This document shows, piece by piece, positions 1 to 64,000 of a DNA stretch of 64,000 bases. Source of the stretch: Schmidtea polychroa (taxonomy: Eukaryota); the NCBI GenBank assembly GCA_044892525.1, contig CM097885.1, positions 20,338,001-20,402,000 of the forward strand, read 5' to 3'. How positions within the stretch are numbered: the stretch's first letter is position 1; each line of letters starts with the position of its first letter. The position numbers were made by a program, and so were the translations under genes. The notes under the pieces were generated by a model, which made no database searches, had not been told where the DNA came from, and saw only the letters and a list, made by a program, of their open reading frames with translations.

Positions 1-660
1 GTTTTAATTGATTACATTTATAATAATATATTTTGTTTTGATCGATTATATTTATATTATTTATATGAATATACTTTTTTTCATTAATTATATTTATATA
101 ATATTTTGTTTTTAATTAATTATATATCTATTATATTTTTTTAATTGATTATATTTATATTAATATATTTTGTTTTGATTGATTGTATTTATATTAATAT
201 ACTTTTTTCATTAATTATATTTTTCTTAATTGATTATATTTATATTAATATAATTTGTTTTGATTGATTATATATTATTATATTTGTTTTGATCGATTAT
301 ATTTCCATTATTATATTTTGTTTTAATTAATTATATATCTTATATTTTGTTTTAATTGATTATATTTATATTAATATAATTTGTTTTGATTGATTATATA
401 TTATTATATTTGTTTTGATCGATTATATTTCCATTATTATATTTTGTTTTAATTAATTATATTTCTATTGATTTTTTGTTTTAATTAATTATATTTCTAT
501 TATTACATTATGTTTTGATTGATTGTATTTATATTAATATACTTTTTTTTGACTAATTATATTTATATAATATTTTTTGTTTTAATTTATTATATTTTGT
601 TTTAATTAATTATATTTCTATTATTATATTTTGTTTTGATTGATTATATTTATAAAATAA
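1..660. repeat. Degenerate AT-rich satellite (~30-35 bp unit, tatattttgttttgattgattatatttatat)
   Basis: Motif is visibly reiterated; the full-length version is at 19835-20739. Confidence 0.85.
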
Positions 661-695
661 ACAATAAAACTTTGTGATACCCAGTGCAAATCCCA

Positions 696-737
696 ATAGT
701 AGACTACTTTCGAGATTTTGGCTCTCATCAGTAATAT
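696..737 (-). ncRNA. Type I hammerhead ribozyme motif, probably degenerate
   Basis: Minus strand reads atatta-CTGATGA-GAG ccaaaat CTC-GAAA-gtag-TC-tactat. Core boxes and stem II are intact; stem I and stem III each have one mismatch. Confidence 0.55.
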
Positions 738-2233
738 GCAGGCGACGGGAAAATTTCTCTTCGCGCCAGGTAAGTATACAATATTGTCGATTCAACTTTA
801 TTGCATACTTTTCCTGGTACACTGGAAATCACATGACTTGGTAAATGGCTTCGTCACAGAAAATCTGTAAACTTGTAAACATGGCGTATGAAAAATCATA
901 ATCACCTTATTGTTGGGCTTAACGCCACGATTGAAACAAGTTAAAACTGAATCGGATATAAGAAAAAGATCTAGGATTAAAATAAAATAAATAAATAGGT
1001 CCAACATCAACTGATTAAAATCAAAAGCCAACCAAGAGAAACCGAAATAAACAATAAAAAAAGAGAAAAAACAGAATAATAAAAAATGATTTAATGAAAT
1101 GAGATTTAAGAAAATAAAATTCGAAAACGCTAAAAAATGAACCAAACCAAACATAAAATAAATAAACTATCAACATAAAGCACAAAATGATTTAATAAAA
1201 ATGAATTATTACACCAAGTAAGAATAAGGAGAATCTACAAAAATCATACTAAAATAGGAAAATTAATGAAAATAATAAAATAACAATAGATAACGAAGCA
1301 ATTCAACGAAGCAATCAAAATTTAAATTAAGAAAAATATATAAATGAAAAAAACAACACAACTCGGCCCTGATTGGACCAAAAAACAATATATAAGGAGG
1401 ACATAAATATCATTTATTAACACTCTAAAAAATTCTATACGGGTAAAATTTCATATGCATAACTATTAACACTCTAAAAAATTTTATACAAATATAAACC
1501 CTAGGAAACTCCATACAGATATAGCCACTTACCGACTCATTCAAACAGGATACCTAGCATCACTACATTTAAACCAATTGTGAGAAAGAGAGATTGAGCA
1601 ACCGAACCGAACACGAGATCATCTATAACCGATTCAGTTTTAAGAATTTTATTTCAGGATTCAGGGTATGATCATTTGATTGTTTGTTGCAATACTTATC
1701 ATTTATGCAGTAAAAATAGATTTTTAAAGTTGTAAATAAATAAATTATTAAATTGAGGATTTCACGAGTTCTCGCTTCTTCACGGGACTGGCGACGTTGC
1801 TGTCTGGGAGCTTCGAAAATGATGCCAAGGAATTGCAGATGTTATTGATAACAGTTGGGAAAAGACCACTAATGACTCGAAGGTAGTTATGTATCAAGAA
1901 CCTAAAGTCGTGAAAATTATTTAACCTCCAATGACATTGAAATGAGGATCAGAGAATTTTGTGGAAGGATATGAGTTGTATCATGCGGGGAATGAGGAAA
2001 TGTCGATGAACCGGCCTAGGATATTATGATCGGAACCCACATGGCATGGTCGCTAGGTAAATTGAATTTTTCATATATATATATATATATATATTTGTTT
2101 TTCAACGGTTTAATGATCCACATAGATCGGTAGTAATACATATTTTTCATGCTTCATTTTATATTGGTTGGGTGGATCCGTTTATTGTGATTGTGTGAAG
2201 ACGGCGGGCAGAAATGTCGGTGACCCTCAGGTG

Positions 2234-2711
2234 TGTCACGGTAAGTGGAGAAACTCCGTTGTAGGTCTATAAAAGTATTTAAATACTTTGTATTTACCTT
2301 AAGTATTTATTCGACATAATCGAGAGAATTGAAATAAATCCGTTAGAGTATTCTGTCGTTGACTTATTCCTCAGTAAGAACGGAGAGAATCATGTAAATC
2401 CATTTCGAATATAGTCAGATCTACGTATTTTTCCAAGCCGATAATTTCGACTTCATTAGGACAGACGACGAAAAGAGATGAAACGTTTTCTGCAATTAGG
2501 TAGAGATTCCGATCGATAGAAAATTCCTCTGTCATAGATAATATCACAAATCTGTCTTGAATACTGATTCCACCAGTAGTGCTGAATGTAAATATTTAGT
2601 TTTTCCTGAATTATGAGAGGCAGTAGTAGCAAGTCAAAAATCATTACAGTGCAGACATGAAGCACCATAGCATCGACACAACAACCTGTCATTTGTCAAT
2701 CTCCAGCGACA
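2234..2711. mobile_element. Possible solo LTR (duplicate at 22313-22790)
   Basis: TGTCAC…GCGACA termini and less AT-rich than the flanks; no TSD found. Confidence 0.3.
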
Positions 2712-2952
2712 CGAGTATAAGATGTACGAATGGCGATTTTTATTAATAAAATCTTTACCGAGTATATTTAAGATGTATTATTATATATTTCAATTTTCAA
2801 TAATTAATTCCATTGTTTTAATTATAAATTTTGGAGATATAGCATTATATATATATATATATAGAATAATTTTTCAATTTCGTTTATACTTTTATATTCA
2901 TATTGCTGTTACTATTACTTAACTATTACAAAGTTACTATTACAAAGGTCAT

Positions 2953-3725
2953 TGTTAATTAAGAAGTACAAATGAAGGTGGAATTTCAAATTCCAGAAAA
3001 ACAAAATAAGGGAAAAAGCCGTATCTTGACAGCTTGTCAAAGATAGCGAAATTGTCGGGAGAAGGCGGCTTAACAAAAAAGGAAAATGGAAAAATATCTG
3101 ATATCTGTCAGAGATCTGTCACAATCTGTCGCCAGTGCCACAAATAAACTAACTATATAAAGGAAAACTGGTGGACATGGAATTAGAAGAAAAATTAGAG
3201 ACAAAGTGACGCGAAATTGAAAACGATTTGGAAGACGATTGATAGACAATTTGAGAGACGATTTGAGATACGATTTTATAGACGATTTGAGAGATAAAAT
3301 TATTGGAGAAAATTAGACGTTGGACGAAACGTTGTTGGACAAACGATTGTAAAAAATAATTGTAAAGGAAATAATTGTGGAAAATAATTATTGGAGAAGA
3401 GTTGAAGAAAAGAATTAGTTGAATAATAAAACGAGAAGAAGTTATTTGATTATTTGAATAAAGTTTGGAAGAAAGTCAACGAAAACAACCAGCTGAAAAA
3501 TCCCAGTTTAGAAACCAATCAGTAATTTGTGATCTTTTAATCCGGTGTCATACACAAGTGTTTTTCCTCACCGAGTGTTGTAATAAGCATTGTATAGTCA
3601 CCAAGCAGAGTGTTGAATTTATTGCCAATGTAAAGAGAAAGATTATTTGTGATTATCAATAAAGATTTTTGTTGTCAAGTGTTATTTGTGAATCGGTTCA
3701 AGACACACTTGGAGTCAGAGTAACA
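2953..3725 (+). mobile_element. Possible solo LTR (duplicate at 23032-23804)
   Basis: TGTTA…TAACA inverted termini, TATAAA ~3156, short gacgattt repeats, AATAAA ~3658; no TSD found. Confidence 0.4.
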
Positions 3726-5209
3726 TTTAAAATTATCACCCAACAATATTTTAGAATATTTTCCATTGACTTCATTGGTTTCGTGGCATTTTGAATTAAA
3801 GATTCTTAGCCACCATTCTCTTCTACCGATGGAGACACTTGATTCTATTATCTGCATATAGTAATATTAATAATAATAATAAAAAATTAAAAATAACATA
3901 CTCCTACGGACCACTTAAAAGAATTTTCAAGGTCAGAGCCAGAATGGATTATCATATTCTTTATATAGAGAAAACCTATTACAATTCTGCTCTATTTGAT
4001 TTGATCATCGAATAGTATGTCAAAAACCTCTTTGAATGATCGCATTTTCTGTTCTATTGTTTCCAAGTTGGTTATAAGGTAATACCAAATTGTCTGGTAT
4101 TACCTTACTATCGTCTCAAAATGTTCCACAAGCAACTGCAAATTCTTGATAATCTCTTTACTTTGGTCATTTGAAATTAATCCGTTTAATAAATTTATTA
4201 TGAACGTAGTTTGAGAGATTTTATAAATACTATTTGAAGTGATTATCTATTTATATTATTAATTTTGAGTTTCAATATGAATCTAATTGATTAATTTCTT
4301 ACTATTATCCCCTAAATAACAATTATGTGCAATTTCAGTTCGCGATAAACAAAGCCATAATATACACGTAGAGATTTTCTTTGTCTGTGTGTGTAAATTT
4401 ACATGTTTAATTTGTGAAATACCGCTTAAATCTTTCCCCATATTGACGTTTTCACATATACACACACATTTTTGAACCCATAAAATCCCCACCAGGGGGT
4501 TCATCCAGCGGTGCCCAATTTATAAACTATAATAATAATATTCATACTATTTCTAATAATTTTTATATGAAACAAATAAATAATAAGCGAACGGCAGGCG
4601 CTAAAAACTAATTACTCTTTTGTTATGGCTCAACCATTTCGTAACAACATTTTTATTGTTTTCTATTTGTTTAAAAATTTCATGCTTAAAGTGACCTACC
4701 AAATTCACGCTTTATATTATTATTTTTTTTGATAATCTTTTCTGATATAAAAATAATTTTTGTCCAATATTTAATAAATATTTACCTACTTTGCCACTTA
4801 AACTTTTGATGTAAAGTCCTCAACGTGCCTTAAGTAGTGACATATTTTGCATTTTACAAAAAGTGTTAGTTCATTTTTTCTTTTTCTGGGCAAACAATAA
4901 CAACTTTTTTGAATTTTTCTTTCAACATTAACTCATTAAACATGTCAAAGAATTCTGAATTAAAACTGGATGTGGCACGATAATACAATAATTACATTAA
5001 AATATATTGCCGCCAGAATTTTTTGAATATATCTTGAGGTATAAATGTTCCTTAATCCATGAAAGGATCAAAGTGTACAGTCATACCAATATAGGTATTT
5101 CTGTCCTAGAATGACATGATTTTCATAATAATTTCATAAAATAATTTCATCTATGTTTGTCTAATATTTCAATAAGGAAAAGTACTTTCAAAAGACTGGT
5201 AATATTTAA

Positions 5210-5426
5210 CCCTGTAGAGCGCGCGCTAAAAAAACTCAATTTTTAATTTACCTCTTCACTCGTTGTCGTTTGTAAATATTCATATTTATCCATATATTTC
5301 TCTTGAAGCATTTGTGACATTCTTAAGGAGACATATCTTACCGGCTATGACGTTTTTTCAAACTCAATTTTTTTACGCAAAAAAAGATCGTCTGGGTCTG
5401 TGAGACCCAACGCGCCCTCTGGAGGG
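5210..5426. mobile_element. piggyBac-type MITE
   Basis: TTAA on both sides; TIRs ccctgtagagcgcgcg / ccctccagagggcgcg (13/16). Confidence 0.8.
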
Positions 5427-6566
5427 TTAATAAGTCAGTAAGAATCCAAGAATCCATTTTAAAACTCATTGGGACATTATTTTGTTTTGATTGTCATTTT
5501 CAGATTCATTTATATTAATTTAATTAGAGTTTTCAACGAAAATCCAAGTTAAATTTTGTTTGAATTTTGTATATAATTATTTCTAAACTGTTTGAATTTT
5601 CATTATTTAACTATCGGCTTAACCCGGTGGTGGCCTGTCAACTGTTATCTTAATTTCAATTAATTTGTCATCATCAAATACCATTTTTCCAATTTTAAAG
5701 TCACTTAGGTTACATGAGAAATTTCTGAGATAAATATAACTTTATTTAATTTGTATAAATTTTTATTTTACTCTTATCAGTTGCTTGTAAAAACTCGACA
5801 AGATCCGGAATCGAATTCAACGATATTGCCATGAGATCTTAGAACCTTAGTGGAACCCCACCAAGTCATATCGAATATCACATTTGTGTCGATTTTTGTT
5901 AAATACATATTTATAATTCGAACGGTAATAAAAATTAAAATAAATAAACTAAATTAATTTAAATAAAAAATTAATTAATGACTTTAACCAAATGATAGCA
6001 AATAATTAATCAAAAATATAATATTTATATTAAATATATATGCAAATTTGTTATACTGAACTAAGAGTTTTATTTGTTTGATTTTGGTAAAAATCATTTC
6101 GTAAATTAAACTGAAATTTGTAAATATATATTTATTCACAATAAAAATAAAAATTTAGTTTTGTTTATATTAATTATGTAATTTTAAATATCAATTAATA
6201 TACTTTTAAAATTTTTGCAGCTTTATTTATCTCACATGCTTTATTGATTATTTTCTAATTTAGTTATTATATTTTATTATATTTTATATTTTACTTGCCA
6301 ATTTATTTCATATTGAGTTTTCAAAATTCCAAGGGTTCCAAACCACTGTAATACATTCTTTTCTCTTCATGTAAAATTTATATTTGTTTTATACATACTA
6401 TTTTCTGTACTGGAAACAAAGATTTAGAATAGACAAAGTGACACAGTAAAAATGAATTGAGGGAAGTTTCATGGGGAGCTACCCGACAGCAAGCTAATAA
6501 TCAGAAAGATAGACGAATAGTATAAAATTTTATCCCATTTAAAAGCTTCGATAATAAAATTTGCAT

Positions 6567-7128
6567 TGTTATGTTGGGTTTTATTAATTCAATTCGGTTA
6601 CCTCTGACTCCACGTGTCATTTTAATCGTAAATAACAAAACTATGAACTATCCAACGTATATTTGAATTACAAAAATCTCTCAAAATCCAAAGATACAAT
6701 CAACGCAGCGTTTTACAAGTTTAATTGGTTCTCCGCGCGGCGTTGATGTTTTGTCAAAATCTTTATCAATATTCACCTTTTTGTCCACAAACTTCCTTTT
6801 AATCGAACTTTTACTATTTGATCTGGTTTGCTTCCAATTCGATTTTCATCTCACGTCTCGAATATCTCCTAACTCTATCCGTTCGTTTCCTTAACTACCT
6901 GATTGTCCTAAGCTCGATTTCTTCGAGTCCGTAGCTAAGTTAAAATGTCAGTTTTCTCTGATTTTCCTATTCCTTATATACTTTCCGAAATCGGGATGAC
7001 AAATGGTTATTGACGAGCCAATCTCTCTCCTGAGATTCTACTCCACCTATCTATCAGCTGTCACCCAAATTAGTCCTTTCTGCACGCACTATCTTTTTCT
7101 TTGTCGTCTCCCATTAATCATTGTGACA
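6567..7128 (-). mobile_element. Possible solo LTR (duplicate at 26646-27207)
   Basis: Minus strand TGTCAC…ATAACA, TATATAAGG ~6975, AATAAA ~6583; no TSD found. Confidence 0.35.
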
Positions 7129-10100
7129 TTATAATGGGCCAAAATTTTCCTTCTGTTTACTTTTCTCTTTGTTTACCCAACTCGGGATTTCTTTCTACTA
7201 GCTAATTAATTAATTAATTAATTAATTAATTTCATTTTCTTGTTTTTCATCTTTTACGCACCTTTTCGCACTCTTTCTAGCACTTTCTGAAAGTTCCGTT
7301 ATCACCATGTTATTCCTCGCTAATTATTTTTATTTTTAAAATTTTTTTATCAATAGCTTTTTCAAATCTGATAACATTCCACTAATCAATGCAAAAATAA
7401 AATCTTGCTCATTTTTCTTGCTTTTTATTATTACAATATCACAAATAAGTCTTTGTTGCAACTATAAATAGAAAAATAATGAGATAAATGGAGAGAAAAA
7501 ACATTAAGAATTCAACAACATTGATTCATTTGTTACGTTTAACAGGCATTATAAAGTGTTTTTATCGATTTTCACAATCATCTTTTTAATATTTGGAAGA
7601 ATTTCGGCGTTTCAATCCGCTAATTTCAAATCCACTAAATTTTCAATATTAAAACAAAATAATCAATTACTTGATAGTATAGAAAACACGCAAACTTATT
7701 TGTGTGCTGAAAATTCATTTGATCGGATACACTTTTTATTATTTGGTGTACCAAATCGCAATAAGTAAGAGTATAAATGATACAAAATAAAAGTTTCAAT
7801 AATATAAAAAAATTAACTAATAATAAATGTGTGTATGTCACATTAACAAATGTGACAATAAATAAGATCTTTTAATATATAAAGATATATAAAGATATCT
7901 TTATATTTATTATAAATTTCTAATGTTTCCATATCACCAAGTAATTAATTAAAAAACAGTGTAATACATATTGATATTTAAATTTTGTTTAAATTATTGT
8001 TTAATTTGTAACGATTTTAGAATGGTTTTCAAGGGGTACCACTAATTTAAAATTTATTTTTTGAATTATATTTAACCTATGACTAAGATTATGATCAGGA
8101 TTTATTAAATTTAATCAGACCCGAATAAGAATTCGGCCATTAAAAATAATTTCTCAATAAAGTATAAATTCTGCTGTTATTCTAATTAAAATAATATCAA
8201 AAACGGATAATTTTGCTAACATTTCTTCAAAAGAAATTTTAACAATTTTAATTTGCCACTAATGATAACTAAAATATGTTAATAAAGATCATCTTTGAAA
8301 TAAATTTAATTAAATAATTTTAAATAGAAATTCTAAAAAAATAGAAGAAAAATTAATCTGCAATTAATATAAATCAATAATTGAAAACTTTTTACAGAAT
8401 TAATTTATAATTTGATTTTAATGCAATATTTAAATGTGAATTTCAGTTTGACTTTACTTTTTACAAGGGGACAGGCAATCCTAGGGAATTTTACCTCAAA
8501 CTAATTTATCCTAAATCTTGCGCACCACGAAACAATTGAAATTAGCAATGTTATTTGTAATACTTTTTTTTTTTTCTCTTTTTCACTTTCAAGTTCGGGA
8601 ATTTTGTTTTCCAACTGAAATTGGTCAATAAAATCTAAAAAATGAACTTTTTTCAATTTTCACCACTGATTTTTATTCAATTGATATTGATTTTATTAAA
8701 AAACTTAATATTATTGGCAGACCAATAAAATTGAAATCTGAACCAAATAAATGAAATATGCACCAAATTTAATTAATTGTTTTTAACTGATAAATGCACC
8801 AAATTTAATTTATTTTAAAAATTTAAAAATTTAAATTTAAAACAAATATTTTAGTTGAAAATGAAGCAAAAAATTGGTTGTGTGTATGAGTTTTGAGTAC
8901 GACCAGTCAGTATGTTACCTGTACCCCTAGGGGGTCCAAATACTTTGTCGGATAAACTCATAATATATGTAAATGTCAATATGACTATAATTTAAATTAA
9001 TTTGGTTCATTATGTATTTATTTAATTGGTGCAAAATCAATTAATTCGGTGCGTCATTAAATGGTAGCCTTTAATAAATACTATATATTTGTATTATAAG
9101 AACTTTTTTTTCAAATTTCACCACTGATTTATTTTCCATTGTAGTAGTTATGATATTGCATCAAAGGTCAAAAACGAAATGGGCAATCAATTTATTTGTA
9201 TATTCAGTTATCTTATAAAATTAGTTAGTGATTACGCAAACTCTCCTATTTAAAGAGTTCTACAATTATATAATAATAAATTTTAAGTAAGACTCAATTG
9301 TGCTAATTTTTGAATTTTTATATTTTTTACAGAAATATTGAATTTCACTATTTTTTGAACTTTTGATTAATTTTTTTGCACCTAATTAGTCTTTCATTTT
9401 ACCAAATTTTTAATTGATTTTTTCTTTCAACATTTTGTGAATTTAAATGACATCTGCACTTATTTGCATATTATACATTTTTATTAATCGAATAATTTTG
9501 TAACATTTTCAGTTTTTATGTTTTTCAAATTTTAAATCTCCTACCCCACAATTGTCATTATATTTTTCAAATTTTGTATTCTCTTAGCTACAAGACATTT
9601 CTTTTGAAACGCATGACAAGATGTACTATTAAAAAAATAATCCAAAATTCTTTTTTTCATTTTTCCAAAAGTTACAATTATTGGACTTTTAACATATTTC
9701 TAGACAAAATATAAAATAAAATCAATAAAAATTTTTCAGTCTGTTAGTAAAAAACCGACTGGATAACCAAAACACGAAAAACAAATGTTGGATATTTCAA
9801 ACAAAAAATTATGTGTATCAATTTTCCAGAAATAAACAGTTTCTGTTAGCATTGTAATTTAAAACTAAATCGAAATTCCCGGTTGCCCATTATTTGCAAA
9901 GTATTTTCACAAAATTTCGAAAATATTTTGTTTTAATAAATATTACACTAGCGATTTTGGTATTGGAAATCCTCAGAAAGGGGATATTTATCTGTCCTAA
10001 TAGCCTATAATGTACGTATGATAATGCTTACTGGTATTCAACAGCTTGTTTTTGACATCAAATTTTTTTTGTAGGAGTGTTCATTGAATTACTATTGGTA

Positions 10101-12627
10101 ATACATTGTTATTTGTTAGAATAATATTTCCCTACTTATTGTTTTACACAACCAATTTTTATCATTACATTTATTTTTTGTTAAATTTCTTCTGAATTTG
10201 TAATTTTTTCCAATGTCGGTTTTATTACAACGAAAAAAACCAGTGAAAACACCGAAAAAATCTGGGTAATTAATTGAATGAATTAAATTAATTAATTAAT
10301 AAAATTTCCCTTATTGTTATTGATTATTAGAAAAATTCAACCGAAAACAATCTTTGCAAAATATTTCCCCGTAACTTACTCACATGAATGGAATTTAAAT
10401 ATAAACAACGTTGCATTTGTTATCGGATTTTGTGAATTTTATTTGACTTTTTTAACACATTTTGTTAATGATTTCATTATTTTAGCGGTGAAAGACAGAC
10501 GGATTTGGTGTAATTCTCAACTTCTAGAAATCGAAGTATTATTTTCTATATTAAATTATTTTTTTTTGATTTATTAAATTTCTAATTATACTTGTTTCTG
10601 ATCTTTATAATAAATATTTTAACTACTCACTATAGAGAGTTGATTGAAATTTATAATAAATATTTGATTTATTTAATCATGAATAGAAATATGAATAAAA
10701 GTGGGTTACTAAAAATAAAAAAAAAGTACTTTAAAATTACTCAACACATTATTTCAACAAAATGAAGTTAATTTTTGGCCATTCCCACTATCTAAACCAT
10801 AGCAATATTTATTAAAAAGCTTGACCTTGAATCAGTACAGATATCGATGTTTTTTTTGATATTCACGAATTTTCGGAACTGCTTTTTTCAATTGATTTTG
10901 ATATTGGTACTATTAGCAATATTATTCATATTTGGTACTGCAGTTGTAGTTCTAGATTATAAAGTTATACTCTTACCGTGTGAAGAGTTTTCATAAAATG
11001 TTTCGATGTCAAATTATGACCCTTTCAGTATAGAAAAAAGTCATTGTTGTGCCCGTGGATATGAATAAAATCTCTGCTAAATTGCGAAATAAATTTCCAC
11101 AAGCTTGATTTTAAACTGTAGTTACTAGATAATAGGACTTTTAATAAAAATCCGTTATCTAGAAAGCTCAATATTGTGTTTTCATCAAAATAAATATTTC
11201 GTTATCTCCAGTTTCTGAAATCCAAATTTTGTGAATATTGATGATTGGCATGAAATCCATTAGAAAAGTAGGTAACAAGATTGTAAGTTACAATGTATTA
11301 CCAATGTATTATTACAATTTGTAACTTGAATTTGTTTATGCTATTTGATTTGGAAAATTTGAATTTAATATGATTTGAATTTCATAATCTTCGCCAAACT
11401 GATAATTTGCTGATACTAAAGATTTATTTTTTGATATTTGAAATGAACAAAACGTGAATACGTAAAAATATCTTTTATTAATTAAACATATTATAACATT
11501 TAAACAAAGTTGTATTTTTCATTAATAACCACGCATAAATAAAAATCATTAGATTTTTTTAATTTAATTTTGAAAATTGTTTAAAATCACGATTTCTGCG
11601 GTAATTTCCATTGCTGCAATTTTTAAGAAAACCAGAGGAGTTCGAAAATACAATATCAAGGAAAATTACAAAGAAAAAAACGGTCCGTTGTTTTACAGAG
11701 AAACAAAAATAATAGTTATATTTTTATTTCTGGCCTGTTTAAACTAGCAAATCATTCGAATGTGTCCCATATTGAATATACCCAATTTCCGTAGTAGAAA
11801 TATTATTTACTAAGGATTATTGTAAATATTGGTTCACATCCTTGGTAAATTTTCTTTTTTTTATTCGCACAACTTTGCAATGTTGATTCAACAGGTTAAT
11901 TATATTTACAAGTGTTTGGTGTTCGCTATTATTTTTTCAGAAAGTAGAGTATTGGTTTCTTTCACTGAAATCTGCGAAAAGACTTTTTAAAAAAGATTTT
12001 TTTGTTTTAATTTGCTGTCTATTTCCTTTCAGTGCTTCTAAGAATAGTTTTCTATGAAATTCATTGTAAACAATTGAAATAATTTTTGTAAATTAATAAT
12101 AAAATCTTTGCTGATGTACAACAATAAAATAATTCACTTTTATTATGTCCCACTGTCATCTTTAGAAAACACTTTTAAAAGTTTAAATTATCTAAATTAA
12201 ATAAACAAAAAGTTAATTCTGTAAATTTGACATAATTAAATTTTCTAGTGCTTTAAAATGAAATGAAGTAAGATTTATTTATCAAAGAAAGGTAAATACC
12301 TTTTTCTGTTATTGGCCTTTAGGCAACGAATATATAAAGTGAGCAAAAAACTTATGGAAACATGAGAAAGAAATTTGTTTTTTTAACCATTTTGTTCTAC
12401 TAATGCTTAGAATTCTCTCCTTTTATATAATATTTTGTTGCTATTGCTATTTTGTAAACATACTAAATTTTGAATAAACAAAGTTTGGAAACATTTTACA
12501 TTTCTATGATTTTGTTTAAATGCATCAATTATACACTTGTTTCTGGAATTTTCTACGACTGTATGAAAACAGAATTTATCATTTCATTTCCATTCTAAAC
12601 GAAGTTTCTTTACAACTCAGCAGACTC

Positions 12628-13140
12628 ATGCCTACAAGAAAGTATTTATCAGGCAATATTCGAGAACGAATGGTGGACCTTTATATTAATAGTGGAAGGA
12701 AGAAAATTGACATTGCGAAGACGTTTTCAGTGCAGCGCAGTACTGTGACTAAAGTGATCAAAAATACCAAAAAATACCGAAACCCATTTATAACCGCCAA
12801 AGCCATCCAAAACAACTTGAGCCTCCACCACATGAGCAAGCAAATTATTCAAAACAGACTGATGGGCGTTGGACTTCATGTACGCAACCGTGCTAAAATG
12901 GTATATGTATATGCTAAGAATCGCCGGGAAAGAATCGCCTTTGCCAAAAAGCACATTAGCTGGACTACACAGCAATGGTCTTCTGTACTCTGGTCTGATG
13001 AATCAAAGTTCAAAATTTTTGGTTCCGATGATCGATGTAAGGTTTGGCGCCCAAATCGAGAAAAGTACAATCCTCTCTACCAAAAACCAATTGTCAATCA
13101 CGGACATGTTTGTAAGATTATAGATCAAATTCATGTATAA
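12628..13140 (+). pseudogene. Truncated Tc1/mariner transposase
   Basis: HTH-like N-terminus, RIAFAKKHISWT and the first catalytic Asp motif VLWSDESKF; stops before the rest of the DDE domain. Confidence 0.9.
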
Positions 13141-13225
13141 GGTACACTATATTTCGGTACAGCATTTATCTAAACTAAAATATAAAATATTTGATTAAAG
13201 CCGTGCCGAAATATCGTGTATCTTA
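13138..13225. repeat. Small hairpin/MITE at the Tc1 truncation point (duplicate at 33217-33304)
   Basis: 23-bp inverted arms taaggtacactatatttcggtac / gtgccgaaatatcgtgtatctta (20/23). Confidence 0.6.
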
Positions 13226-13941
13226 TTTATTTTCTTGATCTATAACATTACAAACATTAATATGAAAATAAATAAAACATCAAAAAAGGAAACAGAGTTA
13301 AAGGTGACCAAAGAATTAATGATTCGTGTTTCCTACTACGAATTTATTCTAAATATATTTGAATTCATTAATCTTTACCCACTTGATAAGGTAAGAATAC
13401 GTCTCTCAAGCTCAGGAATCAACTAGCATGATTAGTGGCTTTAACCCAATGTGTTCAGAGGGATTTTCTCCGAAATTATAAGGCACAGATCAAAAGTATT
13501 ACCATCATTAATTAGAACTTATAATAACAAACATTTTGAGATTTAAAACTAATTTTTATCATATTCTGATCGTTACATAGAGTTACAATTTTAAAAATAG
13601 GCCTTTTTCAAAGTGAAATAAAACATTGAAGTTGAAGGAAAAAATTCATAAAACATATTTGTTTTGATAGAACATCTATCGATCATATATGGGTAGAAAA
13701 ACTTCATAGAAAATCTAAGTAGAACCTGAGTATTTTTCAAAATAGTAAAACCTACTTTTGAAAAATTTAGAATTTTTTTATAAATTTGAATAATTTAGAA
13801 ATCTCTGAACCAAATTTGCAAACGTCCTCGGAATTTCATTTTAACAATGCTGAAAAAATACAACATTTAGCCTTTAGAACTTTTCTAGAAAATTTTAGAA
13901 TGTTCTAGAAGAAAATATAAATAGCCATCAATAAATCATTT

Positions 13942-14019
13942 TATAAATGTGAACAATGTGATGTTGGCTTGTGCATTACAACTTGTTTCAAATATTATCA
14001 CACAAATCTTACTTACTAA
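13942..14019 (+). pseudogene. piggyBac transposase C-terminal Cys-rich domain fragment (duplicate at 34021-34098)
   Basis: Translates YKCEQCDVGLCITTCFKYYHTNLTY*, matching the CxxCxVxLCxxxCFxxYH pattern; a possible TTAA end lies at ~14177-14180. Confidence 0.75.
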
Positions 14020-14509
14020 TATTATATCAATCTTATTCAACCATAATATTAAACTATTTTAGAATTTTTTCAAAAAAAAAGAATTTTTCAAATTTTTTAA
14101 ATGTTTAAAATAATTATCATGAAGTAATTTTCCAAAAAAATTTACATTGGTTCAAAACAATTCGGGACTCAAAGATTTAATGATTTATTTAATTAATTTG
14201 TAATGTATTAATAACATTGATTAGAGATCTTCCATCGGTGTAAAAACATATTATATTCGTACTTATCCTTTCATTTATCACCTGACTATAAATAGAATTT
14301 CAGTCATTAATCAACCGGGAATGTCACCAAACCTCCAGTAAACCATAACCAGTCTTTCATTTATATGTTTCTACGATAACAGTTCCATCAATAAATATAT
14401 TTTTTTATATTTCCTATAAGATTAATTTTTTTTAAAAGAATATCATAAAAATACGTTAATATGTATTCTAGAAACATTTTGAATTTAGATTATTTGTTAA
14501 CTTTTTAAG

Positions 14510-14755
14510 GAGAAATCTCAAAACGGAATGGATGAGTATCATTTCAAAATACTAAACGATCATCAAGCTGTGATTTCTGTCAATGGATCTAGCAATCAAG
14601 AAACTTCAGTTGATAAAGAAATGGTTAACAATATGCCGAAGACAGTCCGATTGAGATTCGCTTCATTATGTTTAGAGAAGATACAAAACTGTCAACTCAC
14701 GGTTGATAATAAATTTATTCCGTTAAATTCAAGCAATAAATCAGGAAAATCTTGA
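14510..14755 (+). CDS. Possible terminal exon of an unidentified host gene (duplicate at 34589-34834)
   Basis: tttttaag acceptor in frame with an 81-codon open stretch of ordinary composition; no recognisable domain. Confidence 0.3.
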   Translation, partial: EKSQNGMDEYHFKILNDHQAVISVNGSSNQETSVDKEMVNNMPKTVRLRFASLCLEKIQNCQLTVDNKFIPLNSSNKSGKS

Positions 14756-15046
14756 AATTCCGGAATTAATGGGAATAATAATATTCATTTGACTCTCATT
14801 TCATTTTTATGAATTTTTTATCAAAACTGACTTTTTCAGTGTATTTACTAAGATTTTATTATATTATTAGTAATATTATTAGTAATTAAAAAAATATATA
14901 ATAGTTTATTATATTATTAATAAATGTAAACATTTACTTTTTTATTTCTATTAATTCACATAATTATTTTCATTATTCTATCTAATGAGAGGGGTAAAAA
15001 TCGTTTTAATTTTAAATTGTATAATTAAATCCAGTTTCCTTTAGGC

Positions 15047-15640
15047 CAGTGGTGCCCAAACTTTTTATCAAGTGGGCAACTATTTAAATGAAAAAGTCTT
15101 TGCGGGCACATTTTTGAAAAATTAGTTAATAGAAAAATGATCTTATAACAATCTTTTTATTAGGAAACATGCATTTGTATTAAAAATTTAAAATAATAAA
15201 AATAATAATGTGAAACAAAACAAACAAATTTATTTATAACATCATTTTAATGCGGCTTTTGAATTTGAGTCTGGCTAACAAGTTGATCAATATCAGGATT
15301 GATTTTTGAATTTGATAATAGAATGAGGTTTTCCAAGTGAGCATCAGTGAGTGAACATCTGAATTTGCTTTTTATGTAGTTCATTGAAGAAAATGTCTTC
15401 TCACAAATGTAAGTTGATCCAAATTTGACCACAAACCGGAGTGCCATGTTGTTAAGTTCAGGATAGTCATTTTTTGGAACAAGCTTCCAGAATGCTTTTA
15501 AGTCGGGTGAAATAGGTGATTCACAAAGCTCTTGAAACTTTCTCTTTAATCCTGTGTGGTTTTGAATGTCAGTAATTTCCATCTGTATTTTTGGAGAATA
15601 CTTGCTGATTTCACTTTCTGATATAGAGAATGGATTAATG
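15047..15640 (-). mobile_element. hAT element 3' end, truncated by the duplication junction
   Basis: CTTTAGGC plus TIR cagtggtgcccaa; dimerisation-domain ORF 15247-15582 (FGSTYICEKTFSSM); matches 35126-35719. Confidence 0.92.
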
Positions 15641-15684
15641 GAAATAAAGGTAAAAAAATGTCCTGGGAGAAACGTTTTGTTCGA
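15641..15684 (+). CDS. ROCK: ROCK-like kinase, partial exon (start of PH domain), cut by the junction
   Basis: NKGKKMSWEKRFVR, then a GT donor at 15685 and a 50-nt intron ending tcag at 15734. Confidence 0.65.
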
Positions 15685-15734
15685 GTAATTATACAGTTTC
15701 TATATTTGGAATTACTTATCCTAAATTTTATCAG

Positions 15735-16032
15735 CTCGAAGGTGAGTCTCTTTCTTTCTATGGGGAGGATATTCAAATCTGTCATTTTCAATTATCACTT
15801 TCAAGCTTGATCTTTGTAAGATCGGTTTCTAATGTCGACGTAATACATGCAAAACCATCGGAAATACCGCGGATATTTCAAATATGTTACGACAAAAACG
15901 ATTCTCTTTATTTAAATGCTCAGATGAATCCAATCAACAAATCTACCACTTCCATAAATAGCGTGGAATCTTTAAAGAGCAGTAATTCAAGTAATGAGAA
16001 TGATGCCAATGCTACCGTTAAGGAGAAAAAAG
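15735..16032 (+). CDS. ROCK: ROCK-like kinase exon (split PH domain, N-half)
   Basis: LIFVRSVSNVDVIHAKPSEIPRIFQICY resembles ROCK LFHVRPVTQGDVYRA..EIPxIFQILY; phase-1 GT donor at 16033. Confidence 0.8.
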
Positions 16033-16337
16033 GTATATTTTCTTTATTGAAATATATTATTATTATTACTATTAAAATAACATTAATTTATTCATATATT
16101 TTGGGTAATATCGAGTTTGTTTTCCTTGTTGCAAACATATATGCTCCTGTTTTAATATATTTAAGGTTTAGGTAGAAGATTGACATTATTATTCTCGAGT
16201 GAGTTCTTGTTTTCGCTATTGTTGAAATATTTTATATAATTGGTGGTCATGTGTTGAATTTTATTGCTAATACACGAGCAAGGATTCCCTCTCTCGTCAT
16301 TGGGTCACAGTTTACAGGTTATGTAATTCAGATGCAA

Positions 16338-17758
16338 TATACATACAAATTTTGATTGGATGGATACATACAAATTCAATATACAAATTTTAATTTGATA
16401 CACACATACATATTCAGTAGACATCATAATTTGATTGGATGCACAAATAAATATTCAATATGCATCATAATTTAATTGGATGCACAAATAAACATTCAAT
16501 ATACATCATAATTTGATTGGATACTCAAATAAATATTCAATATGCATCATAATTTGATTGGATACACAAATAAATATTCAATATGCATCATAATTTGATT
16601 GGATACACAAATAAATATTCAATATGCATCATAATTTAATTGGATACACAAATAAATATTCAGTATACATCATAATTTGATTGGATACACACATAAGTAT
16701 TCAATATACATAATAATTTGATTGGATGCACACATAAATATTCAATATACACCATAATTTGATTGGATGTACAAATAAATATTCAATATACATCATAATT
16801 TGATTGGATGTACACATAAATATTCAATATACATCATAATTTGATTGGATACACATAAATATTCAATATACATCATAATTTGATTGGATGCACAAATATA
16901 TATTCCATATACATCATAATTTGATTGGATACACACATACATATTCAATATACATCATAATTTGATTGGATACACACATAAATATTCCATATACATCATA
17001 ATTTGATTGGATACACACATAAATATTCCATATACATCATAATTTGATTGGATACACAAATAAATATTCAATATACATCATAATTTGATTGGATACACAC
17101 ATAAATATTCAATATACATCATAATTTGATTGGATACACACGTACATATTCAAAATACATCATAATTTGATTGGATACACACATAAATATTCCATATACA
17201 TCATAATTTGATTGGATACACACATACATATTCAATATACATCATAATTTGATTGGATACACACATAAATATTCAATATACATCATAATTTGATTGGATG
17301 CACAAATATATATTCCATATACATCATAATTTGATTGGATACACACATACATATTCAATATACATCATAATTTGATTGGATACACATAAATATTCCATAT
17401 ACATCATAATTTGATTGGATACACACAAATATTCCATATACATCATAATTTGATTGGATACACACATAAGTATTCAATATACATAATAATTTGATTGAAT
17501 GCACAAATAAATATTCAATATACATCATAATTTGATTGGATACACACATACATATTCAATATACATCATAATTTGATTGGATACACACATAAATATTCAA
17601 TATACATCATAATTTGATTGGATACACACATAAATATTCAATATACATCATAATTTGATTGGATACACACATACATATTCAATATACATCATAATTTGAT
17701 TGGATACACACATAAATATTCAATATACACCATAATTTGTTTGGATACACATAAATAT
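16338..17758. repeat. Intronic minisatellite, 41-bp unit, about 34 copies
   Basis: Unit aatatacatcataatttgattggatacacacataaatattc repeats head-to-tail without spacers. Confidence 0.95.
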
Positions 17759-18413
17759 CTTAATTAATTTTTAATAATAATAATGGTTAATAAAATTTAA
17801 ATTCTCGAATTTATTCTCCATTAGTTGAAATTATCTATTATATAATCCAGGTCCGCTTATATTGGTAAGTAACCAATTGGTATGGGTTGGTAGAGGGGGA
17901 AATTGAGTTTATTAGTTTTTTGTTTATTGGTATGGAATTATAAAACCAACAATTTAATGCCCATGTCTGATTGTCGCTTCTAAACATTCCATCATAAATT
18001 ATTCCCATGTGAAATGCAATACATAAATAGCAAGATAGCTAAGCGATAATATTAGATTGAAACACCGGCTTATTATGTCGTTATTTATTTATTTCTAATT
18101 TAAATGATTTAGATTAAAACCCTTTTAATGTTTTTGAGGTATTTTATATTCGTATAGCTATTTATTATATACAGACTCAAATTATAATTGTAATATTTAT
18201 TTTTCTCACTGACTTCCTTATCTACTCTAGAAAATATGAGAAATGTAATTTAATATTCATGGATTATTTTGTTTCCAAGGAATTACAATAAATTTACATT
18301 TTTGATCTAATTTTTACCATTTAAACTAAAATCAATATAAATTATTAAATCAAATAAATATATAATTGAACCAGAATTAAAATTAAATCTATAAATTACG
18401 CCAATAACATTAC

Positions 18414-19017
18414 ATTATTACATTATATTAATTGATATAATATTAAATTAGTTTACAGGTAAAATCCAAATTAAATTTTATGAATTTAATTTCCAATTTA
18501 AAACTAAAAATTTCCCAGCAAAATAATTACTAAAAATTTCTTTTAGTATAAATATTTGTAAATATACATGTTAAAAATAATTATAATTCAATTGCAACTT
18601 TAGCAGTGCTTATTTGTTTCTTGTTTCACCTACGAGATGATTGAAATTACTGATACATTACCTACTAGTCCTTGTCAATCTCCTGGAATTTAGCAATCTT
18701 CTTTCCGAAAATACATTTCTATCTTTCTTTTATTTCCTTTTTCTTAATTCTGATTGGTTATAAATATAATATATACTTTCTTTTTATGATTTTCTATTTT
18801 TTTATTTATTATTATTATTTTTTATTATTACATTATATTGATGTAATATTAAATTTGCAGGTAAAACCACAATTAAATTTTTTGAATTTAATCTCCAATT
18901 TACAACTAAAAATTTCTTTTAGTATAAATATTTATAAATATACATGTTAAATATAATTCAAATTGCAACTTTAGCAGTGCTTATTTGTTTCGTGCTTCAT
19001 TTGTTTCTTGTTTCACC
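18414..19017. repeat. Imperfect ~200-bp direct repeat in the ROCK intron
   Basis: ~18414-18630 resembles ~18822-19017 (…aattgcaactttagcagtgcttatttgtttc). Confidence 0.7.
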
Positions 19018-19075
19018 GACCAGATTTTATATTTTTGTTTCTTTGTCGAAATATTTTTTACGGATTTTTCAACAG

Positions 19076-19608
19076 GTTTAGATTTTCGGAAAAATAGTTT
19101 TGCTAGATTTCTACCGATTAAAAGTTTCAAAGCTAATAAATCCAAAGAAACTCCAGAATTGCCAAACAATTTATCAAATAACTTTCCGTTGTTTATGAAA
19201 GGTCACATTTTTACAATGATAACCACTGAAACGAAATCGAGTTGTCAAATATGCAACAAACCCCTCAATAACACTAGTAGTCTCTTATCGTCAACCATGA
19301 CCAATGCCCAGAAATCTTTGACGAACTCCTTCTCCACAGATTCCCAAACCCACATTGCATGTGCTTCGCAATATCCAGATAAGGTCTATCAATGTCGACA
19401 TTGTCTGCTGAAAATTCACGGCTATGATTTGGATACTCTCTTCAATTGCACCCAATCGGTTGCCATTCAATTGTGTCGAGCACCCTCAGAAGCGGCACAA
19501 GCGAATTGGGTCAAATATCTGAACCAATTCGTCAAACCCCAATCGAAAGCGATTTGTGATTCAGGAATGTCAACACCAAATACGAAACCTCGATCTTCAA
19601 AATGCTAG
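19076..19608 (+). CDS. ROCK: ROCK-like kinase last exon (C1 zinc finger plus PH C-terminal helix)
   Basis: Phase-1 acceptor caacag|gt fits the upstream donor; KGHIF…CQICNKPL…CRHCLLKIH…APSEAAQANWVKYL; AATAAA at 19803. Confidence 0.8.
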
Positions 19609-19834
19609 CTCAAGAAATCCTTCTAAACTAACAATTAGATTTATTTCTGAATAGATTTATGTATTTTTGCTTTCATGTTTATATGGATTACAATCTCCTC
19701 TGTAATGTTTGTCTGTAGATATATATATTCCTCGAGATTTGTGAGAGTTCTTGATTGCTTGTAGATCCCCTGTATTATTGATGATATTCTTTTTATTGTG
19801 AAAATAAATCATTACTATTTGTTTTTTCGGTAAA

Positions 19835-20739
19835 TATTATTTTTATATTTGTTTTGATTGATTATATTTATATTATTATATTTTGTCTTGATTGATTATA
19901 TTTATATTATTATATTTTGTTTTGATTGATTGTATTTATATTAATATACTTTGTTTTCATTAATTATATTTATATAATATTTTGTTTTAATTGATTATAT
20001 TTATAATAATATATTTTATTTTGATTGATTATATTTATTTTATTATATTTTGTTTTAATTAATTACATTTATATATTTTGTTTTAATTGATTACATTTAT
20101 AATAATATATTTTGTTTTGATCGATTATATTTATATTATTTATATGAATATACTTTTTTTCATTAATTATATTTATATAATATTTTGTTTTTAATTAATT
20201 ATATATCTATTATATTTTTTTAATTGATTATATTTATATTAATATATTTTGTTTTGATTGATTGTATTTATATTAATATACTTTTTTCATTAATTATATT
20301 TTTCTTAATTGATTATATTTATATTAATATAATTTGTTTTGATTGATTATATATTATTATATTTGTTTTGATCGATTATATTTCCATTATTATATTTTGT
20401 TTTAATTAATTATATATCTTATATTTTGTTTTAATTGATTATATTTATATTAATATAATTTGTTTTGATTGATTATATATTATTATATTTGTTTTGATCG
20501 ATTATATTTCCATTATTATATTTTGTTTTAATTAATTATATTTCTATTGATTTTTTGTTTTAATTAATTATATTTCTATTATTACATTATGTTTTGATTG
20601 ATTGTATTTATATTAATATACTTTTTTTTGACTAATTATATTTATATAATATTTTTTGTTTTAATTTATTATATTTTGTTTTAATTAATTATATTTCTAT
20701 TATTATATTTTGTTTTGATTGATTATATTTATAAAATAA
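19835..20739. repeat. Degenerate AT-rich satellite, copy B
   Basis: Same motif, immediately 3' of the ROCK-like polyA signal. Confidence 0.85.
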
Positions 20740-20774
20740 ACAATAAAACTTTGTGATACCCAGTGCAAATCCCA

Positions 20775-20816
20775 ATAGTAGACTACTTTCGAGATTTTGG
20801 CTCTCATCAGTAATAT
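20775..20816 (-). ncRNA. Hammerhead motif, duplicate copy
   Basis: Identical to 696-737. Confidence 0.55.
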
Positions 20817-23800
20817 GCAGGCGACGGGAAAATTTCTCTTCGCGCCAGGTAAGTATACAATATTGTCGATTCAACTTTATTGCATACTTTTCCTGGTACA
20901 CTGGAAATCACATGACTTGGTAAATGGCTTCGTCACAGAAAATCTGTAAACTTGTAAACATGGCGTATGAAAAATCATAATCACCTTATTGTTGGGCTTA
21001 ACGCCACGATTGAAACAAGTTAAAACTGAATCGGATATAAGAAAAAGATCTAGGATTAAAATAAAATAAATAAATAGGTCCAACATCAACTGATTAAAAT
21101 CAAAAGCCAACCAAGAGAAACCGAAATAAACAATAAAAAAAGAGAAAAAACAGAATAATAAAAAATGATTTAATGAAATGAGATTTAAGAAAATAAAATT
21201 CGAAAACGCTAAAAAATGAACCAAACCAAACATAAAATAAATAAACTATCAACATAAAGCACAAAATGATTTAATAAAAATGAATTATTACACCAAGTAA
21301 GAATAAGGAGAATCTACAAAAATCATACTAAAATAGGAAAATTAATGAAAATAATAAAATAACAATAGATAACGAAGCAATTCAACGAAGCAATCAAAAT
21401 TTAAATTAAGAAAAATATATAAATGAAAAAAACAACACAACTCGGCCCTGATTGGACCAAAAAACAATATATAAGGAGGACATAAATATCATTTATTAAC
21501 ACTCTAAAAAATTCTATACGGGTAAAATTTCATATGCATAACTATTAACACTCTAAAAAATTTTATACAAATATAAACCCTAGGAAACTCCATACAGATA
21601 TAGCCACTTACCGACTCATTCAAACAGGATACCTAGCATCACTACATTTAAACCAATTGTGAGAAAGAGAGATTGAGCAACCGAACCGAACACGAGATCA
21701 TCTATAACCGATTCAGTTTTAAGAATTTTATTTCAGGATTCAGGGTATGATCATTTGATTGTTTGTTGCAATACTTATCATTTATGCAGTAAAAATAGAT
21801 TTTTAAAGTTGTAAATAAATAAATTATTAAATTGAGGATTTCACGAGTTCTCGCTTCTTCACGGGACTGGCGACGTTGCTGTCTGGGAGCTTCGAAAATG
21901 ATGCCAAGGAATTGCAGATGTTATTGATAACAGTTGGGAAAAGACCACTAATGACTCGAAGGTAGTTATGTATCAAGAACCTAAAGTCGTGAAAATTATT
22001 TAACCTCCAATGACATTGAAATGAGGATCAGAGAATTTTGTGGAAGGATATGAGTTGTATCATGCGGGGAATGAGGAAATGTCGATGAACCGGCCTAGGA
22101 TATTATGATCGGAACCCACATGGCATGGTCGCTAGGTAAATTGAATTTTTCATATATATATATATATATATATTTGTTTTTCAACGGTTTAATGATCCAC
22201 ATAGATCGGTAGTAATACATATTTTTCATGCTTCATTTTATATTGGTTGGGTGGATCCGTTTATTGTGATTGTGTGAAGACGGCGGGCAGAAATGTCGGT
22301 GACCCTCAGGTGTGTCACGGTAAGTGGAGAAACTCCGTTGTAGGTCTATAAAAGTATTTAAATACTTTGTATTTACCTTAAGTATTTATTCGACATAATC
22401 GAGAGAATTGAAATAAATCCGTTAGAGTATTCTGTCGTTGACTTATTCCTCAGTAAGAACGGAGAGAATCATGTAAATCCATTTCGAATATAGTCAGATC
22501 TACGTATTTTTCCAAGCCGATAATTTCGACTTCATTAGGACAGACGACGAAAAGAGATGAAACGTTTTCTGCAATTAGGTAGAGATTCCGATCGATAGAA
22601 AATTCCTCTGTCATAGATAATATCACAAATCTGTCTTGAATACTGATTCCACCAGTAGTGCTGAATGTAAATATTTAGTTTTTCCTGAATTATGAGAGGC
22701 AGTAGTAGCAAGTCAAAAATCATTACAGTGCAGACATGAAGCACCATAGCATCGACACAACAACCTGTCATTTGTCAATCTCCAGCGACACGAGTATAAG
22801 ATGTACGAATGGCGATTTTTATTAATAAAATCTTTACCGAGTATATTTAAGATGTATTATTATATATTTCAATTTTCAATAATTAATTCCATTGTTTTAA
22901 TTATAAATTTTGGAGATATAGCATTATATATATATATATATAGAATAATTTTTCAATTTCGTTTATACTTTTATATTCATATTGCTGTTACTATTACTTA
23001 ACTATTACAAAGTTACTATTACAAAGGTCATTGTTAATTAAGAAGTACAAATGAAGGTGGAATTTCAAATTCCAGAAAAACAAAATAAGGGAAAAAGCCG
23101 TATCTTGACAGCTTGTCAAAGATAGCGAAATTGTCGGGAGAAGGCGGCTTAACAAAAAAGGAAAATGGAAAAATATCTGATATCTGTCAGAGATCTGTCA
23201 CAATCTGTCGCCAGTGCCACAAATAAACTAACTATATAAAGGAAAACTGGTGGACATGGAATTAGAAGAAAAATTAGAGACAAAGTGACGCGAAATTGAA
23301 AACGATTTGGAAGACGATTGATAGACAATTTGAGAGACGATTTGAGATACGATTTTATAGACGATTTGAGAGATAAAATTATTGGAGAAAATTAGACGTT
23401 GGACGAAACGTTGTTGGACAAACGATTGTAAAAAATAATTGTAAAGGAAATAATTGTGGAAAATAATTATTGGAGAAGAGTTGAAGAAAAGAATTAGTTG
23501 AATAATAAAACGAGAAGAAGTTATTTGATTATTTGAATAAAGTTTGGAAGAAAGTCAACGAAAACAACCAGCTGAAAAATCCCAGTTTAGAAACCAATCA
23601 GTAATTTGTGATCTTTTAATCCGGTGTCATACACAAGTGTTTTTCCTCACCGAGTGTTGTAATAAGCATTGTATAGTCACCAAGCAGAGTGTTGAATTTA
23701 TTGCCAATGTAAAGAGAAAGATTATTTGTGATTATCAATAAAGATTTTTGTTGTCAAGTGTTATTTGTGAATCGGTTCAAGACACACTTGGAGTCAGAGT

Positions 23801-25288
23801 AACATTTAAAATTATCACCCAACAATATTTTAGAATATTTTCCATTGACTTCATTGGTTTCGTGGCATTTTGAATTAAAGATTCTTAGCCACCATTCTCT
23901 TCTACCGATGGAGACACTTGATTCTATTATCTGCATATAGTAATATTAATAATAATAATAAAAAATTAAAAATAACATACTCCTACGGACCACTTAAAAG
24001 AATTTTCAAGGTCAGAGCCAGAATGGATTATCATATTCTTCATATAGAGAAAACCTATTACAATTCTGCTCTATTTGATTTGATCATCGAATAGTATGTC
24101 AAAAACCTCTTTGAATGATCGCATTTTCTGTTCTATTGTTTCCAAGTTGGTTATAAGGTAATACCAAATTGTCTGGTATTACCTTACTATCGTCTCAAAA
24201 TGTTCCACAAGCAACTGCAAATTCTTGATAATCTCTTTACTTTGGTCATTTGAAATTAATCCGTTTAATAAATTTATTATGAACGTAGTTTGAGAGATTT
24301 TATAAATACTATTTGAAGTGATTATCTATTTATATTATTAATTTTGAGTTTCAATATGAATCTAATTGATTAATTTCTTACTATTATCCCCTAAATAACA
24401 ATTATGTGCAATTTCAGTTCGCGATAAACAAAGCCATAATATACACGTAGAGATTTTCTTTGTCTGTGTGTGTAAATTTACATGTTTAATTTGTGAAATA
24501 CCGCTTAAATCTTTCCCCATATTGACGTTTTCACATATACACACACATTTTTGAACCCATAAAATCCCCACCAGGGGGTTCATCCAGCGGTGCCCAATTT
24601 ATAAACTATAATAATAATATTCATACTATTTCTAATAATTTTTATATGAAACAAATAAATAATAAGCGAACGGCAGGCGCTAAAAACTAATTACTCTTTT
24701 GTTATGGCTCAACCATTTCGTAACAACATTTTTATTGTTTTCTATTTGTTTAAAAATTTCATGCTTAAAGTGACCTACCAAATTCACGCTTTATATTATT
24801 ATTTTTTTTGATAATCTTTTCTGATATAAAAATAATTTTTGTCCAATATTTAATAAATATTTACCTACTTTGCCACTTAAACTTTTGATGTAAAGTCCTC
24901 AACGTGCCTTAAGTAGTGACATATTTTGCATTTTACAAAAAGTGTTAGTTCATTTTTTCTTTTTCTGGGCAAACAATAACAACTTTTTTGAATTTTTCTT
25001 TCAACATTAACTCATTAAACATGTCAAAGAATTCTGAATTAAAACTGGATGTGGCACGATAATACAATAATTACATTAAAATATATTGCCGCCAGAATTT
25101 TTTGAATATATCTTGAGGTATAAATGTTCCTTAATCCATGAAAGGATCAAAGTGTACAGTCATACCAATATAGGTATTTCTGTCCTAGAATGACATGATT
25201 TTCATAATAATTTCATAAAATAATTTCATCTATGTTTGTCTAATATTTCAATAAGGAAAAGTACTTTCAAAAGACTGGTAATATTTAA

Positions 25289-25505
25289 CCCTGTAGAGCG
25301 CGCGCTAAAAAAACTCAATTTTTAATTTACCTCTTCACTCGTTGTCGTTTGTAAATATTCATATTTATCCATATATTTCTCTTGAAGCATTTGTGACATT
25401 CTTAAGGAGACATATCTTACCGGCTATGACGTTTTTTCAAACTCAATTTTTTTACGCAAAAAAAGATCGTCTGGGTCTGTGAGACCCAACGCGCCCTCTG
25501 GAGGG
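25289..25505. mobile_element. piggyBac-type MITE, duplicate copy
   Basis: Same as 5210-5426. Confidence 0.8.
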
Positions 25506-28500
25506 TTAATAAGTCAGTAAGAATCCAAGAATCCATTTTAAAACTCATTGGGACATTATTTTGTTTTGATTGTCATTTTCAGATTCATTTATATTAATTT
25601 AATTAGAGTTTTCAACGAAAATCCAAGTTAAATTTTGTTTGAATTTTGTATATAATTATTTCTAAACTGTTTGAATTTTCATTATTTAACTATCGGCTTA
25701 ACCCGGTGGTGGCCTGTCAACTGTTATCTTAATTTCAATTAATTTGTCATCATCAAATACCATTTTTCCAATTTTAAAGTCACTTAGGTTACATGAGAAA
25801 TTTCTGAGATAAATATAACTTTATTTAATTTGTATAAATTTTTATTTTACTCTTATCAGTTGCTTGTAAAAACTCGACAAGATCCGGAATCGAATTCAAC
25901 GATATTGCCATGAGATCTTAGAACCTTAGTGGAACCCCACCAAGTCATATCGAATATCACATTTGTGTCGATTTTTGTTAAATACATATTTATAATTCGA
26001 ACGGTAATAAAAATTAAAATAAATAAACTAAATTAATTTAAATAAAAAATTAATTAATGACTTTAACCAAATGATAGCAAATAATTAATCAAAAATATAA
26101 TATTTATATTAAATATATATGCAAATTTGTTATACTGAACTAAGAGTTTTATTTGTTTGATTTTGGTAAAAATCATTTCGTAAATTAAACTGAAATTTGT
26201 AAATATATATTTATTCACAATAAAAATAAAAATTTAGTTTTGTTTATATTAATTATGTAATTTTAAATATCAATTAATATACTTTTAAAATTTTTGCAGC
26301 TTTATTTATCTCACATGCTTTATTGATTATTTTCTAATTTAGTTATTATATTTTATTATATTTTATATTTTACTTGCCAATTTATTTCATATTGAGTTTT
26401 CAAAATTCCAAGGGTTCCAAACCACTGTAATACATTCTTTTCTCTTCATGTAAAATTTATATTTGTTTTATACATACTATTTTCTGTACTGGAAACAAAG
26501 ATTTAGAATAGACAAAGTGACACAGTAAAAATGAATTGAGGGAAGTTTCATGGGGAGCTACCCGACAGCAAGCTAATAATCAGAAAGATAGACGAATAGT
26601 ATAAAATTTTATCCCATTTAAAAGCTTCGATAATAAAATTTGCATTGTTATGTTGGGTTTTATTAATTCAATTCGGTTACCTCTGACTCCACGTGTCATT
26701 TTAATCGTAAATAACAAAACTATGAACTATCCAACGTATATTTGAATTACAAAAATCTCTCAAAATCCAAAGATACAATCAACGCAGCGTTTTACAAGTT
26801 TAATTGGTTCTCCGCGCGGCGTTGATGTTTTGTCAAAATCTTTATCAATATTCACCTTTTTGTCCACAAACTTCCTTTTAATCGAACTTTTACTATTTGA
26901 TCTGGTTTGCTTCCAATTCGATTTTCATCTCACGTCTCGAATATCTCCTAACTCTATCCGTTCGTTTCCTTAACTACCTGATTGTCCTAAGCTCGATTTC
27001 TTCGAGTCCGTAGCTAAGTTAAAATGTCAGTTTTCTCTGATTTTCCTATTCCTTATATACTTTCCGAAATCGGGATGACAAATGGTTATTGACGAGCCAA
27101 TCTCTCTCCTGAGATTCTACTCCACCTATCTATCAGCTGTCACCCAAATTAGTCCTTTCTGCACGCACTATCTTTTTCTTTGTCGTCTCCCATTAATCAT
27201 TGTGACATTATAATGGGCCAAAATTTTCCTTCTGTTTACTTTTCTCTTTGTTTACCCAACTCGGGATTTCTTTCTACTAGCTAATTAATTAATTAATTAA
27301 TTAATTAATTTCATTTTCTTGTTTTTCATCTTTTACGCACCTTTTCGCACTCTTTCTAGCACTTTCTGAAAGTTCCGTTATCACCATGTTATTCCTCGCT
27401 AATTATTTTTATTTTTAAAATTTTTTTATCAATAGCTTTTTCAAATCTGATAACATTCCACTAATCAATGCAAAAATAAAATCTTGCTCATTTTTCTTGC
27501 TTTTTATTATTACAATATCACAAATAAGTCTTTGTTGCAACTATAAATAGAAAAATAATGAGATAAATGGAGAGAAAAAACATTAAGAATTCAACAACAT
27601 TGATTCATTTGTTACGTTTAACAGGCATTATAAAGTGTTTTTATCGATTTTCACAATCATCTTTTTAATATTTGGAAGAATTTCGGCGTTTCAATCCGCT
27701 AATTTCAAATCCACTAAATTTTCAATATTAAAACAAAATAATCAATTACTTGATAGTATAGAAAACACGCAAACTTATTTGTGTGCTGAAAATTCATTTG
27801 ATCGGATACACTTTTTATTATTTGGTGTACCAAATCGCAATAAGTAAGAGTATAAATGATACAAAATAAAAGTTTCAATAATATAAAAAAATTAACTAAT
27901 AATAAATGTGTGTATGTCACATTAACAAATGTGACAATAAATAAGATCTTTTAATATATAAAGATATATAAAGATATCTTTATATTTATTATAAATTTCT
28001 AATGTTTCCATATCACCAAGTAATTAATTAAAAAACAGTGTAATACATATTGATATTTAAATTTTGTTTAAATTATTGTTTAATTTGTAACGATTTTAGA
28101 ATGGTTTTCAAGGGGTACCACTAATTTAAAATTTATTTTTTGAATTATATTTAACCTATGACTAAGATTATGATCAGGATTTATTAAATTTAATCAGACC
28201 CGAATAAGAATTCGGCCATTAAAAATAATTTCTCAATAAAGTATAAATTCTGCTGTTATTCTAATTAAAATAATATCAAAAACGGATAATTTTGCTAACA
28301 TTTCTTCAAAAGAAATTTTAACAATTTTAATTTGCCACTAATGATAACTAAAATATGTTAATAAAGATCATCTTTGAAATAAATTTAATTAAATAATTTT
28401 AAATAGAAATTCTAAAAAAATAGAAGAAAAATTAATCTGCAATTAATATAAATCAATAATTGAAAACTTTTTACAGAATTAATTTATAATTTGATTTTAA

Positions 28501-31500
28501 TGCAATATTTAAATGTGAATTTCAGTTTGACTTTACTTTTTACAAGGGGACAGGCAATCCTAGGGAATTTTACCTCAAACTAATTTATCCTAAATCTTGC
28601 GCACCACGAAACAATTGAAATTAGCAATGTTATTTGTAATACTTTTTTTTTTTTCTCTTTTTCACTTTCAAGTTCGGGAATTTTGTTTTCCAACTGAAAT
28701 TGGTCAATAAAATCTAAAAAATGAACTTTTTTCAATTTTCACCACTGATTTTTATTCAATTGATATTGATTTTATTAAAAAACTTAATATTATTGGCAGA
28801 CCAATAAAATTGAAATCTGAACCAAATAAATGAAATATGCACCAAATTTAATTAATTGTTTTTAACTGATAAATGCACCAAATTTAATTTATTTTAAAAA
28901 TTTAAAAATTTAAATTTAAAACAAATATTTTAGTTGAAAATGAAGCAAAAAATTGGTTGTGTGTATGAGTTTTGAGTACGACCAGTCAGTATGTTACCTG
29001 TACCCCTAGGGGGTCCAAATACTTTGTCGGATAAACTCATAATATATGTAAATGTCAATATGACTATAATTTAAATTAATTTGGTTCATTATGTATTTAT
29101 TTAATTGGTGCAAAATCAATTAATTCGGTGCGTCATTAAATGGTAGCCTTTAATAAATACTATATATTTGTATTATAAGAACTTTTTTTTCAAATTTCAC
29201 CACTGATTTATTTTCCATTGTAGTAGTTATGATATTGCATCAAAGGTCAAAAACGAAATGGGCAATCAATTTATTTGTATATTCAGTTATCTTATAAAAT
29301 TAGTTAGTGATTACGCAAACTCTCCTATTTAAAGAGTTCTACAATTATATAATAATAAATTTTAAGTAAGACTCAATTGTGCTAATTTTTGAATTTTTAT
29401 ATTTTTTACAGAAATATTGAATTTCACTATTTTTTGAACTTTTGATTAATTTTTTTGCACCTAATTAGTCTTTCATTTTACCAAATTTTTAATTGATTTT
29501 TTCTTTCAACATTTTGTGAATTTAAATGACATCTGCACTTATTTGCATATTATACATTTTTATTAATCGAATAATTTTGTAACATTTTCAGTTTTTATGT
29601 TTTTCAAATTTTAAATCTCCTACCCCACAATTGTCATTATATTTTTCAAATTTTGTATTCTCTTAGCTACAAGACATTTCTTTTGAAACGCATGACAAGA
29701 TGTACTATTAAAAAAATAATCCAAAATTCTTTTTTTCATTTTTCCAAAAGTTACAATTATTGGACTTTTAACATATTTCTAGACAAAATATAAAATAAAA
29801 TCAATAAAAATTTTTCAGTCTGTTAGTAAAAAACCGACTGGATAACCAAAACACGAAAAACAAATGTTGGATATTTCAAACAAAAAATTATGTGTATCAA
29901 TTTTCCAGAAATAAACAGTTTCTGTTAGCATTGTAATTTAAAACTAAATCGAAATTCCCGGTTGCCCATTATTTGCAAAGTATTTTCACAAAATTTCGAA
30001 AATATTTTGTTTTAATAAATATTACACTAGCGATTTTGGTATTGGAAATCCTCAGAAAGGGGATATTTATCTGTCCTAATAGCCTATAATGTACGTATGA
30101 TAATGCTTACTGGTATTCAACAGCTTGTTTTTGACATCAAATTTTTTTTGTAGGAGTGTTCATTGAATTACTATTGGTAATACATTGTTATTTGTTAGAA
30201 TAATATTTCCCTACTTATTGTTTTACACAACCAATTTTTATCATTACATTTATTTTTTGTTAAATTTCTTCTGAATTTGTAATTTTTTCCAATGTCGGTT
30301 TTATTACAACGAAAAAAACCAATGAAAACACCGAAAAAATCTGGGTAATTAATTGAATGAATTAAATTAATTAATTAATAAAATTTCCCTTATTGTTATT
30401 GATTATTAGAAAAATTCAACCGAAAACAATCTTTGCAAAATATTTCCCCGTAACTTACTCACATGAATGGAATTTAAATATAAACAACGTTGCATTTGTT
30501 ATCGGATTTTGTGAATTTTATTTGACTTTTTTAACACATTTTGTTAATGATTTCATTATTTTAGCGGTGAAAGACAGACGGATTTGGTGTAATTCTCAAC
30601 TTCTAGAAATCGAAGTATTATTTTCTATATTAAATTATTTTTTTTTGATTTATTAAATTTCTAATTATACTTGTTTCTGATCTTTATAATAAATATTTTA
30701 ACTACTCACTATAGAGAGTTGATTGAAATTTATAATAAATATTTGATTTATTTAATCATGAATAGAAATATGAATAAAAGTGGGTTACTAAAAATAAAAA
30801 AAAAGTACTTTAAAATTACTCAACACATTATTTCAACAAAATGAAGTTAATTTTTGGCCATTCCCACTATCTAAACCATAGCAATATTTATTAAAAAGCT
30901 TGACCTTGAATCAGTACAGATATCGATGTTTTTTTTGATATTCACGAATTTTCGGAACTGCTTTTTTCAATTGATTTTGATATTGGTACTATTAGCAATA
31001 TTATTCATATTTGGTACTGCAGTTGTAGTTCTAGATTATAAAGTTATACTCTTACCGTGTGAAGAGTTTTCATAAAATGTTTCGATGTCAAATTATGACC
31101 CTTTCAGTATAGAAAAAAGTCATTGTTGTGCCCGTGGATATGAATAAAATCTCTGCTAAATTGCGAAATAAATTTCCACAAGCTTGATTTTAAACTGTAG
31201 TTACTAGATAATAGGACTTTTAATAAAAATCCGTTATCTAGAAAGCTCAATATTGTGTTTTCATCAAAATAAATATTTCGTTATCTCCAGTTTCTGAAAT
31301 CCAAATTTTGTGAATATTGATGATTGGCATGAAATCCATTAGAAAAGTAGGTAACAAGATTGTAAGTTACAATGTATTACCAATGTATTATTACAATTTG
31401 TAACTTGAATTTGTTTATGCTATTTGATTTGGAAAATTTGAATTTAATATGATTTGAATTTCATAATCTTCGCCAAACTGATAATTTGCTGATACTAAAG

Positions 31501-32706
31501 ATTTATTTTTTGATATTTGAAATGAACAAAACGTGAATACGTAAAAATATCTTTTATTAATTAAACATATTATAACATTTAAACAAAGTTGTATTTTTCA
31601 TTAATAACCACGCATAAATAAAAATCATTAGATTTTTTTAATTTAATTTTGAAAATTGTTTAAAATCACGATTTCTGCGGTAATTTCCATTGCTGCAATT
31701 TTTAAGAAAACCAGAGGAGTTCGAAAATACAATATCAAGGAAAATTACAAAGAAAAAAACGGTCCGTTGTTTTACAGAGAAACAAAAATAATAGTTATAT
31801 TTTTATTTCTGGCCTGTTTAAACTAGCAAATCATTCGAATGTGTCCCATATTGAATATACCCAATTTCCGTAGTAGAAATATTATTTACTAAGGATTATT
31901 GTAAATATTGGTTCACATCCTTGGTAAATTTTCTTTTTTTTATTCGCACAACTTTGCAATGTTGATTCAACAGGTTAATTATATTTACAAGTGTTTGGTG
32001 TTCGCTATTATTTTTTCAGAAAGTAGAGTATTGGTTTCTTTCACTGAAATCTGCGAAAAGACTTTTTAAAAAAGATTTTTTTGTTTTAATTTGCTGTCTA
32101 TTTCCTTTCAGTGCTTCTAAGAATAGTTTTCTATGAAATTCATTGTAAACAATTGAAATAATTTTTGTAAATTAATAATAAAATCTTTGCTGATGTACAA
32201 CAATAAAATAATTCACTTTTATTATGTCCCACTGTCATCTTTAGAAAACACTTTTAAAAGTTTAAATTATCTAAATTAAATAAACAAAAAGTTAATTCTG
32301 TAAATTTGACATAATTAAATTTTCTAGTGCTTTAAAATGAAATGAAGTAAGATTTATTTATCAAAGAAAGGTAAATACCTTTTTCTGTTATTGGCCTTTA
32401 GGCAACGAATATATAAAGTGAGCAAAAAACTTATGGAAACATGAGAAAGAAATTTGTTTTTTTAACCATTTTGTTCTACTAATGCTTAGAATTCTCTCCT
32501 TTTATATAATATTTTGTTGCTATTGCTATTTTGTAAACATACTAAATTTTGAATAAACAAAGTTTGGAAACATTTTACATTTCTATGATTTTGTTTAAAT
32601 GCATCAATTATACACTTGTTTCTGGAATTTTCTACGACTGTATGAAAACAGAATTTATCATTTCATTTCCATTCTAAACGAAGTTTCTTTACAACTCAGC
32701 AGACTC

Positions 32707-33219
32707 ATGCCTACAAGAAAGTATTTATCAGGCAATATTCGAGAACGAATGGTGGACCTTTATATTAATAGTGGAAGGAAGAAAATTGACATTGCGAAGA
32801 CGTTTTCAGTGCAGCGCAGTACTGTGACTAAAGTGATCAAAAATACCAAAAAATACCGAAACCCATTTATAACCGCCAAAGCCATCCAAAACAACTTGAG
32901 CCTCCACCACATGAGCAAGCAAATTATTCAAAACAGACTGATGGGCGTTGGACTTCATGTACGCAACCGTGCTAAAATGGTATATGTATATGCTAAGAAT
33001 CGCCGGGAAAGAATCGCCTTTGCCAAAAAGCACATTAGCTGGACTACACAGCAATGGTCTTCTGTACTCTGGTCTGATGAATCAAAGTTCAAAATTTTTG
33101 GTTCCGATGATCGATGTAAGGTTTGGCGCCCAAATCGAGAAAAGTACAATCCTCTCTACCAAAAACCAATTGTCAATCACGGACATGTTTGTAAGATTAT
33201 AGATCAAATTCATGTATAA
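32707..33219 (+). pseudogene. Truncated Tc1/mariner transposase, duplicate copy
   Basis: Same ORF at +20079. Confidence 0.9.
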
Positions 33220-35325
33220 GGTACACTATATTTCGGTACAGCATTTATCTAAACTAAAATATAAAATATTTGATTAAAGCCGTGCCGAAATATCGTGTAT
33301 CTTATTTATTTTCTTGATCTATAACATTACAAACATTAATATGAAAATAAATAAAACATCAAAAAAGGAAACAGAGTTAAAGGTGACCAAAGAATTAATG
33401 ATTCGTGTTTCCTACTACGAATTTATTCTAAATATATTTGAATTCATTAATCTTTACCCACTTGATAAGGTAAGAATACGTCTCTCAAGCTCAGGAATCA
33501 ACTAGCATGATTAGTGGCTTTAACCCAATGTGTTCAGAGGGATTTTCTCCGAAATTATAAGGCACAGATCAAAAGTATTACCATCATTAATTAGAACTTA
33601 TAATAACAAACATTTTGAGATTTAAAACTAATTTTTATCATATTCTGATCGTTACATAGAGTTACAATTTTAAAAATAGGCCTTTTTCAAAGTGAAATAA
33701 AACATTGAAGTTGAAGGAAAAAATTCATAAAACATATTTGTTTTGATAGAACATCTATCGATCATATATGGGTAGAAAAACTTCATAGAAAATCTAAGTA
33801 GAACCTGAGTATTTTTCAAAATAGTAAAACCTACTTTTGAAAAATTTAGAATTTTTTTATAAATTTGAATAATTTAGAAATCTCTGAACCAAATTTGCAA
33901 ACGTCCTCGGAATTTCATTTTAACAATGCTGAAAAAATACAACATTTAGCCTTTAGAACTTTTCTAGAAAATTTTAGAATGTTCTAGAAGAAAATATAAA
34001 TAGCCATCAATAAATCATTTTATAAATGTGAACAATGTGATGTTGGCTTGTGCATTACAACTTGTTTCAAATATTATCACACAAATCTTACTTACTAATA
34101 TTATATCAATCTTATTCAACCATAATATTAAACTATTTTAGAATTTTTTCAAAAAAAAAGAATTTTTCAAATTTTTTAAATGTTTAAAATAATTATCATG
34201 AAGTAATTTTCCAAAAAAATTTACATTGGTTCAAAACAATTCGGGACTCAAAGATTTAATGATTTATTTAATTAATTTGTAATGTATTAATAACATTGAT
34301 TAGAGATCTTCCATCGGTGTAAAAACATATTATATTCGTACTTATCCTTTCATTTATCACCTGACTATAAATAGAATTTCAGTCATTAATCAACCGGGAA
34401 TGTCACCAAACCTCCAGTAAACCATAACCAGTCTTTCATTTATATGTTTCTACGATAACAGTTCCATCAATAAATATATTTTTTTATATTTCCTATAAGA
34501 TTAATTTTTTTTAAAAGAATATCATAAAAATACGTTAATATGTATTCTAGAAACATTTTGAATTTAGATTATTTGTTAACTTTTTAAGGAGAAATCTCAA
34601 AACGGAATGGATGAGTATCATTTCAAAATACTAAACGATCATCAAGCTGTGATTTCTGTCAATGGATCTAGCAATCAAGAAACTTCAGTTGATAAAGAAA
34701 TGGTTAACAATATGCCGAAGACAGTCCGATTGAGATTCGCTTCATTATGTTTAGAGAAGATACAAAACTGTCAACTCACGGTTGATAATAAATTTATTCC
34801 GTTAAATTCAAGCAATAAATCAGGAAAATCTTGAAATTCCGGAATTAATGGGAATAATAATATTCATTTGACTCTCATTTCATTTTTATGAATTTTTTAT
34901 CAAAACTGACTTTTTCAGTGTATTTACTAAGATTTTATTATATTATTAGTAATATTATTAGTAATTAAAAAAATATATAATAGTTTATTATATTATTAAT
35001 AAATGTAAACATTTACTTTTTTATTTCTATTAATTCACATAATTATTTTCATTATTCTATCTAATGAGAGGGGTAAAAATCGTTTTAATTTTAAATTGTA
35101 TAATTAAATCCAGTTTCCTTTAGGCCAGTGGTGCCCAAACTTTTTATCAAGTGGGCAACTATTTAAATGAAAAAGTCTTTGCGGGCACATTTTTGAAAAA
35201 TTAGTTAATAGAAAAATGATCTTATAACAATCTTTTTATTAGGAAACATGCATTTGTATTAAAAATTTAAAATAATAAAAATAATAATGTGAAACAAAAC
35301 AAACAAATTTATTTATAACATCATT

Positions 35326-36237
35326 TTAATGCGGCTTTTGAATTTGAGTCTGGCTAACAAGTTGATCAATATCAGGATTGATTTTTGAATTTGATAATAG
35401 AATGAGGTTTTCCAAGTGAGCATCAGTGAGTGAACATCTGAATTTGCTTTTTATGTAGTTCATTGAAGAAAATGTCTTCTCACAAATGTAAGTTGATCCA
35501 AATTTGACCACAAACCGGAGTGCCATGTTGTTAAGTTCAGGATAGTCATTTTTTGGAACAAGCTTCCAGAATGCTTTTAAGTCGGGTGAAATAGGTGATT
35601 CACAAAGCTCTTGAAACTTTCTCTTTAATCCTGTGTGGTTTTGAATGTCAGTAATTTCCATCTGTATTTTTGGAGAATACTTGCTGATTTCACTTTCTGA
35701 TATAGAGAATGGATTAATGAACAATAAAATGTTATCCTTCTCTGCCTCAAAGTCAGAAAATCGAGAAGAAAATGAATGAGACAAATTCATAATGGCAAGT
35801 TTGTATTTTTCATAGTCCAAGTTGACAGTGATTGAACTTTCAAGTTGAAATTTCTGAAGCGTGGGGAAAAGATCCAGATTTCCTTGAGAAAGACTGTTAT
35901 AAAACAGTTTTAATTTTGCCTTAAATGCATTGATTTGATTGAATAGTGTTGGGAACAAACTATTTTCACCTTGCAATCCTGTGTTCAAGATGTTCAGGTA
36001 ATTTATGACATCAACAAGAAAAGCCAATTCACTCAACCAGGAATTGTTTTTCAAAAGATCACACTCGGTAGGCAACTCTTTTTTTTCTTCCAAAAATTGC
36101 AGTACTTGGGTCCTTAACTGGAAAAATCTTGACAGCATTTTTCCCTTTGACAACCAGCGAACAGAGCAATGGAGCAAAGGTTCACCACAATCATCGGTTT
36201 CCTCTTCAAACAGGGATCGGAACTCTCTTCTATTTAG
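35326..36237 (-). pseudogene. hAT transposase, 3' half
   Basis: VRWLSKGKMLSRF, LAFLVD, FGSTYICEKTFS. The tracked ORF start lies in the viral TIR and is artefactual. Confidence 0.93.
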
Positions 36238-36570
36238 AGTAGTGAGGAATCTATGCACCCCAGCACCCCCACCCTAAAAAAAAACAGCGCTATTGACCCA
36301 TATTTTCCACATTTATATGCTTTTTTACCCCATATTCTTCACTTTTTTTAACTTTTAAACTTTGTCCCCTATTGCCATTAACCCTTAATTTCTTCCCTTA
36401 AAAGTAAAAAAGTTCGGAATAGATGTATTCATAGATTAGTAATTCCGAGAAAAGGTAACGGGGTGCATAGATTCCTCACTACTTGGTCTTAAGGATTTAA
36501 TGTTATAAGGATTTAATGTTATAAGAATATCAGATTACCTAATTCATAATGATCTAGGTCGCCTGATCAC
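36238..36570 (+). repeat. Polinton left TIR (333 bp)
   Basis: Reverse complement of 51090-51423; three differences noticed. Confidence 0.97.
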
Positions 36571-36616
36571 CTTAAGGTTTTGAAAGTTTTAAAAATAAAA
36601 AATTTTATGAAATAGT

Positions 36617-36678
36617 AAAACTGCTCTGAGAGGACAGTGGTTTTTTTTTTTTTTTTTCACTGTCCTCTCAACAGTTTT
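36617..36678. other. Hairpin with a poly-T loop next to the left TIR
   Basis: tgagaggacagtg (36627-39) / cactgtcctctca (36658-70) perfect 13-bp stem, extended by aaaactg/cagtttt. Confidence 0.8.
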
Positions 36679-37150
36679 TTTTTGATCCGGATCATTTTTT
36701 TTTATTCAACCTCTTTCGTTTATCAAATCTCTTCCAATATACAAGCTGGCCAGACTCATACATCAGAATCAATCCGATAATAGCAGCACGCCTTATTATT
36801 CGCTTCTCGCTCGAATACGATTTCATCGGCGTTTTAAGTGTGCTGCTCGAAAGTACAAATGAATTCGAAAGCGAATCCGAAAGAGGTCCGAAAACAACTG
36901 AGAAATAAATGTGCACATTACCGGAATCGATCCGGGGGTGTTCGAAAGACAGGTGGCGATAATTACCGGTTCGCCACCATCACACGTTTCAATATTTTTT
37001 TTTTCATATTTATGTTTAAAAAATAATTAATTAATAAAAAAATAAAATAAAATAAAATAAATAAAATAAAATATACAAGTACTTTATAAATATAAGATAC
37101 CCACACTATTTTCAATATTATTTTCAAATTTTTAATATTATTTTATGTTG

Positions 37151-37234
37151 AAAAAAAACTAACCTCAGATGTGATTTGAACCACTATCCATTTGAACCAC
37201 TGTGCCAGTCTATTCCCACTGCGCCATCAAGGTT
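37151..37234 (-). ncRNA. Candidate Pol III tRNA-like small RNA, unit 1
   Basis: A box TGGCGCAGTGG (37226-37216), two GGTTCAAAT B-box cores, T8 terminator, 5'/3' complementary ends (AACCTTGAT…ATCTGAGGTT). Confidence 0.55.
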
Positions 37235-37480
37235 TGAATTTTTGTCATTTTTTCGACTATAAATAATCGATTCAAGTTCTTTAACTCTTTCCTGTAATTG
37301 TTTCATTTTCTTCAATCTTATATCAGCAACATCTACAGCCTTCATATAAAAATGTCGATACTTTTCATTATCTACCATCAACTCTTTGATGTATTCTAAT
37401 GGTTCTTCTTCTCTTCTTTTCATTCTCTTATGTTTAACTTCATTCAATTCATTTCTCATTCTTTTTTTTAACTCATCCAT
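37184..37480 (-). CDS. Small charged coiled-coil viral protein, function unknown
   Basis: 98-aa ORF with tataaaaATG context like the other viral genes. Confidence 0.6.
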   Translation of the reverse strand: MDELKKRMRNELNEVKHKRMKRREEEPLEYIKELMVDNEKYRHFYMKAVDVADIRLKKMKQLQERVKELESIIYSRKNDKNSNLDGAVGIDWHSGSNG

Positions 37481-37637
37481 TTTTATAAATATTTTTTTTA
37501 TTGGATATATTAATTTTTGGTAGTTAAAACGTTTTTGATCTTAAATTTCCAAGAGTTGCCGTTGACCAATCTCCTTAAAAATTTGTACAAGTACTAAATC
37601 GAGTATGCTGATCAATATTTCGTTAAAAAAAAATTTG

Positions 37638-37718
37638 AAAAAAAATGACCGAAATGGGATTTGAACCCATTGGTATTGGCAATGCAGTCGAGTGCTATTA
37701 CCACTAAGCTATACTCAA
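37638..37718 (-). ncRNA. Candidate Pol III small RNA derived from tRNA-Cys(GCA), unit 2; not a canonical tRNA
   Basis: GAGTATAGCTTAGTGGTAATAGCACTCGACTGCA resembles the tRNA-Cys 5' half; perfect T-arm ATGGG-TTCAAAT-CCCAT; T8 terminator. Acceptor and anticodon stems do not pair. Confidence 0.65.
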
Positions 37719-37870
37719 TATAAAATAAGTTGTTAATGTGTGACTATTTATTGATGAAATTAATAATTAATTATTCATTTTCTCGACAACTACCACTCAG
37801 ATCCATCTGAAAATTTAAATATATACTAAAATCAGTACGCTGAATCAGATTCCGTTGAAAAAAAATATCG

Positions 37871-37943
37871 AAAAAAATTGACCAAAATCGAAAATTGAAC
37901 CCGGTGATAAAATTGAAGCCTATTCCCACTCCGCTATAATGGC
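37871..37943 (-). ncRNA. Candidate Pol III tRNA-like small RNA, unit 3
   Basis: A box TAGCGGAGTGG (37936-37926), imperfect B box GGTTCAATTTT, T7 terminator; flank is homologous to that of unit 2. Confidence 0.5.
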
Positions 37944-37999
37944 TTACAAAATATATTTAATTAATCCTATTTTGTGTGTGTAAATTTTAATATATAAAA

Positions 38000-39292
38000 A
38001 TGAATAACATAAATCTTAAAATTCAAGAAAAAAATAAATTAAATCTTGATTATAATAAAGAATTTACTCATGAAATTAAAAAAAATGATATTTTAAAAAT
38101 CTCTCCAACTTCAGGATCTATTGCAAACTTAAATCGTAGGGGTGATATAGTTTTTCAATCTCTTCAAACATCAAACCCAATAGATATTTGTAATGCCAAA
38201 TTATATTACAAAGTAGAATTAGAAATTGAAGCAAACAAAGATATAACCCTAGAAAATAATTTCTTTCCAAATTTATTCTCCAACATGAGATTAAAACTAG
38301 GATCATCAGAAATTGAAACTGTTTTGCATCCGGGAGTATATTCTACAATGTTAAATTTTATTTTGACTGGTTGTGATTATAAAAACGAATATGGTGAATT
38401 AACAGGTTGGATTCCTGATGTTAATAAAGGGGATTTAGATAAAGATGGTTTAGATGTAAACCATGGTTACCATAAAAGAGCTGAACTTTATAAATCTAAA
38501 AAATTTGAAGGTTATTTTGAATTAAAACACTTGTTTGGATTCCTTCAAAACTATAATCGTATACTTCATAATGTTTTTATAGAATTCATCTGTAATAGAG
38601 TAGAAGGTGATAAAAGATTGTTCTATGGAGCTGTAGATACAAAAGCTAAATTAAAATTATCAACACTTGAATTACATATACCTGAATGGACATTAAACCC
38701 ACATTCTGTGATTAAACTCCTTGAAAGATTAAATTCCAACAAGTCTATAAATGTAAATTATTTAAATAGAATCTGTAGTGAATTTAGTATGACAGAGGGT
38801 TCAACATATTCTATAAAGGTAGCAAATTTAGCATACCGACCAAGATATATCTTGATTGGATTCAAAGAAACAGATTCATCTTTCCAAAAAAATAACAATC
38901 TATTTATTCAAAAGATTGGAGATGATAATTTAAAAACAATACAAATTCAATTAAATAGTTCTTATTATCCAATAAATAGAATGGAATTTAATATTGAAAA
39001 TAATGAAAACATATTCCCATATCTAAATTATATTGAAACATGTTATGATTTCAAAGTTGAACCGCAATTAAGTTTAGAAGATTTCAAAAATTTATATTCT
39101 ATATTTTGTATAAATGTATCAGACCAAGATGATCGATTAGCCATAAATAATGTTGATGTTACACTTCATGTAACAAAGGATTCTAATTTTAAAGCTAAAG
39201 TATATACATTAATATTAGAAGAAAAGAAAATAGAAATGAAATTATATGGTGGAAAGATTTCAATAATCGAAAATGTTAGGGGAGATTCTTAA
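38000..39292 (+). CDS. Major capsid protein (double jelly-roll, hexon-like)
   Basis: 430 aa; LENNFFPNLFSNMRLKLG..EIE, PRYILIGF, IQLNSSYYP and IFCINVS resemble Polinton MCP motifs. Confidence 0.88.
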   Translation: MNNINLKIQEKNKLNLDYNKEFTHEIKKNDILKISPTSGSIANLNRRGDIVFQSLQTSNPIDICNAKLYYKVELEIEANKDITLENNFFPNLFSNMRLKLGSSEIETVLHPGVYSTMLNFILTGCDYKNEYGELTGWIPDVNKGDLDKDGLDVNHGYHKRAELYKSKKFEGYFELKHLFGFLQNYNRILHNVFIEFICNRVEGDKRLFYGAVDTKAKLKLSTLELHIPEWTLNPHSVIKLLERLNSNKSINVNYLNRICSEFSMTEGSTYSIKVANLAYRPRYILIGFKETDSSFQKNNNLFIQKIGDDNLKTIQIQLNSSYYPINRMEFNIENNENIFPYLNYIETCYDFKVEPQLSLEDFKNLYSIFCINVSDQDDRLAINNVDVTLHVTKDSNFKAKVYTLILEEKKIEMKLYGGKISIIENVRGDS

Positions 39293-39321
39293 TATAATCC
39301 CTGATATTTTAACATTTTAAA

Positions 39322-40706
39322 ATGTCTCTAAATAAATATTGGAGATGTGAAAGTTGTAATTGTCAAGTTACAAGACATCATAAAACAAGTCATTTAAAAA
39401 TAAAAAACATACAGGAGGCGATCTACAATCTTCAAAAACAACATCTTCAATATTAAAACCTTTTACTACAGAAAAATATCCAGGTGAAAGACATTTATTT
39501 AAACACAACTACACCGGACCAGGAACAAGATTAGATATTAGATTAGATGAAAATAATAATCCCAAACAAGGAGAAGAACCAATAAATAGAATTGATCAAG
39601 CAGCTTTAAAACATGACATTGCATACAATTCAACAAATCTTAGAGATAGACATGTTGCAGATGTGAATTTAATACATGATTTAAATAGTATCCAAAATCC
39701 ATCAACCCAAGAAAAGATTCAAAGAGCTCTAGTTAAATTAGCAATGAAAGGTAAGATTTTCATAGGCTTAGGACACAGTCCGATCACCATGGGTGCAAGA
39801 CTTCCTAGGAAAGCAAAAGATGTTGCTTATAAAAAGATTATCGAACAAGCAGAGATTGAAAGATCCCTCGAGAGTACAGCCAGGACTAGTTTATTAACCC
39901 CAACAGAATCACAAATAAAATATGCCAACGAATTACACCATGAATTTAGAAAAAATAAAAAATATTTAAAAGTTCAAGTACATGAAAAAGATCAAATATG
40001 GTCTGCTGATTTAGTCTTTATGCCCAAATCATCAGATCCTGAAAAATATAAAATAATTTTAACTGTAATAGATTTATATACAAGATTTGCTTTTGCAAGA
40101 TGTTTAGAAAATAAAACAGGATATTCTATTACAGAAGCATTTGAAAATATATTTGAAGAAAATCAAAGAATCCCAAAATATTTATGGTGTGATAAAGGAA
40201 CAGAATTTTATAACAAAGTTTTTACAAAGTTTTTAAATGAAAATGATATTAAATTATATTCAACAGAAAACGAAGGAAAAGCAGTCGTAGTTGAAAGATT
40301 AAATAGAACATTAAAAAATAAAATGTGGAAATATTTTACTGCTATTGGAAAACAAAAATGGAACAATGAATTGTTACAAAAGATTGTAAATGAATATAAT
40401 AATGATGTACATAGTTCTATAAAATTAACACCTTTAAATGCTTCCATGAAGCCTTAAACCATTAAAGTGGTAAATATTGAAAATAATGTTATTGAAAAAC
40501 CAAAGTTTAAAATTGGTGACCGAGTAAGAATATTTAAATATAAAAATAAATTTGAAAAAGGATTCACAGCAAAATGGACAAATGAAATTTTTATTATAAA
40601 TAAAATAAATTATACAACTCCAATAACATATAGCATCTTTGATTTAAATAATGAAAAAATATTAGGTAGATTTTATAATAATGAACTACAGAAAACAGAT
40701 TTTTAA
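39322..40706 (+). pseudogene. Zn-finger / phospholipase A2 / retroviral-type integrase fusion, disrupted
   Basis: ATG 39322 MSLNKYWRCESC…HLK; frameshift ~39400; then NYTGPG…DQAALKHDIAY in frame with WSADL, WCDKGTEF, VERLNRTLK; in-frame TAA at 40455-57; continues to KFKIGDRVRI. Confidence 0.88.
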
Positions 40707-40717
40707 GTCGACAAGCC

Positions 40718-41509
40718 CTAAAACAAACTTTTCCATATTTCAGCTTCTTCTCTATCCAAATAAATATAATTATATTTTTCTTTCCAATGATTATCAACAA
40801 ACATATCAAACATATTCTTATCAGGTTCAACATTTGAAAATAAATCATTATAAATCATATTCTTATCACGGCGATCTAATTTAAAAAATATAAAACAATT
40901 GGAATTATTTCTTATTGAATTTTTATCTAAAGCATAATATGTTTGAGATATATAAATAACATTACAATTATTATGTCGACCTCGTGTAAAGTAACTCTTT
41001 TGAATCTCTTGATTTTTCATATTAACAACATCATCAAATATAACTAGATTCTTTTTATCTTTAGGAAGTAAATCACAATGTAAAACATCTTCAGGTTTAT
41101 TAGAGAATAAAACTTGAATTGCCTCCTGCCCTTCTTCACAAATATAATCATTTTTATTACTAATATCTGATTCTAAAATCTTTTCCTTATACCAATCAAC
41201 CATATCACAAGGTTGAAAAACTTCTTCAGGACACCTATGTTGATTTTTAAAAATATCAATTATTGCTTTTTTAGTTAATTTATTTTCAAATCCACATTTC
41301 AAAAGTTGTAATTCTGGTTGATTTATGGTTGTAGAATAAAAGATTAAATTATTATAATCTAAAAAATCATCTTCAAGTAACATTCTCAAAACAAGTACAT
41401 TCTTTCCACATCCAGAAGAACCAACAATTAATAATCTAAAATTATCAGGAAATACTTTATTATTGAATTTACTCTTATGTCTATTTAAAATTGGTTTCCA
41501 AGTATCCAT
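40718..41509 (-). CDS. A32/FtsK-like genome packaging ATPase
   Basis: Walker A GSSGCGKN, Walker B VIFDD, RGRH motif, ISQ. Confidence 0.95.
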   Translation of the reverse strand: MDTWKPILNRHKSKFNNKVFPDNFRLLIVGSSGCGKNVLVLRMLLEDDFLDYNNLIFYSTTINQPELQLLKCGFENKLTKKAIIDIFKNQHRCPEEVFQPCDMVDWYKEKILESDISNKNDYICEEGQEAIQVLFSNKPEDVLHCDLLPKDKKNLVIFDDVVNMKNQEIQKSYFTRGRHNNCNVIYISQTYYALDKNSIRNNSNCFIFFKLDRRDKNMIYNDLFSNVEPDKNMFDMFVDNHWKEKYNYIYLDREEAEIWKSLF

Positions 41510-41525
41510 TTTTATTTATTATAAA

Positions 41526-42104
41526 ATGACAACTGAAGAATCTTTGCAAGAATTAATAAATTCAAATAAAAATAAATCAGTAGTAATTGATGGTAAAAAA
41601 TATTTTATTGGAAAACATGTAAAAGAACAAGTTAGAGCGAAGCTCCACGAAGCTAAAGAAGGTGGCATTCTTCCATTAGCTGCTTTAATACCTGCAATCA
41701 TTGCTGGTTTATCAGGTGCTGCTGGAATAGCTGGAGGAATTGCAACTACAGTTCAAAAAGCTAAAGAATCTCAAAAGACAGACCTAGAAAAAGAAAAACT
41801 ACAAACTGAAATCGATTCAATGAAGAAGGTAGGGCAAGCTAAAGGGGGAGTGTCCGTTGGAAAGGGTCTCTATCTTAATCCATATGAGGGGAGTCGGCAA
41901 AAGTCTCAGGGCAAAGGTCTCTATCTTGATCCTTATAAAGGTAGAGGTTTAAATGATTTTTTAAAAAATCAAATTTCTACATCTGAATCTTTATCTTCAA
42001 AAGATAAAGAAGATTTAAAAAAAATATGTAAATCTTTAAAGAATGGATGCCTTTGTAAAACTAAAAATGGTAAAGGATTATACTTGAAGCCCTTCGAACT
42101 ATGA
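41526..42104 (+). CDS. Adenovirus pX-like membrane-active core protein
   Basis: GGILPLAALIPAIIAGLSGAAGIAGG plus three GKGLYL repeats; the first ATG is at 41526. Confidence 0.75.
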   Translation: MTTEESLQELINSNKNKSVVIDGKKYFIGKHVKEQVRAKLHEAKEGGILPLAALIPAIIAGLSGAAGIAGGIATTVQKAKESQKTDLEKEKLQTEIDSMKKVGQAKGGVSVGKGLYLNPYEGSRQKSQGKGLYLDPYKGRGLNDFLKNQISTSESLSSKDKEDLKKICKSLKNGCLCKTKNGKGLYLKPFEL

Positions 42105-42126
42105 TACCATTTTTGATACCATTAAA

Positions 42127-43008
42127 ATGGTATATGAAGAAAGATTAGCACTTTTAAAAAAATTACAATCAGAACAAGATAAATATAATAAAAAAGATAC
42201 AACTCAACATGCTGAATCTATAATATTAAATGAGGTAATAACACAACAACAGGGGCCAACAATTAAAGCTATAAAAGAGTTGGAAGATTTCAATGAGCAA
42301 GCAAAATTTAAAGAGTTAGAAGATAAAAAACAAAAAATAAAAGAACTAGAGTGGCAGGATAAAGAAAAAGAATCCAGTGAAAACCATCCTGAAAGAAATC
42401 AAAGAAAACGCAGAAGAATTTCTAATGTGGAAGAAGAAGAAATGTTTTTAAAAACAAAACCTCTTAAAGTTGATCCTAAAATTAGAGATGATTTACCTCC
42501 TTCAATTAGACCCACATTTAATACTAATACTGAAGGATATCAAATAATAACAATTAATAAACAAAACTTTACTTTATATTCAAATTCAGAAAATAAATCA
42601 CGTATTCATTCACAAAATGTTTATAATAATGAATATTTAGACTTTGAATTTACAGATGATTTTTATAGATTACTTTGTGGATATTCTTCAGAAGATGTTG
42701 AAGAAATTAAAAAATATTTAAATTTAATAAGATTAATAAGAGCTAGTTCTAAAGCAAAATATATTCAAGATTTAAAGAATTATTTAAATAAAAATGAAAA
42801 GGGTTATGTTGTTACAGAGGGAGAGGGATTAATTAGTGAAGGTGGTAAACCAAATCCCATCAATCTTTTTATTGAATTAAGAAAACTATTAGCTGCAAGG
42901 AAAGCAGGACATAATAATTTAGATTCTGATATTTTAAAGATTTCTAAAGATTTGTTAAAACAAGGAATAATTTCAAAAGATAAATTTAATAAGTATACGA
43001 AGTTATAA
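42127..43008 (+). CDS. Conserved Polinton/adintovirus protein, putative virion core
   Basis: GEGL site and C-terminal LLAARKAGHNN…LLKQGII motif; basic NLS-like RKRRR. Confidence 0.7.
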   Translation: MVYEERLALLKKLQSEQDKYNKKDTTQHAESIILNEVITQQQGPTIKAIKELEDFNEQAKFKELEDKKQKIKELEWQDKEKESSENHPERNQRKRRRISNVEEEEMFLKTKPLKVDPKIRDDLPPSIRPTFNTNTEGYQIITINKQNFTLYSNSENKSRIHSQNVYNNEYLDFEFTDDFYRLLCGYSSEDVEEIKKYLNLIRLIRASSKAKYIQDLKNYLNKNEKGYVVTEGEGLISEGGKPNPINLFIELRKLLAARKAGHNNLDSDILKISKDLLKQGIISKDKFNKYTKL

Positions 43009-43030
43009 ATACGAAGTTTTAAAATACAAA

Positions 43031-43495
43031 ATGACTCCTTCAATATTAGATTTTTTAAAAACATTTGGAATAAATGCAAAAACAAATTTTGATTTAAAAG
43101 ATTATGCAAATTATTTAAATTTAAAAATTAAAATATTAATGAATGATGAATTATCAAGTCTGGAGAGTCCCCTGAATATAATAATCAATTATCAAAATTC
43201 AAATGAAAAAGGATCTCATTGGGTTTGTATATATAAGAAATCTATCTACTTTGATTCTTTTGGGATTAAACCTACTAAAGAAGTTGAAGATTATCTCTTG
43301 AGGGGTTCTCCGATTGATTCCCCAAATGGTTATACTTTTAACTCTTTACAAGTTCAACCTTTGAATACTAAAATATGTGGTATTTTAAGTTTATATGTTT
43401 TGTATAGATTGAATAAGGGAGAGGGAAAGGGGCATACGCAGGATTTTGAATCTATAATTCAAGAAATTTATAATGATCTAGAATCTCTACTATAA
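43031..43495 (+). CDS. Adenain-like cysteine maturation protease
   Basis: GSHWV, YFDSFG and Q…CG catalytic motifs. Confidence 0.93.
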   Translation: MTPSILDFLKTFGINAKTNFDLKDYANYLNLKIKILMNDELSSLESPLNIIINYQNSNEKGSHWVCIYKKSIYFDSFGIKPTKEVEDYLLRGSPIDSPNGYTFNSLQVQPLNTKICGILSLYVLYRLNKGEGKGHTQDFESIIQEIYNDLESLL

Positions 43496-43543
43496 GGATT
43501 TTTACTATAAGGATTTTTACTATATGAATTTACTCCTAAAGAA

Positions 43544-44308
43544 ATGGAGCTTCACAACCCTCCGGAAGATAATTTTAAAAAAATGGTAAACATAATGTCA
43601 GATAAATATTCAAGAACTTTATCTATAAATTCAAAAGAATCAGAGTTTACTATAAACTTTCAAGATTCAATTAAATTAGATCAAAATTTAAATTATGAAT
43701 TGGGGCTATTATGGTTTTGTGCTTATAATACTATTTTTAATATAACTAAAGATAATAATAAATTTACTATTCAAACTCGTGATGGGCATAAACCAGAAAT
43801 TATAACAATAGAACCTGGGGCATATGAGATAAAAGATTTAAATGATATACTTTCTAAAAAAACAAATGAAGGTATTAAAATTAAAATGGATATACCAACT
43901 TCAAAATGTGTAATGACTTTGAAGAATATAAAAATTAGTTTTTTAGATAATTGTTTCTTTCACACAGTTTTAGGATTTAAACCTATGGATATAACAATAA
44001 AAGAAGATAAAATAATAACATCAGAACATATTATAAAAATAATAAATACAAACACAATAAATATTCATTGCGATTGTATAACAGGTTCTTATAATAATGG
44101 TAAACAAACAAATGTTTTATATTCCTTTCCCTCAAACACAGTTCCTATGGGATATAAAATAGTTGAAAGAATGAATCCTCCAAATTATTTACCTTTATGT
44201 AGAAAATATATAATGGATATTAATTTTAAAATTCTTAATCAAGAAGGAGAATTGATTGATTTTAATGGAGAAGAGATTTCAATGTATTTACATTTGAAAC
44301 AGGTTTGA
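43544..44308 (+). CDS. Minor capsid protein (penton)
   Basis: IHCDCITGSYNNG…LYSF…GYKIVE…YLP…LIDFNGE resembles Polinton penton motifs; the start could be the second Met. Confidence 0.82.
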   Translation: MELHNPPEDNFKKMVNIMSDKYSRTLSINSKESEFTINFQDSIKLDQNLNYELGLLWFCAYNTIFNITKDNNKFTIQTRDGHKPEIITIEPGAYEIKDLNDILSKKTNEGIKIKMDIPTSKCVMTLKNIKISFLDNCFFHTVLGFKPMDITIKEDKIITSEHIIKIINTNTINIHCDCITGSYNNGKQTNVLYSFPSNTVPMGYKIVERMNPPNYLPLCRKYIMDINFKILNQEGELIDFNGEEISMYLHLKQV

Positions 44309-44332
44309 AGATTCATTTTAAATTATTAATAA

Positions 44333-45343
44333 ATGAGTTCTTATATTCCATGTAATAGAGGTGGTGGAACAATAAAAACATGGTTTAATACAGAAGAAAT
44401 ATTAACTTTAACAGAAAATAAATATATTAATGAAAGAGGTGATTCAATGAAGGGTGATTTAATTTTAAATGGACACAAGATAAAAGAATTATCTTTTCCA
44501 ACTGATGAAGCTGATGCAGTTAATAAGAAATATGTAGATGGTGTTAAAAAATATACTGATTTAACAACAACAAGAATTGAAAGTTCATTAACAACAAAAA
44601 TTGATTCAATGGAATCAAAGCTTAATAATATCGAACAACGATTTAATGATAAATTTGACAAGTTACAAAGTCTGTTAACTGAACAAGTTGTAAAGTTAAA
44701 TACTGCTATATTAAATTCTAAAGATAAACAAGTTATGAATACTAAATTTAATACAATATATAATAAAATAAATGAGATGATTACATCATTTAATAAAAGA
44801 ATTTCAAATTTAGAGTCTCATGGAACACACATTAACACCACACATAGTATTAGAAAAAGAGCTGCTGAATTAGAACAGAATAAAACATTATTACCCCATA
44901 CATATAAACATTTTATAGAACCAAGTTTAATAACAACAAACAGTAAAGAATGGGGTGTTTTTATGGTTGTAAAAATTATTGATCCTTATTTCTTTTTGTT
45001 TGATGATGATAATGAAAGAATGAAATGGTTTGTGAAATGTGATTATAATAGTAAGCTTGAAAAGGGTGATGTTATAATGACTAGTTATGATTTACCACAC
45101 GGAGATTGGTATGTTAATACTCATTCACATGGACTACATAAAGTTAAAAGTAAGAATATTCATTTTTCTAGTTCACTTGTACAATATATAGATTTAATAT
45201 TTTATGAAAAAAAGGTTGATGTTGATGAAGTTCGTAAAGCATTGAGAGAATTGTATAAAGATATCCTCTCAACAAGAGTTTCTTTTGATATCCGAGTATT
45301 GGTACCAGATGGTGCTCAGAAGAATAAAGTCTTATTTTTTTAA
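44333..45343 (+). CDS. Putative fibre/spike protein
   Basis: GDSMKGDLILNGHKI…DAVNKKYVD fibre-type motif, long coiled coil, globular C-terminus. Confidence 0.6.
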   Translation: MSSYIPCNRGGGTIKTWFNTEEILTLTENKYINERGDSMKGDLILNGHKIKELSFPTDEADAVNKKYVDGVKKYTDLTTTRIESSLTTKIDSMESKLNNIEQRFNDKFDKLQSLLTEQVVKLNTAILNSKDKQVMNTKFNTIYNKINEMITSFNKRISNLESHGTHINTTHSIRKRAAELEQNKTLLPHTYKHFIEPSLITTNSKEWGVFMVVKIIDPYFFLFDDDNERMKWFVKCDYNSKLEKGDVIMTSYDLPHGDWYVNTHSHGLHKVKSKNIHFSSSLVQYIDLIFYEKKVDVDEVRKALRELYKDILSTRVSFDIRVLVPDGAQKNKVLFF

Positions 45344-45351
45344 TTATTAAA

Positions 45352-45948
45352 ATGGAAGAAGTAAGAGAAGAAAAAATTTACCCAGAATTGAGATCATCAG
45401 GATATTATTCTTCCAAGGCCTCGGCTCCCACAGAACTTGAAATTATGAGAGTAAAAGAATTTAAATTAGAAACCTTACATTTACAAGATTTATTAAAGCA
45501 TTATAAAAAAATTAAAAATAGATGGAATAAAGGGAATACAGTTTTAAAAGTTATAGGTTATTCTTTAGGATTTGCATCTGCAATATTAACAGTTATTTTA
45601 CCCATAACTTTACCAGTTGTTACTCTTGCACCTGTAATACTTGGAAGTATTTCTGTGGCTGATGGTTTCTTAACTGAAATAGTTTCATTATCTTATACTT
45701 CTAAAAAGAAAAGTTTATATAGAGAAGTTTGTTTATCAATAGAATTAGGAATCTCTAAATTATTTTTATTTCAATTAAAAGCTTTGGAAGATGGAATCCT
45801 GACAGACGAAGAAATAATGAAATCAAATCAAATAATACAAGATATAAAGAATGAGGTTATAAGATTAAAAAGGGAGGGCATGGTGGCTAATGTTATAAGT
45901 AATAAAAAAACATCTCGAGAAAAATGGTTAAAGAATTCTTACTTATAA
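45352..45948 (+). CDS. GasderminX-like membrane protein
   Basis: IYPEL…SAP N-terminus, central hydrophobic hairpin, KALEDGILTDEE motif (family assignment from recall). Confidence 0.6.
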   Translation: MEEVREEKIYPELRSSGYYSSKASAPTELEIMRVKEFKLETLHLQDLLKHYKKIKNRWNKGNTVLKVIGYSLGFASAILTVILPITLPVVTLAPVILGSISVADGFLTEIVSLSYTSKKKSLYREVCLSIELGISKLFLFQLKALEDGILTDEEIMKSNQIIQDIKNEVIRLKREGMVANVISNKKTSREKWLKNSYL

Positions 45949-46042
45949 AATGGGTGTATTTTTAAAAAAGTAGATCAGGTTGCTATAGTTGCTTAAATTA
46001 ATTGTCGACATTTTATTATTAAAAAATTAAATATCGTTGGTT

Positions 46043-46597
46043 TCAGTTATGGTTGAAAGCCAACCTATGAATCATTAATTTATGATCTTTAAATTCTTTA
46101 TCACTTAGACCTTTTATATATTCAGGATCAGTATTAAAATATTTAAGTTCTAAACATATAGGATTAAAAACTTGAGAATATAAAGGTTTCTCGATTTCTC
46201 TCTCGGGATAAATAATTTCAACATTATAAATATCAAGATCAGTAATCTTTGTATCATATAACTTATTCAACTTTTCTAGATTTTTTATTATAGGGATTAA
46301 ATTATTTCCAATAGGTAGAGTTGTCTTTAAATCACTTAGTATGAATCTCTTATCATCATAATTTGATAATGATATTTTTTGAGATTCTATCAAGTGAATA
46401 TCATGGTTTTCACTTTTAAGTTGATGTATTTCATCAATTTTATCTTTATGATTTGGATTCAATGTATCTATATAATCTTGATGAGAAAGATTCTTTGCAA
46501 CCACTCTCTGTATTCCTTTACATCTGTTATCCTTTAAATTAGTAATATTTTTTATAATTTCAAAAATGTTATTTTCTTGATTTTTAGTTTCCATCAT
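46043..46597 (-). CDS. Stand-alone diverged paralogue of the PolB C-terminal ~170 aa
   Basis: Shares KGIQ, YDDKRFILSDLKTTLPIGN and ELKYFNTDPEYI with the adjacent PolB; has its own tataaaATG. Confidence 0.85.
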   Translation of the reverse strand: MMETKNQENNIFEIIKNITNLKDNRCKGIQRVVAKNLSHQDYIDTLNPNHKDKIDEIHQLKSENHDIHLIESQKISLSNYDDKRFILSDLKTTLPIGNNLIPIIKNLEKLNKLYDTKITDLDIYNVEIIYPEREIEKPLYSQVFNPICLELKYFNTDPEYIKGLSDKEFKDHKLMIHRLAFNHN

Positions 46598-46621
46598 TTT
46601 ATAGTGTTAAAATTCTAATTC

Positions 46622-49600
46622 TTAGACCAGTCGTAATTGATTTATAATTATTTCTGCAGTAATGCTTTTTAACATTAATTTATGTGATTTAAAGTCTTCT
46701 GGTGTTAATCCTTGGATATATTCAGGATCAGTATTAAAATATTTAAGTTCTATAGGTTTTATATTTTGAACTTGATTATATAAAGGTTTAGGAATTAATA
46801 TTTCAGGATATTGGATTTCTACTTTAGCAAGTTGAAGGTCTGTAATCTCTAGGTTATAAATTTCATTTATTTTATCAAGATTTTTTATTATAGGGATTAA
46901 ATCATTTCCAATAGGTAATGTTGTCTTCAAGTCAGAAAGTATAAATCTTTTATCATCATAATTTGTTATAGCAATCTTGTTACACTCTTCAAGATATATA
47001 TTATGTTTCTCTGATTTAAGATGATGGGTTTTAGCAATTTTATTTTTATAATTTATATTTAATGAATCTTTATACTCTTGATGTGTGAAGGTTTTTGACA
47101 CTGATTTTTGAATTCCTTTACTTTTATTTTCTTTATAGCTTTTCGGGTTTTCAGGGAATGAAGGATATTCAAATGTATGATCTATTTCAACAGATCCTTC
47201 TCCCTCCCCTATTATAAATTTTATTGTATGCTCTTTCATAATTGGTTTGTCTTTCATTTCAAGAGAATATTGTTTAGGTCTAATAAACACTCCTCCACTT
47301 ATTGGAGTATTTGGTTTTTCATCTTTAAAAGTAAATAATTCTCCAGAGTTGTTTATTAATTTATTTAAGGTTTCGTTTTCACTTATTTCCTTTTTTAAAT
47401 CTTTACTATGACCTTTTAAAAACATACTATCAGTGTCCATAGCATGCATGGATATTCGATCTCCAAAATGGGGTACTAGAACATCATAGTAGGTCTCATA
47501 CATTTGAAGCTTTGAAAGTTCTAAAATTGAAAAACCTATAAAGATTGGTTTATTATAAGTTTTTACAGAGTTTTTAATCTCTATAGCTATAAGGTTACTA
47601 GAGAATATCTCTGCATTTTTAAATGTAGGCTTTCCAATTATTCGATTATATTTATTAAGATCTTTTGTTGTATTGGTTAAGAGCTCTACACGAGTATATT
47701 TATCAATATTCTCCATTGTCTTTCCAAAGACTGCATTGTTTAAAAGTTTATAAATCATATCAAGAAAAGCATTTCCAGCTCTCTTTGCTGCATTTATTTT
47801 TAAGATATTTCCCTCGATGAATTTTTTCATAAAAGGAGCTTGTCGGAATTTAATTATAGAATGAACTTTTTTTAAAACCATTCCATGTGAGAGATAAAAC
47901 TGGAGGAGTCTATAATGACAAAGATAATCAGTTTTATCTGTTTGATCACATAAAAGTTTTATACATGGTGTTCTATTCTGAGCAATCTGCCAATCTGATA
48001 GTTCTTCAGGAGAGATCTTTCTTCTTACAGGAGCAAATGGAAAATATCTAGTTCTGGATTTTATTTCATTGGGATATTCAAGATCACATTCTACAACATA
48101 TCCAAATTGAGAATCTTTTGGTGTTTTTAGAATTTCTTGTATTAATTCCTCAGTGGGTTCTTTCCAGGTGAACTTGCCAATTGGAAGGTATTGAGTCATT
48201 ACTCCCGCATATAAAGCTGTTGCGTCTATATACATTATTTCAGAAGGATTAGAAAGACCTTCCATTATTTCCTTACGATCTTCTGGGTTTGTTATTTCTA
48301 CATATAGAGCATCAGGATCTTTGAAAAATTTAGGATAAAGAGTTGTAAAATTATTAGCATTTATTTCTCTATTCCCTTGTACTGAAGAAATACCTCCTCT
48401 AATATTATGTTTATATACATTAAACATATCAAGCTCAACTAATAATTCAATAGTTTTATTTCTTACTGCTACATCTTCATCAGTCCATATGGTATATAAT
48501 AATATATCCCAAGCTAGAGAGGGAGCGGTTATATAATTATAAGGTTTTAATTCAAAAGCTTTTGAAAATGTCTCGAAGCAATCAGCTAAGATATAAACAT
48601 CCAAGGAAAGATACATGTCAGTATATTCTCCAAGGTTTCTACAGTTGAATAGATTCCACATTTTAACTGCACGGGAATATTCCTGATCAGAAATCCCTGA
48701 TTGTGTTAAAACAGAAAAGAAATCTTCTTGGGGTGGGAGTAATTCATTATATTTTTCAAAGGAGTCTATATAATCATATGGATAGATTCCTTTTGCTAGA
48801 CAGGTATTATATTCCTCTAATGGAATATTGTTTTTTAATAACACATGTTCTTTTGTATATTTAAAATCCTCAGGGTTCATAGTTTTAGCAATCCCATCCA
48901 AAGACATCCCTAAGAAATTTAACGAGTCCAAAAACTTAAAGCATCCATATTGAATGCTTTTATATTTTTCTTTTGTAAGTCCAATAACCTTGAAAGAGTT
49001 TTTAGCATTTGCGGCCAGATGCTTAATGAATAGGTGAATATCATAGCCAAAAAGATTGTGAAATGTAAATGGTATGTGTGTTGGTTTTTTACAATTGAGA
49101 TTACATTTTTTATGGGCTGCTCCTCTGTAATTATTTTCTCTTTTAAAATGATCATGGTCTGCAACCTTTGGCTCCTCATCCTCCTCCTCCTGAATATCAA
49201 ACTCTTGTTTACACATCCAGCAGTGTGTTGCATTTTTATATTCTTCCTCTTGTTCTTCTGAAAAATTCATAGGAAAGTTGGATTTTAATATTATATATAA
49301 TTCATGTTCTAGATTATTTAAAGTTTTAACAAAATGATCTAGAGTCTCTTTGTCAGAAGTTCCTCTAAATGAATATTCTCTAGATTCTACAAGTTCTGGA
49401 TAATTACTTTTAAAAAACATTTTATAAGCAGAGGGTAATTGTTTTGTTAGTTTTACAGTATTAGTTTATGTTCGTCTTAGTTTTACATTTATAGCTTCAA
49501 AATCACAATAAACCACTCCCAATGCTTCTAATAGATTGGAATAGTTTTTAAACCTCATATTAGCATTTTTCTTGTGTGGCATTTTTATTAAAGCAGGTTG

Positions 49601-51016
49601 ATTCTTACAACAGAGTCTCTCATGTTTAATAGCAGCAAGTTTTGAACTTGAATGATATTAACATCTTTTACAACATATGCCTCCACGAATGAGTGTGTTT
49701 CCTTTCATAAAACTTTGAAAATTCTTTATTAAGATATAATGAAGTTTTTTATCTAACATAGTGCCTCCGGACGCAGTGCTTTCTGCTTCTGGTTCTAATG
49801 AAATGCCTTCTTCTGCTTCTCTCCTCGGGTGAACGCTTTGAACCTCTTCACCATATTCTTCTCCATCAAAGTCTTCATCTGGTTTACCTTCTTCTAATAT
49901 TAAAAGATCTACTTCTCTCTTTTCATCTGAGATTTCCATGTTAGAAATGTAAATAGGAATAATGTGTTTATAATTTTTATTTTTTCTAGTTTTTGTAATT
50001 TTGGTTGGAATGAATTGATAAATATTAATTTTAAGATTATTTAATTTTTCAAATGCTGGAACATCTTCAATTTTCATTGGGTGGGAAAAATCTTTTGGAT
50101 AAATTAATTCAGATTCATATTCTTCATATTTTTGAACTCTCTGTGGGTTAGTTGCTTGAGGATGTAAGTGTGCAAGTATTGACCATTGAAAACATTTATT
50201 ATCTTTATTCTGTACATTTATAACATGGTTGGAGGTGAATGGTGTGTGAATAAAAGATTTAGGATTTGGTGGTGCGCCTCTCCAGTATTCAATCTCTATA
50301 TTTTGAAAAGAGTGGAATCTTAAATTAGATTCTCCTAGTTCTTGTTCCACCTGTTCTTGTTTTTCTTCCAATTCTTTAGCTATATCATTAACAAGTTTAT
50401 TTCCTGCTTTTGTAGAAAATAAATATTTATATGAGGTTTCAATTTTTACATCTAGAGGCATTGCGATTGAATCATCTCCTCTCCAGTATTTTGCATTTCC
50501 TGTAAATTTAACTTTTATAACATTAAATCTTGATCTACCAAATTTTTTTATAGCATCATCCATTGATGATATTATTTTTTTTTTATTTTCTCTTATATAT
50601 TGCATGATTGATCTGGGTCCTCGTTTTACTTCTACAATTACATCGGTGTGATTGAAGTTGTCCCAATTAAACTCTAGTTTTTCAGCTTTTTCAGTCATTG
50701 AGTTTGAATCAGAATCTTTTGCTTCAAGACCACAATCTTCTATGTGTCTTAAGTAAAAAGATTTTATCTTCATCTTTTTTCCACATGCTGAACATTCGAA
50801 TATTTCTCTGTTTTTAGGAACTCCAATACAATTTTTAAAATGCTTCTTATAACCTGAAAATAAATATCTATCCTTACATTTAGAACAGAATTTGGAATTA
50901 GTGTCATCTAGTGTGTTAGCTTTTATTAAATGGTCTTTTGATTTTTTATGAGATGTTAAAGCAGTTTTATTTTTAAAATTTTTTTCACAAATTTCACAAT
51001 TGAAAATAGCTTCCAT
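46622..51016 (-). pseudogene. polB: Protein-primed family B DNA polymerase (~1464 codons) with two in-frame TAA stops
   Basis: The two tracked ORFs are one frame with stops at 49660-58 and 49468-66; ExoI VYCDFE lies between them. Also N-terminal Zn fingers, HNH/EndoVII-like DHDH..YRGAAHKKCN, ExoII FHNLFGYD, YIDATALY, KLLNNAVFGKT, DTDS. Confidence 0.95.
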
Positions 51017-51089
51017 TTTTAAAAGAATTTTTTGGTTGGATACGATGTTTTGGTTTTGATATTAATTTTTATTTTTTTTAAATCTAAAA

Positions 51090-51423
51090 GTGATCAGGCG
51101 ACCTAGATCATTATGAATTAGGTAATCTGATATTCTTATAACATTAAATCCTTATAACATTAAATCCTTAAGACCAAGTAGTGAGGAATCTATGCACCCC
51201 GTTACCTTTTCTCGGAATTACTAATCTATAAATACATCTATTCCGAACTTTTTTACTTTTAAGGGAAGAAATTAAGGGTTAATGGCAATAGGGGACAAAG
51301 TTTAAAAGTAAAAAAAAGTGAAGAATATGGGGTAAAAAAGCATATAAATGTGGAAAATATGGGTCAATAGCGCTGTTTTTTTTTTAGGGTGGGGGTGCTG
51401 GGGTGCATAGATTCCTCACTACT
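51090..51423 (-). repeat. Polinton right TIR (334 bp)
   Basis: Reverse complement of 36238-36570. Confidence 0.97.
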
Positions 51424-52400
51424 ATTTAGAGATCGTGCTCTAATCTTGTTAATACAGTGCACAGCTGTGTCAATAACATGCTTGAATTCCATATCCTTTG
51501 AGCAAAGAACTTCTTGATGAATAATGCAATGGTACTTAAAAAGTTTTCTTTTTAGATATTTTTCTAGAAGGGAAACACAACCGTTGTTTTTTCCAACCAT
51601 TGCAGGAGCTCCATCTGTGCAGATACTTTCCAGTTGATTCCAGTTGAGCTTATACTCGTTGATGCTTGAATTTTCCACACAATCTTTCAGTGCTTCAAAG
51701 ATATCGGCTCCAGTTGTTGTAGTTTTCAGTTGACAAAGGCCAAGAAGTTCCTGAACAACATCGAAGTTTTCATTGACACATCTTATATAAACCAGTAATT
51801 GAGCACTGTCAGTTGCATCACAGCTTTCATCAATTGCAATTGAAAAGTATTTTGAAAGTGAAGCAGCAACAATAATTTGTTTTGAGACATCATTGGCCAT
51901 TTCTTCAATTCTCCGAGTAACTGTATTTCTTGAAAGTGCTATGTTTTTGGACAGCAATTTGTTTTTTGGGTCACCTGAGTTTTCAGCAAAAATAGAAATT
52001 GCCTCTTTTACCATTTCACCATCTGAATAACTTTTTTTTAATCTGGCAAGCAGCAGGGAAATTTGAAAGGAAGCTTTTGTCATACCGTGCATTTCTTCTT
52101 GTCTTTTGGTAAAAAATGTTTGCTGAACTGCAAGTTTCGATTTTCTCTTTGAAATAAAGTTCTGTCTGCAGATCCAATTGAGTATTTGATTTTGAATTCT
52201 GAATGCATCTGATTAAAATGACGTTCCACATTGTATTTTTTATAGACTGCAACTGTGTCATTACAAATCAGACAAATTGGCCTTGATGATTGTGAATGTG
52301 TGAACAAAAATTGTTCTTCCCAGTTATTTCTTAACACTTGTTGCGCAGATTTTTCATCTTCACGTTTTCTTTTTTGAGACATCCCTTTGCTGAGAGACAT
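51424..52400 (-). pseudogene. hAT transposase, 5' half (one frameshift ~52160)
   Basis: N-terminal CLIC…HF…H zinc finger, IDESCD, TDGAPAM, HCIIHQE. Removing the virus and one TSD restores KIRARSLN-RREF in frame. Confidence 0.93.
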
Positions 52401-54070
52401 TTTTGTAAAAACAAAAATTATTTTTTTTATTTGGATAAATTGTTGTCCACACTGAGAGATTGTTTTTGGTTGACTGATTTAAATAGAGTTTTTTAACTAA
52501 CGATGTAACGATATTTGAGTTAATTAATTTTAATTTAAAGTAGGAAAAAATTTAATTTTCTTGGAATTCCCATTTAATAATTAATTGTTGGGATTGATTA
52601 ATTTTAATTTCGAAAATTAAAAATGCTCTTGTAATTCTCATTGAAACATTATACATCTTAATGTTAAAAATTGATATTTTCTTTAACCGTATTTAGAAAA
52701 ACACCCACGGGCATTTGAAAAAGTCTCCACGGGCACTTTTTTGCCCGCGGGCACTAGGTTGGGCACCACTGCTTTAGGCATTAATGTTATATTCTAGAAG
52801 AAAAAATTTAAAATCTAAATTTAAAAAATACCTTATGGTTATTTGTACAATAAAATTTTTTTTACCCCTTTTGAATTTAAAAAGCCATTGTTATCTTGTC
52901 ATTTACAACAATACAATAGCTGAAATCAGAGGAATTTCCTTTTATTTTATTACAACTAAGCATTTAGTAGTAATGTAGATTTATATATTATGTGAATTTA
53001 TTGAAATATATTTGGTCATTCATAAAATATAAAATATTGTCACTTGTATATTTCTGGCCCTTGTTATAATACATTACTTTTATTAACTTCTGGTTAGTAT
53101 TAAATTGTATTTATAACGTCGCGCACTTTTGTAGGAATGAAAATAAAATGAAATCATCATTAAAAAGAAAACAAATTAAAAGTGACGAAAAATTAAAAAG
53201 GTTTTGTTGTGCTTTTTTAATTATTATTTAATTAAAAAAAATAAATTTATTGCTATTTTAATAGTAACTATTAAGAATACTACTCGTAATTAATTTATAG
53301 TTATAATCATGATATTTTTAAAAATTTTTAAAAATAAATTTATTGTGATAATAACAAGATTTTGAAATAAATTCCATTTATAAAAAAGGTGAAATATCGT
53401 GATTGAACTTGATGGAAGACACAATTTTCATACTGGGAAATTATCTGTATATTTTCTGTATATTAATACTCTTGGGAAATAATTCGCATTAATATTGTAA
53501 AGATAAATATTTGCATTCATTAATTCAAAAACCCCTTCTTGGACAACACTGTAACTAACCATTCAAAATCTGTAATTATTCAAACAAATCTTTTCTATGC
53601 TTCCTTAAATTTTATTAATAATTTAATGTTAATCTATTATAAATAAAGTGAGAAAATGTAATAGGTTGAAATACTGGACGCTTGTAGGAGCTAAAAAAGT
53701 AAGACCTCCAAGATTTTTGTTTGTTCACAACTTTCACATAAACAAAATCCATTAAAAATACTTAACAAAAATTTTATTTTAAACATTTATTTTTTTAAAA
53801 ACAAAAATAAACACAGAAATATAATATTTGTTGAAGTTTCAAAATTAATTAAGATCCAAACTTGCACTGGTGTCTTATATAAATAAAAACAAATACTTGT
53901 CTATGCAAAAAGTTTTATTAATATAAAATTTACCAATAAAATTCACAAATATTCACAACAATTCGTATTTCCACAATGATTGATTTTTGAATAACTTTTA
54001 CAATAAATGATTTTGAAAGAAGGTGGGTGTTATGTAATCTGTTATTTGTTATGTTGCTTGTTGTATATAT

Positions 54071-54710
54071 CAGTCCTTCTCAAAGTGGGCGTTTGAGACC
54101 TAGAGGGGGGCGTTGACGTGGGTTAAGAGGGCAATGGTAGATTTGTAATTTCATTTTAAATTTCATTTTAAATTTCATTTTAAATTTCATTTTAAATTTC
54201 ACTAAAATTAAAACTTACTTCACAATAAAGAATAATTAATTTATATTTCTACCCTGTATGATGGTATAAAAACTTAAAATACTTAACATAGATTTCGTAG
54301 GATAGCCCGCACGCCGCACGCAATGAAGTTGTAACAAGTTTCTGTTAAATATCGCTATTGGAGCAATCCGGTAAAAAGCGGCTGGTTCATCGATACTTGT
54401 CATAACTTGCTCAGTACGATTGAGCGTCGAAAGAGATATTTATATATTATATAACCTCCTTTTTTACTAATCACTAACTTCCTTATTAGTACCATCATTA
54501 CCTATCTTGATAATCACTTTCCATATTTGTTAATTGTTCCACATCTGGGAATCACTTTCCTTTTCTGATCAATAAGATTCTTTTAGAATATGCAACTAAT
54601 ATATATTTCTTCTTAAATGCTATTAAAATTGAAAAAAAATCAAGGGGTCGTTGATTAATATGTTTTGTGGAAAGGGGGGGCGGTAGATCAAATAAGTTTG
54701 GGAACCAATG
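54071..54710. mobile_element. Non-autonomous hAT MITE
   Basis: 8-bp TSD GTATATAT on both sides; imperfect TIRs cagtccttctcaaa / cattggttcccaaa. Confidence 0.75.
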
Positions 54711-56299
54711 GTATATATGAATGCAAAAATAACTTGAAAGACATTTTTGTCTATCTAGTGATTATGATCTCGTCGAGATTTACACTACAAGACCTTCGCA
54801 GATAGGTATAATTTTTGGGCAATGATACTGATTTGTGCGTCAGTATTTATACCTGTTTTATCTATAAAAATTTATAAATATAATTAAAAGTATTTCCACC
54901 CGTTTAATAATAAAAATATCATAATTTTTTTTTATTTCCGTTTCAATATTGCGTGACATATAATTTAGTAATATAACTATTTTCCTAAATAATTAACCAA
55001 TAATAATATTTGTAATTTAGTACTAAATAATATACAATAATATTAATAATATTTACCCTTAATAATACTAATATTGATAGTATTTACAATTATCTAAATT
55101 TTCTTATTGAAATATATTTTATACCAATCAAATGCATCATAAAAAGTAAAAGATATAGCTACAATATTATTAGGAATAAAATCAATAAAATAACAACTAA
55201 AAATAACCAAATAAATATTGTTAAGAAAAAAAATGAAATATGATATACATTGCTGACAGAATCTTACACAATAATAACACTGGGCCCCTATTTTTGAGGA
55301 GCCCCCAATATTAAATACATTAGAAAAACTTCTCCAATAACAAAGAAAATATCACGAATTGAAAGAATAAAACAAAGATGAAAATTCAAAATTCGTTTAA
55401 CTTTCAAACAAATCTGGTTGGCAACGATTTAATTTAAATCAAATATACCTAATAATTCAGTAGTTTTATATGTTCAAATTGTTTTCTTCTCTCTTTATAT
55501 ATTTAAATTTACAGAAGAAATACATGAGGTGTCAGGTAATACAGTCTCAGTTGCTTTTCAATATATTTATTTTAGTATTTTTTTTAATTAAAATCAATAA
55601 AATGAATGCAATAAAATTAAAAATAAATTGTTTAGTGGCTGCAAGAGGGCTCCCAAAAGTTACAGCACGGCGCTAATTACTGTTAAAATAAAACATAAAA
55701 AACAACTAAAAATGAAGCGATGCATATTGCTACGATTATTTATTTACAATTGTTATTTGATTGACTGTCAAATTGTTTATATGCAATAGATGTTTTGATT
55801 TTTATTTAGTATTGAACTGAGATTGGGAGTTTATCTTCTAACTTCTGCGTATATATTAATAGATACTTGTTTGGGTCTCTCCTGTAATGATTGGTTAGGA
55901 AAATATATCGATGGGCCTGCTCTTATCATCAAACATATATTATTCCAACATTTTTTTACGTTGAATAAATGTCTTTATTATTTGAAATATTCTTATAAAA
56001 CTCTTCACTTGTGTGGTGATTTTCCATGGGTGGTTTTTCTCTTTTTTTTGCATCAAATAAAGATTTTATTATACAATTTTAAAATAAATCAATTAAAAGT
56101 TTGTAAATAATATTTAAATATATTATAATAATATAAATTATAAAAGTTTGTTTTAAAATATTAATTTTTTTTAATTTGTCTTTTGAATATAAGTTTTTGA
56201 TAATTTATGAGATTTTGTGAAACACTTTTGTGAATTTCTGTAAAACATTTATCTGCAGCGTAAATTTCCAAAGTTTTTCTATGTTTCTATTCGGATTTT

Positions 56300-57500
56300 G
56301 GATTTCAGTTTTCACCGTTATTTACAATTGTAATTCTGCCTATAATTCTGCCTATAATTAAAGCTCATTTATAATTATTCATCTGACAATTCAAATTCCG
56401 TTTATATGTCATTAATCATTTTGTAAATCATGACAAAAAATAGCTATTTTAGCTCCTCGGCTATTAGAGAGTCAATGAGTTATCTGCCTTGGATCAAAGA
56501 AGCCCTAATATAAACTAATATAAGCATTGGCAACCACCTATTTGTTCGGATTCTTTGTACAGTGATTCAATATAATTTCGGTTTTATTGAGAATCGTTAT
56601 ATTCATATAAATTGTTTGACGGCCTTAACAAAGTTTATTAATCTTCATCATCAAGCTGATGGACATATACCCGAATAAAATTACCCCTCGTTCACCTCCT
56701 TCGTTGAAGCTTTGATGCCTTGCCAGTACAGTGTAAATTTAATTATTTTCTTAATATTGCTGAAAGGTATATTGTTCGTATCAAAGTGATTAAATATTTT
56801 AACCCAATTTCGAATCATCAACATATTTTTTCACATATTAAAGCCTCATCAAGACGTGTCCTTCCTTCCTTATCTGCATCAAATAATTCCATTTTATAAT
56901 CAACCTTGAAATGTATTCAAAGCTCTTTTGCCCATTCTCCCTATGCACACCGATTTTAATATTGGTCCACTTAAAGCAACCAATGTGTTCAAATTGTGAT
57001 AAGAGAAGTTCTACGTAATGAATACATTTATTATTATCCTGGACTGTGAAGGAATTTGTTTAGGTTCAACCATTCTTTTCAATAATTTTTAATTGACTGC
57101 ATAAAGAGAGTGATATATACTGGATATTTATTCTTTCTTTTAGTTTGAATTTTAAACTCTCTATTTTCGTACTAATTTTACACAGTATTTTTTCTTCTTC
57201 TAAGAAAACCACCAAAATTTGTACTTGCATTATCAGCACAAAGTGCTAAAACTTTCGTTTCTAAATCATCTTTTTCTTTATTGTTCCACTAATTGAGTTG
57301 GCAGGAGATACAAAATCTGAATGTTTTGTTTGTTTCCTTAGTTTATAATTGCATAAGCAAATTAATAAAAAGTGGTTAGAAACCATCTAAGTTATACAAT
57401 GAAAAGATTCCGTGAAAATTTTGTATTCTTTGTTAATATCTTATTTTCCAGAAATTCGGGTGTTAATTGCATCGATCATTAAATTACAAGTAAATTCACG
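56300..57500 (-). pseudogene. Heavily decayed hAT-like transposase; boundaries approximate
   Basis: Minus strand VLALCADNASTNFGG at ~57209-57252; other frames are broken. Confidence 0.45.
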
Positions 57501-58457
57501 CTTTCAATAAAACATATTTTGTATTACACAATATTTAAACAAAGTTAGGAGAATTCAAACTATGCAATTTTTCTTGACTGGATCTTTTTAACACTCATTT
57601 ATACATATAACTTACGATTTTTAATTACTGTATTTTTTATTGTGTTTTATTCTTTAAATTAATTTCAGTTATATTTTAATAAACCTATATATTTGATAAA
57701 ACTTTATTAAACTTATTATTGTAATTCTAAATTTGATTTTAAGTATTTTAATTATTAAAAGTTTTACTTGATAATTAATTATTTTTACTTTAAAATAATT
57801 GTTTCCTTTATAAAACATTTCTATTATTACAAGTAATTTATAGAAATATTTATAGTATTTTGAAGCATCTTACATTTTGTATTGCGGTACCGCCGCCCAA
57901 AAAAATATTGAAATTCCATTTTTTATAATTTTAATTCATCTACACCAAAGTCACCATTTTGTATGGGGGTTTCTGGTGACTTGGTAATATTTACTCGGTA
58001 TTATGTCATATTGATCATATTAATCAGAGTTAAATAATTATATTTAAATAATATCACTTTCATTTTTCTATGTTTACAAATATTTCTCTGTAATATTTCT
58101 GATACAAAAGTAAGTAACTTAAATCTGATGAAATGTCATTGCTTTTGTTCCGAACATTTACATTTCATACAAAAGTTTCATAGAAGTTTTTGGTGTTGAA
58201 AATAATAATAAATTTATCAATATTTATCAAATCTGCAAATAGTTTCATCATAATTTGTTTTATTACAATAGATTTCCTATACGTCTTGAATAAAGTTTTG
58301 TGATGTATTTTTGTTCCTAATGATAACAATTGTAGGCTAAAAGAATGTATTATCGAACGATTTAGACGCCATATGTTAAAACTAGTATGAAGTCGTAAAT
58401 AGTGGGGTAAATAATGGGGTAAATAGTGGTTGGCTAAAAAAATTTGATAATGCACCA

Positions 58458-58575
58458 AAGGATAATGAGCCTAGGTTTGTGTTGGTATTGCCATGTTAAA
58501 AGAGTTTAAAAGATAAAAATATTAAAATAAGCAATTCGTTGGGAAATTTAAATTATAAAATTAGTAGATTATTGC
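58458..58575 (+). mobile_element. Penelope fragment
   Basis: KDNEPRFVLVLP matches KDDEPKFVLVLP of the ORF at 63470-63985. Confidence 0.6.
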
Positions 58576-58656
58576 ACATTTTAGTACCCTCCCAATTAAA
58601 ATTTATTTTATAACGATTACTAAGTAAAGTGAAATTTTAAATTATATGTAATTATT

Positions 58657-58951
58657 ATAAGTAATAATATTAATAATTAGTAAAAATGGAAATAAATTTA
58701 ATAAATAAAAATGAATAATTAAAAGTGATTATAAAGTATGAAAAATAAAGTTAATAATTAATATTACTAAAAATAAAAAATTTTTTAATAAATAATAACA
58801 TTAATAACATTATTATTTATTAAAATTTTTTTTATTTTTAGTAATATTAATTATTAACTTTATTTTTCATACTTTATAATCACTTTTAATTATTTATTTT
58901 TATTTATTAAATTTATTTCCATTTTTACTATTTATTAATATTATTGCTTAT
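58657..58951. repeat. Long AT-rich inverted repeat (~140-bp arms)
   Basis: Left arm is the near-perfect reverse complement of the right arm, with a spacer of ~13-20 bp. Confidence 0.9.
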
Positions 58952-59472
58952 TATTTCTATTATTTCTATATATTTTTAATATTCATAACACATATATAAT
59001 ACCTAGTCCGTTTATAGATCATAATTATTATTATTTAAAATTATAGCAATTAATAATAACAACAACATACAGTAATTAAATCATTATGACAAAAGCAATG
59101 ATAATCACAAGTATGTCAATGATTTTATGAACAGTTTGATGGTTATTCTGTCAATTTATCACTATTCGCAATTATATTTATTTGTAAGCGCTACTTCAGT
59201 AGTTTGGAAACTATATAATTGATGGTTTCTCGTATTTTTTCTAAATTGGAACACCCTATGTATTTTTATTCCACTGTAACAATTCAGATAAGACTGGTCT
59301 GTATATTTCAATTATACACTTGTTTTTATCGTAATCGTATTACCTAGTAGATTATAACATTTTGGCCGTAGAAATATCTACTCGTCTACTTTTTTATTTT
59401 TATGAATATATTTTGGGAAATTAGTTAATTTAAATTTAAATAATCATCATAAAATATTTTATTTGTTTAAAT

Positions 59473-62042
59473 CAGCGATCGGGAACCTTTTTTAAGTAAA
59501 GAGTCAAATCAACAAAAAATTTCAAAAAAATGAAATTTAAGAGCCGCAGTCACTGACATATTCGAGCTAAAAACTTGTGTAGCATTAAAAAATTTGTATA
59601 TTACGAAATGACTTATTTTATTTAATGGCAGGATTTTCCCTTCTTTATAATAAATAAAACAAAATACATATTTTTAATTTTTCAGTATTTATTAAAGTTT
59701 ATGATAATATAATATTAAATTATGAAAATTATGATAATATAATATTGAAGTTATGAATCAAATAATATTGAACATTTATTATTGGGACTTTTGAACTTGT
59801 ATCTTTCCAGCCAACTTTTTTAAATTTGGCACATATTTGGTGGTTTTTAATTGTAACAATGCTTTTAAACTTTCATCTGTCAGCCTGCTCCGGTACTTAT
59901 TTTTAATGTAGTTCATGGAAGAGAAAAATTGTTCACAATTGTACGTAGAACCAAAGAGTGTCAAAAGGCCAAGTGCAAGGCTCTTGGTGTTTGAATAATT
60001 ATTCGGAAATGTATTCCAGCATCTGAATATTATGTCCTGTGGCGTGTCTTCCATAGTTGGTTGATATGTTTCAATTTGTGTTACCACGTGTTGAAGTTTT
60101 TCTACCCATATACTTTTATTTTGAATTTCCAAAAGCTCAAGCTGAAGTTCTGCAATAGATATACCAGGGAAAGCTTTTATGTCTATTAATTTTAAATTGC
60201 ACTGCAATGGCTGCAAAATAAATTTCAATGTTTCCTGATACTTCTTGAAATCCTGAAATCTGCTTGCAAATGAATTCGAAATTGTTGTGATTATATCAGC
60301 GAATATTTTACAATCTGTTTTCTCTTCGATTAAATTTAATCTGTAATTTGTTAAACTATCAAAATATACAAACTGATCGCTAAATATATCCACCTTGAAC
60401 AGCTCTAGTTTTTGCTCAAAAGAGAACTTCTTCTAATAACTTTAAAGCAGTATTTCCTTTTCCTTGCAACTTAAGATTAAGTTTGTTAAAATATTTTGTC
60501 ATATCTAGTAAAAAGTAAAAATTTTCAAGCCATTCATAGTTTGTAAGAAGTTTAAAATGTTCTTCGTTATAATTTTTCGAGCCTAAGAAAATAATAACTT
60601 CTTGCAAACACTCGGAAAAACGGTTTAACACTTTGCCTCGTGACAACCAACGTACATCAGTAAATGTAAGCAAATCTTTATATTTAGCATTGACTTCTTC
60701 TAAAAGCGCAGTAAATAATCTGTGATTAAACTCTCGAGTCTTGATGAAATTTATTATGGGTATAACTACATCCATTACTTTTTTTAGGTTTGGTATTATT
60801 CCTAACGATTTTGCAACTAAAGCTTCTTGGTGCAAAATACAATGAAATGAAATTATTTCGTGAGAAATATAATTGGAGAGCAATTTAACAAAGCCCTTAC
60901 TTTTTGCAATCATTGCCGGTGCTCCATCCGTTGCAATGGATGCTATACGATCAATATTTATATTTTTACTCGTTAAACATTTTACAATACTTTCCGAAAT
61001 TTCTTCACCTGTAGTGTGTCCTTTAAGTGGCAATACTTCAAGTAGCTCTTCTTGAACACCTGAAGATGTTATATATTTAGCCATTACACAGCACTGCGAT
61101 ATGTCAGTAACATCTGTAGATTCATCAACAGTAAGCGATATGAATTCTGGAGCATTAATATCTGAAAGTAGCATGTTTGATACTTCTGCAGATATATTTA
61201 TGATACGTTCTTTAACAGTTCTAGCTGAGAGAGGTAAATCTTGTATTTTATTTTAATATATCATCATGATTTTTAAAATCTTTGAAGAGCGTATCAGAAA
61301 CCTTGTACATGCACTGTTTGATAAATTCACCATCTGTAAACGGCTTTCCAGCTTTCGCGATCTCTAATGACAATTCAAAACTTGCTTCATTTAAAGTTGA
61401 TGAAGATTTTACCTAATTTGAAAAACATCCTTGCTGAAGTAATGTTTTATTTTGTAATTCTTGAATAGCTTTTTTTCTACTCTCGCCGTCTGGATACTTC
61501 TCGCTGAAATCTGAATGTTTTCCATCAAAGTGTCGTTCTATATTGCTTGATTTATTGTTCTACATTCTTAAATTGCAAATCAAACATTGAGGTTTCCCAT
61601 TAATTTCTATAAATGCAAATCGTTCAGTCCACATTTTATTGAAACTTCTGTTTTCATCAATGATTTTTCTTTTTCTTGCATTCATTGTGGTTCAATAATT
61701 CAATTGAATTTAATAACTTTAATTATTTAATAAATTTTTGTAATGCACAGCAATAAAACCTTACCAATTCAAAAAACACTAGAAAACTAATTCACGAAAC
61801 TTATATAACCGCGAGTAAAAATAATTGAAGAAAATGGTTGCTATGGTAATTTATTGGTTTAGAATAGATTTCTGAGCAATCGATTTTTTATTTAAATTTA
61901 AATATTTTTCGTTTGTGTCTTAGGTGATGATTTCAGAAACATACTGAAAACATTAGATGGCAGCAGCGAATTTTTTTAAAAATATTATTCAAAGTAAGAG
62001 CCTTAGGTTTTGAAGCTAAGAGCCGCCGGTTCCCGACCGATG
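59473..62042 (-). mobile_element. Second Buster/SPIN-type hAT transposon, full length (2570 bp)
   Basis: TIRs cagcgatcgggaacc / catcggtcgggaacc; TSD GTTTAAAT on both sides. Confidence 0.95.
59779..61685 (-). pseudogene. hAT (GTF2IRD2/EPM2AIP1-like) transposase with several stops and frameshifts
   Basis: MNARKRK…CLIC, VDESTD, TDGAPAM, HCILHQE, VRWLSRG, FGSTYNCEQFFS. Confidence 0.92.
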
Positions 62043-62967
62043 GTTTAAATAAATTATATTTATGATCTACTAAAGTTGGGAAATATTTCTTATTTTATTT
62101 TTAACCTCAACATCATTAATCAAAAATTAATCAATAATTAATTAAAATGTAATTAATTAAATTAAGTTTAAAAATTCAACGTCTCTAATGAAGAAATGGA
62201 AACAAATTGCAATTTTAAGGTTATATACTTTTTTTATTTGAATAAAATTTATTTTACAAATATACTTCAGTCATAACAAGTTAAATGTATATTCTACATC
62301 TATAATAATATTCTAAATTATATATCATTGAAAATATATATATTTCTTTCTGTTGTTCCTTGTTTTGAATCTTATCATACTGAAACAAATTTCTGAGTTA
62401 GCAAAAAATGCGATAAATATTTTTAAAACATTTCTCATTGTTCTGATACTTCTTTTGTAAATAAATTTGATGAAAAAATATTACACAGTGGTCGGAAAAT
62501 TTTTTTAATTTTTATCCACGCTAAAGGGGTTAATATAAACATAATAAAAAAAATTCGATCTCAAATATATGAAGTCATTTGATGAGCCAAAAAATTTTAT
62601 TTATTATTTTGATTGTGAATAAGACAAAAATTGACAACTTATATTTTGTATAAGAAATAAAAACAAACAAAAACTTATTTGAAAATACAGAATAAAATTT
62701 TCCTTTAAGATAAAATTGATTGATTAAATCTGATTTTTGTTTTTATTTTATCAAATCCTAAAAAAATTGAATAATATAAATTTAACAAATACTTCTCGAA
62801 ATACCCGTTTTTGAAATTTTGTTTTATAAGTGTTTTCTTTCCTTTTTTCAAAAAAATTGTTTTTTGATTTTCCTTTAAATGATTTTTCTAACATGAGTAC
62901 ATCTGGAGAAATTTCAGAATTTGATTTGTGTGAAGGAGAATGAATAAATTTTAAAGTATCGTTGTTC

Positions 62968-63194
<227 letters not shown>

Positions 63195-63253
63195 TAAAAT
63201 AGTTAAACATACATGGCAATGATTATAAGATAATGCCAATCAAACATTCTTTT

Positions 63254-63292
63254 CACGATATATTTCGACAGTTTTCTTGTCATCATCAGGTG
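63254..63292 (-). ncRNA. Minimal type I hammerhead ribozyme of a Penelope element
   Basis: CAC-CTGATGA-T-GACA agaaaac TGTC-GAAA-TATA-TC-GTG: core boxes, stem II, palindromic stem III and an AUC site. Confidence 0.8.
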
Positions 63293-63469
63293 GGATATAA
63301 TAACTATGTAAATTAAGGATTTTAAACAAATTTATTAGTTATATAAAAACTTTTTTATTTAATAAAAACATTTAATTATTTTAAAAAATTATAATTAAAT
63401 TAATATATTATTTTTAAAATTTAAACATTCAGAATTCAATTTAATAATTTAAAAAAATTTATTTATTAT

Positions 63470-63985
63470 TTAATTGAACACAACAATCAATACATACAAT
63501 ACATAAAAAAAATATTTAAAAACATTTAAAATACAAGTATTCACTGCATTTTGCACATTAATATTTGGATTCAATGACTTTATCAACGCCTCACAAATCA
63601 CAAGTTCCCAATAATTATCGAAAATTTTTAATAAAATTTTAAAATCAGACATACCTATTTTAATCTTACAGCCCTTATTGAGCTCATTAATATGGGTCAA
63701 AGCCTTCGGTCTACAATGTTCTCGAGCTCGAATACATTGATGACAGGAAGTCTCTCCAATGTATGTGGCATTACACCAATTACATGTAAACTGATAAACG
63801 AGATCGGAACACAATTCGACCGGAGTTTTTGACTTATTTATAAACATATTGCGTACTTTCCATGAAGTTGACATTATCCTATAGTTTAAATTTTCTAACT
63901 GCTTTTTTATCTTCACTTTATAATCACTAAAACCTTCTGAGTACGGCAATACTAACACAAATTTAGGTTCATCATCCTTGTTCAC
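63470..63985 (-). pseudogene. Penelope retroelement 3' part (GIY-YIG endonuclease)
   Basis: VYQFTCNWCNATYIGET…R..EH…EALIKSLNPNIN; hammerhead motif downstream. Confidence 0.88.
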
Positions 63986-64000
63986 ACTATTTAATTTATT

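Follow-up and report, generated by a model that had tools for sequence, protein, structure and literature searches.

The element and its insertion site

The stretch of DNA analysed here (64 kb, in the following called the window) contains a host hAT transposase gene that is interrupted by the insertion of a Polinton/Maverick element (Table 1). The element carries a polymerase matching PF03175, an rve integrase, a packaging ATPase and a double-jelly-roll capsid protein, its TIRs end in (AGT)2 and it is flanked by a 6-bp TSD. By all the defining features that can be tested it is a Polinton, the protease and the minor capsid protein being putative. The empty site is preserved as well: in 4/4 public runs a contig runs from the left flank directly into the right flank with one ATTTAG.

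Table 1. Features of the Polinton element and of the interrupted host gene (positions in the window)
Feature	Position	Strand	Remarks
hAT transposase, downstream half	35326..36231	-	PF05699
Left TSD copy	36232..36237	.	ATTTAG, 6 bp
Polinton/Maverick element, whole	36238..51423	.	15,186 bp
Left TIR	36238..36570	+	333 bp, 3 differences to the right TIR
Outer terminal 24-mer, left end	36238..36261	+	begins with the (AGT)2 end motif, as in passages of PMC8097293
Loop of the left fold-back unit	36262..36459	+	198 nt
Inner inverted 24-mer, left TIR	36460..36483	-	outward-facing
16-bp tandem repeat, inner TIR	36490..36525	+	2.2 copies
Double-jelly-roll major capsid protein	38000..39292	+	430 aa; PF21738, E 2.9e-26
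rve integrase ORF	39744..40457	+	237 aa; PF00665, E 1.1e-12
A32-like packaging ATPase	40718..41509	-	263 aa; PF04665, E 9.7e-09
Probable cysteine protease	43031..43495	+	154 aa; 39% identity to the L012 counterpart
Protein-primed polymerase	46622..49420	-	PF03175, E 9.9e-15
Zinc-finger ORF	49658..51016	-	452 aa; counterpart region is part of a single long polymerase ORF in L003
Right TIR	51090..51423	-	334 bp
Inner 24-mer, right TIR	51177..51200	+	outward-facing
Outer terminal 24-mer, right end	51400..51423	-	
Right TSD copy	51424..51429	.	ATTTAG, 6 bp
hAT transposase, upstream half	51430..52400	-	PF14291 and PF18658

Some of the genes depart from those of related loci. The integrase ORF (39744-40457) stops earlier than its relative in the locus L033, and the polymerase gene, a single ORF in L003, is split over two ORFs in this copy. 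The region 46073-46534 is a duplicate of 46673-47134 with 73% identity, and the C-terminal part of the polymerase is found a second time in a 184-aa ORF (46043-46597). The ORF at 43031-43495, which may be an adenain (adenovirus-like protease), gave no Pfam match above the cut-off and a weak match to Peptidase_C39 (E 0.057). The ORF at 43544-44308 was considered as a minor capsid protein, and the Pfam scan gave no match above the cut-off for it.

The left non-coding region of the element holds, shortly after the left TIR, a hairpin that has T17 as its loop (36613-36683) and for which the matches to miRNA families were all below threshold. It also holds a tRNA-like unit on the minus strand (37646-37716) scoring 26.7 bits against the Rfam tRNA model, the gathering score being 29. 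Two further stretches resembling A and B boxes were seen by eye at about 37160-37230 and 37870-37940; ARAGORN reported 0 genes.

Repeats were also seen outside the element. A direct duplication of 15.6 kb with 99.97% identity (1-15648 and 20080-35728) is either a recent segmental duplication or an assembly artefact, and its copy at 1-15648 retains just the 3' part of the hAT gene. Tandem arrays are found at 16326-17761 and 19787-20738, with a period of about 82 bp across 1.4 kb and in addition an irregular repeat, which recurs at 1-659 and 62968-63201. A near-perfect, AT-rich palindrome of 301 bp lies outside the Polinton at 58654-58954.

Each TIR contains an inverted copy of its own terminus

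The initial annotation had pointed out that the terminal 24-mer of the element recurs in inverted orientation within each TIR, and we indeed find four copies of this sequence, 100% identical, at the positions given in Table 1. Read from the end inward each TIR consists of the 24-mer, the 198-nt loop, the inverted 24-mer, the sequence TGGTCT, the 16-bp tandem repeat and about 45 further bases. Reading outward from the inner copy at 36460-36483, the motif ATCTAT occurs three times. The unit formed by the two 24-mers and the loop measures 246 bp at the left end and 247 bp at the right end, where there is one additional base in an A run, and the homology between the TIRs continues for 87 bp on the inner side of this unit.

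The arrangement was compared with what chance would give. Within the 64-kb window the first 10 bases of the 24-mer have exact matches at these four places only, and a search of the region 36000-51700 allowing up to 8 mismatches found no further copies. The longest perfect inverted arm within the 333-bp TIR is 24. First-order Markov resampling (1000 sequences) gave arms of no more than 15, and the 189 remaining tiles of 333 bp in the window gave no more than 16. When folded as DNA, the 246-nt strand yields -38.1 kcal/mol (z -8.1) with a stem closed by 24 pairs, and 0/200 shuffled sequences folded equally well. The nested terminus is real and goes beyond chance.

The right-hand pair of 24-mers follows from the symmetry of the TIRs and we are thus dealing with one nested repeat that is doubled and not with four independent sites. 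Moreover, the inner copies point outward, so that they do not provide spare ends for the body of the genome. The initial annotation had counted four potential origin or integrase sites; the four copies stand, but the count overstates their potential, as the inner two could only initiate copying of the 246-bp tip or delimit it. In the same way the description of each end as a self-contained 246-bp unit is right with respect to the perfect 24-bp arms and is not supported for an inserted element: with ATTTAG on one side and TGGTCT on the other, the unit has no target duplication of its own, whereas the whole element has ATTTAG on both sides, and the TIR is 87 bp longer than the unit. The suggestion that each end can fold back on itself, on the other hand, gained support from the folding calculation and from the same architecture in a distant relative (L012, see below).

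Other copies in public sequencing runs

We placed the contigs of four of the 19 listed public runs (X1, X3, X16 and X17, from 3 studies) on the region 35900-37100 with a likeness cut-off of 85%; the runs X7-X15, with small word shares, were left out. X16 and X17 belong to one study, which is possibly the source of the assembly. The depths given here are sums across contigs and not copy numbers.

It had been considered that the nested terminus might be unique to this copy. In X16 and X17, however, the unit occurs in abundance and is continuous with the inner TIR. The summed depth at position 36474 is 36x (X16) and 51x (X17) that of the flanking contig of the hAT gene, itself multi-copy, and record 11 of X16 spans the inner 24-mer and extends into the tandem repeat of the inner TIR. 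In record 19 of X17, 400 other bases are attached exactly at 36238, which judged from this junction is consistent with a second insertion site. The inner copy is not invariant: a mismatch at 36474 (C>A) makes up about 5% of the summed depth in X16 and 0 in X17, and joints of low depth delete the inner copy, from 36433 to 36491 in X16 and X17 and from 36426 to 36542 in X17.

At 85% likeness the loop was undetected in X1 and X3, even though these runs contain neighbouring element DNA, namely the tandem repeat as well as the sequence from 36594 onward; a divergence to below 85% could explain this. In X1 the inner TIR is diverged, with 13 differences in about 113 bases, and there is some depth (218) at 36275. 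With the loop abundant in one pair of runs and not detected in the other, the nested end characterises a subfamily that has been amplified. The segment 36597-37006 has the highest summed depth in 4/4 runs, even where the nested TIR was not detected, and in X1 and X3 different DNA precedes 36594. This segment is probably common to several Polinton-type families with different ends.

The runs also bear on the proposal that the 246-bp segment exists on its own. The summed depth of the unit relative to that of the inner TIR is 1.23 (X16) and 1.11 (X17) without a step at 36483, so that solo copies of 246 bp are not dominant; rare ones would escape such a comparison. Among the 24 of 260 loose ends listed none lies at 36483, and the 64-kb window holds no solo copy. 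With regard to inverted versions, the loop has the same orientation at both ends of the copy at 36238-51423 (2/2 ends) and 0/14 listed joints change strand. The latter count is an insensitive test, because a flip across a 24-bp arm would yield contigs too short to be called.

A distant relative with the same end architecture

A capsid profile search led to 30 metagenome loci, of which one, L012, reaches a recognisable end. This contig starts with 15 bases followed by AGTAGT at position 16, and an inverted copy of the terminus with 21/21 matches is found at 145-165, giving a unit of 150 bp that folds with a z of -10.8. As L012 offers a single end and no second TIR, the assignment of the terminus rests on the motif and on its position at the start of the contig. 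The locus carries a capsid, an ATPase and a protease-like ORF, and its capsid protein is 31% identical to that of the window element. The two ends have nothing alike beyond the motif and short AT-rich words; their termini are different, and in each of the two elements the inner copy is faithful to the terminus of the same element. L012 has a second inner copy at 223-243 which is decayed (17/21), while the first is still perfect. The two inner copies stem from a tandem duplication of this part of the end (118-169 and 195-247 of L012; 53-base, 81% identity).

We surveyed 478 starts resembling the end motif, taken from the window and from 61 loci. A close inverted copy (at most 3 mismatches in 18, within 700 bases) accompanies 7 of them, and all 7 belong to the window element or to L012. 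Most of the surveyed loci are cut inside the element and hence uninformative on ends. Among the 22 viral polymerase loci only L058 and L056 reach probable ends, the other 20 being truncated within the element, and neither the probable terminus of L058 nor the TIR of L056 has a nested copy, the best candidate having 6/18 mismatches. Elements of this kind therefore do not generally need a nested terminus. In a capsid tree of 26 rows (L035-L037, L040 and ORFs below 330 aa were left out) the window element and L012 fall within one group of 13 rows with a support of 83/96; L058 is placed far outside this group and L056 gave no capsid match. The nested terminus is thus present at 2/2 reachable ends inside the capsid group and at 0/2 outside, in what is a small sample.

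The exact 24-mer of the window element has 0 matches in the viral contigs and 0 in the metagenome contigs, the L012 terminus has 0 matches in the viral contigs, and the window capsid as query found 0 loci in the viral contigs and 0 in the genome contigs. Scans for gapped end motifs yielded 33 and 42 loci, of which 5/75 have arms of at least 20/21 matches. Two of these, L089 and L112, are simple short tandem repeats in phage records with no ATPase match and were rejected, as were the remaining three, which have the same repeat as L112. In L074, L082, L106 and L112 a 7-bp repeat occurs as inverted arrays in intergenic phage DNA. Database records were reached for 3/15 viral loci, all of them classed as linear.

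Three loci (L032, L033 and L034, on G001:C6, G002:C8 and G003:C2) present Polinton gene sets within contigs of bacterial bins, and no terminus could be identified in them, even in extended sequence. In G001:C6 the GC content rises from 34% to about 70% after 3-4 kb. Contamination or chimeric assembly is probably the cause of Polinton genes in bacterial bins. In the locus L030 two capsid-like ORFs of 496 and 510 aa lie in tandem, accompanied by an ATPase and an ORF resembling a tail fibre.

A possible role of the nested terminus

The nested terminus is shared across a subfamily and recurs in a distant relative, and as a pattern in sequences this hints at a working end structure. We favour the reading that the nested copy makes a fold-back end, which would rebuild a duplex origin or integrase site locally on single-stranded intermediates, and we give it about an even chance of being correct. 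The end strand would become single-stranded either when it is displaced in protein-primed replication or as the lagging strand at a host fork passing through the integrated copy. The terminal 21-24 bases could then pair with the inner complement 130-225 bases away. As the stem ends at the terminal base on either strand, the duplex tip would lie at the boundary between element and host or at a free end; the base of the stem would sit exactly at this boundary, and the double-stranded terminus would be restored locally. About 150-250 single-stranded bases per end would be enough, and the two TIRs, 15 kb apart, would not have to meet. The rebuilt duplex might serve as a site for priming by polymerase and terminal protein, for cutting by the integrase, or for both. 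With lengths of 24 and 21, the arms presumably correspond roughly to a minimal protein-priming origin or to an integrase site. From this architecture we infer a stem that would form in cells and be put to use by one of these enzymes.

The fold-back end is supported by the exact 24/24 match, the stable fold, the abundance in the subfamily and the recurrence in L012. That each inner copy is a copy of its own terminus suggests, together with the perfect copy beside a decayed one in L012, selection or correction through pairing. Several points argue the other way. The comparative basis consists of two elements, L012 being represented by one contig end. The TIRs differ at 3/333 positions and the family looks young, so that the perfect match in the window element needs no selection. 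The mismatch in the inner copy and the deletion variants, as read from the contigs, speak against a strict constraint, and a folded 3' end may prime its own extension, perhaps with harmful effect. Further points are the failure to detect the loop in X1 and X3, the two ends (L058 and L056) that lack a nested copy, and a support of no more than 83/96 for the group uniting the window element with L012.

The main alternative is that the structure is a by-product without function. A defective mini-genome, which would have consisted of 24 bp of one end and about 220 bp of the other, might have been captured by joining to one end of the element, through a template switch or through insertion into the TIR, the former tip being lost, and then copied to the other end by pairing of the TIRs; we consider this account, including its composition and route, somewhat unlikely, and yet it fits a number of observations. 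The unit is built like a two-ended deletion derivative with short repeats particular to each end, and 87 bp of TIR follow on its inner side. The apparent youth of the family, the variants with a mismatch or a deletion and the failure to detect the loop in X1 and X3 agree with this account as well. An outward-facing inner copy is, moreover, unusable for trimming the end and would persist on this account. Against it, two events would be needed, in lineages with 31% capsid identity, and both would have had to give arms of nearly equal length (24 and 21). The perfect copy beside a decayed one in L012 suggests a constraint, or else a continued re-templating of the first copy, and there is no outer target duplication left to indicate an insertion. 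A captured mini-genome may also have been the origin of a structure that became useful later. Should the nested end be neutral, it would still show how defective mini-genomes rebuild TIRs.

Two further explanations received less weight. The initial annotation had thought of the release of a 246-bp mini-Polinton. The unit could be an independently mobile mini-Polinton or MITE, the full element being a composite bracketed by two inverted minis, and priming on the inner copy beside the 5' terminal protein could free a replicon with two ends. In its favour the unit has a perfect (AGT)2 terminus on either side and is short and non-coding with the inverted ends of its parent (24-bp arms, 246 bp), and its depth is slightly higher than that of the inner TIR (1.23 and 1.11). 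We nevertheless hold both the mobility and the release to be improbable, since the unit has no TSD of its own (ATTTAG against TGGTCT), the depth has no step at 36483 and 0 loose ends lie there among 24 of 260, the window holds no solo copy, the exact 24-mer is absent from the viral and metagenome contigs and the homology of the TIRs outruns the unit. Still less credit, in fact very little, is given by us to a hairpin-primed replication of the flip-flop type, in which the folded 3' end would prime synthesis to yield a dimer junction with two embedded origins, and in which a protein-primed start at either of these would, hardly more believably, release monomers with the loop in either orientation. 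It is true that the 3' end of each strand can fold such that its final base is paired, which leaves the remainder of the genome to serve as template. However, the loop is oriented alike at the two ends of this copy, the 0/14 strand-changing joints, insensitive as this test is, lend no support, and no HUH/Rep nicking endonuclease was found among the 16 ORFs scanned against Pfam.

Returning to the fold-back end, its implications reach beyond this copy. There might be a clade of animal Polintons with self-folding ends, whose termini could each be recognised on a brief stretch of single strand with the element still in the chromosome; we regard this generalisation as unlikely. If it were true, an integrated element could leave by one end at a time, through cutting or copying, with no need to loop out 15 kb, and we would have a first concrete structural handle on the exit of integrated Polintons. 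The recurrence with a different sequence leads to a sharp prediction, namely a duplex end formed on about 250 single-stranded bases at the boundary between element and host.

Comparison with known systems

According to passages of PMC8097293, Polinton TIRs have a length of about 50-1500 bp and end in (AGT)2 or (AG)3, and the vertebrate Mavericks treated there resemble the window element in size, TIR length, TSD and (AGT)2 motif. With Polintons/Mavericks (adintoviruses) in general it has in common the size of 15 kb, the AGTAGT...ACTACT ends, pPolB, the rve integrase, the A32 ATPase and the capsid. Unlike the Polintons/Mavericks described, both of its TIRs hold an exact outward-facing copy of their own tip. 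In the titles, abstracts and passages of the literature searched no Polinton TIR is described as holding a nested terminus, and Repbase or Dfam may show it. The main texts of PMC8097293, PMC8502044 and PMC10748475 contain the word 'hairpin' 0 times; in the supplementary parts covering end motifs and coordinates of PMC8097293, with 713 AGTAGT entries, there are 0 occurrences of hairpin or palindrome, and 0 in parts of the supplement of PMC10748475. Integrated Polintons have neither free ends nor an attached terminal protein, and for the start of their protein-primed replication passages of PMC4046053 and PMC4196379 offer models and hypotheses. In the loop-out or panhandle model a single strand is looped out or displaced, its two TIRs pair into a panhandle, and this is cut and used as origin (passages of PMC4046053, PMC4196379 and PMC9863843).

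MITEs and composite transposons likewise have a short unit with perfect inverted ends, present twice and inverted around genes; unlike MITEs, the 246-bp unit has no TSD and the TIR homology goes further, and no solo copy of it was found in the window. In the hairpins of parvoviruses and AAV and in the attC sites of integrons a folded single strand is used as primer or as duplex recombination site, and these systems rely on HUH or tyrosine-recombinase enzymes. Neither type of enzyme was found among the 16 ORFs scanned with Pfam, and no flip-flop was seen in data that are insensitive to it.

As a precedent for a by-product without function, mutants of adenovirus with embedded terminal repeats are known in which extra internal copies of the terminus spread to both ends via pairing of the ITRs. 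Those mutants are laboratory rearrangements of whole ITRs, whereas the window element has a natural, fixed copy of 21-24 bp and integrates. With the ITR panhandle of adenovirus (as presented in passages of PMC9863843) it shares the idea that a displaced strand rebuilds a duplex origin via inverted termini. The adenovirus panhandle, however, joins the two ends of the genome, while each end of the window element would find its complement within about 250 nt of its own sequence, and the strand it pairs with runs on into the genome where that of adenovirus ends in the terminal protein. A precedent for local folding is provided by the telomeres of Streptomyces, in which, as stated in passages of PMC13685816, single-stranded ends of 250-300 nt fold via palindromes and recruit the terminal-protein machinery; homology is not implied. 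These telomeres differ in having several short palindromes and in serving to patch the ends after replication from an internal origin, with no integrase or capsid. By analogy the end structure of the window element might best be described as an adenovirus-like panhandle made local, which would belong to neither the adenovirus nor the Streptomyces type.

Follow-up and report, generated by a model that had tools for sequence, protein, structure and literature searches.

The locus raises the question of what three tRNA-derived, Pol III-type units are doing in one arm of a virus-like transposon, beside its capsid gene, and whether they yield RNAs that act as RNAs, recruit the Pol III machinery for its own sake, or do nothing. 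The stretch of DNA analysed (the window) is 64 kb long. The features referred to below are listed here; the minus-strand coordinates of units 1–3 (u1–u3) take in the first T-run.

36238–51423, no strand assigned: complete Polinton/Maverick of 15,186 bp, with TIRs, target duplication and gene set.
38000–39292, plus strand: major capsid protein gene (PF21738, E 2.9e-26), divergent from the units.
37943–37871, minus strand: unit 1 (u1), tRNA-derived, Pol III-type; A box TAGCGGAGTGG, B box GGTTCAATTTT, GGTCAA, T7.
37718–37638, minus strand: unit 2 (u2), tRNA-Cys(GCA)-like; A box TAGCTTAGTGG, B box GGTTCAAATCC, GGTCA, T8.
37481–37943, minus strand: two tandem modules (unit, T-runs and 130–160 nt downstream), found in one lineage only.
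37184–37480, minus strand: small coiled-coil ORF, 98 aa here, the variable tail of which enters u3.
37233–37151, minus strand: unit 3 (u3), tRNA-derived; A box TGGCGCAGTGG, B box GGTTCAAATCA, GGTTAG, T8.
~36990–36920, minus strand: candidate unit 4, more weakly tRNA-like; A-box-like TGGCGAACCGG, B-box-like GGATCGATTCC, spacing 43.
36566–37253, minus strand: conserved arm block (hairpin, small ORFs, unit 4, AT-rich repeats and u3), common to divergent lineages.

The host element had been read as a Polinton, and all features of a Polinton/Maverick were present: TIRs of ~361 nt (95% complementary), a 6-bp target duplication (ATTTAG at 36232–36237 and 51424–51429), a double-jelly-roll capsid protein, an rve integrase, an A32-type ATPase and a protein-primed PolB. 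The element, with termini AGTAGTGAGG...CCTCACTACT, is inserted into a hAT transposon, pieces of which were found at 35326–36138 and 51364–52400, and units 1–3 lie in the left arm of its 15.2 kb. The family numbers roughly three thousand copies in the genome, which differ in unit number (0 to four). The capsid gene gave 3,312 candidates in its own genome, and the 98 that were scored were all at least 99% identical and open. Its ATG (38000) was measured to be 56 nt from the 5' end of u1, close to the distance read earlier. On the other side, u3 is positioned directly 3' of the small ORF in every lineage; this ORF, for which a Pfam search gave no match, has a 73-aa core common to both lineages and a C-terminal tail that stops at differing points within u3. 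The arm block occurs at one or both element ends, and inverted u3 pairs 10–15 kb apart numbered at least ~14 among the first 100 u3 sites listed, a count read off the site list. In L126, the arm block was 93% identical and the adjoining polymerase side just 70%. The only strong hairpin (36610–36683) lies ~470 nt past u3 and ~240 nt past unit 4, and between positions 37150 and 36620 the differences between lineages were merely scattered.

The A boxes of u1 (37936–37926), u2 (37711–37701) and u3 (37226–37216) fit TRGCNNAGTGG exactly, a motif with 4 matches in the window against 0.10 expected, all of them inside the unit region. GGTTCAA starts at 37901, 37667 and 37182, respectively, with an additional copy at 37198, where u3 holds a B-box-like duplicate. 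The composite pattern AGTGG-N15-40-GGTTCAA-N10-30-TTTTTT gave 14 matches in the 64-kb window, overlaps included; they fall at exactly three sites, every one on the minus strand within 37151–37930, and 100 dinucleotide-preserving shuffles gave none. The three co-oriented minus-strand units with A box, B box and T7–8 were thus borne out. In all three, the B box lies at 30–60 nt downstream of the A box, as expected of type 2, and T7, T8 and T8 terminators follow 0–2 nt behind u1, u2 and u3, with back-up T-runs 5–6 nt further on in u1 (37865–37858) and u2 (37633–37625). By these elements (A box, B box and T-run), u1–u3 classify as putative type-2 Pol III units. Two details of the earlier description held in part. 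GGTYA runs directly into the T-run in u2, and one additional base intervenes in u1 and u3; the motif behind the A box is GAATAG or TAATAG in all units here and GCTAG in two common u3 haplotypes. The B-box consensus is given as GGTTCGANTCC (PMC3395662). The u1 B box, GGTTCAATTTT, is without the terminal CC, and that of u3 reads GGTTCAAATCA or GGTTCAAATCC. In their usual forms, u1–u3 all have an A-to-B spacing of 44; in the window's u1 a 9-nt deletion, private to this copy (0/74 other sampled copies), reduces it to 35, and the long form with spacing 44 was present in 49 of 55 sampled unit-bearing copies. Unit 4 has strong D-like and T-like hairpins and no long T-run adjacent, and was almost invariant between lineages. 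Host tRNA genes are arranged in tandem arrays and terminate in T6–7 runs, so the layout of the units resembles that of working host Pol III genes. A capture from such an array was considered and set aside, since the likeness judged by eye was limited to the T-runs, though host arrays exist.

The three units are paralogous and belong to a tandemly duplicating module of ~220–240 bp. Downstream of u1 and u2, the two sequences agreed at 109 of 140 aligned positions (~78%). When the three units were compared ungapped, position by position, 16 of 22 box positions were invariant against 3 of 34 other positions (Fisher p=1e-6), in agreement with the earlier view of preserved boxes and terminators and a scrambled between-box sequence. 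By segment, the invariant positions were 8/11 in the A box, 8/11 in the B box and 5/6 in the next six bases, against 2/27 in the rest of the between-box sequence and 1/7 in the 5' acceptor; pairwise, 6–11 of 27 body positions and 8–10 of 11 box positions were identical. Between u1 and u2 the boxes (17/22) were no better kept than the downstream flank, and since that flank is still ~78% alike, the unit body has diverged faster than its surroundings. A 1,245-bp satellite carries a diverged copy of the u2 module, in which differences affected 23/61 body against 38/208 flank positions (p=0.003) and 4/30 box and T-run positions, the module having been found by a pattern that demands box cores and T-run. 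Among three shared u3 haplotypes, the A box varied at the R position alone and the B box at its last base alone, towards the consensus. In the lineage with the 70%-identical polymerase side, the arm beside u3 had just scattered differences and most differences fell within the u3 body. All of these contrasts between box and body come from few independent events (three paralogues, three haplotypes and one diverged module).

The same observations bear on a neutral origin, in which a tRNA gene or pseudo-tRNA was acquired once, copied by replication slippage and is now decaying, and the boxes seem kept because of the young age of the copies and because the handful of local duplications and deletions that altered the bodies missed them by chance. 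We consider this unlikely, though a serious contender. Small duplications and deletions of the kind it calls for were seen in u1–u3 and in the modules (the 9-nt deletion in u1, a 10-nt insert in u2, the B-box-like duplicate in u3, and module duplications and collapses), and the near-equality of box and flank identity between u1 and u2 suits it. It sits poorly with a body identity at chance level (2/27 invariant) against 16/22 in the boxes, with exactly 44 nt between the boxes in the usual forms, scrambling notwithstanding, with a T-run of at least 7 right behind all three units (doubled in two), and with a body that was faster than the non-coding flanks in three separate comparisons. The box/body signal could also reflect a body that is unusually mutable or patch-replaced instead of boxes that are protected. 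Within 28 young copies, diversity per bin was flat (0.02–0.08) over units and flanks and uninformative on selection; among 51 copies, shared variants were concentrated in u3, with almost none in u1 and u2, which fits poorly with a simple reading by transcription-associated mutagenesis. As to u3 being a mutation hot spot, a neighbouring block that is unusually conserved or homogenised is an equal reading.

The distribution of the units among copies speaks to two of the alternatives. Genome-wide counts, each followed by that of the control, were 2,944 and 0 for the 33-nt core of u2, 2,756 and 0 for the 3' 24-mer of u3 and, on the forward strand with overlaps counted, 5,589 and 22 for a generic unit pattern. 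Stretch 37507–37969, which holds u1 and u2, was absent with identical breakpoints upstream of 17 capsid frames of 456 aa and 2 of the 502-aa kind; the 456-aa kind made up 17 of the 98 scored matches, on four large contigs. In this lineage the capsid gene is intact and at least 99% identical, so u1 and u2 are not needed for spread, a dispensability that also suits neutral relics. The u3 A box was found in 19/19 copies of the unit-bearing lineage and in 16/19 of the other sample. Units 1 and 2 are thus accessory, and u3 is old and nearly universal; absence from sister copies, which had been named in advance as grounds for giving up the proposal, applies to u1 and u2 in one lineage and does not apply to u3.

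An origin of the units as copies of a tRNA-derived SINE of the host, inserted into the Polinton, is extremely improbable. SINEs typically have a tRNA-derived head in which the stems are broken and the boxes kept, and the units, decayed tRNAs that keep their Pol III boxes, resemble such heads. All 40 retrieved loci were, however, in Polinton context (10/10 found by unit 2 and 30/30 best loci found by the unit-4 region), which upholds the earlier assignment of the units to the family and not to a host SINE. The ~56 sites identified among the first 100 pattern matches listed were all u1, u2, u3 or the satellite-borne u2 relative, and no unit was found in the ~49 kb of non-Polinton window sequence. 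The units differ from SINEs in that they are not self-dispersed and have neither body nor tail, and with the terminator directly behind the head a SINE transcript would end before its body. Unit 4 with its downstream sequence was also considered as a free SINE and rejected, its 30 best loci all being inside Polintons.

The likeness to tRNA is strongest in u2. It aligned end to end with the Rfam tRNA model (RF00005; 26.7 bits, gathering score 29, E 0.0075), with GCA at the anticodon position, D and T arms intact, and acceptor and anticodon stems broken (non-standard pairs by cmscan in 3/7 and 3/5, respectively), which agrees with the earlier reading of u2 as resembling tRNA-Cys(GCA), with an intact T-arm. 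A commoner u2 variant with a 10-nt insert reached 32.4 bits, above the gathering score. Units 1, 3 and 4 had no Rfam match at E up to 10 in the window or at E up to 1 in four loci, and ARAGORN reported 0 tRNAs in the window and 0 in 6 loci. The low tRNA scores that had been expected were therefore seen for u2 of this window and, as no match at all, for u1 and u3, but not for the commoner u2 variant. Minimum-energy folds of the units were not cloverleaves. Compared with shuffles, fold z-scores were +0.69 for u1, −0.04 for u3 and −2.8 for u2, the last forming three hairpins and no long duplex.

These folds weigh on the proposal that the units make RNAs acting as RNAs, in the manner of adenovirus VA RNAs or of the tRNA-like RNAs of murine gammaherpesvirus 68 (MHV68), as decoys for an RNA sensor or for RNAi or as precursors of small regulatory RNAs; we regard this as improbable. 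Adenovirus VA RNA I and II likewise stem from Pol III genes carried by a virus, with A and B boxes inside the gene; these RNAs are highly structured and measure ~160 nt. The units are ~75 nt long, two of the three have no stable fold, and tRNA was their sole Rfam match: over 36200–38100 no other family, including VA RNA (RF00102), matched at E up to 10, and neither a covariance-model match nor a long stable stem was found. Unit 4, considered as a copy of a 7SL head, gave no SRP RNA match at E up to 10. The unit bodies, considered also for targets within the window, had no match of at least 12 nt, sense or antisense, in the rest of the 64 kb. Acceptor-stem changes among u3 haplotypes, in an alignment judged by eye, do not preserve pairing and look non-compensatory. 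Given no Rfam match, unfolded u1 and u3, non-compensatory acceptors and no complement of at least 12 nt, a sequence- or structure-specific RNA product is unlikely, and the VA-RNA analogy of the sequence-only reading is not sustained. On the other side, u2 does fold better than its shuffles, and a fast body under a fixed promoter could reflect changing targets. Among the runs on record as RNA, none contained 37140–37975. Coverage of 36600–39400 was taken from contigs of two runs guessed to be RNA and two of unknown kind, a measure blind to small RNAs, strand and ends; in the two small runs with the guessed RNA label, the u1–u2 bins were almost uncovered and 36694–36975 was best covered.

It is also very improbable, in our view, that u3 is a tRNA-like 3'-end processing signal of the small-ORF mRNA, cut by RNase P or RNase Z, with u1 and u2 as roleless copies. 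Such tRNA-like processing by RNase P or RNase Z is seen in MALAT1 mascRNA, u3 does stand directly behind the small ORF in every lineage, and its ends in the haplotype of the window can form a 7-bp stem with one bulge. The stem seems poorer in haplotype h2, with no compensating change (by eye), u3 as a whole folds no better than shuffles, and the conserved A box, spacing and T-run would be left unexplained.

A close viral parallel to an RNA product is MHV68, which has eight non-aminoacylated tRNA-like genes read by Pol III near the left genome end (PMC4337559). Like the MHV68 vtRNAs/TMERs described there, the Polinton units are clustered close to the left end of a linear, virus-like dsDNA genome, resemble tRNAs but do not decode, and contain A and B boxes internally; this likeness speaks for an RNA product. 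The tRNA-like parts of MHV68 keep a tRNA-like shape and are followed by at least one miRNA hairpin before the terminator. The Polinton units have broken stems, an unconstrained body and an immediate T-run, so that no TMER-style hairpin follows the tRNA-like part and no pre-miRNA hairpin was found within the predicted transcripts of u1–u3. Expression has been demonstrated for MHV68, and the Polinton units are known here from sequence alone.

The reading that we favour, with confidence only a little past the halfway mark, is that these are tRNA-gene-derived Pol III units kept as promoter and terminator, which would recruit the Pol III machinery and have an effect on chromatin rather than yield a VA-like RNA. 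The units would be the remains of one tRNA gene, Cys-GCA-like judging by unit 2, that joined the left arm of the Polinton family and multiplied by tandem duplication of the ~220–240-bp module. The part kept would be the A box, the B box at the canonical 44-nt spacing and the immediate, often doubled T-run, and the part lost the acceptor and anticodon stems, with the between-box sequence scrambled. TFIIIC and TFIIIB most likely still assemble on the units, and Pol III most likely makes RNAs of ~70–75 nt, non-decoding, with little structure and U-tract ends. If selection spared promoter and terminator alone, the useful property would be Pol III recruitment itself, and the benefit may lie in a stretch of chromatin, kept open or insulated, that adjoins the two divergent promoters (of the capsid gene and the small ORF) and faces the end of the element. 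What the sequences show directly is the anatomy of the units, their paralogy, their membership in the Polinton, the copy numbers, the difference between boxes and body, and the absence of stable folds; selection on the boxes, transcription of the units and an effect on chromatin are what we infer from these patterns. The units fit better as candidate TFIIIC/Pol III chromatin sites beside the capsid promoter than as a source of VA-like RNA.

A precedent for such an effect comes from yeast, in which tDNAs and ETC sites stop the spread of heterochromatin and block enhancers, and extra-TFIIIC sites tend to sit between divergent genes (PMC3395662). Likewise, u1 and u2 lie between the capsid gene and the small ORF, and u3 faces the element's end. 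ETC sites need an extended B box alone, whereas the Polinton keeps whole units with A box and terminator; of the features of a tDNA/ETC-type barrier, it is by analogy the position alone that fits the units. A bolder version, which we hold as doubtful, is that the Polinton keeps full Pol III units as sequence-independent, TFIIIC/TFIIIB-bound devices that would keep a patch of the integrated element accessible in the face of small-RNA-guided heterochromatin. Polintons rank among the most strongly silenced targets of a planarian PIWI protein (PMC8532177). The units would then face outwards in one or both arms, with a doubling between the promoters of the capsid gene and the small ORF. That the body diverges faster than its flanks would in this case be a footprint of transcription-associated mutagenesis, a process described for active tRNA genes (PMC6130373).

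A protein search returned capsid relatives at 97%, 74%, 73% and lower identity, of which the 74% relative belongs to another organism, its match in the present genome being just 75–76%; no relative of the capsid protein was found in a viral contig collection. Among 37 metagenomic capsid relatives, just 18 of which had at least 500 nt upstream, no tRNA and no A-box/B-box/T-run unit was found, and this 0/37 adds to the points in favour of neutral relics. The array had been thought undescribed for Polintons. Searches of the open literature other than bioRxiv supplements gave no description of Pol III or degenerate tRNA-like arrays in animal Polintons, and to that extent the claim stands; tRNA genes are, however, reported in Polinton-like viruses, virophages and related mid-size dsDNA viruses (PMC12220804; PMC8502044), with 558 tRNAs in a scan of 8,300 PLV genomes (PMC12220804) and tRNA genes flagged in a figure legend (Fig. 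6 of PMC8502044). These are likewise tRNA genes carried by Polinton relatives, are predicted to work and are read there as codon-usage helpers. Here ARAGORN found none, the Rfam threshold was passed by u2 alone and in one variant, and the array, which duplicates in tandem, belongs to an endogenous element of an animal. Virus-borne tRNA and tRNA-like genes are thus already known, and a degenerate array in an animal Polinton is a variant of them.

If the units work, an animal element of Polinton/adintovirus type has taken over the cell's simplest type of promoter, and would be a DNA-transposon counterpart of the Pol III genes of herpesviruses and adenoviruses. Thousands of near-identical copies that vary in unit number constitute a natural experiment on barrier and anti-silencing effects. 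Should the bolder, anti-silencing version be true, the genome would gain several thousand Pol III/TFIIIC sites from a single family. The thousands of modules of A box, B box and terminator that the family contributes could affect how TFIIIC is distributed and how the genome folds in the host. Even with inert units, the locus is still a clear case of tRNA-gene capture and tandem amplification in a virus-like transposon.

The 64-kb window was searched for an A-box core, 15-40 nt, GGTTCAA, 10-30 nt and T6 in succession. This composite pattern matched only three places, each on the minus strand (37151-37930), and had no match in 100 shuffles of the window. The A-box consensus TRGCNNAGTGG had four matches in the window, all within the unit region, against 0.10 expected. 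Because the composite pattern was absent from the shuffles and the consensus exceeded expectation, the three units are not explained by chance, and the co-oriented set with A box, B box and T-run described in the sequence-only reading is real. The units sit in the left arm of a Polinton.

Units and associated features
37943-37871, minus strand: u1, unit with A box, B box and T-run
37718-37638, minus strand: u2, unit with A box, B box and T-run
37233-37151, minus strand: u3, unit with A box, B box and T-run
about 36990-36920, minus strand: unit 4, weaker fourth tRNA-like unit
37480-37184, minus strand: small coiled-coil ORF between u2 and u3
38000, plus strand: ATG of the capsid gene
36238-51423: complete Polinton/Maverick, with termini, TIRs, target duplication and genes
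46073-46372 and 46673-46972: duplicated polymerase segments
C1:147000-148500 (L125, elsewhere in the genome): satellite with u2 module, array about C1:145.9-167.1 kb, at least 17 repeats listed

In both u1 and u2, a second T-run lies a few bases beyond the first. The window copy of u2 was aligned end to end by the Rfam tRNA model at 26.7 bits (threshold 29), with GCA at the anticodon position, good D and T arms, and broken acceptor and anticodon stems; the tRNA likeness and the low score had both been foreseen. No tRNA was found in the window by ARAGORN, and no Rfam family reached its gathering score anywhere in it. When carrying a 10-nt insert, u2 scored 32.4 bits, above the Rfam tRNA threshold.

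The Polinton, which interrupts a hAT transposon, has the ends AGTAGTGAGG...CCTCACTACT, terminal inverted repeats of about 361 nt and the 6-bp target duplication ATTTAG on either side. Its genes include a double-jelly-roll capsid protein, an rve integrase, an A32-type ATPase and a protein-primed PolB. On the minus strand, the order from the capsid gene is u1, u2, the small coiled-coil ORF, u3, an AT-rich stretch, unit 4, two small ORFs, a strong hairpin (36683-36610) and the inverted repeat. The coiled-coil ORF had no Pfam match; its 73-aa core is kept in two lineages with 15 replacements, mostly conservative (our own count), and its tail is encoded by u3 sequence, the stop position differing among copies. 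The same 10-mer, TATAAAAATG, starts the capsid gene (37993-38002, plus) and the small ORF (37478-37487, minus). The 184-aa ORF at 46043-46597 repeats the C-terminal end of the 932-aa polymerase ORF at 75% identity. Positions 1-15648 and 20080-35728 form a 15.6-kb direct repeat (99.97% identity, offset 20,079 bases), which is a recent segmental duplication ending about 500 bp before the Polinton.

The capsid protein had 3,312 candidates in the genome; 98 of these were scored, every one with an open frame and at least 99% identity. The u2 core occurred 2,944 times and the u3 3' 24-mer 2,756 times, with 0 occurrences in reversed-pattern controls. All loci retrieved with u2 (10/10) and with the unit-4 region (30/30) proved to be copies of the Polinton with arms 92-99% identical, and about 56 generic-pattern sites among the first 100 rows listed were all u1, u2, u3 or one diverged u2 relative. 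A scattered host SINE was therefore rejected as their source, and the units belong to the Polinton (40/40 loci), as had been proposed. The copy in the window departs from the usual form in two respects, judged from sampled copies: the 9-nt deletion in its u1 is shared by 0/74 other copies, and its u2 lacks the 10-nt insert present in 17/19 capsid-sampled and 15/26 unit-4-region-sampled copies.

The distance from A-box start to B-box start was 44 nt in all usual forms and 43 nt in two u3 haplotypes, and the three units were therefore comparable without gaps. Largely in keeping with the earlier claim that promoter and terminator are kept and the sequence between the boxes differs, invariant positions numbered 8/11 in the A box, 8/11 in the B box (16/22 together) and 5/6 in the next six bases, versus 2/27 other between-box and 1/7 5'-acceptor positions (boxes versus rest, p=1e-6); this contrast with the body rests on few independent events. 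Pairwise body identity was 22-41%, about chance for the base composition. Between u2 and its satellite copy, which was found by a pattern requiring box cores and T-run, differences were counted at 23/61 body and 38/208 flank positions (p=0.003), and at 4/30 positions of boxes plus T-run (p=0.027 versus body). Among three shared u3 haplotypes (35, 7 and 3 of 74 extracted units, 29 singletons left out), the A box varied at the degenerate R position only and the B box at its last base only, towards consensus. The expectation that boxes and T-runs would be better kept than flanks failed between u1 and u2, whose boxes match no more closely than the flank downstream. A body that changes fast may account for the anomaly as much as protection of the boxes does; on either reading, boxes and terminator are spared relative to surrounding bases inside the unit.

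The downstream parts of u1 and u2 match at 109/140 positions; each of the two units, with about 140 nt downstream, forms one half of a tandem duplication. Common to all three units are the motif after the A box and the GGTYA ending. Module number differs among the sampled copies: some have three u2 units at a 243-nt period, 5/19 in one sample have a doubled u3 module, and others have collapsed to a single module or carry deletions. One lineage, recognisable by the 456-aa length of its open frame at the capsid gene (17/98 scored capsid matches), lacks 37507-37969 (u1 and u2) with identical breakpoints each time; its small ORF is 10-15% diverged and its capsid gene nearly identical. Some sister copies thus lack u1 and u2, while the u3 A box was retained in 19/19 copies of one sample and 16/19 of another. 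In a further lineage, the block 36566-37253, including u3, is also present on the polymerase side, which is 70% identical to the window. About 14 inverted u3 pairs 10-15 kb apart, in our own reading of the first 100 u3 sites listed, suggest that some copies bear the block in both of their arms, with every unit directed at its own terminus; one such case was examined at sequence level. Some family members (L126, C1:4488600-4491000) carry the u3 arm block inverted at both ends, and therefore have inverted repeats of about 1 kb versus 361 nt in the window copy. Near the contig start, a 1,245-bp tandem satellite consists of a minisatellite of about 20-nt period and a 280-nt copy of the u2 module with flanks; that copy has diverged to 81% identity.

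The non-coding arm block 36620-37150, which contains two small ORFs (31 and 44 aa), showed only scattered differences between lineages whose polymerase side is just 70% identical, and could be a conserved transcript or cis element. In two small runs guessed to be RNA, its contig depth was far above that of the capsid gene, and contigs had a loose T12 end at 36695, adjoining AATAAA. The hairpin at 36610-36683 (minus), just inside the inverted repeat and some 240 nt beyond candidate unit 4 on that strand, has a 21-bp stem with one bulge and a variable-length A-run loop, followed by TTTT (-30.7 kcal/mol, z -8.1). One of its stem pairs was A-U in 32, G-C in 22, G.U in 3 and A.C in 2 of 59 copies, and is one compensatory change.

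The units had been proposed to yield VA-RNA-like small RNAs. Folding was no better than for shuffled sequence in u1 (z +0.69) and u3 (z -0.04), and u2 formed three hairpins (z -2.8) and no cloverleaf. The acceptor-like stem of the window's u3 looked poorer in another haplotype, by eye, without compensating change, and no unit stretch of at least 12 nt recurred elsewhere in the 64-kb window, sense or antisense. The weak folds of u1 and u3, the uncompensated stem and this lack of recurrence argue against a VA-like structured decoy or a guide RNA.

Capsid relatives (19-52% identity) were examined at 37 metagenomic loci, 18 of which extend at least 500 nt upstream of the gene; neither a tRNA nor an A-box/B-box/T-run unit was found at any of them. 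PMC12220804 reports that Polinton-like viruses and virophages carry tRNA genes, and PMC8502044 flags such genes in related mid-size dsDNA viruses, where VA RNA and polymerase III go unmentioned. The supposed novelty is therefore limited to tRNA-like Pol III arrays in animal Polintons, of which the literature searched gave no description, and does not extend to tRNA genes in such viruses generally. Neutral decay of the units must be taken seriously as a rival reading, since u1 and u2 can be dispensed with and the units seem lineage-specific.

The units are best read as putative type-2 Pol III units derived from tRNA genes and maintained for promoter and terminator. Host tRNA genes are laid out alike, each followed by a T6-7 run, and they too occur in tandem arrays. 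The long arrays at L118-L124 comprise tRNA-Arg(TCG) at a 278-bp and tRNA-Lys(TTT) at a 424-bp period, and one Arg-type copy reads Gln(TTG) through a single anticodon change. PMC3395662 assigns barrier and insulator activity to tDNAs and extra-TFIIIC sites, the extra-TFIIIC sites tending to lie between divergent genes; PMC8532177 lists planarian Polintons among the elements most strongly silenced via a PIWI protein. Since the RNA product looks unconstrained, we favour an effect in which factor and polymerase recruitment by the units would act on the Polinton's chromatin, which fits their position between the divergent capsid and small-ORF promoters and facing the terminus.
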